DNA of 62,983 nt, the filler included, from Licmophora abbreviata (taxonomy: Eukaryota), in NCBI GenBank assembly GCA_900291995.1. It is 12 parts of 12 records of this genome, joined end to end, with 100 filler letters (N's around TTAATTAATTAA, not from the genome) between each part and the next. Parts side by side here need not be neighbours in the genome. Positions count along the whole stretch, not along the records: positions 3,463 to 11,182 come from OLMU01000698.1; positions 11,283 to 32,719 come from OLMU01000699.1; 10 more parts are not named here. One strand, written 5' to 3'. The notes below the pieces were generated by a model, which did not search any database, had not been told where the DNA came from, and was given only the letters and a program-made list of their open reading frames with translations. Positions 1-62,983 of this stretch are shown one piece after another (within the stretch, counting starts at the first letter, position 1; each line of letters begins with the position of its first letter). A program made the position numbers and the translations under genes.

Positions 1-510
1 GAAGAACCTCCAGGTTGTTCTTTCTGGGATTGATCAAGACCCGATACTTAAAGGGTTCTCGTTGATGCTTATGGGTGGTTGTCAGAAAGGCCTTGACATC
101 CCTGTTCCGCACTACTTTTGATATCTACATTTCGGGCAAACTATGATATGCTTATAATCTTAACAAGTAAAGCAAACGAACAACAACGTTATCAACATCC
201 TTTGAACCCTTTGAACACTGAACCCTACTCCAGTGCTAGGCAATATACCGTCACACTCGAGTATTTCAACAGGCGGGTTTCTCCGACAGACACAAAAGAA
301 TAGGTGAGCGGTCTGTCCAGCCATCCGATACTGTAAGTGGTGCGCGAGTGCTCGAGCAGTTTCCCGTGATGAGACTTGAGGACCGAGGACATGATGAGGA
401 TCCATCGGGTCGCTGTCGCCAGCTTTCCTTGTGTCTTCTCTCTGCTTTGACAGCTTATCAACTGTTTTACGGTCGGCACTCTCTGCTTTTGCGGATAGGG
501 CTCGCTTCAT
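1..510 (-). CDS. Possible 5' part of an unknown gene running off the window start
   Basis: ORF 160..510(-) begins with ATG. A stop-free reading ([33 protein letters not shown]) follows a CAG at ~101 and runs to the window edge. No homology recognised. Confidence 0.25.
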
Positions 511-572
511 TGTTATTTCTTGTCTGTTGCATGCTTCTCTTTCGATCGACGCTGCAAACCAAAACTTCCTCG

Positions 573-1064
573 ATGCGCTGGAAAGCGATTTTGTTTTCTG
601 CCGCCTTTACATCTCCCAGCATGACGCCCTTTCAAAACTCGGATGAAACAATCCGAAACATTCTACTGAATTCTAAAACCATTGCCTTGGTCGGCGCTTC
701 CAAAAATCCAGAGCGTCCTTCGAACGAAGTCCTGGGTGTGCTCCTCCAACGTGGATACCATGTCATCCCAGTCAATCCTGGTCTTGCCAAAATGGGAGTC
801 ACGTTGTACGACCAGAAAGTCTACGCAAGTTTGAAAGATATTTCGGAGCCTATCGACATGGTGGATATTTTCCGAAACTCCAACGATGCTGGTGGGGTCG
901 TTGATGAAGCCATTGAGGTTGGTGCAAAGAGTGTCTGGATGCAGATTGGAGTCGTCAACGAGCAAGCGGCACAGCGTGCTCTGGATGCTGGATTGCAAGT
1001 CGCCATGAATGTCTGTCCGGCACAGGAGCTACCTAGACTGGGCATTTCGGGACCGAAACTGTAG
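573..1064 (+). CDS. CoA-binding (YccU-like, CoA_binding_2) Rossmann protein
   Basis: Motifs [41 protein letters not shown] and NVCP are typical of the YccU family. Start uncertain (ATG 573 or 621). Confidence 0.85.
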
Positions 1065-1654
1065 ACCAGAGAGGCAGCTGCAGAGAGTGAAGGTAGTGGA
1101 CGGCTCTTCGGCGTCGTCCTACCATATTTTTACCAGCACCCTACTCTTACCTAGAGCGCTGTATCACCGTCGTCTCTTTCTTTGGTTGTGAGTTATATCT
1201 GTATTACCCTCATTATGAGCGCATCCGCTAAGCTTAGCTCTGGCTTCTGAACTATTCTTGTGCTGATGTCTCTGTAGTTTAAAGTTACGTGTACTCTTCC
1301 TGTCCTGGTGGACAACAAAGTAATAAATCAGCTTGACTCAACAATTCTTGGTTGCCCTGGCTTGGCCGAGAAGTACATTAAATGTACCAGGTACCAAACT
1401 CATCCAACCAAAGTTCAAATGCACATCAACTGAATTCTAGCACAAGCTAGACTTCAAAGTACAAACTCTTGCAGTTGTCGCAGCGTCGGTCCGGGTGACT
1501 TCCTCCATGAACTTCCACGTGTCAGTATTCGCGAAAGATACGAGTACGTGTCATCCGCATCCCGTGTGAAATGTGAAACTTGAAGATCGTGGATCGGACC
1601 ATGGCCTCGACCGGTGCCGATTGATACAAGTTCGAACAGATCCTGCCAAGAAAA

Positions 1655-4613
1655 ATGACGATGCTCTCACCAAGAAGGCTTTTAGTTGCCGCAATGGTCG
1701 CGTGGACTTCATTCGCCTCTGTACAGGCCTTTTCGCCAACACCAACCTTGCTTCAACCACGACGTGCCATCATGCTCTCTCCGATGCGAGCAGCGACTCC
1801 ATCGACCTCGGACCGAGAAGAGCAACCATCAGATACAAAGAAGAGCCCCAAACGTCTAGTAAAGAAGCTCCGTGACTTTGTCAAGACCAAGCGACTCGCT
1901 AAGCCAATCGCCTTGGGTCTCTTGTCCGCGGCCGCGCTTGATCGCTCGCTCTCGGCCACCCCGATATTCCAGTTTCGTCCGAGAGCAGCTTTGGCATCGG
2001 CTCCCGTTATGGCCCCACCGCGTCGAAATGTGGTCGATGCTGAGACGCAGGCCATGTTTGACGTGAACAAACGCATTCAACGGAAGAATGAANNNNNNNN
2101 NNNNNNNNNNNNNNNNNNNNNNNNNNNNNNNNNNNNTTAATTAATTAANNNNNNNNNNNNNNNNNNNNNNNNNNNNNNNNNNNNNNNNNNNNATATCAGA
2201 ATAAGGCCCGGGAGATTGCTGCCTCTCAAGGAGAAGCGGCACGGGCAAACTACGAAAAAGAGTGGGAAGCCGCTCGAAGAGAAAGGGCAGAAGAAAAATC
2301 TATAGGGCTTGCAACATTGAAACTTGGTCTGCTGGAACAGGGAATCGATCCTTGGATGGACATCGAGGGACAACGGCAGGTGATGCTGTTTGAAAAGGGG
2401 GTAGATCTCGCGGAGGTGCCCGGAACAAAGTTTTACATGGAAAAGGACTTTCAAGACAGTCAGTACAAGCGCAGTGCCAAGTATCAGAAGCAGGCGCATC
2501 GATTCATTATTAAGAGTATGGTTGAAGACATGAAGAACAAAGGAATTGATCCACTTGAGTACTTTGAAAAGAACAAAGACAGAAGTGCAGACATTCTCAA
2601 CATGTCGACAAAAAAGGCCATTGTCGTCGCGCAGCAGTACCAAGAAAATCTCAAACAGTACGGTCAGATAACGAAGCCAAAGCCTGGAGAGGAACTTGCA
2701 AAGCTAGACCCTAAGGAAATGGAGGCTAAGGCGAAGGTCGAAGCCAAGGAAGCTGCAGCTGCCGCGAAGCGTGAGGCAAGAGAAGCTCGGGCAAGAGCAA
2801 AAGCCGAAGCTAAGGCCAAGAAGGCTGAATTGAAAGCGATGGCAATGAAACAGAAGCAGACAGCTAGAGAGGAAGCTCGTCTTGCAAAGGAATCTGCAAA
2901 AAAGAAGAAAGCCGAAGCAAAGGCAGCAGCTGGTGCCATGGCTGCAGGAGCATCGGCTGCCGGTGTACTTGCTGCCACTAGCGCGTTGGGAGATGCTGCA
3001 GGGATTGTTGAAGGGGCAACAGCTCCCGAATCAGGAACATCGGGCGGGTTAAGTAGTGTTCTCGAGGAAGTGGCGACGGATGATGTTGGGTCTGAACCTA
3101 AGGGTGTTTCCAGTAAGAAGGAGGCACTGGTCACTGGCAAGCAGGAATCCGATGGCTCACGGATCCTGCCCGCGGTAGCGTTCGTCGTTGCGGCCGGCGG
3201 TGGAAGTTTTGCGTTCCAGAAGCTTCAAGAAAAGAAATCTTTTGATGAAGAAGAGCGACAAAGGCAGTTCAGACTGATATTAGGAGACGGCGACCAGGTC
3301 GGCGGCGAGGCCAACGGTAGCAAGAGAAGTGATATTCCTTTGGCGGAATTTCCGTTGGATCTNNNNNNNNNNNNNNNNNNNNNNNNNNNNNNNNNNNNNN
3401 NNNNNNTTAATTAATTAANNNNNNNNNNNNNNNNNNNNNNNNNNNNNNNNNNNNNNNNNNNNATGGATATCGAAGAGCACAATGCATTTGAGGACTCTTC
3501 TCCGGAAACGACGGCTGCCGAGCCTCAATCGCCCGCTCCAAAGAAACAGAAACGAGGGATCAGATCAATGTTTGGGAAGAAGAATGCAAACAACCGTGAG
3601 GTCGACGTGGATGTACTTGTGAGCGAGAGTGCCAGTGCACCCCAGTTTGCTTTGCTTCTGTCGAAACTTCTGACGTTTGGTGCTCCCGGCCGCTTTCCAC
3701 GGGTAACCAAGATGAAAGGTTCCATGCCTATGGAAGAGTTTGATTTAGAAGCCGCCAAAGAGCAATTGACCGAATGCGGAACTGCAGTCGATATTACGAA
3801 GGAAGAGGCGGCAGAGGTCTTCGCGAACGTAGTCAACTGTATGCTGATTGACATTGTTGACCTTGCATCGTCGACCCTCAAAGAAGACGATAAAGTCACA
3901 GTTGATGCCATCAACATCGTCGTTGATTTCATGAACCATGCCGCGTCACTCTATGAGTCCATCGCCGAGGTGAGTAATCACAAATGCCTCTCACATCCAG
4001 TCCATTCTGCCTCCCCTCTGGTTTACCACGTGCTCACAATTTTTCCCTCTGCATCACTCAGGGCGTTGTTATTACTCCTGTGACTTACGGAGGCACTCTT
4101 GGAAGGTCGAAGTTAGAACAAATGTACAGTACCTACGCCGTTTCTGGAATGATGTCCATGGACGAAGGCTTCAATGCCCGAGTGGGACTTCTGCAGGACG
4201 TGTTCGATATCACTGAGAAAAAAGCAGAGGGTCTCATGATGAAGGCTATGCAAAAAAATATGATGCAGATGATGAAGGACCCTGAAAGCATGGAGGGTAT
4301 GGAAGAGATGATGAAGTCAATGGGTGGCGTCGAAGGAATGGGAGGTATGGGAGGAATGGAAGGTCTGATGGGAGCGGAAGGAGACGAGGGGCCAAACCCA
4401 GAACAGCTCAAAGAGATGTTGAGAATGCTCAAGGAGATGAAAGACTCTGGGACCATTCCTCCAGAAGAGTTGGAAGCCGTGCGCTCACAATTCAAGGAGG
4501 CGTTTGGCTCAAGCATCGAAGAGGTGATGAAAGACGCCGACAAAGACCAGGATGCACTGGGCGACACTGACAAGGAGCTACTAGATCTGATGAAATCGAT
4601 ACTGGACGACTAA
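1655..4613 (+). CDS. Large plastid-targeted hypothetical membrane protein, split by two assembly linkers
   Basis: Signal peptide plus ASVQA-F cleavage motif; K/A/E-rich coiled coil; TM segment (ILPAVAFVVAAGGGSFAF); helical C-terminus with an M/G-rich tract. GT-AG intron 3970..4061 joins the ORFs starting at 3463 and 3984. Continuity across the gaps is inferred. Confidence 0.6.
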
Positions 4614-4691
4614 ATCTAGCTACGATAGCGCCAGTCAAAGTTAACACAACTGTACTAGAGTAGATTACTAGTACTTTGAACGTATCGCAGT

Positions 4692-5771
4692 CTACTCATA
4701 CTCGTTCGCTTCATTCTTCGCGTACTTGTAGTCTGGATTGTCAGGGTCGGGCGTTCGCTCAACCAGATTCAAGTCCAGCAATACCGCAAAGGCTCGATCC
4801 TCCACGCTTTCAATCTCGGCATACTTCTCGCAAAGCTCCGGGTCGTCCAGCGTCTGGGTGATGTATTTGCTTTGGAAGCGAGGAGCAAGCGTTTTCGCCA
4901 GGGATGCCGACTTGTCCATCGTGCGTCGCAACAGGTTGGTACTCGGCTGTGATTTCACTTTTTTGCTGAGTGTCACAGTGGAGGTACGCAACGGTGGCTC
5001 CTCCGCCTGTACTGGTATAATTGGTGTCGTGCCCGCAGGTTTTGCACTGTTACCAGCGGCAGTAGAAAGAGGCTTGTCAAAACGTTCACGTTGCGACGCG
5101 TCTTGATGTGTTGCCATAGCTACCGGAGTAGCCAGTGAGCGCTCATCCTCATTCATCGCGCGTTCTAGCATGCGACCCACTTTCTTCTCAGCTGCTTTCT
5201 CGTATGAGTATCCCGTCTCCAGTTTGCTATCTACGACTGCACTGCCATCATCTTGAAGTATGTCGTCGTCGAGTGTGAGCTTCTCTTGCTTCTTTGGCCG
5301 CAAGGTAGTTCCTACCAGTGCCCCTGTACCTCCCGCTACCATCACGATAGTAGCCCCCTTTCGGAACTTTGAGCTGCTTTTGGTTGTTTCTTCAATGGCG
5401 TCAGAACGCTGTCGCGTCGTCATCGGCACAGCGTGCCCAGAATCGCGTGCAGCATGTGCCACTCCCGGCGACCAGTTGTTGGTGCCAGTGCAGGCAAGTA
5501 CAAGCACGGCGAAGGCCACGGACATAAGATGGGCAGGGATGCGACTTTGAGGACGAGAAGGAGGAGCTTTGTGCATTAGAAAGTCTGGCAATCTGGGACC
5601 TAGCTCATGCCTCGGCGGAAGCCATGAGGAAGGGCGAAACAGAGGAGAACGCGTCGCGGCATTCGTGGATCGCAATCGACCGGCTCTTTGCACCGCGATC
5701 TGATAGCTGGAGACGGGTAAGAGGAGGAGCCCCATGAAAAGGAACGAGCAAATGAATCGCATCTTTCTCAT
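4692..5771 (-). CDS. Hypothetical signal-peptide/membrane protein
   Basis: MRKMRFICSFLFMGLLLLPVSS signal peptide, two hydrophobic segments, and a compact C-terminal motif (KYAEIESVEDRAFAVLLDLNLVE..PDPD). Confidence 0.6.
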   Translation of the reverse strand: MRKMRFICSFLFMGLLLLPVSSYQIAVQRAGRLRSTNAATRSPLFRPSSWLPPRHELGPRLPDFLMHKAPPSRPQSRIPAHLMSVAFAVLVLACTGTNNWSPGVAHAARDSGHAVPMTTRQRSDAIEETTKSSSKFRKGATIVMVAGGTGALVGTTLRPKKQEKLTLDDDILQDDGSAVVDSKLETGYSYEKAAEKKVGRMLERAMNEDERSLATPVAMATHQDASQRERFDKPLSTAAGNSAKPAGTTPIIPVQAEEPPLRTSTVTLSKKVKSQPSTNLLRRTMDKSASLAKTLAPRFQSKYITQTLDDPELCEKYAEIESVEDRAFAVLLDLNLVERTPDPDNPDYKYAKNEANEYE

Positions 5772-6417
5772 TCTCGTCACTTCATGTGTAATACTGTGAG
5801 GCCGAGTGAGACGGAACAAGATTCAAGATGGGTCGCAACGACAAAATGGCGGTTTGAAACGTCGCAACGTTCTCGCGCCCTTTCTTCTTTCGCACATACC
5901 GCTGCGTGACGTCAGCGAACGCCAACGGCCTCTGTTTCGACCAATCAAAATCGATGGCGTCACCGTCAAGTCGAGTGAGACGAATCAATCAACGTACTCA
6001 TACATAGTCTATGCGGCCGGCTCTAATTCGCCGTGTCTCCAGTCTTTGGCTGGAGCCGCAGGTCGCAACGCAACCGCATGCACTTAGCATTTTGCAACGG
6101 TACCATTACCTGGTACCTGGTAGTCGTACCGCGTAGAATAACACTAGCTCGGTCCGGCGAAGGTGCCGTAGTCGAAGGACACGCGAAAACAAGCAACGAG
6201 ATTTTACTGTTCTAGCACGTGTCTCACTAGACTTTAGAAGACGGTGCCGGGTGAAACACACAATTATATAAGGTAAACAGGCATTTAGGAGACTAGATAC
6301 AATGTCCACAAGGCCGGTTCCGTACCCTTCGCATGCGCTGGTCCTCTCCTGGCCGCCTTCCAGATCGGTTCCCTTACGCCCTACGCCCCTAAGCTGCTCC
6401 ACAATTCACAATCGCTT

Positions 6418-6885
6418 CTAATACGGCTTTTCTTCCGGGGCTCCATCACTGTAGTCAGAGCCAAGCGGCTCGTCGTCGCTCGCGGCAAAGCCCTGTCCGT
6501 AGCCTCCACCGGGCGGGCTGCGGTCATTTCCGCCGTATCCACCAAAGGACTGCGCCTGACGAGCACCCTGGACTTCCACGCCATCTGGTCCAGTCACATG
6601 TACGGCCCGACGCCGTCCACCCGCTTCCTCTTGCACTTCAAACTCGACGTTTTCTCCCTCATCTAGACTACGGAATCCATTCTTGTGGACCTCTGAATGA
6701 TGCACAAAGACGTCCCCCGAACCATCGTCCGGTACGACAAAGCCAAAGCCCTTCTTCGCGTCAAACCACTTCACGACACCGGTTGTAGTCGAGAAGCAGG
6801 AAGCCTGCTGAGGAATGGTGCTTCGAGCCAGAGCAGTCATAGTTGTGCGTCGCATAAGCGACGTGGTCAAGGAACGGAGCAACAT
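6418..6885 (-). CDS. Cold-shock domain protein with probable mitochondrial presequence and Gly-rich tail
   Basis: [16 protein letters not shown] (RNP1), DVFVHHS (RNP2), [14 protein letters not shown] and [12 protein letters not shown]-rich N-terminus. Confidence 0.93.
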
Positions 6886-7178
6886 TGCGAGGTAGGATGG
6901 GGTGGCAGCAGCGAAAGTAGAAAGTACAAAAAAGATATGATCAAACGCGAACAGATGTTGTGAATGGAGAAAAGAGTGGTGGTGAACGGTGAAGGGAAGG
7001 AGAAATGTGAGGCTGACAGCAGAGCCGTACGATGACAGACACGTGAATGCGAGCTTTTTTTCTTCTTTTTAGTCTCCATTCGTCAAATCACGACCGCCGG
7101 ACAGTTGGCACGTTTGTGGGCACTCCATTGAGATGCATGCCTGGTGCCTGGTACCGGTACCTACAACCAGGTAGTGTT

Positions 7179-7207
7179 GTGCTGTGCTGTGCTGTGCTGT
7201 GCTGTGC
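7179..7207. repeat. (GCTGT)n microsatellite
   Basis: gtgctgtgctgtgctgtgctgtgctgtgc seen directly. Confidence 0.9.
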
Positions 7208-7319
7208 CGTGTCCCAGTCATCCTCCGCCATTTGCTTCACGCCAGTCGTTCTAAGAGATTCCTTACTTGACTCCTCTTCCCTTACTGAACTCCTCTTCTG
7301 AGATTGCTGCAATCCGACT

Positions 7320-8099
7320 ATGTTCTTCGGTAAACGATCAGGAACGACGAATCCTGCTGCCAATGCCCGTGGAGGCTCTCGTCCCCAGTTCTCCTTCATC
7401 CTTCCCATTCCTCCCGTCTCTCGGTCGATTTATCAATTCATGAGGCGGAAGGTAGGACTAGGGGATGCCGCGAATAACGCTGATGCTCACGCGCTCAACA
7501 GCCACCAATCTGAAGAAGCGAAGAGAAAACGAAAAATTCAAAAACAAACGGAGCCGTTCCAGATCAGGCTGCGCGACCTGCAGGCACAAAAACAAGATGG
7601 ACTGGCGCAGATAAACCGAGCTGGACACGAACAGATGGAGATTGCGTATGAGGAGACGAAAGAAAAATATACACACGAGTACGTCGCCAAGTATCAAGAG
7701 AGACATGCAAAACTGCAACAAGAGCTGGAAGAGACGAAGGAAGCATTCGGTCGACAACAGGAGGAAGAAGGGAGAGAAGTTGAGGAGCCCCAGCCCAAAC
7801 GAGCGCGATTGGAACCGTCGGAAGATTCCGACCAAGAATTGAAACGTCCTCATGTAGAGAATGATCATTCGAAGGATGACACCTCCAAGGTCGATCCGAA
7901 CGGGAATGCTGATGCGGACACCGGCGCTCCTTCAGAGGCTGCGGCAGCTACTGGCACGCTTAACCCTAGCGAAGAAAAGGCAGAAGCACTGAAGACAGTC
8001 AGCAAGCACCTCGATGACCTTGGCGAAACCAAGAAAGAAATGATTTGGCTACTAAAACAAGTCATCAAGGCGGAGCAGAAACAGAAAGACGATTCATAG
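7320..8099 (+). CDS. Hypothetical coiled-coil protein, probably nuclear
   Basis: 259-aa ATG ORF with E/K/Q heptads and basic clusters (KRKRK, PKRAR). Confidence 0.7.
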   Translation: MFFGKRSGTTNPAANARGGSRPQFSFILPIPPVSRSIYQFMRRKVGLGDAANNADAHALNSHQSEEAKRKRKIQKQTEPFQIRLRDLQAQKQDGLAQINRAGHEQMEIAYEETKEKYTHEYVAKYQERHAKLQQELEETKEAFGRQQEEEGREVEEPQPKRARLEPSEDSDQELKRPHVENDHSKDDTSKVDPNGNADADTGAPSEAAAATGTLNPSEEKAEALKTVSKHLDDLGETKKEMIWLLKQVIKAEQKQKDDS

Positions 8100-8450
8100 T
8101 CAGTCACACTTCCGACAAACTTGGCCTAAAATAATGATTTACTTTTGAATAAGATCTGCTCTTACCCCATCGGATACTTCACTTTGGTGCCTCGCCATCG
8201 AACGATACCATGATTTAGTACCTGTTCCATACCTGGTAGAGCCTCGTCTACTCCATATCCTATCACACTTTGTGCCGGTAGGAACCTAGTGTGCTGTACC
8301 GTAACGTGCGTACCACGGACGAGGGACAGTCGTCCCTTGTTTACACAAAAAATGACGGCGAGTGGCAAGTGCCATCACAACATCCGCCATCCACCAGACC
8401 AAGAACATCCGAAGCTTAACCTGGTTGCCGTCGTTTCATATCTTTCCACC

Positions 8451-8684
8451 ATGAGCTCCTCTGGTGGCCATGCTAAAACGAACAGCAACGGCGACAGTCG
8501 AAAGGAGCAAATTCTGTTGCGGCTAGCAGATGACGAAGACCACACTCGCTGCGTCGAGGGCAACAAGCAGGCACTGCTCGCCGAGACGCTTTCGCATCTT
8601 CGTGACTTGACCAAAGCGATCAAACGGGACGATTGGAAATTTCAAAAGCCGAGAACTTCAATTTCCGAGGGTTCCAAGGGATAA
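8451..8684 (+). CDS. Small protein with an APC16-like C-terminus
   Basis: 77 aa from a CCACC-ATG. LSHLRDLTKAIKRDDWKFQKP resembles the APC16 C-terminal helix plus D-E/D-W-R/K-F-(x)-K-P motif. Confidence 0.45.
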   Translation: MSSSGGHAKTNSNGDSRKEQILLRLADDEDHTRCVEGNKQALLAETLSHLRDLTKAIKRDDWKFQKPRTSISEGSKG

Positions 8685-9183
8685 TGAATCTTCTCATATA
8701 AAAAGGATGAATTTGGCAATTATTCGAGAGCAGATGTTGACCCCCAAAACCCGGCATTGTTGGAAAATAGAAGAACTACCAGGGTACGAGACTATGAGTA
8801 CTTCTGTCATACCTGGTAATGCACCGACCTAAAAAGTGTGTATCGGAACTGGGATCATATTATATGATACCACCTGAAGATTTCCTAGGAGTGTACACAA
8901 AGAGGAGGGTCCGAGTCCAAGTATTGAATGAGCAGCTCTTTATTTATTCTTCTATCCTCTTCTCACCTACACAAACCGACAACATCAAGAGCACATGCTA
9001 ATAAAATGACATCTGAAGATAATGATCGAATCCTGTTTTACTGGGGTACCTCGTAGTTGTACCTGGCAGCGGTTGCTTAGCCCTGACGCCTGACGATTCC
9101 ATTCCTCCGTCTACTCGTACTCGTCATTCCTTCCAGTCGGTGCTACCGTTGACTAGTTGATGACTTCATTTGCCGTTGGAATC

Positions 9184-9337
9184 CACTGACTCACTCACTC
9201 CGCGCAATACATCCAAGGATCTCGCTTCTCCTCCGGTCACGTCGGCAACAGGCGTCCAGTCACTGACTCACTTACTCCGCGCAACACATCCAAGGATCTC
9301 GCTTCTCCTCCGGTCACGTCGGCAACAGGCGTCCAGT
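9184..9337. repeat. Two-copy 77-bp tandem direct repeat
   Basis: CACTGACTCACT...GGCGTCCAGT at 9184 and 9261, with 2 substitutions. Confidence 0.95.
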
Positions 9338-11457
9338 GAGCGAAGACAGAGCTGGCACGGACTTCAAGAGTCACGATGAATGAGCAGTACAAATAAAATG
9401 TCGAGACGATAACAAGCTTTTTTACTAAAAAAGCAGTCGTTGAGACAACAAGCTTTTTACTTAAAACAGCTCTCAGACTGAGGCCAGCCAGCGCAACTCC
9501 GATGCACCACCCGACGTTTCAAACCAGTCGGTTCTCACAAATACAGAGCCTATGACACATTACAAAACGTCGGCGCTAGAGAACCTTATTGTTGACTCCC
9601 ACGTCATAGTCGCTGCTCCCACAAAGCGCTCGTGTCCAACATAACAACTCTTCTCACCATTTCTTCTATGGCCACATTTGATCTTCGTAGAGTTCCTCAT
9701 CTCAGGTTACGTCTTGAATACAGCTAAGAGATGTCACTACTAATTGTTGCATTTTCTAAATAGTTTTGCAAATAATGCGTCCATACGATACGACCCTCGG
9801 GTTCGGTTCGCTCCATCAAAGCTGGAAGGAAGTTGATGCTCATACGATCTCTGTTCTCGTCCTCTGAATGGAACGGAGACTATGAGCTATCTCTTCCTTT
9901 TTCATCGAGGCTTTTGCCCGAGTAGGCATCCTAAAAAAATCACCATTCACTGGAGCCATACACGGCAACAAACCGAGAAGAGGCACTTCCTGATGACATG
10001 ATATCTTACCACGAGCCGACGGAATTCAGACGTAAATTTTACTTGGAAGGTGTCGAGTAATTCTATGACCTTTAAAGTCACAGAAAGGATCTAACCCCCT
10101 TGTTGTGCCCTACTAATGGCGTTGAGCCTTGAAGTGAATTGATCTTAGCGTCTCGATGAAGAATCGATTATCATGTTTTTATCTTCATTTTATATGATCA
10201 ATAAGCGAACAGTCAGCTGCATCAACAACAGGAAATTTTGGATGCACGGAAGGTCATACTTTCGACCTGAATAATCGTTGAGTGCGACTCTTTTCTGTCT
10301 TCCTTTTAATAAATGCTACGTATATTCCTTCTCATATTTCACGACTTGCGACTTTCATTTTCCTGAGATGAGATTTTCCGTCACGCTGCATATTGAGTAT
10401 AAGCATAGTGCCTCTTACGACCGAATCCTGAGAGAAAACAAGCTCATTCGTGCACATACTAATCAAATGAACTGAATCTTTAAGCTTTAGTTGTTTGGGG
10501 TCGGATATTTGGAATATATTTTCTCAATCCTTGCTGGCACTCCTATGAAACAGTGGACTCAAGAGTTTCGAGGTTTGTCGCTCGTTTTGTCCAGATCTTT
10601 TGCTGTCGAGTGTTCATTGAGGTAGCTTAGTTGTACGGCCCAATTGTGATGTCGCTCGAATTGCCCGCTTTCTCTGTAGTTAGTCCGAGTATGGCATATG
10701 AATGGTTCCTAGTCAATTAGATCTGTCTTCTTGGATCTCAAAGGTGCCTGCTTGTGGAAGCTGCAGGTCGAGTCTTGCATGAAAGATCCTCTGACGCGGT
10801 GATGATCAGGCTCCCATCCAATCCGAAACGGTCTCCTGTCTGCCGCTGCTACTGCAGTAGTATGAGAGCAACGTGAAAGTCGGGGAAGCTTTATGGTTCC
10901 TATCACGTGAATGTTCCGGGTATTCACTACCTGGTGACGGTGTCGCAGCCTAAGAAACATAGTCGCGATCAAGCTAGCTAGCATTGTAACGCCGAATGCG
11001 AGAAAGAGAATCCCATCCGGACCTTGGTACAGGTACCCAGGTATTGGCGACAGAATAGTAAGCAAAGAAATGAGTAGGAAACCTTGGATTTATGTCCAGT
11101 GCTGTATGCGAGCCCTAAGCTGTATCGATTTTGTGCGTTCCACCAAGGACTGAATAGTCTACACTAGAGGTACGTAGTCTTCNNNNNNNNNNNNNNNNNN
11201 NNNNNNNNNNNNNNNNNNNNNNNNNNTTAATTAATTAANNNNNNNNNNNNNNNNNNNNNNNNNNNNNNNNNNNNNNNNNNNNCAGAGCCTCGCGCGGCTT
11301 CGCGCGGTGCCGCAGCACAGTTCGTAGACGGCGGATGAGGGCTCATTCTTCGGTGGATTTGGGATGCGCAGTAGTGGACTGACCATGAGGTTGGTCGAGT
11401 TTTTGTGTTTGAGAACCCACCTCATACTCAAAAGAGAAGCAGGGCGATATGACGGAT

Positions 11458-11900
11458 ACCTTCAACGGTAAAAACAGCCTCAACGGCTACACTAGCTCGA
11501 GCCGACGAGTCACCTCCCCAACCAACGAGGAGAAGCATGACTCTCGCGCCGACTCAGTAAGAGATCATCGAGTTCACCTCATTCTGGATGAGAAGCATGA
11601 CACTCACGTCAAACCATAACAAGACCTTCAACGGTACAACATGCCTCAACGGCCATGCCATACTAGCTCGAGCCGACGAGTCTCTTCCTCACCCAAGAGG
11701 ATAAGCATGACTCTCGCGCCGACTCAGTTAAAGATCAGCAAGCGCACCTCATCCCAGATGAGACGTACGACACTCACGTCAAACCACGACAACACCTTCA
11801 ACGGTACAACATGCCTCAACGGCAAAACCAGCTCGTGCCGACAGTCAACCTCATCAACGAGTAGACGCGCGCCGACTCAGTCAAAAGCAGCGAGTTCCTT
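11458..11900. repeat. Degenerate ~166-170-bp tandem repeat, about 2.6 copies, in the element 5' region
   Basis: ACCTTCAACGGTA at 11458, 11624 and 11794; shared blocks CTAGCTCGAGCCGACGAGTC, GACTCTCGCGCCGACTCAGT and GACACTCACGTCAAACCA. Confidence 0.92.
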
Positions 11901-12342
11901 GACACTCCAGCCTCTCAACCTCTAACAGCCGGCAACCCACAGCGGCAAAACAGCCTCCAACGGTTCATCCTAGCACACCCCGGACCACCAATCCTATCAA
12001 ACTTCCACACAAACGAGCGACGACCTCAGCCGGAATCATCGTGAATACAAATTCAACCAATAGAATTTAATCACGAAATCAAAATAATGACTAAAACACT
12101 CGCAAGTGGGAGCGAAAATACTTAATTAAAAATGAGACACCATCTTGATCTGCGAAGGCGAAAGTTTTAACTACGGCTAGACCCGTCTTCAAAAGATCAG
12201 ACACACTTGCCAAAAAACAATACCAAAAGACCGTGGATCCTACGGCAAATTCGGGATTTCATCATCCCAAACAATTCACTTTTCTCTCACTTTCTCGGGT
12301 CTTCAAGCAACGAGCAACAAAAAAAAGAAAAACAGAACTATC

Positions 12343-14703
12343 ATGATCTACTCTTCCGCAGCCATCGCCAACCTGGTTTACTCCAGTCTCCCCGCCAACG
12401 AACAGCGTGCCATGGACGGTCGCTTCAGTACCGCAGTCCCCGCCTCCGAAGTGCCGAGCACCAGCCCCAGCCACCTCGGCAACCAGTTCATCAAAGCCAA
12501 CTCGACCACGCAGTCTCGTATCGCGTGTATCACCATGGCGAAGCAGATCGTCTTCGTCAACAAGACTCTCGGCATCATTCAGGTGCTGAGCAACCCCAAG
12601 TGTAGTCTTCTCGACGAAGACCCAGACGGCGAGCTCTACGTCGTCGGAGGCATGTCCGACAAGGTGAAAGATGCGGTGCCGGGCGGCATCCGTTTGGCCG
12701 ATCTTTGCCGCGACGTTCAAGTCCCATTCCCCCGCGAGTCAGAACCCGAGCTCGAGTACATCAAGGGAGCCTTTGCATTCAATGAAGAAGTGCCTGGACC
12801 TGATGGCGTCGCTCTCGGCATCTACGAGAACATGGACACCACCATCTTCAAGACAGTCCCAGAAGGGGAGGAAAATCTAGTCCTCGCACGAGTGCCAGTT
12901 TGCCTCCCAGTACCCGCTGGCTATCCCCTCGATAGTGCGAAGATCACCGATCCCGACAAGGCGGAGAACTTTCACCAGGCGGCTTCTGCAATCAGCCCCG
13001 TTCACGACCTATGGGTCTCGGCATTCTACCTTTTGGCTGTGCACTTTGGCGGCAAGGCAATGAACACAGCCAACATCAACGTTCCGGAAGAATTCCTCCC
13101 GGGAGAAAACCCAGGCCTCGAGTTTGCGGACACTATCGGCGTCGAAGTCATCAACTTGGATCCCGACTCCGAAGCGTTTCGTTTAGTATCAGCATCGATC
13201 ACTCACGACCGCGAGAAGAACCGCGAAAAATGGGTTGAAGAAAACAAGGAAAAAGTCAAAGCTATCATGGCTAAGGTTATTGGAACTACCTCGACTATCC
13301 AAGGGGGACCTCATCCAGGACAGCCAGCCAATGCACCAGCACCAGTCACGCCTAGGACAAGCAAGGAACGTCTCGACGAATCCAAGGTCGAAAAAGCAAA
13401 GGCCATCTACAAGCTCATGCTGGCATCGGAATCTACTGATGAACCAGGAACCATCACTCTTGGCGAGCCCAGCGACTTCCTGTCCGGCCTCTTTCCATCA
13501 GCTAACTCACCCAGGCCCGTCCTACCAGACATCCAGCTCGAACTGCGAACTTACATGGAAAAACGCAGCGCGTGCGTAACGGACGTCTTGTCCTACAAGA
13601 CATCCTTCCCAGTAGGGGCAGTGGGGCCGATGTTCGTAACAGCCCTATTGAGCGGCAAGTTCACCACCGTACTGATCCACGAAGTGGACTCCGTCGGTGG
13701 CGCCGGAACAGGGTTGAGTATCTTCAACTACCTGCAAACAACGACAGCCTCGGCTCGTTACAAGGAAGCGGTCGAGAACAACAAGACGACGGTGAGGCAA
13801 GCGATGTTGGGCGAAAGCGACATCAACAGCACGAAGATGTCCTTGTCGATCTTCTCCGGAGGAGAACAGTGGTCTCACGAAGACGTCTTGGCGGCTCTCG
13901 CCAATACCCAAGGCATGCTTACCTTCCTGGGACAGCCAAAAGCGTATGGGGATCCAACTTCGTTCATCTCCGAGGCAATTCGCGACCTCTTCGGGATCTT
14001 AGCACATCCAAAAGTCGAAGCAGTCTTCAACATGGCCGCCGACCTCAAGCACGTCGCACATGCAGTACTGGCCGATATCCAAGGCCTCTTAGCCGAGCAT
14101 GCAGCGTTTGCAACCAGTGCGACGAACATAGCTGCCGTCATCACGGGACAGCCGGTCGATTTTAGCCAATTCGAAAGGCTCAAGCTCCTCAAAGCCCAAC
14201 TCCAGCGCCGCCTCATCGACAATTTCCGTATGGGCCAGTTCCAACAATACAAGGACCCCCCCGCCTCTTGGAAAGTCTTCATCAGGAACAAAGAAACCGA
14301 CGGATCGAGCGGCCAAGACAAGCAAAAGGGAAAAGGGAGCAGCAAACCAGCCGGAACCGGAAATGGCGGGGCAGAACGCCGCAGCAACCCAGAGATGGGT
14401 GACCTGGTCTTCACCGGCCCTCCGAATCAGCGCCCTCCCGCCTTGCGACTGTCAGGGGATCGTCCACTCCTATGCCTCGACTGGGCATTTATCGGAAAAT
14501 CGTGCCACAAGGGAGCCAGCTGCAGCATGGCCCACAAAACATATCCCAACATGGGTAGCGCCGCGAACAAGACGGCGATGGAAAATTACGTGGCCAACAA
14601 TCGCCAGATCGAATGGGCACCACGCCATCGCAACCCACCTACTCGGACAGGGACGCCAGGCACTCAAGCAGACAACGGAGGGAACAGCGGCAGACGCGGT
14701 TAG
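12343..14703 (+). CDS. ORF1, gag-like protein with C-terminal CCCH zinc finger
   Basis: 786-aa intronless ORF directly upstream of the RT ORF; CLDWAFIGKSCHKGASCSMAH = C-x9-C-x5-C-x3-H, flanked by basic and Gly-rich tracts. Confidence 0.75.
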   Translation: MIYSSAAIANLVYSSLPANEQRAMDGRFSTAVPASEVPSTSPSHLGNQFIKANSTTQSRIACITMAKQIVFVNKTLGIIQVLSNPKCSLLDEDPDGELYVVGGMSDKVKDAVPGGIRLADLCRDVQVPFPRESEPELEYIKGAFAFNEEVPGPDGVALGIYENMDTTIFKTVPEGEENLVLARVPVCLPVPAGYPLDSAKITDPDKAENFHQAASAISPVHDLWVSAFYLLAVHFGGKAMNTANINVPEEFLPGENPGLEFADTIGVEVINLDPDSEAFRLVSASITHDREKNREKWVEENKEKVKAIMAKVIGTTSTIQGGPHPGQPANAPAPVTPRTSKERLDESKVEKAKAIYKLMLASESTDEPGTITLGEPSDFLSGLFPSANSPRPVLPDIQLELRTYMEKRSACVTDVLSYKTSFPVGAVGPMFVTALLSGKFTTVLIHEVDSVGGAGTGLSIFNYLQTTTASARYKEAVENNKTTVRQAMLGESDINSTKMSLSIFSGGEQWSHEDVLAALANTQGMLTFLGQPKAYGDPTSFISEAIRDLFGILAHPKVEAVFNMAADLKHVAHAVLADIQGLLAEHAAFATSATNIAAVITGQPVDFSQFERLKLLKAQLQRRLIDNFRMGQFQQYKDPPASWKVFIRNKETDGSSGQDKQKGKGSSKPAGTGNGGAERRSNPEMGDLVFTGPPNQRPPALRLSGDRPLLCLDWAFIGKSCHKGASCSMAHKTYPNMGSAANKTAMENYVANNRQIEWAPRHRNPPTRTGTPGTQADNGGNSGRRG

Positions 14704-14897
14704 TACATGTCCACAACGACACCACAGCTCAGTAAAATAAATCAAACAGCATCGTCTCATGAACCGACTCCCTCTCTCACACTCGGCTACACGTCTCACT
14801 AGGAGGGACGTTCGATTCACGCACCTTCTGCCTCAACGAAGAAGACAACATTGTAGAACTGCTACCCCGTCAACCATCCGGGGCCATTACACCTGCC

Positions 14898-17624
14898 ATG
14901 ATCGTCGCCCTAAAACAGAAGCAGCAAGGCTCCACGGCCAGTACCGGCATCCGCACAGTCGTCGAAGACACCGCTTCTACCGAAACAAGGGACAACAGGG
15001 ACGAGTCGGGGGGCACACGGCACAGGGTCCCCCAACCGGCGCAGATAGTACGGCAGCCTCGCCGATCAGTCTCGACTGTACTACCACCAGCGTCGCGACA
15101 GGAAAATAAGCCTTCGTTGGGCACGACCATTCTTCCCCGATACTGGTCACACTCGCGGATACCTCGGGCGCACGAATTGGCCCGCACACAAGAATTTGGT
15201 AAGAACAATTGCACTCAATCGTTCGTAACGGAAAAAGTCGTCTCCCACGTGCTCCTCCCGATCTACAAAAGCGGCTTCCTCAGCAACTGCGAACGCAAGA
15301 TCCTCCAAGGTACCATCCGTGGCGCCGAGCCATTATGGCGAGCGTGGCAGCAATACAAGGACACTGACTTCACGGCACTTCAGCTCCCAGATCCCCTCTG
15401 GTCCGAGAAAACCGAAATCAATCACGACCGAGCCGACATGTTCCTCGCGTGCGCGTTGCATTACGACTTGGATATGGCGGCTGTGTACCGCTTCGTCGGC
15501 GGGAACTACGTCGCTTCTCACCGTAATCCGGAGAAAATTCTCGAAGACACTTTCGGCCTGATAGCCGAAGAAGACTTCGAGCATTTGGGCCGCATACTTC
15601 GCCTGGGAGCACCAGCCAAGTTCCGCGAATCGTGCACTAACGCCGAGTTCCGCCAATATCGGATGTACGGGAACCACCCATCACTCGATGCAAATATTGA
15701 AAAAGTCAGGCTCGCGTTGGTCAAGGACGACTCTCGCTGTAACGCCATCTACTTTCCGGAATGGGTGACGGACTTCGCTCCCGATATCATGCTGACTCCG
15801 CTAGGCTACGCAAACGACCGGTTGATTGTTGACTCGTCCTTCCAAGTGACCCCTGATAGCCGACCATACAACATGCGGACCGACAGCACGGCCGAGCCCA
15901 CAATCCACTTCGGTAACGCCCTGCGAAGGTACTGGCGCCAAATTTACAACATCCGCGCCTCCTACCCACGAGCCGAAATCCTCCTGTTTGATGACGACGT
16001 CTCTGGATGCTTCCGACACGTAAAATACAATCCCAACGTTGTCTCGGCAAAAGCTTTCGTGGTGGACGGCTGGCTGGTACTAGCAACGGGGCAGACATTC
16101 GGTGACAGCACCAGTCCCCCGAATTGGGAACCCCTGGCACAAGCACGCATGGCCATCGCTCAAGAATTGTCCCGCTCGGGTGCCCCCGTCCCGGCTTACG
16201 CGGACTACCTGGAAGCAGTGGAGTTTCCAGCGACCGACGTAATTCCTGATGGGACTTTTATCGCCCCAGCCGTCACCGACAGTCACAACCCGGGGGTCTT
16301 TGATGAGGAGGGACACTGGCGGCCCACGGAATTTAACATGCACGTCGACGATAGCTTGTACGCAAGCGTCGATATCCGCGAGTTGCAACGGAACATGCAG
16401 ATCAGCATCGAGGCTTTGAATCGAATCCTGGGGCACCCGGTACCCGCCGAACGACCCAACGCTGTGGACCTCTCCAAGTTTCGACGGGGCAAGATTGGGC
16501 ACACGCGAGTACAAATTGGATATCTGCACGACTCGCGCCGCATGCGAGTGGGGATCCCCGACGACAAGCGACAGCGTGCTATCCAAAAACTCCGGAAAAA
16601 TTGGGGACCTCATCGACGCTCCTTCAGTCTCCTCGACGCCGCCCGGTTATTCGGTGATCTCCTGGCCCTCTGTCGGATTTGTCCATGGGCCATCTTCCTG
16701 TTCTGTAACCTGCATAGCGAAGTCTGCAAGCTCCTCAAGAACAATAGCCGTCGACTGATGCAATCTCCGACGTTTCAGGCACTGGTGGCAGATCGAGAGG
16801 CCGCGAGTATGGGGCACCCGCCCAACACGGCACGGTTGCGATGGTTCCATTCTAAGGTTGCCCGCGCCATCTGGCACGGCCAAGCAAAGACGTATATCGG
16901 CCAAGACATGCGCGACGAACTGCGTTTCATCCTGCATATCCTCGAGCACCCGACAGTGTACGACTGGTCGGGGTACATCGGTGACCTCCTGCCACGCGAT
17001 CCCCAGTACCACGCCTGGACCGACTCCTGCACGACCGGAGGTGGGGGACTTTCTTTCTCACTTCGTTTCTGGTTCAACGTCGTCTACCCTGAGCGAATCG
17101 CAAAACGCACCATCTCCTACATCAAGTGCTTCACCGACAAGCACCTCATTTCTATCAACCTCCTCGAGTACGCGATGCTGATTGTTGGTTTGGCGGGCGC
17201 CATCACGGCTTGGGAACTGCTACCATCGTCCTCCCGGCCGTACCACCCCCTCATCCTCATCTGGACCGACAACACGTCGGCGGATTCATGGACACGGAAG
17301 ATTGCAGGGCTCAAAGGTCCCCAAGGCCGCGCCCTGGCGCGCATCTTTGCTAATCTCCTCATGTTCAGCGACGTCGGAGTCAAGTCCGACCACATCGCGG
17401 GAGCGGATAACGAGATCGCCGATTACCTGTCTCGAGCGCGGCTCGACAACATGCACTCACGTTTCTCTCGCGCCCACCTGGTATCTCAGTTTCCACAGAC
17501 GAAGGCCTGTCGGCGTTTCCTCCCGAGTCCCGCGCTCCTCTCCGAGATTTACACCGCGTTGTCCAATGGATCAGCACCCATGCGAACGACCCGGCTCGAG
17601 CTCGGACGGATCGAAACAGACTAA
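14898..17624 (+). CDS. ORF2, reverse transcriptase plus RNase H
   Basis: RT motifs RLIVDSS, DDDVSGCFRH, GQTFGDSTSP, MHVDD and QIGY; RNase H motifs WTDSC, INLLEY, WTDNTS and HIAGADNEIADYLSR. Confidence 0.92.
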   Translation: MIVALKQKQQGSTASTGIRTVVEDTASTETRDNRDESGGTRHRVPQPAQIVRQPRRSVSTVLPPASRQENKPSLGTTILPRYWSHSRIPRAHELARTQEFGKNNCTQSFVTEKVVSHVLLPIYKSGFLSNCERKILQGTIRGAEPLWRAWQQYKDTDFTALQLPDPLWSEKTEINHDRADMFLACALHYDLDMAAVYRFVGGNYVASHRNPEKILEDTFGLIAEEDFEHLGRILRLGAPAKFRESCTNAEFRQYRMYGNHPSLDANIEKVRLALVKDDSRCNAIYFPEWVTDFAPDIMLTPLGYANDRLIVDSSFQVTPDSRPYNMRTDSTAEPTIHFGNALRRYWRQIYNIRASYPRAEILLFDDDVSGCFRHVKYNPNVVSAKAFVVDGWLVLATGQTFGDSTSPPNWEPLAQARMAIAQELSRSGAPVPAYADYLEAVEFPATDVIPDGTFIAPAVTDSHNPGVFDEEGHWRPTEFNMHVDDSLYASVDIRELQRNMQISIEALNRILGHPVPAERPNAVDLSKFRRGKIGHTRVQIGYLHDSRRMRVGIPDDKRQRAIQKLRKNWGPHRRSFSLLDAARLFGDLLALCRICPWAIFLFCNLHSEVCKLLKNNSRRLMQSPTFQALVADREAASMGHPPNTARLRWFHSKVARAIWHGQAKTYIGQDMRDELRFILHILEHPTVYDWSGYIGDLLPRDPQYHAWTDSCTTGGGGLSFSLRFWFNVVYPERIAKRTISYIKCFTDKHLISINLLEYAMLIVGLAGAITAWELLPSSSRPYHPLILIWTDNTSADSWTRKIAGLKGPQGRALARIFANLLMFSDVGVKSDHIAGADNEIADYLSRARLDNMHSRFSRAHLVSQFPQTKACRRFLPSPALLSEIYTALSNGSAPMRTTRLELGRIETD

Positions 17625-18738
17625 GCACGTATCTCTCGTTCTGTGCCCGCCATCAGATCTCCGATCCCCTACTCTTCTGGGCCCATCAATTCCTCACTGC
17701 CGCGAACTTCATGGGTATGTACACCGCGGACCTGGCCATGGGCAACACCATCAATCAACGAGTTGTAAAATCCGATACAGTGAAGAAGTACCTTCGCGAG
17801 GCGGAGAAGCACGTCCAGACCGGCAGAGAACGCCACATGCAGGTACATCCGACAGCCCCACGCCTCCTCTGGACGCATCCGACCCTTGCAGCGGGCGACC
17901 AGAAACGGCATTCGTGTGTCGATAGCATCCTATTGGAACTCCGGCGTTTCAAAAAACTACCAAACCGGCGGGACCCCATGACAACGGACATGATCCTCCA
18001 CCAACAGCAACTGGCGTCGTCAATCAATCCGCATTCGCTAGCGACCGCACTCAGTGAGTGGTTCGTCATCGGCCTCTACCTCGGACTTCGCTTGCACGAA
18101 TGGGCACAGAGCCACGGCGTCCGGGCACTGGATAAGGTATGGCTCAATCCGGATGGTACTCCCAAGGCTTTCCTCGTCGAGGACATCCGGTTCTTCGGTC
18201 GCCATCGTAGCCGGATCACTCGCGACGACGCGCTCACCCATCCTAATAATGTCCACTCGGCGGACTTCTGTTTCCGTTTCCAGAAGAACGGCGATAATGG
18301 TCAGTGGGTGATGCTCGTGCGGAACAAAGATCAGCCGCACCTCTGCGGGGTCACTGCTGCACTCAAGATCGTGCAGCGTGCCGCCGATCTCGCCATCGCA
18401 CCCGAACATCCCGTCGCCATCTTCACCGCCGACGGTCCTTGGGATGGCACAGTACATTTCATTTCAGAGTTGCACATCAAGCAGGCCCTTCAAGCGGCCG
18501 CAAAGCAATGTTATAACATCTCCGATGCCGAAGAGCTGGCACGATACTCTTCGCACTCGATTGGGTCGGCGCCTGCGTTGCTCTCCATGCCGCCGACCGC
18601 CCCCAGATGGACATCAAGCATGCCCTCCGCTGGCGATCCGACACCTTCTGGAACTATCTGCGCCACTTGCCACGGACCGCCCAACGCGTCGCCGACGCAA
18701 TCGCAAATTTCAATCCTATGAGCCTCTCGTGGGAATAG
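17411..18738 (+). CDS. ORF3, tyrosine recombinase, with a 1-nt frameshift at ~18563
   Basis: GLYLGLRLHEW (catalytic R), FRFQKNGDNG (K), then SHSI[R]VGACVALH...LRWRSDTFWNYLR (HxxR, W, Y) after restoring one base. The frame is open from 17411; first ATG is 17711; the restored frame stops at 18738. Confidence 0.88.
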
Positions 18739-18865
18739 TGTTCTATTAGGCATGATCATTTCCAACTATCCTTAGTCGCACGCATTCTCGGACCGAGACA
18801 TCAGCTTGACGGTTGCCTTGGCATGTCGCACTTCCCGCCACATGAACACGCACGCGACCATAGAG

Positions 18866-18927
18866 CGCGATTGCGACTATGTCAGTACTGATGGGCGCCC
18901 ATCAGTACTAAAATAGTCGTAATCGCG
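18866..18927. repeat. 62-nt inverted repeat/hairpin with a perfect 26-bp palindromic core
   Basis: CGCGATTGCGACTAT-gtc-AGTACTGATGGGC|GCCCATCAGTACT-aaa-ATAGTCGTAATCGCG. Confidence 0.95.
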
Positions 18928-19188
18928 GGCCTGGGTTGCTTGCTTGCTTGGAAGTCAGCGTCTCTGCCTAGATCAATCGAGTGATTCGAGCTCCCGATGG
19001 GATGTGGTCGGGTGTGTCTGTGTCAAATATATGCGCTGCCGAACAAAGGTCGGAACCACACCGCGTTCTGCACAACATGGCAATTGCTAGAGCTATTTTT
19101 TCAGGAAATCCCTCGACTATCGCTGTTGGAAGCATACCAGGTATCATTGTACCGCATCGAAATCCTTCAATAGGTTGCAACACGCAGA

Positions 19189-21338
19189 ATGATTCGTCCT
19201 TTTGTAAGGACGGCGATACGGACGCGATTTCCCCGAAGTACGGCTCTAGCTGGATATTTGCCTTCAAGACCGCGTCTTCCGGGCGCAACGCCGCCTTCGA
19301 GGTCATTCTCTTCCGCCCAGCAGATAAAGGACGAAGAAGCGCCGACGCCTACTCCGTTTGTGAAAAGGGAAGACGTGCAAAAAGAAGAACAGAAGCGAAG
19401 GCGTCTATCCGAAGTGAGTTTTGTGATTCAGTTCTGAATTCAGTTTTGTAGATTCACCTCTACATATTTTGCCCTCTGTTTGGTTTCTCTCACGCTCTAT
19501 GCCTCTGGATTCTCGCAGGTTCTTATTTCCGAAGTTCTCAGAGCCAAACATGCACTGCGCTGGGTCGATCCGGGTCTTGGAGCGACCTCCACTATCCAGG
19601 AGGCCGTGACGGCCTGTATCGATGGAGGACTCAGCGGAATGATGGTGGTGGACGGCAAGAAGGTCCTTGGGCTTACCTCGTCGCGTGATTTGCTTCGCAT
19701 AATTGCCGCTGGAATTCGAGATGGAGAAACTCCCGAGAAAATACTGAACCAGCCAATTGGAGATTTCATGACCCCCATTTCGCAAGTCATCTACGCGAGA
19801 CCGGAAGAGACGATTGGAATGTGTCGCACCATCATGGCCAAACTGGGAATCAAATGTCTTCCCATTTTATCCAAAACGGGACAAGTCGAGGGACTAGTGA
19901 CGGCCAAGGATATGGCCGACTTTGGATTGGAGGCAACGGACAAAGGCGGCAAAAAGTCGTTCCTACGAAATATTTCGGAGCGAGTGGGTTTGAGTTCCAA
20001 CACGAGCATGGCGGAGCCGCCTCCCTATCTACAGGCACACTTGGCGCTTGAACAGTCACCACTCTTTGTCAACATTGCCGTCTCCGAACTTCCTCATCCC
20101 TTTAAGAAAACGGATGGATGCGGCATGAATCATCGAGGTGCGGATCATGTTGTGTCGTGCCATTAAAAGTTGCTACGTTTTTCCCTTGTGCCTCACGCTC
20201 CCAAGTTTTCATCGTTCGCACAGACTTTGGCCCCCATGAATTCTCGATGGATACGGAAATGTCAGAGGACGCCCATTTTGTTGCGGAAGTTAGGCTCCCG
20301 GACGAAGCGGGCGACAAGTTTCGCGACGTGACGTATATGGGAGTCGCGGATGGTGTGGGCAGTTGGCGAGAGTACGGCGTCGATCCACGCGAGTTCTCCC
20401 ACCGACTCATGGCAGAATGCGAAAACATTCTTAAGGAGGCAGCGGCAAAAGCAGAGCTGGGCGGAGGCAAGTTTCGACGCATGATTGCCCCGGCGGAGAT
20501 CCTATCGCAGGCGTACGAACGAGTCAAGGCGGCGAACGTGATTGGATCATCGACGGCCTGTGTGGCGCTCGTGGACAGCATACGACACCAACTCCACTTC
20601 AGCAACTTGGGCGACAGTGGAATTATCGTGCTACGACACATTGATTCGGACGTGGCAGGATCGCTGAAGCGAAGTAAGACGCCGCGAACAGAACGAAAGT
20701 CGGATCTTCGAGTGGCTTTTGTATCACAACAGCAGTTGAAGTCGTTCAATCACCCGTTCCAATTGGGTTGGACTGGCGAGGAAATAGAAGAGGGTGAAAG
20801 TGTGTCGTTCAAGAAGGCTTCAGATTCGTGTACGACTTCGATTCATGTCCGACGTGGCGACATTGTCATCGCGGCTACGGATGGCCTGTTCGACAACGTT
20901 GACGTGGAGGATATTGCAGCGATAGCCTTAGAATGGGAACAAAAGAATGGGTTCATCCGTAGCGGCGATATTATTGCGCGCGAGAAGCGATGGGCGATGG
21001 GAAACTCTCTGACGGTACTATCAAACGAGACGCTTCCGGAGCTGGTGGAGGCCCTCTGTGTGAAGGCGCGTGAGAACAGTCTCGACACGACTTTGGACTC
21101 GCCGTTTGCTATACTGGCCAAGGAGAACGACATCATGTGGAGCGGAGGTAAGAAATGGCGGGAATGGCAACATCCATTGATCTGTTCATTGGATTCTTAT
21201 CAGTGTGCTGACGTATGTTGCTTTGGTTTTGCTGTTGGATCTCATTTGAAAACAGGAATGCCGGACGACTGTACAGTGATTGCCATGCACGTGGTCGGGA
21301 GACATCACGACGACCTGATGGACAAGGACCACCAGTGA
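19189..21338 (+). CDS. CBS-pair plus PTC7-type PP2C phosphatase fusion (4 exons)
   Basis: CBS motifs (VLGLTSSRDLL, LGIKCLPI..VEGLVTAKD) and PP2C motifs (SEDAHF, GVADGVGSW, GSSTAC, NLGDSG, ATDGLFDN, GGMPDDCTV). Introns 19414..19518, 20138..20223 and 21148..21255 keep the frame. Confidence 0.9.
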
Positions 21339-21854
21339 ACTTTTGAAAGCGACAATGTGTTCTGTCTGCGTAAGAATAGTTAGGTCAGTACCCGTATCGT
21401 GTGTTCTAGGGAGGACTCCGCTATAACGCCATGTTTCCGATACATCTTGGAGAGCTCAGGAGAGTACGGCGTTGCTCCTATGATGCCATGGCGATGGCCA
21501 TCTTCAATCTCTCCAGACTATATTTTATATTTGGCGTACGGCCATGTTGGTTTCTCTCGAGGTCTACGGACTTGGAAGATTTGGCGGGAAAAAAGGTATC
21601 CAATCATGGTACATATCGTACGAGGAACGCCCTGTATATTTCGTACGAGGTCTACCATTGACAACCCGGATGTCACAGAAAGAAGTACACTGTAGATTAT
21701 CTCCGCTGCGTCGACCATGATGATGCTATCAGGCTGTTTGCGCTAGAGTAAACGACAAGCGCCCCCCTTTCGTTGATTTCCAACTCACTTCCTCGCGTGT
21801 GAGCGAATTCAGAACGTGTCGTGGACCAAGCGCTGACGCGTGCGTTGCATCGTC

Positions 21855-24800
21855 ATGGAGAAGGCCTGCGCCAATGCCACCACGCGTCAATATGATGGCG
21901 ACATTCTCGACGCCTTCCAGAAGCATGCTCTCGACCTTTCTCGTCCGATGTCTACCGCTACTACACTCTCGCAGTGCCTGAGACTCGTGGTGGGAAAGCA
22001 ACGTCCGTCTCCGGCAGTCAAGAAAGTGCTTTTGAAGTACCAACAATGCCATCTAGCATCACTGCATGCAGCGCACCAAACGCTGCGCCAAGCCGACTAC
22101 TGGCAGTCAACGACAGAAGACACGACGACCGGATTCTACGTACAGCGAGTCTCCTGTCTCGTTTGGTTTGTCCAGTTCGTACTGGAAGCCTCCTCTCATG
22201 GACTCCCGATGGATGCTGATGCTGATGCTGATCTGATACCCCCAGTGTCAAGCCAATCTTGCCGCAAGCGCAAGCGAATCAAATGGCTGTCGCGCTCTTG
22301 AACCACCTTGCTCGGACCATGGTCGGGATACTGCACGACTTTAGCACAGAATCGAGCAAGGATTCCCATGGTGTCCAATGTGGCGATGGCGTGGGACTTG
22401 ACGCCGACACGATGGATTTGACTCGATTCGATCCTCCCATGATTGCGTCCTTTGCCATTGGCGTCATGATTCGCGGCATACAGTCGTACGTTGCCACCAG
22501 GCCGATCCTGCTGTCGCCCTTGTGGAAGGGCATCTGTGACATGGCCGCTCCTGTCTCTCGTCTCAACCCCGAACTTGCCGAGGAAACTCTTCAAGCGCTC
22601 TTGTCCTATCTTGGAGAAGGTGCAAGAGCAGTCGTCTCATCGTCCTGTGTTGCCGCATCGACTACGGCTGGGTTGCAACAAGTCTCGCCCGAGCAGCAGC
22701 AGAAGCAGCAAGACTTCCATACGAAGGTTCTCGTCTTTTTGGTTGCGCGATTGACGACGTTGCTGCCGGTGTACATCAAGTCGCAGTCGCAATCGACTGG
22801 TTTGTTGACCTGTGCGTGGACAACTCTATGTCAACTCCGTGGCCTCGGCATGGCTGTCGATGCGCACAATGCTCGATCGAGTGGAAACGGAGCCTCGATC
22901 TCTCCATGCTTACAGTATCAGTCTCTGGAGCGCAAGATAGATCAGTGCGTGTTCAAGACCATCTGCAATGCTGAAGAGACGACGGAGGACCGTAGTGATC
23001 GACGAGTATTGGACAATTCGGCACTGACTGCTCTCTTGTCATGCAGTCTTGACTCAGACGAGAACAGTAGCTGCAGTTTTGGTAAGGCAATGATCCTTCT
23101 CTCCTTGTTACGCCATCTGGTCGGTCAAGAAAGAATAATGGCCGCAGTTGACTCGGAGCTGTCGTTGTCCATGTGTGAAGAACTGCTCTTTTCGACGCTT
23201 CCAAGGTGCTATCCGCACCTGACCGGTGACACAGCCACGCGGCAGTCAATCTCGACTATGCTTTCCGAAGTGCACGATCTAGTGGTTGCGAGCATCTCTC
23301 GGGTTATCGCATCGGGAGAGGACGGGCCGGCCTCGGTACCGCGTCAGTCGATAGTAGAACGACTGCTCATTCGATGGCTAGGCAGCGCATCAATGTCGAA
23401 GAAGCAGCAACGCTTGCATCCCGTGAGTCGCGAACTCGTCGTTTCCGTGGTGTTCTCCTACATTGTGCAATCATGTTCCGATGATTCCCGCTCCCAATCG
23501 CCTCGATCCGTACACCGGGTTGTGTCGGACAAGACTGATGGTGGAAATATCATCCTTGATGGCGCACCAGAAATCCTCGCCACGATGGCCAAGCTTGTCT
23601 TTGACGCTCGAACGTTTTGCGAGCATCGACGGAATATCAGTAGCGTCTTGCTTCGTATTGCGAACTCATGTAACACGCAGCCCCTTGGACGAGCCGTCGC
23701 AAAGTGCATTGGTGCGGAGTTTGTAAAGTACTGGAAGGAAGACTGCATGGCAGAGAAAAGAAAACGAAAACGAAACACCGTGCAATCTCACTCTTCTCCG
23801 GGATTCGGCATCTATGAAATCGACGACATGCAAGTCTTGATGGAAGTCCTGGCAAGTAGCGCCCGCTCTGCCGATGCGGGTCTCGATGGCCCCTTGTCGA
23901 CATTTTGTAGGGAACTGGCATTGGATGAGTACGCTGCCCTCGACCGCAAGCGAGCAAAGGGGTGCCGGGTTTGCCATCACTCACCCGCGTCTGTATCGCT
24001 GCTCCTGTCAGCTCTGCGTGGAGTTGTCGATGACAAATCCGCAGAATGTGAGAGCACCGACGGCTCCTTTCGAAGACGAACGGGTCAGCGGGCGCAAAGT
24101 CTGTGCATCGCTCTTGTTGGTTGGTTGTCCAAAATATGGTTACGGATCGAAACATCCAAACGAGTTCGCATTGACAGGAGTCAGTCTGTTGTGACTGTCG
24201 CATGCTTGCACTTCGTCCGTCAGGTCTGCGATTCCTTCGGTGCTTCCTTTCCACTCGACACGCTCGAGCTTGTGCAGACGACGCTTGTCAAATGCACTAA
24301 ACAAGCCTCGTTGATCAGACAGCAGTGTCGCAACGATTCCAAGCAGCAGAGGCGCTCGCTCTCCATCTTGTTTGCCGCAATTGACCTCCTTCCTGCCCTA
24401 GCGAGTGTTACGCCGTCCGATTGTCCCCGGCGAACTCTCGAGGGAATAGCCGAGACGTTCAAAATCATGCTGGGTTCCGCATCATGGCCGATAGTAGCAC
24501 GCGCCATGAGCAGCTTGGTCGACTTTGCCTCGCGGTTGCCATCGGCTCATAAGCATATTCTCCCTCTTTGCGTGACACCCGATGCGCAGGGGCTCTTGCA
24601 GTGCCGTCTCCAAAACAAGGTTTACACCTCGCTCGTAAGTTGACGAAAGTACGACACACTTAATGATTCGGTTACGAATCTCTCACGCCATGATGTTTCT
24701 CCTCTGATTACAGTCTACGATCGCATCCGCCAAAGAAGATTCACTCCGAAAGCTCATCCCATCTCGACTTGACACGACGTCCGACTTGTTTTCAACGAGA

Positions 24801-25019
24801 GCAACGCAAGACGTTCCCGCAGGCTCTTACCTTCTGACGATGCCTACGAACAACGGACGATCGGCTCTGGTGATTTTTCCTCCTGGGGAAGAGTCCTTGG
24901 ATGATATCAAGTATATGCTTGGCTCGGACAACCTAGATGAAGTTGACGTGCGGCGATTTCGGCGCGCGCATCTTGTTGACGGGGGCAGTGGTTGCTTGTT
25001 ACGCTCTACGTCGCTTTAG
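21855..25019 (+). CDS. Large alpha-solenoid protein, possibly FIRRM/FLIP (C1orf112)-like, with a frameshift at ~22232
   Basis: ORFs 21840..22301 and 22259..24643 join if one G is restored in a (GATGCT)n tract; intron 24635..24713 leads to the last exon. The family guess rests on weak motifs (PLWKGI, HPVSREL, WPIVARAMSSLVDFA). Confidence 0.55.
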
Positions 25020-25330
25020 AAGTATATTTCGTTCAGTTGACAGCGTTGCAGAACTACATCTTCTACGTTTTTGGGATAGACTCATTAGGTCTCCTTCGTG
25101 CAAGAAGAAAGACGGGAAACACCGTTCGAATTGAACTCCGCGCTATCGTGATCCAATTCCCTTATCCAGGAGCTTGGTCAAGCTCCACGTGGCATTCGAC
25201 GAGAACAGCACCGAAGCTTTTTGTGTTTTGTGACTGCGGCGCGGCGACATCGTCGACCGCCATTGTCGCTCAATGGCACGCCCCCGTACACAGCTCTCTT
25301 TGCCTCTTCGTGTGCACGCATGCCATCGAC

Positions 25331-26154
25331 ATGACATCTATCGTGGAGGTAAGTCGAATTGTTGTAAAGGCAAACCGGGAATGTGTGTTTATTTTTGGTC
25401 CTGAAAGTTTACATCTCAGTCACACTTTGCTAAATACTAAATACACACACAGCTCTTTCCCAAGTGCCGCAAGCTGGCGTACGACGCTCGACAGCAGCTT
25501 TCGCAGGTCCAGAATGGACTCTTATATCCCTCCGAACTCTTCCTGTCACTAGATGAGCTCGATCGGCAGCTGGAGATCATGGGACAGCTCGTGCATCGCG
25601 AAACTCCGGCTCAGCGCGAAGTTTGGAAGCGAAAGATTCTCGAGCTTCAGTATGACGCACGGTCGATTCGACAAAAGGTGCGTGACTTCAGGGTTCATTT
25701 TGTCTGTTTGATGTCTTGCTTCTCTAGACTGACCGCTCGTGGTGCTTCTTGCTCGTCGCCATGAAAGGGAGAACACTTCGATCGCATGGTGAATGCTAAT
25801 GTGCGACAACAGAAGGAACGAGACCAGCTACTGTCGAGAAGACGACGACGTAAGTCCGATGGCATGTCAGAAGTTCATGACTTGGACAATCTTGCCGACG
25901 AAGCTCAGTCGCTTCAGCAGTCGCACCAGATGGTAGGAGAGATGCTCGCCAGTGGAGAGGCCAGTTTGGGTGGACTTGTCGGGCAGCGACACCAAATGCG
26001 GGGAATCAAACGAAGCGTTCTTGACATTGGGAATCGGTTGGGACTCAGTAACGCCACCTTGCGCATTATTGAGCGCCGCGACGTTACCGATGCCTACTTG
26101 GTCTTTGGAGGAATGGTTGTTACATGCATTGTCATTTACTTTTGTTGGTTCTGA
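25331..26154 (+). CDS. GOSR2: Golgi Qb-SNARE, membrin/Bos1 (GOSR2)-like (3 exons)
   Basis: Spliced product MTSIVE-LFPKCRKLAYDARQQL...REVWKRKI...QRHQMRGIKRSVLDIGNRLGLSNATLRIIERRD plus a C-terminal TM. Introns at 25349..25452 and from 25679. Confidence 0.85.
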
Positions 26155-26308
26155 TTACAAGACGTTCTTGTCACACTTGTCGAACCCCTCAGAAAGTCGG
26201 CGAATTTCGTGTCACGAATCACAATCGACACGTGGCGTTTCTGGTGACACCAAATTTCTCCCAACTGCTCATAAATTCACCGAAACCTTGTGCGTGCCAA
26301 AGGAAACG

Positions 26309-26977
26309 ATGAAGTTTGCTGTTGTTACCGTTGCTGCCCTTGCTGCTTCTCCTGCGCTTGTCGCTGGGTACAGTCAAGGAGGCCCCCGCCGTATGCGTCG
26401 TCCCATGGTGGTCGTGCCAGGATTCTCGTCGCCGTGCGCTCCCGTGCTCATTCGCCAACGCCAGCAGGCCCTGGCCAATAGGGCCTTTGGAATCTCTTCT
26501 CCTCGTTATGAGATTACAGATACTGACGAAACGTTCACCATCGCAGTTGATGTTCCGGGAGTCAAGGCGTCGGACATTGATGTCAGCATTGAGAATGATG
26601 GGCAGGTGCTCACTCTTGGTGGGCGTCGTGAGGCCTCCGGAAACCAGGGATATCAGTACTTGTCTAAGTTTGCGCAGAGCTTCTCTCTGGACCCTGCGAT
26701 TGATGTTGACAAGTTTACTGCAAGTCTCCAGAATGGAGTGCTCATCGTCTCGGCTCCCAAGGACTTCCAGCGAATCGAGGAGAGTATCAAGAAGATTCCA
26801 GTGGTGCAGGTTGACGACGAGTCGATCCCGATCGAAAAGTCAACGGCTCAGGATGAATCTGCCGTGGAAGGAGAGTTGATTAATGCCGACGGCGTCGCGG
26901 ATACAGAGGAGACGACCAAGGACGACGATAGTGACGGAAACGAAAGTTCCAATGAATCTGATCCAGCCAAGGCATAG
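26309..26977 (+). CDS. Small heat-shock protein (HSP20) with signal peptide
   Basis: Alpha-crystallin motifs YEITDTD..FTIAVDVPGV, FAQSFSL and ASLQNGVLIVSAPK; N-terminus MKFAVVTVAALAASPALVAG. Confidence 0.92.
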   Translation: MKFAVVTVAALAASPALVAGYSQGGPRRMRRPMVVVPGFSSPCAPVLIRQRQQALANRAFGISSPRYEITDTDETFTIAVDVPGVKASDIDVSIENDGQVLTLGGRREASGNQGYQYLSKFAQSFSLDPAIDVDKFTASLQNGVLIVSAPKDFQRIEESIKKIPVVQVDDESIPIEKSTAQDESAVEGELINADGVADTEETTKDDDSDGNESSNESDPAKA

Positions 26978-27065
26978 TCGTTTATTAGTCACAAGTGATT
27001 CCTCTCCCATAAGTTGAATAAATCGTTCTTCTAGTCCCATTCCATCGGCCTAGAGCATCAAAAGC

Positions 27066-28502
27066 TTACAGGCATGCTGCACATATGTAGGCGAGGGGCA
27101 GCGCACCAAGAAATATAACACTGAACCAATCACCCCGATATCGACGGGTGACCGACGAGTACGGATATGATTCATAGGGATCGTACCCTCCTCCCCCTGC
27201 TCCGGGGTAAGAGTCGAATCCTGCGGAGCCATACCCAGATGAGGCTTCGTATTCTGGGGTCGAACCGTACCCGGAAGCTGAGCCATACCCGGGCATGGGC
27301 GCCGCACCTCCATACGACGTCGAGCCGGACATTCCCATGCCCCCGGGACCACCCATAACGTTCGCATGCTGTGATGCGGCCATTCCTGTATTGTATTCAC
27401 CACTTTGGTGTCCGCCCATGGATGCGCTCGCGGTGGACGTGCCTCCCATGGTATTTCCAGGCATGCCCATTGAACCCATCGTCGATGTCGAAGCGCTACC
27501 TGCAGTCCCAAAGGATGTCGACGCAGGTTGCGACGACTCGGTACCCAGCTCTTGGTCACTTACGATGATTCCATCCTGTGACATGAAACAAAAAGGGTAA
27601 GATTTTAAGGAAGGGATGTCGCATTATTGTGCTACACGGGGATCCCTACTACGGTGACTTACCTTATCACAGTACACCAGATCTCCAGGACTGAGATTCA
27701 TACCGCCAATCGACACTATACCGCCCTTCGATCCCGACGTTGCTGAGCCTTTCGCAGGTGATGCGCCTAATGCCTTTACGCCGATCATAATGTTAGACAG
27801 TTCCTGCGTATTGCGAACCACGCCATGGATGATGACTCCTTTCCATCCGTTCTGCTGTGCGTTTTGAGCGGCCGTCGCATCAAAGATGGCACTCTTCGTA
27901 GCCCCACCTCCGTCCACAACCAAAATTCTTCCTTCACCGGGTGACTGCAGCACCTTATCCACAACATCGGCTCCCTCGATAGCTGATAGAGTTTCAACAC
28001 GACCGTAGAAATTTACGAGACCTCCGAAATCCTTAAAAGCGGCAGCGTCAAGTACTCGGGCGGTCGCTCCGTGAACGTCGACCAGTCCCGCTGTGGAGCG
28101 AGATGGACCCGCCGACGAAGGCGTAGATCTCAAGCCTCCACTGGACATACCAGTGTAGCTGTTTGAGTCACCATACGATGAAGCGTCACCATAACCGTAC
28201 AATCCGCCGCTACTAGCAGTGTCACCCCCGCTAAATTGAGCTCCACTATCGAGCCCGGAGGTGAGAGATGAGGCAGAAGGCCGGTAATTCGAAAAGTCGT
28301 GGGCGATGGAAGTCAACCCTGGCTTCATAGATCTCACGCCCTTTCTTGCCGACCGAAGCGTCATGACGAGGGCGACTCCCGCGAGTACGAGAAGCGGTCT
28401 TCGCAACTTGTCGGCAGAGTTCATTACGAAGTCTCCAATCGCCTCCAAGACGATCTCGATCTGGATTCTTACTCGCTCCATACAGAAGGAGCGACTACTC
28501 AT
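27066..28502 (-). CDS. Divergent membrane-anchored RraA/HMG-aldolase-family protein
   Basis: FKDFGG, PGEGRILVVDGGG, GWKGVIIHGVVRN, GVKALG and PGDLVYCD|DGIIV; intron 27662..27576; N-terminal TM, G/S/M/Y-rich linkers and a C-terminal TM. Confidence 0.85.
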
Positions 28503-28927
28503 TATCGCGTCGCTGATTGATTGGTAAAACAGATTCTACTCGTCTCAATGACTAGAATGGGTTAAGACGGATGCTCTTTTGTTGAAATGGGAGTCATCGA
28601 ATCGCAATCCGGTCATCGCTCGATCCAGTTTTTTCGATTTTGTGGCTTGGGATTTGCGGGTCATTCTAGGTGTCGTAGGTCATCCTCGCGTATAGTGAGT
28701 TTTGTCGTGCATCCGTCCCATCAGAGCATGGTTGCGTATGATCGATACCCGTGTCGTACGATACCTTCAACCGGCAGAGAAAGCTACATACAACGTAGCT
28801 TGAGCTCACAACGTTGCTTCTTGGGTCGCAGCACAGTCAATATCTTGACTAGGAGGGAGTGTTACATGTATGCATACATACGTTTTCTACTAGACGAATG
28901 GTTATAACAGCAGAGCATGATAGAACT

Positions 28928-30547
28928 TTACGATCTCGAGTGTTGCAGCAACTTGTCGATAGCGGCAGAGTACGAGGCGGTCGTGTGATCGCCAAGCATG
29001 CAGTATCCATCGATTTCAAATAACCGCAGAACTTTCGCTGTCCCATCCATTGATGAGCAGAATATATTTGTTCTTGCGGATTGCTCCACATCGAGTCCTT
29101 CCTCGGCGCCTGGGGTCGCCCAGTTCTCATGTAGAAGCAGGACTCGACCAGGAACGTAAAGGTGGTCCGGACTATGCAATTCCACCCTGTCGTGCGCGGC
29201 ATTCATGGCGTCTCTTACTTCCTCTAACGTCATTAAGGGCTCATCTTTGAGACCAGCCGCCAATTTGCGTAGAAATTTTGCCGTCGATCTCGGGCCAGTC
29301 GGAGCTAACCCAACCTCTTGTAATCGTTCTGACACTGACCTGAGAAACTCCAGAAATACCGCTAGATTTGCCAAGCTGGACCGTGGAATGATATCAGCAT
29401 TATTGATAATGGATGTCACGTACGGTGTCGCAGCGACAGCGGCATCCAGGTCTAGAACCGGTGGCGGCGCAAATGCGTAGACCTCTATGTTCTTTTCAGT
29501 CAGTGCGGGAAATCGAGAACGGAGAAGCATCGCCAACAGACTCGCTGCTCCCGCACCGAGACTATGGCCCACAATTACGAGCGTGTAGCCTTCATCGACA
29601 ACCAGCCTGGCAACCGTCGCATGAACGTGTTCTGCAACACGCCGTGCCGACAGAAATATACCCTCGTGGCATCTCACGTGATGCTCATCGTCATCGCCAG
29701 CATACTCGAATAGTATTCTCTCGTGGCCACTGACAACCTCTACTGCAAGATCTCCAACACTCTCGACCACTCTGTCTTCCATTTGAGCACGCACTTCAAT
29801 CCTAGAGTCGAACTCTTCTTGAAGTCCCTCGCTCGGATTGTACGTGACGGAACGTCCGCAAGAGTCGGTAAACAAATCTTCGAGCGATGATGTCCCCTTG
29901 ATACCAATCAATAGCGTTTTGCTTGTTTCCGATACAGCGACGAAGAATCCCACGGATCCTGGTGTCGTTGCCACCGAGCGATGCTGCAACGAGAACCCTG
30001 CGGGATCGAGGTGCTTGCGCAGGATCTTCTCGTCCTCCACGTAGTATGCCAGCACGGCCATGTCGAGCATGTCCTTGAGGCGTCGCATGGTATCATATTC
30101 ATCAGATAGTGAGTTTCCAGAGGCATGAAACAGATCATCACGAGTTTCCGGACTTAGAAGCTTGTGCTGCGCTGCGAGCTGAAAGTAGATGAGCACCGAA
30201 GCAAACATGAACTCTACACGGCAGCCCAGTTTCGCGGATCCAATCTCTGCCAAGGCTTGCAGCTTTTCAATCACCGATGAAAGGCGTTCCATCTCGCCTT
30301 CACTCCCCTCACTGTCGTCTTTGAGACCTTTGGTACTACGTCGAAACGAGACATCTTCCCTGATCCAGTTTGGAACTCGTTTCCAAGCAAGTCGTGCTAG
30401 CACCGCTGTCAACGACGCAGAAGAAAACGCTGGAAGATACTCTACGGTGTATATCGATGCCTGCACAGCAGCATGCTTGGCAGCCGCCGCGGCGGCTGGT
30501 CCTCCGAATGCCGCTGGGCCCAGAAAAGCAGGGAGAGGCATCGTCAA
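28928..30547 (-). CDS. Class 3 lipase (DAG-lipase-like)
   Basis: IGIKGTSSLEDLFTD, CHEG, VGHSLGAG (nucleophile Ser), YAFAPPP, NNADIIPR and DHT. Exact start uncertain. Confidence 0.9.
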   Translation of the reverse strand: MTMPLPAFLGPAAFGGPAAAAAAKHAAVQASIYTVEYLPAFSSASLTAVLARLAWKRVPNWIREDVSFRRSTKGLKDDSEGSEGEMERLSSVIEKLQALAEIGSAKLGCRVEFMFASVLIYFQLAAQHKLLSPETRDDLFHASGNSLSDEYDTMRRLKDMLDMAVLAYYVEDEKILRKHLDPAGFSLQHRSVATTPGSVGFFVAVSETSKTLLIGIKGTSSLEDLFTDSCGRSVTYNPSEGLQEEFDSRIEVRAQMEDRVVESVGDLAVEVVSGHERILFEYAGDDDEHHVRCHEGIFLSARRVAEHVHATVARLVVDEGYTLVIVGHSLGAGAASLLAMLLRSRFPALTEKNIEVYAFAPPPVLDLDAAVAATPYVTSIINNADIIPRSSLANLAVFLEFLRSVSERLQEVGLAPTGPRSTAKFLRKLAAGLKDEPLMTLEEVRDAMNAAHDRVELHSPDHLYVPGRVLLLHENWATPGAEEGLDVEQSARTNIFCSSMDGTAKVLRLFEIDGYCMLGDHTTASYSAAIDKLLQHSRS

Positions 30548-30835
30548 AGACTCGCCGGTCGCTCCTGTGCTTTGCCGTGTGGGTGTGTTGTCGGTCTCGT
30601 CACACCGCTTTTTTCTCGGCGCGCACTCGTTTCTGGTTCACGCAAGACGTCAGCTTTATAGGCATTCCCGGGACTCACTAGATCAAACCAGGCATGCTAG
30701 TCTAGTCTACACTATGTCTACTGCCGCTCTATTCGGCAACGCTGTGTGATATAGGTGTGCTTAATATCCATGGCATACTATGGTAAGGCTTTCTTTTACT
30801 ACGTGTAGAACTTGACGATTGCCCATGCGCCGCAC

Positions 30836-32608
30836 TCACTTCAAGGGACTGAACTGCATATTCGAAGGGTCGAACACCGTCGAAATCTCCTTGTTCCCCA
30901 CCACGTCTGAGGGCGCTCCTTCCTCCAAGGGACTTTCGAGCTGCGTGTCCATGGTTGCCGATGGAATAACTGTAGCGACTTCGTCTGATTGCGACGACGT
31001 GTCGAGCGTCATTAGCATGTCGGACCCCGTCAAATGAGCCTGAAGGTCTTCCGAAAGGAGCACATTCGAATGATGATCCGGCGTCTCTTGTCCAAGATGA
31101 AAGTCTTTGATAGGCGAAACGTCCAAATCCTCCGGCGACCCCACCTCGCCCATGGAAGCACCGGATGGACCGCTTGACTCGAGGTTCCTGGGAATAGAGC
31201 CGACAGCAGTGTTGTCCACGCTTGCTGTCGGGGTTGAGGCATCAGTGGACATCTTGTTGCTGTCGCTTCGTGAGACGGGCGAGCTAGGAGATTCTTGTTG
31301 CTCACACTTGGAGGCATCCGCGTCGACGGCGGTCTCTTTCTCTGTAGCTGCTGTATCGCCAGACGGATCTGCAACTGACTTCTCCTCGATAGCCGATTCC
31401 TCGAGAGTCACTCCGAGATCAGGCTTGACACAAGTCGTCGTGGTCGTATCAACAGGCGGTTCTTGAGTGACGGCAGCGTTGTCATTTGCCTGTCCGCTCT
31501 TAGTTTCTCCGCTTTTCGTCTCGACGAGGTCATTCATCGCGTTGGAAGCAGACTGATTCGCCGGCATTTCGGCTTCATCATCGAGTTCGTCTTCAGTATC
31601 CTCCAGAACGGCATCAGTTCGATTCGTCGAAGCGGTTGCTGTTATTTGAAACAACGGCTTTGGGGCAGCGACTAGTTCAAGCTCGTCGTCGGTATCCTGC
31701 AAGTCATCCTCACCATCTTGAAACGTCGCCTCTGCCTCGGCATTGTCCTTGTTGGCACTGCTAGATTCATTGGTCGTAGCGGTAGGTACTCCGGACTGCT
31801 GCTCCTCACCTTCTTCCGCTATGCGCGTCGATGCTCTGGTAGAAATCCTCCGAACAGGTTCGTCGTCGTCCGAGTCGTCCTCCGCCACAGTAGGCATGGT
31901 TCCGACGGCGTCATCGTGTCGCGGGAAGTCGTGTGCACGAGCACCATCGACGTCCACATGATCCTGCTGTCGCATTCCATCTTCCAGTTCCTGCATCATT
32001 TTATTCGCTTGTTCCTTTCCAAAGAGATTTTCGACATGATTGTTGCGCACTTCATCCCGCATATGCGAGAGATAGGTCTTGATTTCCTTCTTGGACCCAA
32101 ACGAGTCGATCCGCGTCAAGACATCGGAAAAGGCTAATCCTGGAAACAAGTCGTAGCAGAACGACGTGTAGGCATCGATCATGTGCTGCGCGTAGAGTGC
32201 CGCGGCATGTTTCTTGCTCTTGGAGGAGGACCCTGTGTTGAGACGCAGCTTTCTCGGAAACTCAGTCTTGATGCGAATGAGTCCATTGCTCCCAATGACA
32301 TCCTTGACCTGTAGTGTCGGTCGCGATTTCTTCTTACGAGGCTGAGTGGAGGCGTCGGCATACTCGGCCGCAATGTCTTGATCCGAGGTGCGTCTCTTTC
32401 GCTCTGCGCCGCTGCTGGGCGCTTCGGAAGCTTCACCAAACTGCTCCGACAGCAAACGCTCCTGCTCTTCCTCTTCTTCGTCCTTGCGACGACGCTCCTC
32501 TTCCGTCTCGGACTCGTCGTCGGACGAATCCGCAAACCGATTGGTGGTGCTGAACGACACAGGGTTCGGACGACGGGATTGATGACTGGGAAACAAGCGA
32601 GACGTCAT
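30836..32608 (-). CDS. TIPIN: Replication fork protection factor TIPIN/Csm3/Swi3
   Basis: RPTL..IGSNGL..IKTEF, then Y..FCYDLFPGLAFSDVLTRIDSFGSKKEIKTYLSHMR (Swi3 domain), followed by a long acidic disordered tail. Confidence 0.82.
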   Translation of the reverse strand: MTSRLFPSHQSRRPNPVSFSTTNRFADSSDDESETEEERRRKDEEEEEQERLLSEQFGEASEAPSSGAERKRRTSDQDIAAEYADASTQPRKKKSRPTLQVKDVIGSNGLIRIKTEFPRKLRLNTGSSSKSKKHAAALYAQHMIDAYTSFCYDLFPGLAFSDVLTRIDSFGSKKEIKTYLSHMRDEVRNNHVENLFGKEQANKMMQELEDGMRQQDHVDVDGARAHDFPRHDDAVGTMPTVAEDDSDDDEPVRRISTRASTRIAEEGEEQQSGVPTATTNESSSANKDNAEAEATFQDGEDDLQDTDDELELVAAPKPLFQITATASTNRTDAVLEDTEDELDDEAEMPANQSASNAMNDLVETKSGETKSGQANDNAAVTQEPPVDTTTTTCVKPDLGVTLEESAIEEKSVADPSGDTAATEKETAVDADASKCEQQESPSSPVSRSDSNKMSTDASTPTASVDNTAVGSIPRNLESSGPSGASMGEVGSPEDLDVSPIKDFHLGQETPDHHSNVLLSEDLQAHLTGSDMLMTLDTSSQSDEVATVIPSATMDTQLESPLEEGAPSDVVGNKEISTVFDPSNMQFSPLK

Positions 32609-33133
32609 CGTGGGGGTGGAAAGTGCAATGATTTTTGATTTTGTAATGGTAATCATGGATGAGAGGTCTCAATACTCATCAATCTCTTGCCGGTGCGACA
32701 AATTTTGGGCGCGCGATTCNNNNNNNNNNNNNNNNNNNNNNNNNNNNNNNNNNNNNNNNNNNNTTAATTAATTAANNNNNNNNNNNNNNNNNNNNNNNNN
32801 NNNNNNNNNNNNNNNNNNNGAACAAGGTTCGGAAAACGTCAGAGACCCGGAGAAGAAGCGAGCCAGAAGGAAGGTTGATCGATTGCTCTAGCTAGAGTTA
32901 GAAAGGTAATAAGCTACGAGGGAGTAGCTTGTAGTTATTCCTGTGTCATTCTGTAATGTACTCTGTACCTATGTTTTAGTTAGTTCCGCTTGACACATGA
33001 AGACCGCTCTGTCCCAAGTTCTTCTCCGCTCTAGGCATGCTCGGAAGCGGACGAAGACTGTTAGGGTTAAGGTCGTTTTTTTACCTTTGAAAAAGATCTT
33101 TTTTAGTTTTGGTTTAGATTTTTCGCGCGCACC

Positions 33134-33886
33134 ATGATGATGATGAACGGCATTTCGCCTCGCCTCCTCGTCGCACCGTTTCGACGACGACAACTCCTCT
33201 CTGCCTCACTAGATCGACGGAAACTCTTCTGTACCAGACACATGAACAACAGCTCTCCTGCAACCGCCGATTTGTGCGACAAGTACGTCACGTCGCCCAG
33301 TCGCTTGACAGTGGCAGATCCAAAACACAATTTACGAGACTATGGAGGCAAAATCAAGTTTCATGGACTCATTGAAACTATTCGATGCTTTGAAAGTAAT
33401 CCTTTGGTACGAAAGACGCTCGCTGAGAATGGACGAGGCAAGGTTTTGGTCGTCGATGGCGGTGGGTCGCATCGGGTGGCAATACTGGGAGATCAGCTGG
33501 CTGGCATGGCGGCGGCGAGTCAGTGGGAGGGACTCATCATTAATGGATGCATTCGAGACTCCAAAGTCATTCGCCATACTTCCGTTGGCGTCAAAGCGCT
33601 CAATACTCATCCCCTGAAGTCTGTCAAGACGCACATGGGAGAGCGTGGTCTTACTGTCGCCTTTGCCGGAGTCGAGTTTGTTCCAGGCCACTACGTCTAT
33701 TGTGATGAGGTATGTTTGTCAAAAGACCGTTTCATGGTCGATGTGGGAATGAAATCGTTGTTCATAACAAGAAGGGCCTTTAATGCGCTTGTTCTATTTA
33801 TACTTTTTCACACATAGGACGGCATTGTACTCAGCGAGAGGGAATTGACCTTGGAGACCGAAAACCCAACATTCGATCATACCTAG
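33134..33886 (+). CDS. RraA/HMG aldolase-oxaloacetate decarboxylase, probable mitochondrial presequence
   Basis: TADLCD, CFESNPLV, VLVVDGGGS, AILGDQLA, NGCIRDS and PGHYVYCDE|DGIV; intron 33710..33817; stop at 33886. Confidence 0.92.
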
Positions 33887-34002
33887 AGAGAGGTGGGCTA
33901 CGTCATGAATGAACAAACTGTAGCGGCGACAAGGAAAGATGTACGAGACGCGAGAAATGCCCCAGCAACATTACTACAGTACTCCTAAAATATTTCCCGT
34001 CG

Positions 34003-36977
<2,975 letters not shown>

Positions 36978-37448
36978 GGTGGCAGAGAAAGCTGTCAATC
37001 GACAGACACACGGCGCAAAGTGCAAACTCGTCCATTGAGTTTTGAAACTGAGAATACTGGTGTCTGATAACCTGGTTGAAGTGTACACTATGTTCTNNNN
37101 NNNNNNNNNNNNNNNNNNNNNNNNNNNNNNNNNNNNNNNNTTAATTAATTAANNNNNNNNNNNNNNNNNNNNNNNNNNNNNNNNNNNNNNNNNNNNTGGC
37201 AGAGAAAGCTGTCAATCGACAGACACACGGCGCAAAGTGCAAAGTAGAAAGTAGTCCATTGAGTTTTGAAACTGAGAATACTGGTGTCTGATAACCTGGT
37301 TGAAGTGTACACCGTGTTCTCGTCGCGTCATCAAAATGGTGTGTCTGTTCATGACTTACACACAAACACGACTGACGGCGCCGCTTTTTTCGATTTCCAA
37401 GAATGAACCCACCCACACACAAGACACAAGGCTAACGCACACCATTGG

Positions 37449-38894
37449 ATGGACAATGATGAAGCACAAGAAACGAGCAAGAGCACTTCCAGCTCAATAC
37501 TATGGCCAGAAACAATGATGAGGACGAAACCTGAAGTAGAGACGGACGCAGCCCGAGAAGATGATGACAGTACAATTATAGAGCAATCAGCAGGGCATGG
37601 GACGACGGGCGGCGCGGATGACGGTGGTCATCTTTGCAGAGTTCCAAGCGACGTTGCATTTTCCGTCGACGCGCTGGTGAGAGTCGAGACATCGCAACCA
37701 ATGTGGCTCTGTGACGACGCTGCCAATGCTTCGCATCGTCACCGTCAGCTTGACTACTATGTCAACGACGAACACGACAGACACGTTGATGTCGTTGCAG
37801 ACTTTTTGGTATCGAGGGCGTTGTTGGAAAGTGCCCAGCACGAGGAACACACATTTGACGATGCCACCGTGTCATGTGTGCAACTACTATTTGCGGAGGA
37901 AAACCCCTGCTCTGGTGACGAAGTACACGCGGCTTGTCGATTTCTCTTGGACACCGACCTATTCCAAGATCAACTTGAAAACAAAAGTATTGCCGCCGAC
38001 GCAACCGAAACACCAGAGTGGGAACCCCCCTTTGGTCAAATGGTCTTGTGGTGGGAATTGCGAGCGCACATACAGAGGTGCATGATATCGCAACGGCAAC
38101 AACGGCAAAATCGCTCTAATCGGTTGTTGAGGGCAAGTGACGTTGTCGCCAATGGCCTTTCCACTTCCGCGCAAGTCATTGAGACTGGTTTGCGCGGATC
38201 CGTCCCGTACGTTCACACTGGACTCGACCATATCGGCAGCGCTGTCAAAAGAATCTTGATACCAGTTCAGACGTCCACTTCTGTCTTTACGTCTCCCAGA
38301 AATGAGGTCGTCACACTCGCATATAGCAATGCTGCATCCCGGACCACATCGGGATTACATCACGGTGCCAAGACAACCGTTGCCGTGATTCGAGATGCCT
38401 CAACGCACACTGTTGAATGGATAGCGGACAAGTTTCAACGAGAGGAAATAGGAGAACGACTTTTACCTGACACCAATCATCGTCATGCTGTACAAGCTGC
38501 TGCAAAAGTGGGATTGGCGACCGTCGGTGCTGTCGCCATTATCGGTGAGGCGGTTTGGGATGTGACCGGACAGGTGGCACACAAGGCCTCGTATGTCACG
38601 GCGGATGTGATTCGGTACAAATATGGGGATGGGGCGGGGACACTGGCAGAGCATGTCAGTGACACAACGGGGAATGTTGTTAGAACAGCGGCACAAGTGG
38701 CCATGTTGGAAAGGTCCGTCATGGCCAAGGTGGTGGCCAAGAATAGTGGAAAAGTGCAAATACGACGCAGAGGCTCGGCGAAGCGCGAGGCTGGATATGA
38801 ACATGAAAGGGAGGAGGAAGATTTTACGGAGTGGGACGAGGAGGAGCAGGGCGTTGACAAAAAGCTATCACCCGCAAGCGACAAGACGGTCTGA
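37449..38894 (+). CDS. Senescence/spartin-associated domain protein
   Basis: C-terminal amphipathic A/V/T/G-rich helices ending TADVIRYKYGDGAG, matching the HKYG.xAG hallmark of the Senescence domain. Confidence 0.75.
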   Translation: MDNDEAQETSKSTSSSILWPETMMRTKPEVETDAAREDDDSTIIEQSAGHGTTGGADDGGHLCRVPSDVAFSVDALVRVETSQPMWLCDDAANASHRHRQLDYYVNDEHDRHVDVVADFLVSRALLESAQHEEHTFDDATVSCVQLLFAEENPCSGDEVHAACRFLLDTDLFQDQLENKSIAADATETPEWEPPFGQMVLWWELRAHIQRCMISQRQQRQNRSNRLLRASDVVANGLSTSAQVIETGLRGSVPYVHTGLDHIGSAVKRILIPVQTSTSVFTSPRNEVVTLAYSNAASRTTSGLHHGAKTTVAVIRDASTHTVEWIADKFQREEIGERLLPDTNHRHAVQAAAKVGLATVGAVAIIGEAVWDVTGQVAHKASYVTADVIRYKYGDGAGTLAEHVSDTTGNVVRTAAQVAMLERSVMAKVVAKNSGKVQIRRRGSAKREAGYEHEREEEDFTEWDEEEQGVDKKLSPASDKTV

Positions 38895-39050
38895 TTTCCA
38901 TAGAGTGGGATGCAACACGGATGGCCCTTACCGAGTTGGATTTGCTGTAAGGGTCTGCTGTGTGTCGACTGCTGCTTCGGTTGTTGTTCCGACGGACAAA
39001 CTGCAGAAATAGTCTTCTGCATCAATCGGCCAACATGACTGAAAATACAA

Positions 39051-40150
39051 CTACTTAGGAGAATTATCGCTTCGTTTGTCATCTATCTGGTTGTCGAACG
39101 CCGTCGACGGATCAAGATCGAGGATTGCGACTGATAACTCTTGCGGAATGTCGGAGACACTAGTCGATCCTTTACCACAGATTAGATCGTGTCGCGGCCC
39201 CGAACAAGTTCGTCCAGTCGTATCAACAAAATTGGCTTTTGCGACTCCCATCTCACGTAATGTCTCCAGAAACGCCGGACGTCCCGCTCGCCCCGGACTG
39301 TCTCCAACAAGTACTCGACTCCCTCTTTGTAAAGCTTCTATGGCTCGACGGGCCATACATCGGCCCGTCGTGGGTTCGTACATGATGTCTGCAGCGACGA
39401 CCAAATCGGCTGGAGGGAGCGGCACAGAAGAATCGCACAGGTCGAACAATGCTGATGTTTAGCAAGCGGCGAAAGTGAAAGACATAGTGAGCGACTTGTC
39501 CCACTACGAAACGAATGAAGCGGCGGTCGATCACTAGGCCACCCGCACTCACCAGTCTCAATCGGTGTAACGTGTACGAACCCCTGGTTGAGGTTGGTAT
39601 CGGCGTACTCCAACAGCTTTAACGGAACTGTTTCGTAGTCGGTCGCTAGAATGTGACCTACACCGGCTCTAGAGGCAGTCAGCGATACAAGTCCCGTCCC
39701 CGTTCCAACCTCCAGGATGGAGAGCTCGGGGAGTCGATCCCCAAATCGACGAACGAGATACTCGGAAATAGCCGATGCGGCCGGCCACAGGACAGCGCCG
39801 TATGGATCACCGACATTCAATGATAATGTTGATGCTTGATCGCTGATAGAACTCTCTTGATTCAACGGCTCTTCTTCCTGCTGGAGCAGCGCGGCGTTGA
39901 CGAGATCGTCTTGGGCCTTGGCCGTGCCCTCCAGAATGACAATCGTACCCAGCGATTCAATCTCGATAGGAACTTCGCGGCATTCGATATGGTGCACCGT
40001 GTGAATAGGACTGTTCTGATTACAATGAGTCGGTGCTGTGTACAGCAGCATTTTCGAGCAGAAAGGAATCGTATTGGGGACAAACGCTTCGACTGCATGG
40101 ACGACTGTACTCACGGCGATCGCTGTCAGGGCGATGCTGTACCAGCACAT
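39051..40150 (-). CDS. Seven-beta-strand lysine methyltransferase (Methyltransf_16), plastid-targeted
   Basis: DPYGAVLWPAA, ILEVGTGTGLVS, ATDY and DLVVAADIMY; intron 39552..39452; signal peptide plus VEA-FVP. Confidence 0.88.
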
Positions 40151-40536
40151 ACCGANNNNNNNNNNNNNNNNNNNNNNNNNNNNNNNNNNNNNNNNNNNNT
40201 TAATTAATTAANNNNNNNNNNNNNNNNNNNNNNNNNNNNNNNNNNNNNNNNNNNNTTCACGGTTCACGTTGCTTCCCGCTCAACTTCGAAAGCCGATCTT
40301 TTGTTCTACACAAAATTTCAGTACAAAATTGCGTTCAACAAAATCACTCTGCTGATTTCGTGTAGAAATCAGTATATTTTCTACGTAAAGTGTGGCGCCA
40401 CGTCCTCCACATATCGTGAAGTCAATTTTGCCTCTTGTGCCACTCTGCGCTATTCCTTGCCCCATCGGCCGTGTGGATCATCGTGTCTTTGCTCACTCTG
40501 CTCTTGGCACTTTCGAGCAGAATCCATTCATCAGTC

Positions 40537-43128
40537 ATGGCGGATTCCTCGTCAGACGAAGACATTCCGATTGTGCAGCTCAAGAAGAAGGCCAAGAAGA
40601 TCAAGGTCGAACCCGTTCGGGACGACGCGCCTGTATCTTCGGCCTCGGTTGCTCGAAAGCCACCTCCCGGACCAAGCAACGGTGGCACCGACTCGCCCGC
40701 CAAGAAGAAGAAAAGGCGCAAGCCTGAAGCTAGTTCAGATTCAATCACGAAGAAGAAAAAGATCAAACGAGAAGCAGCTGAGGACAATGGGAACAAGAAG
40801 CCTGCTGCCAAGAAGAAGCCTCCGACTCGCGAGTTGAAGAAGTTGGACAAGGTCGAGCGGCTCCAGTATGCCATGCAGTCCTTCTTGTGGTGGGATGCGC
40901 AGGATCCGCCCCCAGGATGTCAATGGAGAACCATGGAACATGGAGGAGTGTCGTTTCCGGAGCCGTACGTTCCGCATGGCGTCAAGATGGTTTATGATGG
41001 ACAAGAAGTCGAACTGACGCCAGAGCAAGAAGAAGCGTGAGTAGAGAGGCATCGCCATAGTGCACGACACACAGCGAGGCGAAGTCTCACATTCCTTCGG
41101 GCGCACCATTTCACTGCACACAGCGCCACTTTCTTTGCGGCCACGGATCCCGAAGGTATGCACCTGGGAAACCCCAAGACGGCCAAGATTTTCATTAAGA
41201 ACTTCTTCACTGACTTTCGCGGCGTGCTTGGCAAAGGCCATGTGATCAAAGATTTCAAAAAGTGCGACTTCGAACCCATTCGTCGACACTTGAATGAACA
41301 AAAGATCATCAAAAAGGCCATCACCGACGAAGAGCGCAAAGCCAATAAGGAAGATCGGAATCAGACCTTGTTCAAGTTTGGTTACTCCGTTGTCGACGGT
41401 CATCTGGAGCGAGTTGGAAATTACAACATGGAACCGCCTGGCGCTTTTAGAGGACGTGGGGAGCACCCCAAAATGGGAAAACTCAAACAACGCGTGGACC
41501 CCGAACAAGTCTTTTTGAATGTGTCCGAGTGTGCGCCCGTGCCCGTTTGTCCGGTCCCTGGCCGCGCGTGGGGCGACATTCGACACGATCCTACTGTCCA
41601 ATGGTTGGCGCAGTGGAAAGAAAACATCAACGGCCAAGTCAAGTACATGCAGCTGGCAGCTCAGTCAAGCTTCAAGGGCAAGAGCGATCGGTCNNNNNNN
41701 NNNNNNNNNNNNNNNNNNNNNNNNNNNNNNNNNNNNNTTAATTAATTAANNNNNNNNNNNNNNNNNNNNNNNNNNNNNNNNNNNNNNNNNNNNCAAGCTT
41801 CAAGGGCAAGAGCGATCGGTCCAAGTACAATAAGGCGGCGCTGCTGTGCAAGAACATTACCAAGATCCGTGCTGGGTACAAGAAACAACTCAAGTCAAAG
41901 AATGCAGAATCACGCCAGCTCGCGACAGCCGTGTGGGTGATCGATCGATTGGCGCTTCGTGTGGGAGGCGAGAAGGATACCGACGAAGAGGCCGATACGG
42001 TCGGTTGCTGCTCCCTACGAGTCGAGCACTTGCACTTCGACCCCAACGGTGAAGGCGATGAAAACAAGGAGATAAAGCTGGAGTTTCTCGGAAAGGATTC
42101 CATGCTGTACAAGCAGACGATTGACTTCGGTGCTGCGATGTACAACGACAACAACGGAATGGGAGAGCAAGTCTATGCGAACTTTCGCAAGTTCTGCGGA
42201 AAGAAGAAGGGTGCCGAGGAGGTGTTTGACGCGATCAACCCGTCCATGCTGAACGGACACCTGAAGCAGTACATGGACGGCCTGTCGGCCAAGGTATTTC
42301 GTACGTACAATGCATCCAAGACGCTGCAGGATGAATTACGAAAGACAGAAGCTATTGTGTCCTTCGGTAGCCTGACGCCTGTGTTGAAGGTTGTTGAATA
42401 CAATAGCGCGAACCGGGAAGTCGCCATTCTCTGTAATCATCAACGTTCCGTGAGCAAGGCGCAGGAAACACAGCTTGAAAACATCGGCGCCAAGCTTGCG
42501 ACACTCAAGAAACAGAAAAAGGTGCTCAAGGGGATCCTAAAGTGCCTTAACAGAGGTGATACGGACAAGATTCCGCTGAAGAAGTCTCCCAAAGTAATGG
42601 ACGAAGCTGCCAAGAAGGCTGTCGCAAAAGCTAAGAAAATGAAGGAGGACGCCAAGACGAATGAGGAAAAGATTGCTGCCACACAAGCCGACGAGAAAGC
42701 AAAGCAGCAGAGGCGTGACGCTGCGCAGGCCAAATTTACGCAAGGGCACTTGTGGGAGAAGGCTCCGACCAAGGACCAGGTCATCAAGAAGATTGCGAAT
42801 TGGAACACGAAGATTGCGAAGACGGAGCTTGATCTCAAGCACAAGGACGATAACAAGGAGGTCGCGCTCGGGACATCAAAGGTATGCGCTGTGTGTGCGT
42901 TGGTATTTGCGAGCAAGCGACTCGGTATTTGTCTAACAGGTACGTGCGCTGTCCCACACCGCTTGTGGATAGATTAACTACATGGATCCTCGAATTTCCG
43001 TTGCCTGGTGTAAGAGAAACGAGGTCCCTATCGAAAAAGTATTCTCTAAGACATTGCGAGACAAGTTCAATTGGGCGATGGCCGTTCCTCCTGAATGGGA
43101 GTTCAACGCTGACATTGCCAAGGAATAA
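40537..43128 (+). CDS. TOP1: DNA topoisomerase IB
   Basis: [57 protein letters not shown] and [13 protein letters not shown] (catalytic Tyr). Two introns and one gap. Confidence 0.97.
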
Positions 43129-43511
43129 AGCGATGCGTAAACACAGAAAAAGTACCAGGTAGAAGATAGATTGACGGAGGAACGCATGCGTGAACTATCA
43201 GGTGGAGCGTGGAACTGCTGTTCCCAAGGTCAGTGCTCGTCCCTGTTATGCTGAGAATATAGGACGGCTTGGCAGAAGCATGACTGTTTGGGGGCGCGAC
43301 GAGTCACCACGATCGTGGCGGTGTGACGACACGAGGCTGCGGCGATCGATGTTAGGACGAAGCTTCTATCGTTGACATCGACAAAGAAGACTTTCGACCT
43401 ACACGGTACGTTGCGACTTGCTCCTTCAAGAAAGAACGGACTAAGCAGCCGGGTCTCGTGCAATGTGTAAGATCTACTTAATCTTTTTACTCTCTCTACT
43501 TGTCGTTGCGT

Positions 43512-44212
43512 TCAGTTGGTCGGACTAGTGGCAATCTCAGCTTTGAGAAAACCAGTTTTTACCAACCGTGTGTGGGTTCGTTTCTCACGAAGAGCTTGGG
43601 ATGTCTTGCGCAGTGCCTCTAGCTTAGACAGGACGTAGAACTGGTTCTCGTTTTTGTCCCACTTGACGAAGCGGCCTCCATACGACTCGAACTCGGCGAC
43701 GAGGGACCTGGCGAGGTTAGTCTTGTGGGTTTTGACGTGAAGTTTCTTGTAACGCAACTTCCGGTCGGCTATATTCTGACGGTGCCGCTGGTTCCCAAGG
43801 TGATGGTTCGAACGACCTCCCTGCTCGCAAATGAAATCCCATTTGGCGGGAATAGGACCGATATAGATGCGACGCTCCTTGGTCCCGGGGGAAGTTTCGG
43901 GCATGCGCAATGCGACGGGGGCCTCGGAAGCCGGCGTGCATGTCGCAGTCGTTGTATCGATCCGAGGCTGCGAAGGGGGGCCAGTGTTCATGGATAGTGT
44001 TTCCGAGGATTGCTTAGAGGCGGGAGTGGGCTTCCAAGCATGGGATCGTCTGTCATGAATGCCATCGAAGTGCTTGGCGACTCCAATGCAAGTCGAGGAT
44101 CAAAAGAGGCTTCGAGGAACGACTCAAACTGAGCATTTGCCACCCAGGAGCCCATAGCTTTCGAATCACGGGGATCCGACAGAAGCATGTCCGTCGCAAC
44201 TAGAGAGTCCAT
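43512..44212 (-). CDS. DUF6824-like diatom-expanded domain protein, probable frameshift at ~44043
   Basis: DFICEQGGRSNHHLGNQRHR...Y...K..LARSLV...GGRFVK...KTSQALRE. An upstream out-of-frame ORF (43988..44212) probably supplies the N-terminus. Confidence 0.78.
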
Positions 44213-44536
44213 TGGATCGGTCGACTGTTGTGTTTATGAAGTTTGTAAGGAGATTGGATGGGATAACGAGGGTTAGATGGGACTACGGGTACCGAAGTAA
44301 TCTCAGTCGTTGATGCTCTTGTGACTGTGTGCTGGCAGTCGTGTCCTCTCATAGTAGAACTTTGTCACATTTGTAGTCGTGGGAGTAGAAGGTCCGTGCT
44401 TCGACAGTTGAGTATGTCCGCTCGTCGGTCGCTCTTCTCAGTCTCACGTCTCTCACTGTGGGTGGGTTGGTCTCAGCGCCGATGCACCATTGTTGTTGTC
44501 AGTGTTTGTAGTCAAAGTTCTCGCCTTCTGTTCATC

Positions 44537-45124
44537 ATGGTGGACGGAGCTTTGGGATCCAATAGTGCCGCTGTCGTGGAGAATGCGGCGGAGCTCCAGT
44601 TCGACCCTGAATTTGGAGGTGACGACGTTCACATCTTGAGTAACGCGCAGGTCGCCATTATCTTGCAGACAAGCGCCCGTTCGGCCGTCACTCGCGACGA
44701 GGAACTCAACGAAGTGTATAGGAAAACGCAGAAATACGTCGAGAGATTCAATACCATGACTAACCCCGAGAAGGAGCGACAAGAACTTGTCGATGAGCTT
44801 GATAATCTTCAAGAGTGAGTGAAACTTGTTTGGGGATGCTATATACGTTGGTGTAGCAGTCCCCGCATGGTACTCCAGCTAACTCCTTCCGCTCTTTACC
44901 AAATTCACAGAGCCCTAAACACGTTTCGAAAAGAAACTGACGATGGAGATGAAATGGAACTTCACAAATTTGAGGTAGCGGCGTTGATGAATCTGGTGGG
45001 CACGGACACGATCGTCGAGGAGGCAGTGACTTTGATTCCCTCGCTGTCGCGCTTTCCGGAGGCTGCGATTGACGAAATTCTGGATTTGATTCGCAGCACC
45101 ATGGTTCGAATTGTTCCGGCATAG
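44537..45124 (+). CDS. RPB4: RNA polymerase II subunit RPB4
   Basis: ENAAELQF..EF, LSNAQV, KTQKYVERF, LHKFEVAALMNL and EEAVTLIPSL; intron 44815..44910. Confidence 0.92.
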
Positions 45125-45536
45125 ACGAGCGATACTGCTATAAGCCGACACTATTTCCATGCTTTTTTTGAAGTTCGTTGAGTGGCTCGTACCTTTGCAT
45201 TATTGAAACGATGTGTTCTGCCTGAGACAAGGGGTGACGAGCTACTACTTCGTATTATACNNNNNNNNNNNNNNNNNNNNNNNNNNNNNNNNNNNNNNNN
45301 NNNNTTAATTAATTAANNNNNNNNNNNNNNNNNNNNNNNNNNNNNNNNNNNNNNNNNNNNAAAGTCGATAGCTCGTCGGAAAAACTTGATGTGACTGGTA
45401 CACTCTTGATCCGCGATCGCAGCTAAGCAACCCTGACCTCTGATCACTTCTTCCAATCCAATATGTATATTATACTTCGGTTCTAGTTAGACGTTCTTGT
45501 GACCCGAGTTGACGTCGTTCTTATGATACGTAGCAA

Positions 45537-46391
45537 TCAAGATAATCCAGCCTTGGCGGCTTGGAGTTCGTTCGGGGGCACGAGAGCCAAGTACTTCTTC
45601 ATGGCGCTATTGGCAACATCGGCATAGTTGTACAAGTCGGCAGTGTCCTCCTTCTCCGATGTAGGAGTCGAGTCCTGTAGCAAATAGTCCAGTTCCGCTC
45701 GCAACGCTTCAATGTTCGTCAGGAGATCGTTTCGTAAGAGATAGGCCAGACTCTGCTCGGTTTTGGGTGTTGCGCCACCGCCAAGATAGACATTGGCTCT
45801 GTCTGGATCTGAGTAGTAGATATTGTCTCCATACCTGTTGAAAACTTTCTTGAATGGAATCTTGTCATACTTGGACTGAGATAGGAGCGCTTGAGCTTGC
45901 TTCCAACTAGTCGTAGAGCCCTCTTTCACCAGTACGTTGACTTGTGTCAGTTCATCGGCCATTTCGAGAATAGGCAACAGCAATTTGGGATAGGCATCGA
46001 CCTGGCCTCGATTCCCCGCATCCCCTCGTTCCAACTCGCCGCCATACTTGAGTTCGTCTGCCTCGGCTTGTTCCCATATTCGGATCTGTTCCAGCGCAGG
46101 ATTGGTCAAGGGGTTCTTTCGAAAGATTTCGTCAGCTGCGTTGGCCTGCTGCGTGTCGACCAGCACCGCAGTCGCTAGGAGCGATACTGTTGCGGACTGC
46201 AATAGCTTTCGTCGAGTAGTTGTAGGAACACCAGGGTCCGCGTCACTATAGCGGTCGTCGTCGGCGTTGGCAAACATCCGGCAGCGACGTGTGCGATCGA
46301 CCGTCGTCGCTTGCGGACCGACAAAGGCGCCGTTCGTGGTAGAGAGAAAGAGCAATGCCAACCAGCAGCGCTTAATCGTCATTATGGCCAT
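45537..46391 (-). CDS. Plastid, probably thylakoid-lumen, protein with tripartite presequence
   Basis: Signal peptide plus NGA-FV, transit peptide, twin-arginine TRRKLL, hydrophobic stretch and ANA cleavage site. Confidence 0.8.
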   Translation of the reverse strand: MAIMTIKRCWLALLFLSTTNGAFVGPQATTVDRTRRCRMFANADDDRYSDADPGVPTTTRRKLLQSATVSLLATAVLVDTQQANAADEIFRKNPLTNPALEQIRIWEQAEADELKYGGELERGDAGNRGQVDAYPKLLLPILEMADELTQVNVLVKEGSTTSWKQAQALLSQSKYDKIPFKKVFNRYGDNIYYSDPDRANVYLGGGATPKTEQSLAYLLRNDLLTNIEALRAELDYLLQDSTPTSEKEDTADLYNYADVANSAMKKYLALVPPNELQAAKAGLS

Positions 46392-46764
46392 CGATCCTTA
46401 CTTCAAGTACTTTTAAGTCAACCCGCTGTGGCAATGGGGCGTTTCACTTTAGATGCTGGCCACCAATACTCGTACAACATGTCATCGTCATCGTCAAGAT
46501 GAGTCAGTGTGGAGTTTTGCGTCGGAGGGAGTTCGATTTTTCAATTTTCGAATTTGTGGCGCGCCCTAATTTCATCAGAATTGAACCAGGACACCTGATG
46601 GCACCTCTCAACAGCAAAATCTAAGATCTTGTCCGCCGTCTCACAATGAACACAGATCGACAAGCGGTACCTGTACTTTGAACTTGACTCGACTGCTTTC
46701 CTGACTCCCCCTTCATTGTATGGTTCTACTAGTAGTACAGTAGAAGGCATTGTCGAAGTCTCAC

Positions 46765-48336
46765 ATGGGAACTTACTCGTTGGAACACGCGAAAAGCGGC
46801 CGCAGCAAATGCCGCAAGTGCAAGGAGCCGATTGCCAAGGGCGGCCTCCGCATTGGGACTCACACGCAGAACCCCAGCAACGAAGACATCGTCTTTGATC
46901 ATTGGCACCACCCCGAGTGTTTTGTTTTCCCCAAGAAGCTGACCAAGGAAGGCATTGATGTCGAAGCATTTGTCGAAGATATGCTGGAGGATAACACGGA
47001 GGACCAACTGCTGCAGAACACGGCCGGCAAGGAACAGATCCTCGCCGACATTCACTCCACGCCGGACAAGAACGTCAAAGACGGAAGACGCGGAAGACAC
47101 TGCCATGGCGCGGATCAAGGCCTACTTGAAGCATGAGCGCGACGGCGATGACAACGATGGACCGGCAAAGAAGAAGATTAAGCTCGAGGCGAACGACAAG
47201 GCCATGGTTGACACATACGTTCAGTACCACAAGATGAAGGCAGACGATCTGAAAGATATTCTCGGGTGAGTTACACGAAGTCAACACTGTCAGCGACGTT
47301 CTGCAGTGAAATTTTAGTAGTCTTCCGTACACAGATCTCACCTCGCGGCTTTCCTATCTTCAGCTGGAACCGCCAGATCAAGAGTGGCAACAAGGACATT
47401 CAGCTTGCTCGTGTCATTGACGGTCACATGCACGGTCGCCTTGGTNNNNNNNNNNNNNNNNNNNNNNNNNNNNNNNNNNNNNNNNNNNNTTAATTAATTA
47501 ANNNNNNNNNNNNNNNNNNNNNNNNNNNNNNNNNNNNNNNNNNNNTTAATGCCAACGCCGATACCGTCATTTGCAAAGGGTACTTTGACGAAGACTTGTC
47601 GTCACGCATGCCGTGCAGCTACTCGGGACCTGCGTTGGACGCACCTCGCCTCGTGCCCTGGTTTACGGAGGAGCCGAGCGAACAAGAAAAGGCAGAGCTG
47701 GACCGTTTGCAAGAAGAAATCAAGAGTGGAGGAGCTGGTGCTCTAGCGGCAGCATCGCCTTCGGTCAAAACTGCCGCCGCCGGACTCATGCAAAAGGCCG
47801 CGACGCTTGATTGGAACATCAGTTCGACGAGCAAGATAAAGAAGGCCACCGCTGATCTCGTTGATCTTGTCGTCCAAGACAGCACGCTCGACCTTCCACA
47901 GGACTTGGGTAGGGCTCGTATGGCCGTTGGTTCTATCATTGCTGCCGACCGCTCCATGAGTGCCACGCAGGCCATGCAGGCGGTCGTCGATAAGTTTGGA
48001 TTTGCCGAGTCCAAAAAGGTGGCCGCCGCTGACAAGCAAGCAGCCATGGAACACGTGTGTACATGTCCTGAAAATGCAACGTTGCTGTCTCTGTTTCACG
48101 AATTGGGTGACTTGTACTTTAAACAGGGCAATCGTAACGCCGGCGGTTCGTATCGCAAGGCAGAAAAAGCAATCAAGGAACTCTCTTATGAGATAACCGC
48201 AGAAAATGCCTTGGGACTCGGCAAGGGCAAAACCAAGGTACCCAATATTGGTAAGGGTTCAGCGGAGAAGATGCACGAGTACTTGACGACAGGCAGGATC
48301 GAGAAACTGGAGGCGAAACGCGCGGAGGTGTCATAA
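46765..48336 (+). CDS. zf-PARP plus PADR1-like plus Pol-beta N-terminal HhH (8-kDa) domain protein
   Basis: YSLEHAKSGRSKCRKC...WHHPEC; LKDILGWNRQ...DGHMHGRLG...CKGYFDED...PCSY; ENATLLSLFHEL...SYRKA...PNIGKGSAEKMHEYLTTGRIEKLE. Frameshift at ~47078, intron 47266..47363, gap 47446..47545. Confidence 0.82.
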
Positions 48337-48511
48337 ACAGATAGGTCGTATGCATTGTATGTATTATTTGTCTACTTGCGACCCATGGTAGAGATTGGAA
48401 TGGATGTTCGAATGCAAAAACAGACGTCCTATCACAGGGAAAGAGTTACAGTAGCTAAATTTGAAATGGACCTATCAGTCTTATCTAGCTACAGTAGCTA
48501 CGCAAGATGCG

Positions 48512-49795
48512 CTACCGGTCAAGTAATAGCTTTCCGTCCGAAAGTAAACGCAAAACATTTCTTACGTACACGTAGTTCGGTTTCTTGTTGGACAATGTCG
48601 CTTCGACTTGCTTCGCTGCACTGAGCTGCGATCGCCTCAGAAGATTTATCGTTGCGTGGGGGGTCCATCGAACGGCATCGTTGGCGCGAGCAATCTCTTT
48701 CGAGCTGGGTCGTTGCAATGGAGATGACAGTGAGACCTCCGATGACTCGTCGGCCAGGTAGCGGTCGACAAAGCTCTCTACCATGACCGCAGGCAGTGCG
48801 TGCCCAGGAAGCATTTTATCATGCCCAATGGAAGATGAGTTATAGAGTGGGTGAAACCACGCTCGACCGACGATATCCGTGGCGCCCACGGCTTGGACCG
48901 CTGGCTCGATCAACTCATCACATACGGACGCAAACTCCAGAAAATCATCATCGAACGAATCGGGCGCTACCAAAAGAGTCGTCGCCAAGTTCTGTTCCGA
49001 GGTGTCGACCATACGAGTCACTTCTTCCCAAAATGAAGCTGCCAAGGCCGCCGCAGGATATGGGTGATCTGGGAACACGGAAGAAGATCGTTGTATTGCG
49101 ATGGCTCCAGGTTGTACTCCGACAGAGTCAAGTCCAACTGCGGCCCGATTTAGGGAAGATGTATAGGGACAGAGCGCGAGCCTACATAATGTTTCTTGAA
49201 CCCATTCTTCAGTATTGGCAATCTCAGACGCGATGTCTTCCGCCGTCTCTTCAATATGCGGTACCGAGCTGCTAGGTCTGACCGGTTTGCTGCATCGTAG
49301 CGTGATACACGTCGTGGGAACTCGAGGCCACGTTGAACTCTCGGCCGTCACTTTCCCTATGCGATCCGAGTTTCCATTAACGACTGCTGCTAGTTGACGC
49401 ATTGTTTGATCGCCATGCTGCAATGACGGAAACCACAATGAAGTTGATGCTGCCTCGGTCTCATGCAGTGTGGCGATTGTACGAAAGAGAGTCGTCGCCA
49501 CTTGATACCCACTGGAAGCGCCGAGATCGTAAACACAGTCACCGCCTTGGCTTTTTCGCTCGCAGTCACGCCTCAAAGAATCGTGAGTTCTAACCGAGGG
49601 AGGAAGTAGCATGCAACACCCCGACTGTCGGCGAGTGTGGCTGCCAGCCGCCGGGCGGGCTATCATCAGGCATGCCGGTATCGACATGAAGGCTGCTAAA
49701 AGCAGAAGCGGAGGCCTCGGGCTCCTTCTTTTCCAGGCACTCTGTCTTGGACGCGAGAGTGAAGTCATGCTCAGTCGGCAAGCTCGTTGCGTCAT
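48512..49795 (-). CDS. DUF1415-like protein
   Basis: WVQETLCRLALCPYT, TTLLVAP, WFHP and TPHATINLLR match the family pattern. Start uncertain. Confidence 0.65.
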   Translation of the reverse strand: MTQRACRLSMTSLSRPRQSAWKRRSPRPPLLLLAAFMSIPACLMIARPAAGSHTRRQSGCCMLLPPSVRTHDSLRRDCERKSQGGDCVYDLGASSGYQVATTLFRTIATLHETEAASTSLWFPSLQHGDQTMRQLAAVVNGNSDRIGKVTAESSTWPRVPTTCITLRCSKPVRPSSSVPHIEETAEDIASEIANTEEWVQETLCRLALCPYTSSLNRAAVGLDSVGVQPGAIAIQRSSSVFPDHPYPAAALAASFWEEVTRMVDTSEQNLATTLLVAPDSFDDDFLEFASVCDELIEPAVQAVGATDIVGRAWFHPLYNSSSIGHDKMLPGHALPAVMVESFVDRYLADESSEVSLSSPLQRPSSKEIARANDAVRWTPHATINLLRRSQLSAAKQVEATLSNKKPNYVYVRNVLRLLSDGKLLLDR

Positions 49796-50185
49796 GCGAA
49801 ACGGCTAGTCTAGCCGACGCCGACACCGACACAAACAGCCCATCACTGCCGCATGAGGGAGTCGATGAGAGTGTCGAGTCGCCGTCAGTCGGCTGTCGCA
49901 TCTGTCTGCCGCCCGGGACGACACAATGATTCATTCGATTCATTCATAGGATGACTTCAAAAAGTCATGACAGAATACACACTTATGGCATATCATTCAC
50001 GAGGCTCGGGTCATTGTGTCATTTCAAGATTGAGATTTATGCCTTGGGCGTAACAAACAAGCCCAATTCGGCATAATTGTAAATTGGAACCACCGCCACA
50101 TTTTCGCGTCGCCCCTTCTTTTTGCTCACAAATCGCATCGACATCAAAGCTTCACCACTCACAATAGCTTACCTCCCAACAAAAC

Positions 50186-50464
50186 ATGAAGCTCTCGAAT
50201 GCCTTCGTTGCCCTCATTGTTGCTGCCATCGCGTCATCTTTGTCCGCTATGCCATCCGGTATGAAGCTTGCTCTCATGCGCAAGAATAGCGTCGGCGGGC
50301 ATGCCCATCAAGCACACATGCGCATGCAGGACGCCAACGCTCTTTCCCACGGCGCTGACTGTCCATGCTGTGGGATCTGCACCTTCATCACTCCTGATGC
50401 TCTCCCTGAACCAGCAGAGTGTCGGCACCCAGACGGCTGCGGATGTGGCCCGTGCTGTAAGTAG
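50186..50464 (+). CDS. Small secreted or organellar His/Cys-rich putative metal-binding protein
   Basis: Signal peptide MKLSNAFVALIVAAIASSLSA; HGADCPCCGIC and HPDGCGCGPCC; A-rich Kozak context (AAAAC ATG). Confidence 0.7.
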   Translation: MKLSNAFVALIVAAIASSLSAMPSGMKLALMRKNSVGGHAHQAHMRMQDANALSHGADCPCCGICTFITPDALPEPAECRHPDGCGCGPCCK

Positions 50465-51194
50465 GCTGCTATTGTTAGAGTGACGTGGCGTGAGTCCCCT
50501 GTACAGGACTAGGAACTCATGCACTTCTTGAATATTGTCTCATCTCAAATACAGAATCGATCTTCTCAGTGTGGGATTGTTTGAGACCGCCAAGCACATT
50601 GTGATCAAAGCAAGGGAACGCTTCGTGTCGAGCAGTGGCACGCAAGCATGTGCATGTGCAGCGATACGCTAGTTGGCAAAGCCTCAGAGTGTGTGGATAG
50701 ATGCCACGACCTTGGCTAGCAAATGTCATAATAGAGAATGAATCATTTTGGATAAGATCAACTTATCACTGGTTAACTGGTTCGCTGATTCATTCACTCG
50801 GTTGTACTCCTTTCGATTACGTCGTACTTTTGTTGAACACTCTGGCCACATCGGCGCGCTTTCGCCACTCTCAATATGTAGTCAATTGAGTCGAGTCAGT
50901 GAGTCGACTGAGTCGAGTCGATTGGGTTCACGTCGGCGTCGTATTCGAGTACCCGCAATACCACAAAACATCAAAGAATATTTCCCAGCGCTAGTTTCGA
51001 ATTTCTTTAGTATCGAGTGTGGGTCTGACCACCAATGTGCTCTGGGGAGTGGTATCTCACACAAAAACTGGCGCGGCGCCAATGACGACGACAGAAAAGA
51101 CAAAAGACGGTCCCGGAACCAAACGATATCGTGCCCGTCTGAGGCCTGAGGAAGAAATCACTCTTGAAAACGGCAGAAAGACGTTGAAAGCATC

Positions 51195-54100
51195 ATGGAG
51201 TCTACTAGTGGTAAAGGAGGGACGAATGAGCCGTCGGAAGGAATGGATTTGGCGGAGATCCAGAACACGATTCGGACCCTGTTGGCCTGCGACACCGACA
51301 TGGATGTCGAAGCTGGGACTCGACTTTGTCAGAAGCTACTCGAGGGGCTGCGGAGCGTCAAGGCTCCAGAAAAGGATGAGGCCGAAGATAAGAGCGCTGG
51401 TCCGAACTTCATTCGCACGAGCATTGCAGACTACAACAACACGTCTCGTAGCGACCCCGCTCCATCCTCCAAGGTCGTCTGTGTCAGAGACGTGGTTGGA
51501 AATTTACAGTCAGATACCCTTTCTCAGCTCCCTGCTCTCCTCGCGGACCTCATGGCGAGTAGAGTCGATCTGGACGCGCTGCTCCCTGCGACGCAGGACG
51601 AAGTAGCCAATCTGGAAGCCATGGGCCGGTCTGCCATTACTCTTACCAAGCGTAGTTTTCTCGCAGCCACTTTGTATGCGGAACTCATCGGGATGCCTGG
51701 AGCGTGGGGCGCAGGACTCATTGATGTCGGTGCTGTCAGTGGGCTTGCTGCTTTGCTACGGCGTTGGAATGTCGAGTGTATGGGCATAGTATCGGCAAAT
51801 TCGGATGATGGCGCCGACGGACTTAAGCGCAAAGGGTCTAACGTACCATCGCCGCCAGCAACAAAGCGATCGAAAAAGAAGGCTACATACACGACAGTCC
51901 TGGAACAGTTGTCCGACGACGAAATCTCGGAAGCTTCTGACTCGGGCGGAGAGGAGATAGCGTGGGACGATGAAGACATAGACGAAAGCTCTGCTATTCT
52001 ATCTCCACACGATCTGGTCGTACAAGGGCTGCAAGTGTGTGGTGCCATAGGATCCGCTTTGCTCCAGAAGGATTTTATGAGTTGGTCTGAGGATTTACGC
52101 GAGGCTGCTGTGGATGCGGCTGTCTCCGCGCTACTGACCTCGTCAGCCATCACGTCGACTCGATCGCGAGGCAAGTCAGCTCGCTCTGTCTCTCAAGACC
52201 CCGTTGTGATGAATCAAGGTAAGAAGTCGTCAGCGGCCTTTCGAAAGCAATCCAGAAGTGTCTTGTCGTCTCTTCTTCGAATGCAGAAGTGGACGACAAC
52301 GGGGTCAGTACCAGCAAGACTGTTGAATGCCACGAAACTTCCGTCTTCATTCTTCGCGGTTTTCTCCCCTGTCTGTCAGTGCAATCCGATCTTCCCAATG
52401 GACAGGATGGAAGAGATGCCGCCCATCGAGTTGCCCTGTCGACTCTGGTGGGACTCATCGATGCGATTGCAAGCGATGTGACCTCCGTGGATTCCCGATC
52501 GACCCCAACAACACCCAAGATCACCAAGACACGTACATCGAGCGTCTCGTCGTCTGAAGCCGTCACTCCTATCACGGGTCGGAAGGGAAGAAAGAAACGA
52601 GTATCCTTTGGCGGTGTCGAGGACACAGGCAGCGAGAAACACGCCCCGCCCACGCTCAAGGGTGCCAACACACCCCTGCGTAGTCGATCTCAGCTTGCTA
52701 GTGGTCTCACCCCTCTCCAGACGAACGGACGACCGCGCCCTGTATTGAGTGCCGTGATCGGTATGATGCAGAAGCTTGCCACGTCCAAGGCTGTCGAAAA
52801 AGCGAGCGTTCGAGATTCGATTGTCGTCGTCCTTCAGGAATGTCTTCCCGGTCTGCCTCTCTTAGAACGAGACTGTTTTCTGCGCTTCGTTCTCCACCTT
52901 TGCCATTCAAAGGTCGCTAATCACAGACTGACTGCAAGCGAAATCCTTGGTCGCATCCTACCGACGGAATGGCTGTGGGACGATCATAGCAGGGGAACGA
53001 TGTCGGTCCCAACAAGTGCTTCAAAATCTTCACGCGCGTCCTTTTCTCCTATTGTGGAGAGTAGCTCCGAAAACGTTGCTGTTGCGCTCTTTCGCGCACT
53101 ACAAGGCCGTCTCCTTGACAAGAGCTCTGTCGTTCGGGCTCGAGCCGCAATTTGTATCGCTGACACGATGCGCAAGTTCTCCTCTCCGGAAATCGTTGAT
53201 AGCGCTGCCAGTGTAGCTTTTGCGAAGGCTTTCGATGCAGTGTTCAGTGAGCTCACGGCGACGCTCCGGAAACGTGCTGCTCGAGACGAAAAGGCGACGG
53301 TTCGCAAGAACGCTGTTTGTGCGCTTGCAGAGGTCCTGTCAGCTGGACCAGAGGGCGAGGGCTCCCATATTGATGATACGGATATCTCGGTATTTTGCCA
53401 CGTGTGCGCCGACCCTTCCGTGTCGGCACGAAAGGCTGCAGCGGATGCGCTCACCTCGCTCCTGCAGCGCTCGTATGATAGTCCGGATGAGAAGCCCCTA
53501 CCGTGCATGTTGTTGCTCGAGAGTGCGTGGACGAGGGCGGTTCTGCCCTTAGTCATGGACGCCGAGCCTACTTGTGTGGATAAGGCCGTCGATCTATTCG
53601 CAAGCATCGTAGTCGGACCACTTGTGGAAGCAACACGCGAAAAGGGAGAGGTCGCCCGGGCCCAGCGCTTGAAACATCCGTACTTGTCAAGCTGGCGTAT
53701 CCTGGCTCGTGTTCACGAGAGTTCTCATGAGCAGGGCGCCACTCGGGGGCAGTTCGGTGCTCTGAAAGTGATGCTCCAGAGGCTCGAAGCGTCGTATGAA
53801 GAAGATATCTTCAAACGCCTCTTGTCTGAAACAAAATTTGTTCTGTCCGAGTTTTTCGCTGAAGAGAACTCCGTCGTCTTGGAGAAACCGCTCCCGACGC
53901 AGGCACTTGGCGTCTGGTGTCTTCTGGATGCGGCAACGGATCACGTGAAACCGCTGGATGCTGTCACGACCTGGACAAAACGTCTTTCGTCCAGAATTAA
54001 TTTTCTCGTGGTCTCGTGGGAGACAGTGCTTAAGACGTTTCTGGCTTCCACTGAGCAAGGAAATGAGTCGTCGTCTCTTCACTTGTGCATGGATGCATGT

Positions 54101-55855
54101 TTGCGCGTCCTGTCCAAGCTTGCCATGCGCTTTTCTGTGGAAGATGTTGAGAACCTCACATCAATTCTCAAATCGTTGCTTGGCACCTTCACGTTTCCGT
54201 CGCAGATTGCCGGCGCAGCCGTGACTGCACTTGTGACATTCACGAAGCGACTTCACTTCGACAGCAGTCCGGCGGCAATTAAGCGAGAGTGCTCCGATTG
54301 GATTGATGGACTGAGCAAGCTTTGCGAAGAAGAGATTGCGACATTTGTTTCTCGCACGGTGAATTCAGAGGCAAAGGGTGTTTCTCGGGCGCTATTCCTT
54401 GCTGGTGAACTTTGCATGATCGGCTTTCATGCAGACGAGGATTCTCCTTCACGCGCTGTGATTCTAGGCAACGGAGCACCGGGTACGGAGGACGTCATTG
54501 CAGGATTGTACGTTCGACCGTCGAGCCGATTGATGCGTCTTGTTCAGTCGGTTCTTCCCAAGCACTTGCCGACTTCAGCGTCGTCTGCCAACCTCGGATT
54601 GGTTGCGACACCAGACGCCGTCCGTGCACACGCATTTGTCGCTCTTGGAAAGCTATGTCTGCGGGATGAAAACCTCGCGAAGGATTGTCTGACCATTCTT
54701 GCTCGGGAGCTTCACCAGAACATGACCGACAAGTGTGTTTCAGTGCAGAGCAATGCGCTATTGGTTCTGGGGGATCTTTGCGTGAAGTACACCAACCTAG
54801 TTGATCGCTACCTGCCAATTATGGCTGCGTGTCTACAGTCGGGAAGCACTGACGTAGAGAGCTACGATTTGTTCGATGCCAAATGCGAGGGGACTGGCCT
54901 CGTCCGCAAGCATGCGGTCCTGCTCTTGTCAAGTTTACTCTTACAGGACTACATTAAGTGGCGCGGGCTTCTCTTCCATCGATTCCTCGTGGCATCCACA
55001 GACAACGACGACGGGGTTGCGCATCTGGCCGAGATGACGTTGACGGGCCCGTTGTTGTCGAAGTACCCCAAGCTCTTCTTCAACAATTTTGTCGAGTCTC
55101 TATTCGTGCTGAACCGATGCACTGCTCACCCCATCTACGCCTCTGCAGCTTCGTCCGGCGACAATGGAGCTGGTGTCACCGTCGGATTCGACGGAATCAA
55201 CCTCAGTGGCACTGCCGGTCGAGACAAGCGCCATCGCATGTACATGACGATGTTGTCACGTATGTCTGACGAAGAGAAGATTGGCATTACGGCTCGTATT
55301 GCTAAGGACGTTCTCGGAGCTGCGCTGGACAGCGAAGGCGACCTCGGACGAGTGTGTCGAGCGACTCCAGGATCCCGACCTACGTCGACGGCAAAAAGCA
55401 CATCCGATGACAACGCCTTCAATGTCTTGAGCGATGCCTTCTCCATTCTGACAAGTTCCGCTCTCCGCGTGGGACGCCGTATTGACACAGACGACGAGGT
55501 GGCCGATCAGTCGATCGACGCCGGGAAAGCCATCCATGTTGCCGTTGCCAAAGGCAAGCTCCTGTCCAAGATCAGTCGCAAGCATCTAATCGAGATCGTT
55601 CTTCCCATCCTTTGCAAGCTCAAGTCGCTTCTCCACGCCAGCTGCTCCCCTTTGTTGAAGGATCTCATGGCGTTCCTCGTCGAGATCTTTCGCGTGTACA
55701 AGACGGAAGTCAAGGAGTTTTTGGCCAACGACCCGACGCTCGTGCAAGAGATCGAATACGACGCTCGTCAATTCAGGAAGGAGCGGAAGTTCGTCACATC
55801 GGACCTGGAATCGAGCGTGGAACCGATGCTGGCATCCCATGTCACCCTTGAGTGA
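51195..55855 (+). CDS. NCAPD3: Condensin II HEAT subunit CAP-D3
   Basis: VRAHAFVALGKLCLRDE, LGDLCVKYTNLVDRY, LLQDYIKWRG and LVQEIEYD. A 68-nt GTAAG..TGCAG intron at 52219..52286 joins the two ORFs in frame. Confidence 0.92.
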
Positions 55856-55960
55856 GACTGACACCGGAAATGCACGTAGAAAACGAAAGTAGTGATCATT
55901 AAAACGAGAATAACAGTATTGATTCGCTTGTGACGCGGTGTTCTGGGCGTCTTCTATGCA

Positions 55961-57057
55961 CTACTCGTAGTTCGATTGTGTTCTCTGTGATGATTTGGCC
56001 GTTTGCACGATTGACTGAATGGCGCCAATCATAACCTGCGTATTGGCTCCGACGGGTTCAGTGGTGACAACCGGGATTTCAATTTGGAGAGACTGGATAG
56101 CTTCGGAAAGAATCTGCGGTATGTCCTGCGACACGTGTCTTCCATTGGCCGAGAGAAAGTAAGGATGGCATATGATTTCGTCTATCAACGATAGAGCATG
56201 TGGTTGAGGGACGAAGCAGACCGTTGTGTCAGTGCATCCCGGCATCGTATTAGGCGCACCGATATCAAATACGTACCGACACCCTGATCAAGGAGTTCTT
56301 GAAGCCCCTCTGGTATGGACGGACTCGCGATCTCCATGTGGGCAGCACAAACTACAAAGTCGCTCCCCACTGTTGTTTGATAAACGCTTGCCAGCTCGTG
56401 AAGACGATCGTTGGAAGCTTGCATTTTCGACCCATGGTCCATCAAAAGGATTCCAACACGACGTCCCTCCTCCTGGAGAGTATCGTTGTCTCCGAGGATC
56501 GTGGATGGAGCCCCATCTGGGTACGCGTGAGGGGATAATCTTGGATCAAAGACGTCCAATCGTTCCGCTGCAGCACTCGGCTTCCCAGTGATGCTCCCGG
56601 TGCCATTCGATGACTCCTCCTGCTTGATTCTTTGCTCGGTCCGTTTCTTGTTTGGTGATATTCCATTCGGATACGCATGTGGACTAAGCAATGGGTCGAA
56701 ATAGTCGAAGAGATCCGAATTTTCGTTGTCGCTCATGGGTGATGCGATGGGTTGTGGCGTGCGAGAGGCCGCACTTGGAATGCGCAGCGGATCGTACCGT
56801 TGTTCGTCGTTGTTTCGTTCGCTGTCCTTTGCAGACGACTTGTCTGGCGAGATTCCGTTGGGATAGGCATGGGGACTCAAGAGTGGATCGAAATAATCAA
56901 ACAAATCAGGTTCTTCGTTACTTGCCATGCGACGAGGACCCCAGAATCCAGCAGTTTGACATTTCGTTCCAAATCTGGTCGGATTCGTCGAAATGACGAA
57001 GCTCTGACTCAAAACGGCAGCGTCGAGAGCCAGTGAGAGAGTTATCCATCGCTTCAT
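55961..57057 (-). CDS. Plastid-targeted CbiX/SirB sirohydrochlorin chelatase with N-terminal peptide repeats
   Basis: GILLMDHGSK, AHMEIASPSI and HPYFLS..GRHVSQDIP; intron 56276..56182; SQS-FV presequence. Confidence 0.88.
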
Positions 57058-57539
57058 CACTGTAAGGGTCGAGATCGGAAGCGAGGTCTTTACCGCAATG
57101 AACTCCTCTTGTACGATATTACTACTGTCATGATATCTCTTTCGCAGTGTCTACGAGTATCGTATGCGAACAGTTCATCTTCCTCCGTTTCTGTGGCGCG
57201 CCAAGTCATTGAGCGTGACGTACCGGTACAGACGCTGAAATCAACGACTCGCTGGACTCAAAATATCCTGCCAATGCTGTCTACATCAGCGCTTTATTCG
57301 GGTCGTTGTATCGTATAAAATATAAAAAGGTATCCTGTGTAGAAAGTATACTAGTGCTTACGTGACGATCATATGCATAGCTCGTTTCGCCGGTCGCCGC
57401 TCGACTGACTTCGAAGTTTATCGCCATTTCGCTCGAAGCCGGTCACTCAAGACCAAGCCCACTGTTGCCCTTTGACAGCCGCTGGAGTCTCTTTGGATGC
57501 TTCTTTCGACTCCATTCTACTGAAAAATTCTCTATTACG

Positions 57540-59303
57540 ATGGATAGGACGCTGCTGGCCCGCGCCACGGACGGCACTGTGGCGCCAACGCCCGGATACT
57601 TGTATCTGGACATTGCCAAGAATGCCGCGTCGTCGCCAGTGGCTTGCTCCGAGGTCGCCACCTACTTGACGCGCCGATTGGCATCCAAAAACAACCCCAA
57701 TATCAAATTCAAGTGTCTGAAAGTCCTTGCCAAGACGGCAGAAAGTCCAGTCACGCGAGGGCAGTTCAAACGGGCTGTCTGTCAGGATCCCACTGCAGTC
57801 TCGGCCGTCAAGGAGGCGCTGCAGTTTCGGGGACCTCCCGACCCAGCTAGGGGCGACGAGCCCTACGTTCGCGTCCGCGACGCTGCCAAGGAAGCGCTTG
57901 ATGCTATTTACAGTGACACGCCTACTAGTACAGACTATTCGGCCAGTTCTGGAGGACTCGCGCCTTCTTACGGATCTTCTCCGTACGGCGGAGCACCGCC
58001 CGCTGGTGCCTCTCTGCCGTCGGGGGGAGGACCGCGTCGCATGGAAGGTATCGGTAACCCCATGTTCAAAGATCCCCGTCTTGCTCAACCGCATGAAAAC
58101 ATGACTCTAGGAAAGGTCGCCAGTACGGCTGGCGAAACCATCGTGGCCATGATCAAGGACCCTCTCGCTCGAAATGTACCCGATGGACCTCCTGATCCGC
58201 GTTCTGGTATGCCCGGTTTTGGCAGTGGTGGAGCCGTGAGTCACAATTGATTTTTCCAGGGCTGCTGCGGTGATTACAGTCAGTCAATGCTAATGAATTT
58301 CTCACGCGATAGTTTTGTTTGGTTCTCTTTCGTGCTCTGCCAGTACGGCAATCCGCCTCCGGGACGCTCGCAGCTTGCTTCTTCGACTGGTGGGCAATGG
58401 ACCATGGCCTCGAACCGTGGGCCTAACGCCATCGGCGGAGCCTCGCACCAGGATTCGGACTACTACCGGGCACAGAGTAGCTCGTCGCAGTGGGGGCAGC
58501 ATTCAGCGACGGCTGGCACGACCGGCGGAGTGCGCGGTGGAGTCGGTGGCTCATGGGCGAGCGGTCCCGCAATGGGCAACCCGGCGAGGCCCAGTGTGGC
58601 GTCGCAGGCGAGAGAAGCGGCCTACAGTACTCCGTCGATTACGGTAAATCAAATGTCGAACCCGGCTGGTTCGGGTGGTACGGCGGCATCCGATGGGACG
58701 TATGAACGGAATCTCATTATGGAACTCTGTCCGCCGGGTGGCATGAAGGCAGAGCCGCCTCCCGACAAGCTAGCCAATTTCGCGAGGTCAGTTCCATCTC
58801 TTAATCCAGATCTCGTCTGTCCGGCACTCTTGGATTGTCTTGAGGACGGGCAGCCTTGGATTATTCGTGCCAAAGCGCTTTGCGTCATGGAGACAATCGT
58901 TCGTGTTGCCTTGGAGCAGCCCGATGACTCGCCCATGAACGCGTATGTGGACTTCTTTCATGCCTGTGGTGCCGAGATTGTACCGCTTGCGGGGCACCCT
59001 CGAGCAGCCATCAAGGAACCCGCCAAGCGCGTCTTGAAATCTCTGGGAATTGAAACGACTGGAGCTGCGATGGCAGCGGCGCCTGCCTCGAGGCCTCCGC
59101 CTCCTCCAACTGCGGCGCCGAATCTCTTGGACTTTGACGAGCCGAAGCCTGCGCCTCCGGTAGTGGCTCCTCCGGCTGCCGCCTCACCTGCCGCGGTGGC
59201 AGCAGCACCGGCCGTTGCTGCCTCTGGCTCCTTGTTTGGCGGGTTGACCGTTCAGTCGACAAGGGATGTCGGAGAAGCGGCGCCGCCTGCACCGACGCCG
59301 GAG
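57540..59303 (+). CDS. TEPSIN: Tepsin (AP-4 accessory ENTH/VHS protein), 3' end in gap
   Basis: LARATD...PTPGYLYLDIAK, IKFKCLKVL, FRGPPDPARGD...VRDAAKE, a second VHS-like domain (YERNLIMELCPPGG..WIIRAKALC) and NLLDF; intron 58236..58343. Confidence 0.85.
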
Positions 59304-59403
59304 NNNNNNNNNNNNNNNNNNNNNNNNNNNNNNNNNNNNNNNNNNNNTTAATTAATTAANNNNNNNNNNNNNNNNNNNNNNNNNNNNNNNNNNNNNNNNN
59401 NNN

Positions 59404-62400
59404 TGCTTGCATACATTTCTGCAGCTGGACGATCCGACACACGACAACGATCAGCGTTACAGGATCAACGAATGGCATAGATATGGAAGAGGTGTTGACA
59501 ATGACACGATCTGGATTGTTATCAAGTCTGCCGTCAATGGGATGTCGGCGATGTTGTCTCTTTCGTTGATCGAGTGTCTACTTCATTGTTGCCACAGAGA
59601 GCCTTCTGATATTCGTCTGCTGGGAGACACTTCGTTGATTTGGGAGCTTTATCGCCTAGCGGAATATCATCCAGTCGATCGTAGAACTACCGGTAGAAGT
59701 TCGAATGAAGAAGAAGCGCCTTTGGCATCTACTGTGGACGACGGTTCTGACAACGAAGGTTCCAACGTAAACTGCGGATCTCTTCCAAGGTAAGGCGCGC
59801 TAGAACCCCTGTGTCCCAGGCGTTCGAGACATCATACTCACACGGCTTCATCGACACAAAAAGGCTTGCGTATCCAGGGATGTGGTGGCGAGTAACGACG
59901 ATCGTTCTGATTATGTGTGGGAGATCACCCAGTACAATCGGGGCCGAAATGTGGAAGGAGCACCCAACACTTCGAGCGCTTATGAAAATGATTACGTCAG
60001 ATCGTTATCGGTTTCCGACGGTGGACTGCGATGAAGAAGAGCGAGACCGGATGAAGTCGGACGAATCAAAGACGAGAGACGAAGAAATGCGACTCAGCGA
60101 ACACTTGTTCTTGCCTCCCCTTCCAAAGCCAACCGCGAAGAAAGACGAAGCTGATTTTGGGCAAGCAAGGCAAGGTTCGCGGGTGTCTGCTAGACAGCGC
60201 GAGAAGCTAGAGAAGCGCGTCCGTCAGCAAAGGGCAAAGGAAATCGCAGAGGCTGCCAAAGGTGAGATCTCAATGTCTTGCGGCACAATTGTTCTTCCCA
60301 TCAATCAATTAAATCCCGTTCGGTTTGCTCTGCAGCCGCCAGTCGACGCAAGAAGCTGATTCACTCCGCGCAAAAGTCCATCATGATTTGGGATCCAAGA
60401 GGGCCAGCACGAAAACCTCCCCGAGAGTCGGTGAAATTGATTCTCGCTGTCAACGAGTTGTTCGGTTTGTCCAACGGTTTTCGGCTCTGCATCGAGCCCG
60501 ACTATCTACTATGCACTGTTGGGCAAGCCACACGGGATGCAATAGAGCGCGCATCCGATTGGATTATTCGGGTCATTTCGTCGTTGCCGAATCTAATTGA
60601 TCGGCTCCCTCCTAGTGCCTCCTGCTTTCTGTTACTTCGAGCGTATGGGCAAGAAGGCGACGGTCGATCTGAGCTCCGCAAATTCTCTTCTCCGCTTCTC
60701 ACACATGTACGAGGGTCGTTGATGGGTATATCCGGTGCAACTGAGGCTATCGAGTCAGCCGAGCTTCTTATGGCAGACATGACGGACAGCAATCCTGATC
60801 GCCGCCGCTGCGCGAGAAGGGTGCTTGTAGATACACTTGGCAAAGACTTCGAGGACTCCGAGAGCTCCTTGGAAGATACAACGGGTCTACAATGCTTGCT
60901 TCGAGTCAAGCATGCGGAGTCTATTGCTCCAATTTGTGTCGCGCATATGGTAAGCATTTGTAAAAGCAATATGATTCAACGCTTGGTCTCTGCTCGGACT
61001 CATTGATTTTTTTGTTGTTTTTAGGCCAAGGCAATCTCACTTGAGGACGGTGAGGTTCTTTGTGACCTTGTCCTAGCCTTAGAGAGTTTTATGGCTTTTG
61101 CGCGAGAGCGCGAAATCGCTTTGTCGTTTAGCTTCAACTCGGTGTTGTGCAGCCTCATATCCAACCGCCCAGACGAATGTGCAGAGGCCATGGATATGCG
61201 CCAGGATTTCCTGTCTCAAGCACTTCGCGTTGTTCATCAAAAGCTAGTAGAGACTTTCTCGAAAGACAAGGACGAAGCCATGGACGAGATTGAACCCCCT
61301 GACGCTGTGCTTCTAGTTCCGTATGCGCTGAGCGCTGGCGATTGCATCGTACCGCTCTCACTGCTTCTGTCAGCGTGTGTTCTGCTGAGCATTTGGAATT
61401 CCAATGTCAATAGTGAATGCGAAGAAGACCTGCAGGCAGCAATAGATGACTTGGAGGACACACTGTTGGCATCTTCCTCTTCGCGAGAGGATGGCGTCGG
61501 ACAAGTTAGAAAGGGGCTCGCGAGCGCGTCTTTTCTCGGATCAGGGCAGCGTGCAGTGCCTGTAGACTACTGGGTGATGTTGTCAAACGCGAGAGACCAT
61601 CGAATCGCGCGCCGAGTGGCGTTGTCGGCTCCCACTGCGTTTCTGCCTCGCTTGCTTCTATGCTCTGGACTACCTGGATCGTCCCTCGCTGCTATGATTG
61701 ACCGTCTCGGAAAACTTGGCGAAACCTTATCGAAAGATTGCGATGAAACGTTCCAACAGCTTTTTTCGTCGGCTTCAATTAGTGATTGGGCGTACACGGG
61801 AAGTCGACGGACAATATTACGGAAGATTCTGGGGCGTATCTCCGCGTACTCAAATCTGAGATATGCTTCTTCCGCTCTCGACGGCGACGATGTATCTGCG
61901 GTCTTCCTCGTCTGGCTGACCAAAGAGTGTGCTGCACCAGAAAATCAAGGAACAAAGAAGCGCTCAAGCGGCGTCAGGCCGTTGGACCTTTTCCTTCGAG
62001 CACCCGATCTCGCTTCATCTACTGGGACGATGCCGTCATCAGGAAATATGTCGACAAATCGTCTGACAATCTACTCACGGTCAGAGTCTAGGCCGTTCAA
62101 TACGATCACCGAACCAGAAGACGTGAAGCCGTTCGTCATTGAGTGCATTGAAAAGGGGGACCCCGAGTCCTTGAACGCGTTCTTGGATGTCACGTGCCCC
62201 CAGAGCTCCAGTGGCACGCCCGTATCGCTGAGCCATGAGCTGTCGATCTTGATTGTGGAGGCTCTACTGGACGCTTGTCAAGATCAGTCAAGATCTGTTT
62301 GGATGTGTCCCATCGTCAGATGGGTGCCTCTTCTTTCGCGAGAATCTGGATCTCCGGACCTTTGGCGCCGACTATTCGCATCTGCATTGTCCGATCTCCG

Positions 62401-62983
62401 TAAAGACAATCTTCTTTCGCGATGTGCATCTTTGTGGATGGAGAAGCACGTTGATCAATGTCAGCAGTGGTTACTTGCTGCCGAGCGATCGCCTGCTAAT
62501 TTCGATGTCATTCGCGCTGTAGAATTTCTGGTCGCAACCTCTGGGCATCGTTCAGTGCGTCTACGAGATTTAGCCGACGGTAAATCGAACTAGTGAAAAT
62601 GAGACGTGGGCTGCTTCTCGAGATTCGTTGCGAGTTGCGGTTGGGCTTGCGCTCCAGAGTGCCAAGTTAGCCACCCTGCCGTCGAGTGCAACCGAGAAGA
62701 ACGGGATGCCAGATTGGCTGGTGCTGCTGTTGTGTATCGCCCGAAGTGGCAAAACGCATATGGGATTTGTGGTCGAATCACTCCTTGAAGAGCTTCCCCC
62801 TCGACTCGAGAACCCATTGCTGCATAGACGGTTTCAGGTAGCTCTGCTTCGTTTGTACACGTTCTTTCCGCTTTGGATGAGTCTTGGCAATCCGACATTG
62901 AGAGAAATCCTAGTGGATGGAGCTACTGGCTATACATGGCGAGAATGGCGGTCTCCGCTTGATTCTTCTATTGAAAGTATGAC
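59404..62983 (+). CDS. INTS1: Integrator complex subunit 1, partial and multi-exon
   Basis: LAYPGMWWRV..VLIMCGRSPSTIGAEMWKEHPTLRALMKMITSDRYRFP and WDPRGPARKPP...EPDYLL match INTS1 conserved blocks. Apparent frameshift at ~62578, then open to the window end. Confidence 0.8.

Follow-up and report, generated by a model that had tools for sequence, protein, structure and literature searches.

The window, the whole stretch of 62,983 nucleotides that was analysed, consists of 12 contigs joined by 11 identical N44-TTAATTAATTAA-N44 linkers. We found in it three coding regions in the order gag-like ORF, reverse transcriptase (RT)/RNase H (pol) and tyrosine recombinase (YR), all on the plus strand, as are all stranded features given below. 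The stretch from 11283 to ~18927 probably represents a single copy of a DIRS-order (tyrosine-recombinase) retrotransposon whose layout is of Ngaro type, a label that describes layout alone. The sizes of the three ORFs (786, 908 and 336 amino acids) are exactly those stated in an earlier note on this DNA. The element is not near-intact, as that note had described it, with its YR frameshifted and its 5′ end cut off at the contig edge.

The gag-like ORF, pol and the 5′ region

The region at 11183-11282, which the earlier note had taken for a gap to be closed, is no sequencing gap but one of the 11 artificial linkers, and what it joins may lie apart in the genome. Thus, position 11283 is a contig edge and not an end of the element, and the 5′ non-coding region (11283-12342) is incomplete. 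It contains a 170-bp tandem repeat (11458-11852; 2.4 copies), and a comparable 171-bp repeat is present twice upstream of gag in a relative of the window's own clade, L002. We rejected this repeat as a split-repeat unit, as its copies are 77-84% alike (93% in L002) compared with 99.6-100% in the true A/B pairs described below. In line with the earlier claim, blastn at word size 7 detected no repeat common to what is visible of the 5′ and 3′ non-coding regions; this absence is uninformative because the contig edge cuts the 5′ end. Outside the coding regions, the window and L002 showed no similarity, and no Rfam family reached its gathering score over 11283-19500.

ORF1 (12343-14703) encodes a protein of 786 amino acids, which has counterparts with a conserved CCCH finger in 19 related ORFs. 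The predicted zinc finger, C-x9-C-x5-C-x3-H, lies at 14473-14535, and its ligands C711, C721, C727 and H731 are conserved (at least 90% of rows) in an alignment of 12 sequences, in line with the CCCH finger reported earlier. Across the family the protein measures 786-820 amino acids and carries the CCCH finger instead of a CCHC knuckle. ORF1 gave no Pfam or PDB sequence match and has no detectable capsid similarity; we label it a putative Gag by its position and zinc finger only. Its stop codon, TAG at 14701-14703, is embedded in a splice-donor-like motif (G|GTTAGT) that is conserved in the window's clade, while in the sister clade the gag stop is a single in-frame TGA. The motif opens a candidate GT..AG intron at 14699-14802, which is 104 nt long as compared to 61-85 nt in four relatives, and whose excision would join gag and pol in frame. 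None of the metagenome contigs matching the element had a joint at 14699-14802. If splicing did remove the gag stop, it would represent an unusual retroelement route to setting the Gag:Pol ratio.

ORF2 (14898-17624, with the frame open from 14763) encodes the 908-amino acid pol protein, in which a conserved helical region of ~170 amino acids is followed by RT (approximately 15744-16817, from motifs and Foldseek) and RNase H (approximately 16995-17447). The RT catalytic aspartates are encoded at 15990-15998 (FDDDV) and 16347-16352 (HVDD), and ORF2 retains all family-invariant residues of both domains (D365/D367, D484/D485, D709, E757, D791 and D842). An AlphaFold model of RT/RNase H based on 16 sequences (pLDDT 68) gave foamy virus PR-RT as its best Foldseek match (E 5e-5), followed by the Ty3, MMLV and CaMV RTs and then by RNase H1 chains (TM 0.5-0.65, normalised by target). 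No RT was found in the PDB sequence search or in the profile search, and none of 41 pol proteins reached the Pfam RVT_1 cut-off, with sub-threshold matches in 3, these proteins being too divergent for Pfam. Sequence searches of Pfam and PDB overlook both RT and YR; the identity of the two was set by folds and family profiles.

The end of ORF2 lies ~65 amino acids past the RNase H ADxLSR motif, where the family alignment stops as well, close to the ~60 amino acids that had been claimed. No Dam methyltransferase or any other Pfam match was detected in ORF2 at E<=1, and no ORF had a Pfam match to an integrase or a protease. These results, together with the fold and profile evidence for the YR presented below, bear out the earlier view of a YR retroelement lacking a methyltransferase.

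The recombinase, its frameshift and the 3′ end

The third gene had been read as a long open ORF, and the window indeed holds an ATG-started YR ORF of 336 amino acids at 17711-18721. Upstream of this ATG, however, the conserved YR N terminus already starts at ~17507, within the last part of pol (which ends at 17624). When an intact relative was used as a tblastn query, the YR of the window was recovered in two frames, at 17579-18580 and 18565-18717. The first frame, which is -1 relative to pol, spans 17411-18564 and carries Arg I (18089-18091), Lys (18284-18286) and His (18554-18556). At 18560-18567, where relatives have HSIRVGA, about one base is missing (near 18562-18565); the HSIRVGACV of relatives thus corresponds to HSI|GS in the window, and the remaining sequence, VGACVALH...LRWRS..WNYLR, continues in another frame (18565-18738) with Trp at 18631-18633, the catalytic Tyr at 18655-18657 and a stop at 18736-18738. 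Because of this frameshift, the second catalytic Arg, Trp and Tyr are out of frame.

The nature of the enzyme was established on relatives. The AlphaFold model of the intact YR of L002 (pLDDT 82) matched Cre best (E 2.4e-6) and retrieved 42 PDB chains at E<=1e-3, with tyrosine recombinases throughout among the matches listed. The YR profile matched the catalytic region of Cre at E 0.006, and across 25 YR sequences the R, K, H-x-x-R, W and Y residues were invariant or nearly so (R327). In Pfam the L002 YR remained sub-threshold (E 0.019), and a precomputed PF00589 match was present for 2 of 119 YR relatives. These 119 matches, all of them family members without informative names, came from the alignment-based search, while a word-based homologue search with the frameshifted YR of the window returned nothing. 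In 51 of 54 ORF pairs, the YR reads in the -1 frame with respect to pol. A canonical -1 slippery heptamer is absent from the pol/YR overlap of the window and is present in a minority of relatives only.

Downstream of the YR stop, the 3′ non-coding region spans ~190 bp (18739-18927); relatives have 800-1150 bp there, ahead of their repeats. It ends with a 62-nt palindrome (18866-18927), which is loop-free and has 3 mismatches between its 31-nt arms, and the single-stranded DNA fold of 18850-18945 reaches -30.8 kcal/mol (z -6.9). The right edge of the palindrome coincides with a junction at 18925-18933. Here independent metagenome contigs part from the window on either side, leaving loose ends at 18925 (X1, behind), 18928 (X6, before) and 18933 (X1 and X5, before). 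This junction is likely the 3′ end of the element, or the point at which it was truncated, and replaces the limit of 18950 proposed earlier. The loose-end sequences were not found within the window, and aligning them to the 5′ part of the element and to the upstream contig gave no significant match, so that neither an empty site nor a circle junction emerged. A further loose end at 18964 is a mere small indel variant.

A palindrome at the 3′ end would fit a DIRS1-like or PAT-like element with an overlooked methyltransferase or inverted repeats, as would the YR overlapping pol, which is common across the DIRS order (PMC6681497). We regard such an element as extremely improbable, since the tests contradict it. 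Both pol and the family alignment end shortly past RNase H, with no Dam or other Pfam match; the inverted repeats expected of DIRS1 were not found in 7 long loci; and the palindrome is private to the window copy, being present in none of 26 relatives examined. Features in agreement with the DIRS order are an RT with RNase H (fold matches and invariant catalytic Asp/Glu) and a tyrosine recombinase replacing a DDE integrase or endonuclease (Cre-like fold, profile match and R-K-H-R-W-Y site); in agreement with a Ngaro-like element is the succession of gag, RT/RNase H and YR, with no methyltransferase.

Relatives, split direct repeats and lineage

The word search yielded 20 homologues, and metagenomic data yielded 104 relatives, from which we retained 79 loci. 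Searches of representative proteins returned 10,169 matches at E<=1e-3, 4,731 at 1e-10 and 1,320 at 1e-30, and the 150 profile matches listed were all family members. None of the relatives was found among viral contigs. Wherever a contig was long enough, gag, pol and YR followed each other on one strand; among 60 listed weak YR-like matches, one was on the minus strand (L035). The named relative KAG7368827.1 from Nitzschia inconspicua, a "hypothetical protein", is a 1915-amino acid gene model corresponding to a fused gag-pol-YR. The nearest Atlas clusters are from Bacillariophyta, so that the taxon labels recovered for pol relatives (one NCBI record and the nearest Atlas cluster) are diatom throughout, which upholds the diatom link made before. 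The element is thus part of a large, unannotated family of diatom-type marine DNA that standard domain models fail to detect. The family comprises thousands of distinct public protein clusters, and its named members are all labelled "hypothetical protein". The alignments A1-A4 from our analysis would enable annotators to spot such elements, the Nitzschia model being one example.

Diatom genomes are usually described as Copia-dominated in their retroelements. Annotation tables already include DIRS-class elements for Phaeodactylum (PMC5859163, with 14 copies) and for Fragilariopsis (bioRxiv 10.1101/2025.04.02.646770), and DIRS/Ngaro-like elements have been reported in Ectocarpus (PMC3145265).

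In a quick tree of pol, the window fell into a clade of 18 rows, separated with SH-aLRT 100 from a sister clade with ~30% pol identity. The full-length relative L061 of the sister clade carries split direct repeats (A1, 3397-3643; B1, 11984-12186; A2, 12183-12429; B2, 12446-12648), and L029 shows the same A1-ORFs-B1-A2-B2 pattern. Repeat identity in both is 99.6-100%, and the flanks of the two loci differ on both sides with no obvious target duplication. Partial split direct repeats were found in L024, L035 and L030. All repeat-bearing relatives belong to the sister clade and none was seen in the clade holding the window; 12 of 20 long loci had no long repeat of any kind, many of these contigs being too short for both ends. 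L002, from the window's clade, is a circular assembly with a 127-nt end overlap and an 8787-bp unit. Standard repeats in full-length copies were one half of what the earlier note had named as evidence against its proposal, and they are present in these sister-clade relatives.

Sister-clade repeats that are 100% identical show recent activity of the family elsewhere, in natural populations. The copy in the window is non-autonomous as assembled: it has lost its 5′ end at the contig edge, carries a frameshift in the YR and has only a short 3′ non-coding part, which ends at the palindrome. The recent activity ascribed to it earlier is not borne out for this single copy, whose YR is frameshifted. 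An undamaged copy that was active recently could be argued for, in which case the frameshift would stem from an error in the assembly or the consensus, and the 5′ end would be absent because the assembly broke within a repeat. In favour of this, neither ORF1 nor ORF2 is interrupted and no family-invariant residue is lost from them; the record joins short contigs, which makes consensus errors plausible; metagenome contigs from 3 studies match many stretches of the element at 95-100% identity; and the identical sister-clade repeats show the family to be recently active elsewhere. We nonetheless find this quite unlikely: no matching metagenome contig spans the frameshift site to confirm or correct it, the short 3′ part ending at a palindrome absent from 26 relatives looks like a truncation, and the end branch of the window's pol is long (1.13 versus a median of 0.29 in the quick tree).

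The earlier note had further called the architecture atypical and proposed a distinct lineage. An arrangement with gag, RT/RNase H and YR in this order and no methyltransferase is in fact the Ngaro layout (PMC3783388). That the family forms a YR-retroelement lineage of its own, at superfamily level, seems less likely than not. The failure of all pol proteins to reach the RVT_1 cut-off, the scarcity of precomputed PF00589 matches among YR relatives and the lack of any RT from PDB sequence or profile searches would favour it, as would the very large gag-like protein with its CCCH finger, the conserved helical region ahead of RT and the uniformly diatom labels of pol relatives. The Pfam failure is weak as evidence, however, because among fungal DIRS/Ngaro RTs about half are known to escape general RT profiles (PMC3783388). 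Moreover, the gene order, the missing methyltransferase and the A1-B1-A2-B2 repeats are exactly as in Ngaro, and published RT trees of the DIRS order are poorly resolved (PMC6681497). A broader proposal holds that the family is a fifth major YR-retroelement lineage, widespread in diatoms and invisible to standard domain models, which makes Gag-Pol by regulated splicing of the intron with G|GTTAGT over the gag stop and its YR from the conserved -1 overlap with pol, without a start codon or canonical slippery site; taken together, this is rather unlikely. We describe the element as a very divergent new member of a kind already known, Ngaro-like in design.

The life cycle that we propose for it is taken from the published replication model for Ngaro, PAT and VIPER elements. 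Our analysis saw the three proteins with their folds, the conserved gene order, the -1 YR/pol overlap and the sister-clade split repeats with different flanks; how the element replicates, whether ORF1 acts as Gag and how Pol and YR are translated are matters of inference. A full-length RNA would give rise to the gag-like zinc-finger protein and to RT/RNase H, and the RT would copy the element RNA into cDNA. The terminal split direct repeats (A1 ... B1-A2-B2) could then bridge the cDNA ends to form a closed circle, which the Cre-like YR would recombine into the chromosome without a target-site duplication.

Comparison with known systems

Cre of phage P1 and the YRs of Crypton/DIRS type share with the recombinase of this family the two-domain Cre fold and the R-K-H-R-W-Y active site, and the HSxRVGA ... 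W ... Y-x-R-N motifs align directly. The nearest named Atlas clusters of the YR carry Phage_integrase, ALOG and DUF3504, a further likeness to Crypton/DIRS-type YRs. Unlike Cre, the YR of the window's family is encoded by a retroelement, in a frame overlapping pol.

PAT and DIRS1 elements also combine a YR, often overlapping pol, with RT/RNase H and a gag-like ORF, and PAT has split direct repeats. Unlike the window's family, both have a Dam-like methyltransferase behind RNase H; DIRS1 also differs by its inverted terminal repeats and internal complementary region, not seen here.

VIPER/TATE elements lack a methyltransferase, have A1 at the 5′ end and B1, A2 and B2 at the 3′ end, carry a very divergent RT, and are often tandem and hard to assemble (PMC6681497). 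The window's family resembles them, when compared by description, as a YR retroelement without methyltransferase that has split direct repeats and a very divergent RT; their hosts, in contrast, are kinetoplastids. In VIPER the YR ORF stands ahead of RT/RNase H, whereas in the window's family the YR follows pol.

The closest resemblance in layout is to Ngaro (DrNgaro1 and fungal Ngaro), for which PMC3783388 describes gag, RT/RNase H and YR without a methyltransferase, and repeats in A-pol-B-A-B order. The window's family has the same gene order, lacks a methyltransferase, protease and integrase, and shows the A-pol-B-A-B repeats, completely in L061 and L029 and in part in L024, L035 and L030, with no evident target-site duplication in L061/L029. 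In contrast to Ngaro, the RT of the family is invisible to Pfam and its YR nearly so, its gag-like protein of ~800 amino acids bears a C-x9-C-x5-C-x3-H finger, its gag stop lies in a splice-donor-like motif (window's clade) or is a single in-frame TGA (sister clade), and its hosts are of diatom type.

The element and its contig

The window contains 11 identical N44-TTAATTAATTAA-N44 linkers (2093–2192, 3363–3462, 11183–11282, 32720–32819, 34561–34660, 37097–37196, 40156–40255, 41694–41793, 45261–45360, 47446–47545, and 59304–59403) and is a chain of 12 contigs; thus, gene neighborhoods across the linkers are not established. Six-frame stop linkers of this kind serve to concatenate contigs. The N run at 11183, which an earlier note had taken for a gap, is one of these artificial linkers. 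The contig bearing the element (11283–32719) begins inside it. The 5′ end of the element is therefore missing from the assembly, and the sequence on the other side of the linker may come from elsewhere in the genome. A tblastn search found only one copy of the element within the window.

On the contig left of the element, there is a 77-bp tandem repeat (9184–9337; two copies, 97% alike). The linker at 37097–37196 is flanked by direct repeats of 47 nt at 100% and 82 nt at 93% identity (36980–37096 and 37197–37320), and the contigs joined there seem to overlap by ~120 nt, either as an unmerged overlap or as an allelic end. Directly 3′ of the element lies a host gene encoding a CBS domain (19480–20166) and then a PP2C/SpoIIE phosphatase domain (20118–21338) in two overlapping frames, suggesting that this gene contains an intron or a frameshift.

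The three plus-strand open reading frames (ORFs) have exactly the sizes reported earlier: ORF1 (12343–14703, 786 aa), ORF2 or pol (14898–17624, 908 aa), and ORF3, as first read, for the tyrosine recombinase (YR; 17711–18721, 336 aa). Pfam at E ≤ 1 matched none of them, apart from two chance-level matches in ORF3. ORF1 is named gag-like from its position and its C-x9-C-x5-C-x3-H finger, previously noted as a CCCH finger. In an alignment of 12 sequences, at least 90% of the rows retain the four ligands of the finger; no capsid homology was detectable by Pfam or PDB sequence search. One contig from the public run X5 lacks 121 nt within gag (12689–12809). The ends of this segment (TC..GT) are not intron-like and its length is no multiple of 3; the contig probably stems from another copy that carries a deletion.

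Catalytic domains of pol and the recombinase

A PDB sequence search of the ORFs found no reverse transcriptase (RT), and none of the 20 word-search homologs of ORF2 (33 to 48% identity) carried a Pfam domain. The RT/RNase H motifs were invariant in a 16-sequence alignment (FDDDV, TFGD-SSP, and HVDD, then D...E...D...N-x3-D-x2-SR). An AlphaFold model of pol built from this alignment (pLDDT 68) had as its best PDB matches foamy virus PR-RT (E = 5e-5), the Ty3, MMLV, and CaMV RTs, and RNase H1 chains. Both pol and the family alignment stop ~65 aa past RNase H; thus, the methyltransferase is absent, as had been proposed from the short pol end. Ahead of the RT fingers, we found a conserved, mostly helical region of ~170 aa with an FGKDN..QSFT motif (14898–15740, pol residues ~110–280), which had no match in Pfam or the PDB sequence search.

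The YR residues R, K, H-x-x-R, W, and Y were invariant or nearly so among 25 relatives. The YR family profile matched the catalytic region of Cre (E = 0.006), and Cre was also the best match for a model (pLDDT 82) of the intact YR of L002, a metagenomic relative; 42 tyrosine-recombinase chains matched this model at E ≤ 1e-3. The element had been described as near-intact; however, its YR is broken. The HSIRVGACV of relatives reads HSI and then GS in the window, and the remainder (VGACVALH...LRWRS..WNYLR) lies in another frame and ends at 18738 (tblastn). Because no independent contig spans the spot, the frame break could also be an assembly error.

Termini, split direct repeats, and the pol tree

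Four public runs from three studies yielded contigs with 90 to 100% identity to many parts of the element. A match from run X1 stops at 18925 and continues into other sequence, while other matches begin at 18928 and 18933, preceded by sequence that is similar among X1, X5, and X6. The clustering of these loose ends at 18925–18933 implies that two units, each occurring independently, are joined at this point. A 62-nt palindrome (18866–18927) has its right edge at the same place; as single-stranded DNA, 18850–18945 has a folding energy of −30.8 kcal/mol (z −6.9). No comparable palindrome follows YR in any of 26 relatives. The 3′ noncoding part of the element is only ~190 bp long versus 800 to 1150 bp in relatives. 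We read the 3′ end of this copy as apparently truncated or rearranged, although it might still be the native end.

We found no repeat common to the 5′ and 3′ noncoding parts of the element. The earlier note was thus correct on this point, yet the absence is uninformative, given that the contig lacks the 5′ end of the element. The relative L061 carries split direct repeats in the order A1 (3397–3643), ORFs, B1 (11984–12186), A2 (12183–12429), and B2 (12446–12648). A second relative, L029, shows the same pattern, with repeats 99.6 to 100% identical. The flanks of the two differ on both sides, with no obvious target duplication and none of at least 5 nt. The last bases of B are ...CCGATTT and A begins with (A)TTTTAGACC, so that 3 to 4 nt are common at the B/A junction (L061, 3397/12648; L029, 388/9572) and may represent the crossover core. 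The pattern is present in part in L024, L035, and L030. Positions 1–12748 of L030 hold two elements, 80% identical and arranged head to tail, separated by a 468-bp ×3 (B-A)n array; tandem arrays have also been described for TATE. The A-pol-B-A-B arrangement defines Ngaro (PMC3783388) and also occurs in PAT-like and VIPER elements (PMC6681497). The architecture of these relatives is that of Ngaro rather than atypical, as first suggested for the element.

A quick maximum-likelihood tree built from 41 pol sequences groups the copies with split direct repeats as an 11-row clade and puts the pol of the window, on a long branch, in a separate 18-row clade (SH-aLRT 100 for both). L002, the only full copy in the window's clade, has a circular assembly with a unit of 8787 bp and ends that overlap by 127 nt, a result compatible with circular DNA, tandem copies, or terminal direct redundancy alike. 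Self-comparison of long loci revealed no long repeat in 12 of 20. Upstream of gag, there is a tandem repeat of 170 bp ×2.4 in the window and of 171 bp ×2 in L002; the copies are too diverged for regenerated split repeats, and this explanation was rejected.

Putative expression signals, distribution, and classification

In 51 of 54 ORF pairs, YR lies in the −1 frame with respect to pol, with a typical overlap of 150 to 310 nt that encodes ~40 conserved YR residues upstream of any ATG; no canonical slippery heptamer was found in the window. In the sister clade, gag and pol share one frame in 13 of 18 pairs. A single TGA intervenes in 10 of the 18 junctions (L017, L024, L025, L027, L028, L029, L030, L034, L037, and L061), usually as TGA-GCN-TTT, a pattern suggestive of stop-codon readthrough. 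Within the window's clade, the gag-pol offset varies (−1, +1), and the gag stop lies within an identical GGTTAGT in all five elements with a visible junction; in L004, GGTGAGA precedes the stop by a few bases. Each element also has a pyrimidine-rich in-frame acceptor 61 to 104 nt downstream. GGTTAGT looks like a candidate 5′ splice site overlapping the gag stop codon (candidate intron in the window at 14699–14802, plus strand), and splicing out the stop would yield Gag-Pol. Because each element offers 10 to 14 AGs in range, the acceptor test is not discriminating, and the argument for this putative intron is one of nucleotide-level conservation of the motif.

A metagenome contig scan detected 104 relatives (79 loci retained), and an exhaustive profile search returned 10,169, 4731, and 1320 representatives at E ≤ 1e-3, 1e-10, and 1e-30, respectively. 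Wherever the contig is long enough, gag, pol, and YR follow in this order on one strand; of the 60 weak YR-like matches listed, one is on the minus strand. The only informatively named member, KAG7368827.1 from the diatom Nitzschia inconspicua, is a 1915-aa "hypothetical protein" that represents a fused gag-pol-YR gene model, and the nearest ESM Atlas clusters are labeled Bacillariophyta. The family goes unannotated because RVT_1 reaches its cutoff in none of 41 pol proteins (subthreshold in three) and PF00589 is precomputed for only 2 of 119 YR relatives. About half of the fungal DIRS/Ngaro RTs are known to escape general RT profiles (PMC3783388); thus, failure of Pfam is weak evidence for deep novelty.

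Among the papers that our literature search covered, we found none that characterizes a diatom YR retroelement family. DIRS-class elements already appear in annotation tables of Phaeodactylum (14 copies; PMC5859163) and Fragilariopsis (bioRxiv 10.1101/2025.04.02.646770), and DIRS/Ngaro-like elements are reported in Ectocarpus (PMC3145265). DIRS1-like elements have inverted repeats, and both DIRS1-like and PAT-like elements have a methyltransferase, whereas the family showed neither inverted repeats (in seven long loci) nor a methyltransferase. By its layout, the element is classed as a Ngaro-type member of the DIRS order, and it would replicate as in the published model for Ngaro, PAT, and VIPER. 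We regard the element as a new and highly divergent representative of an already known kind.
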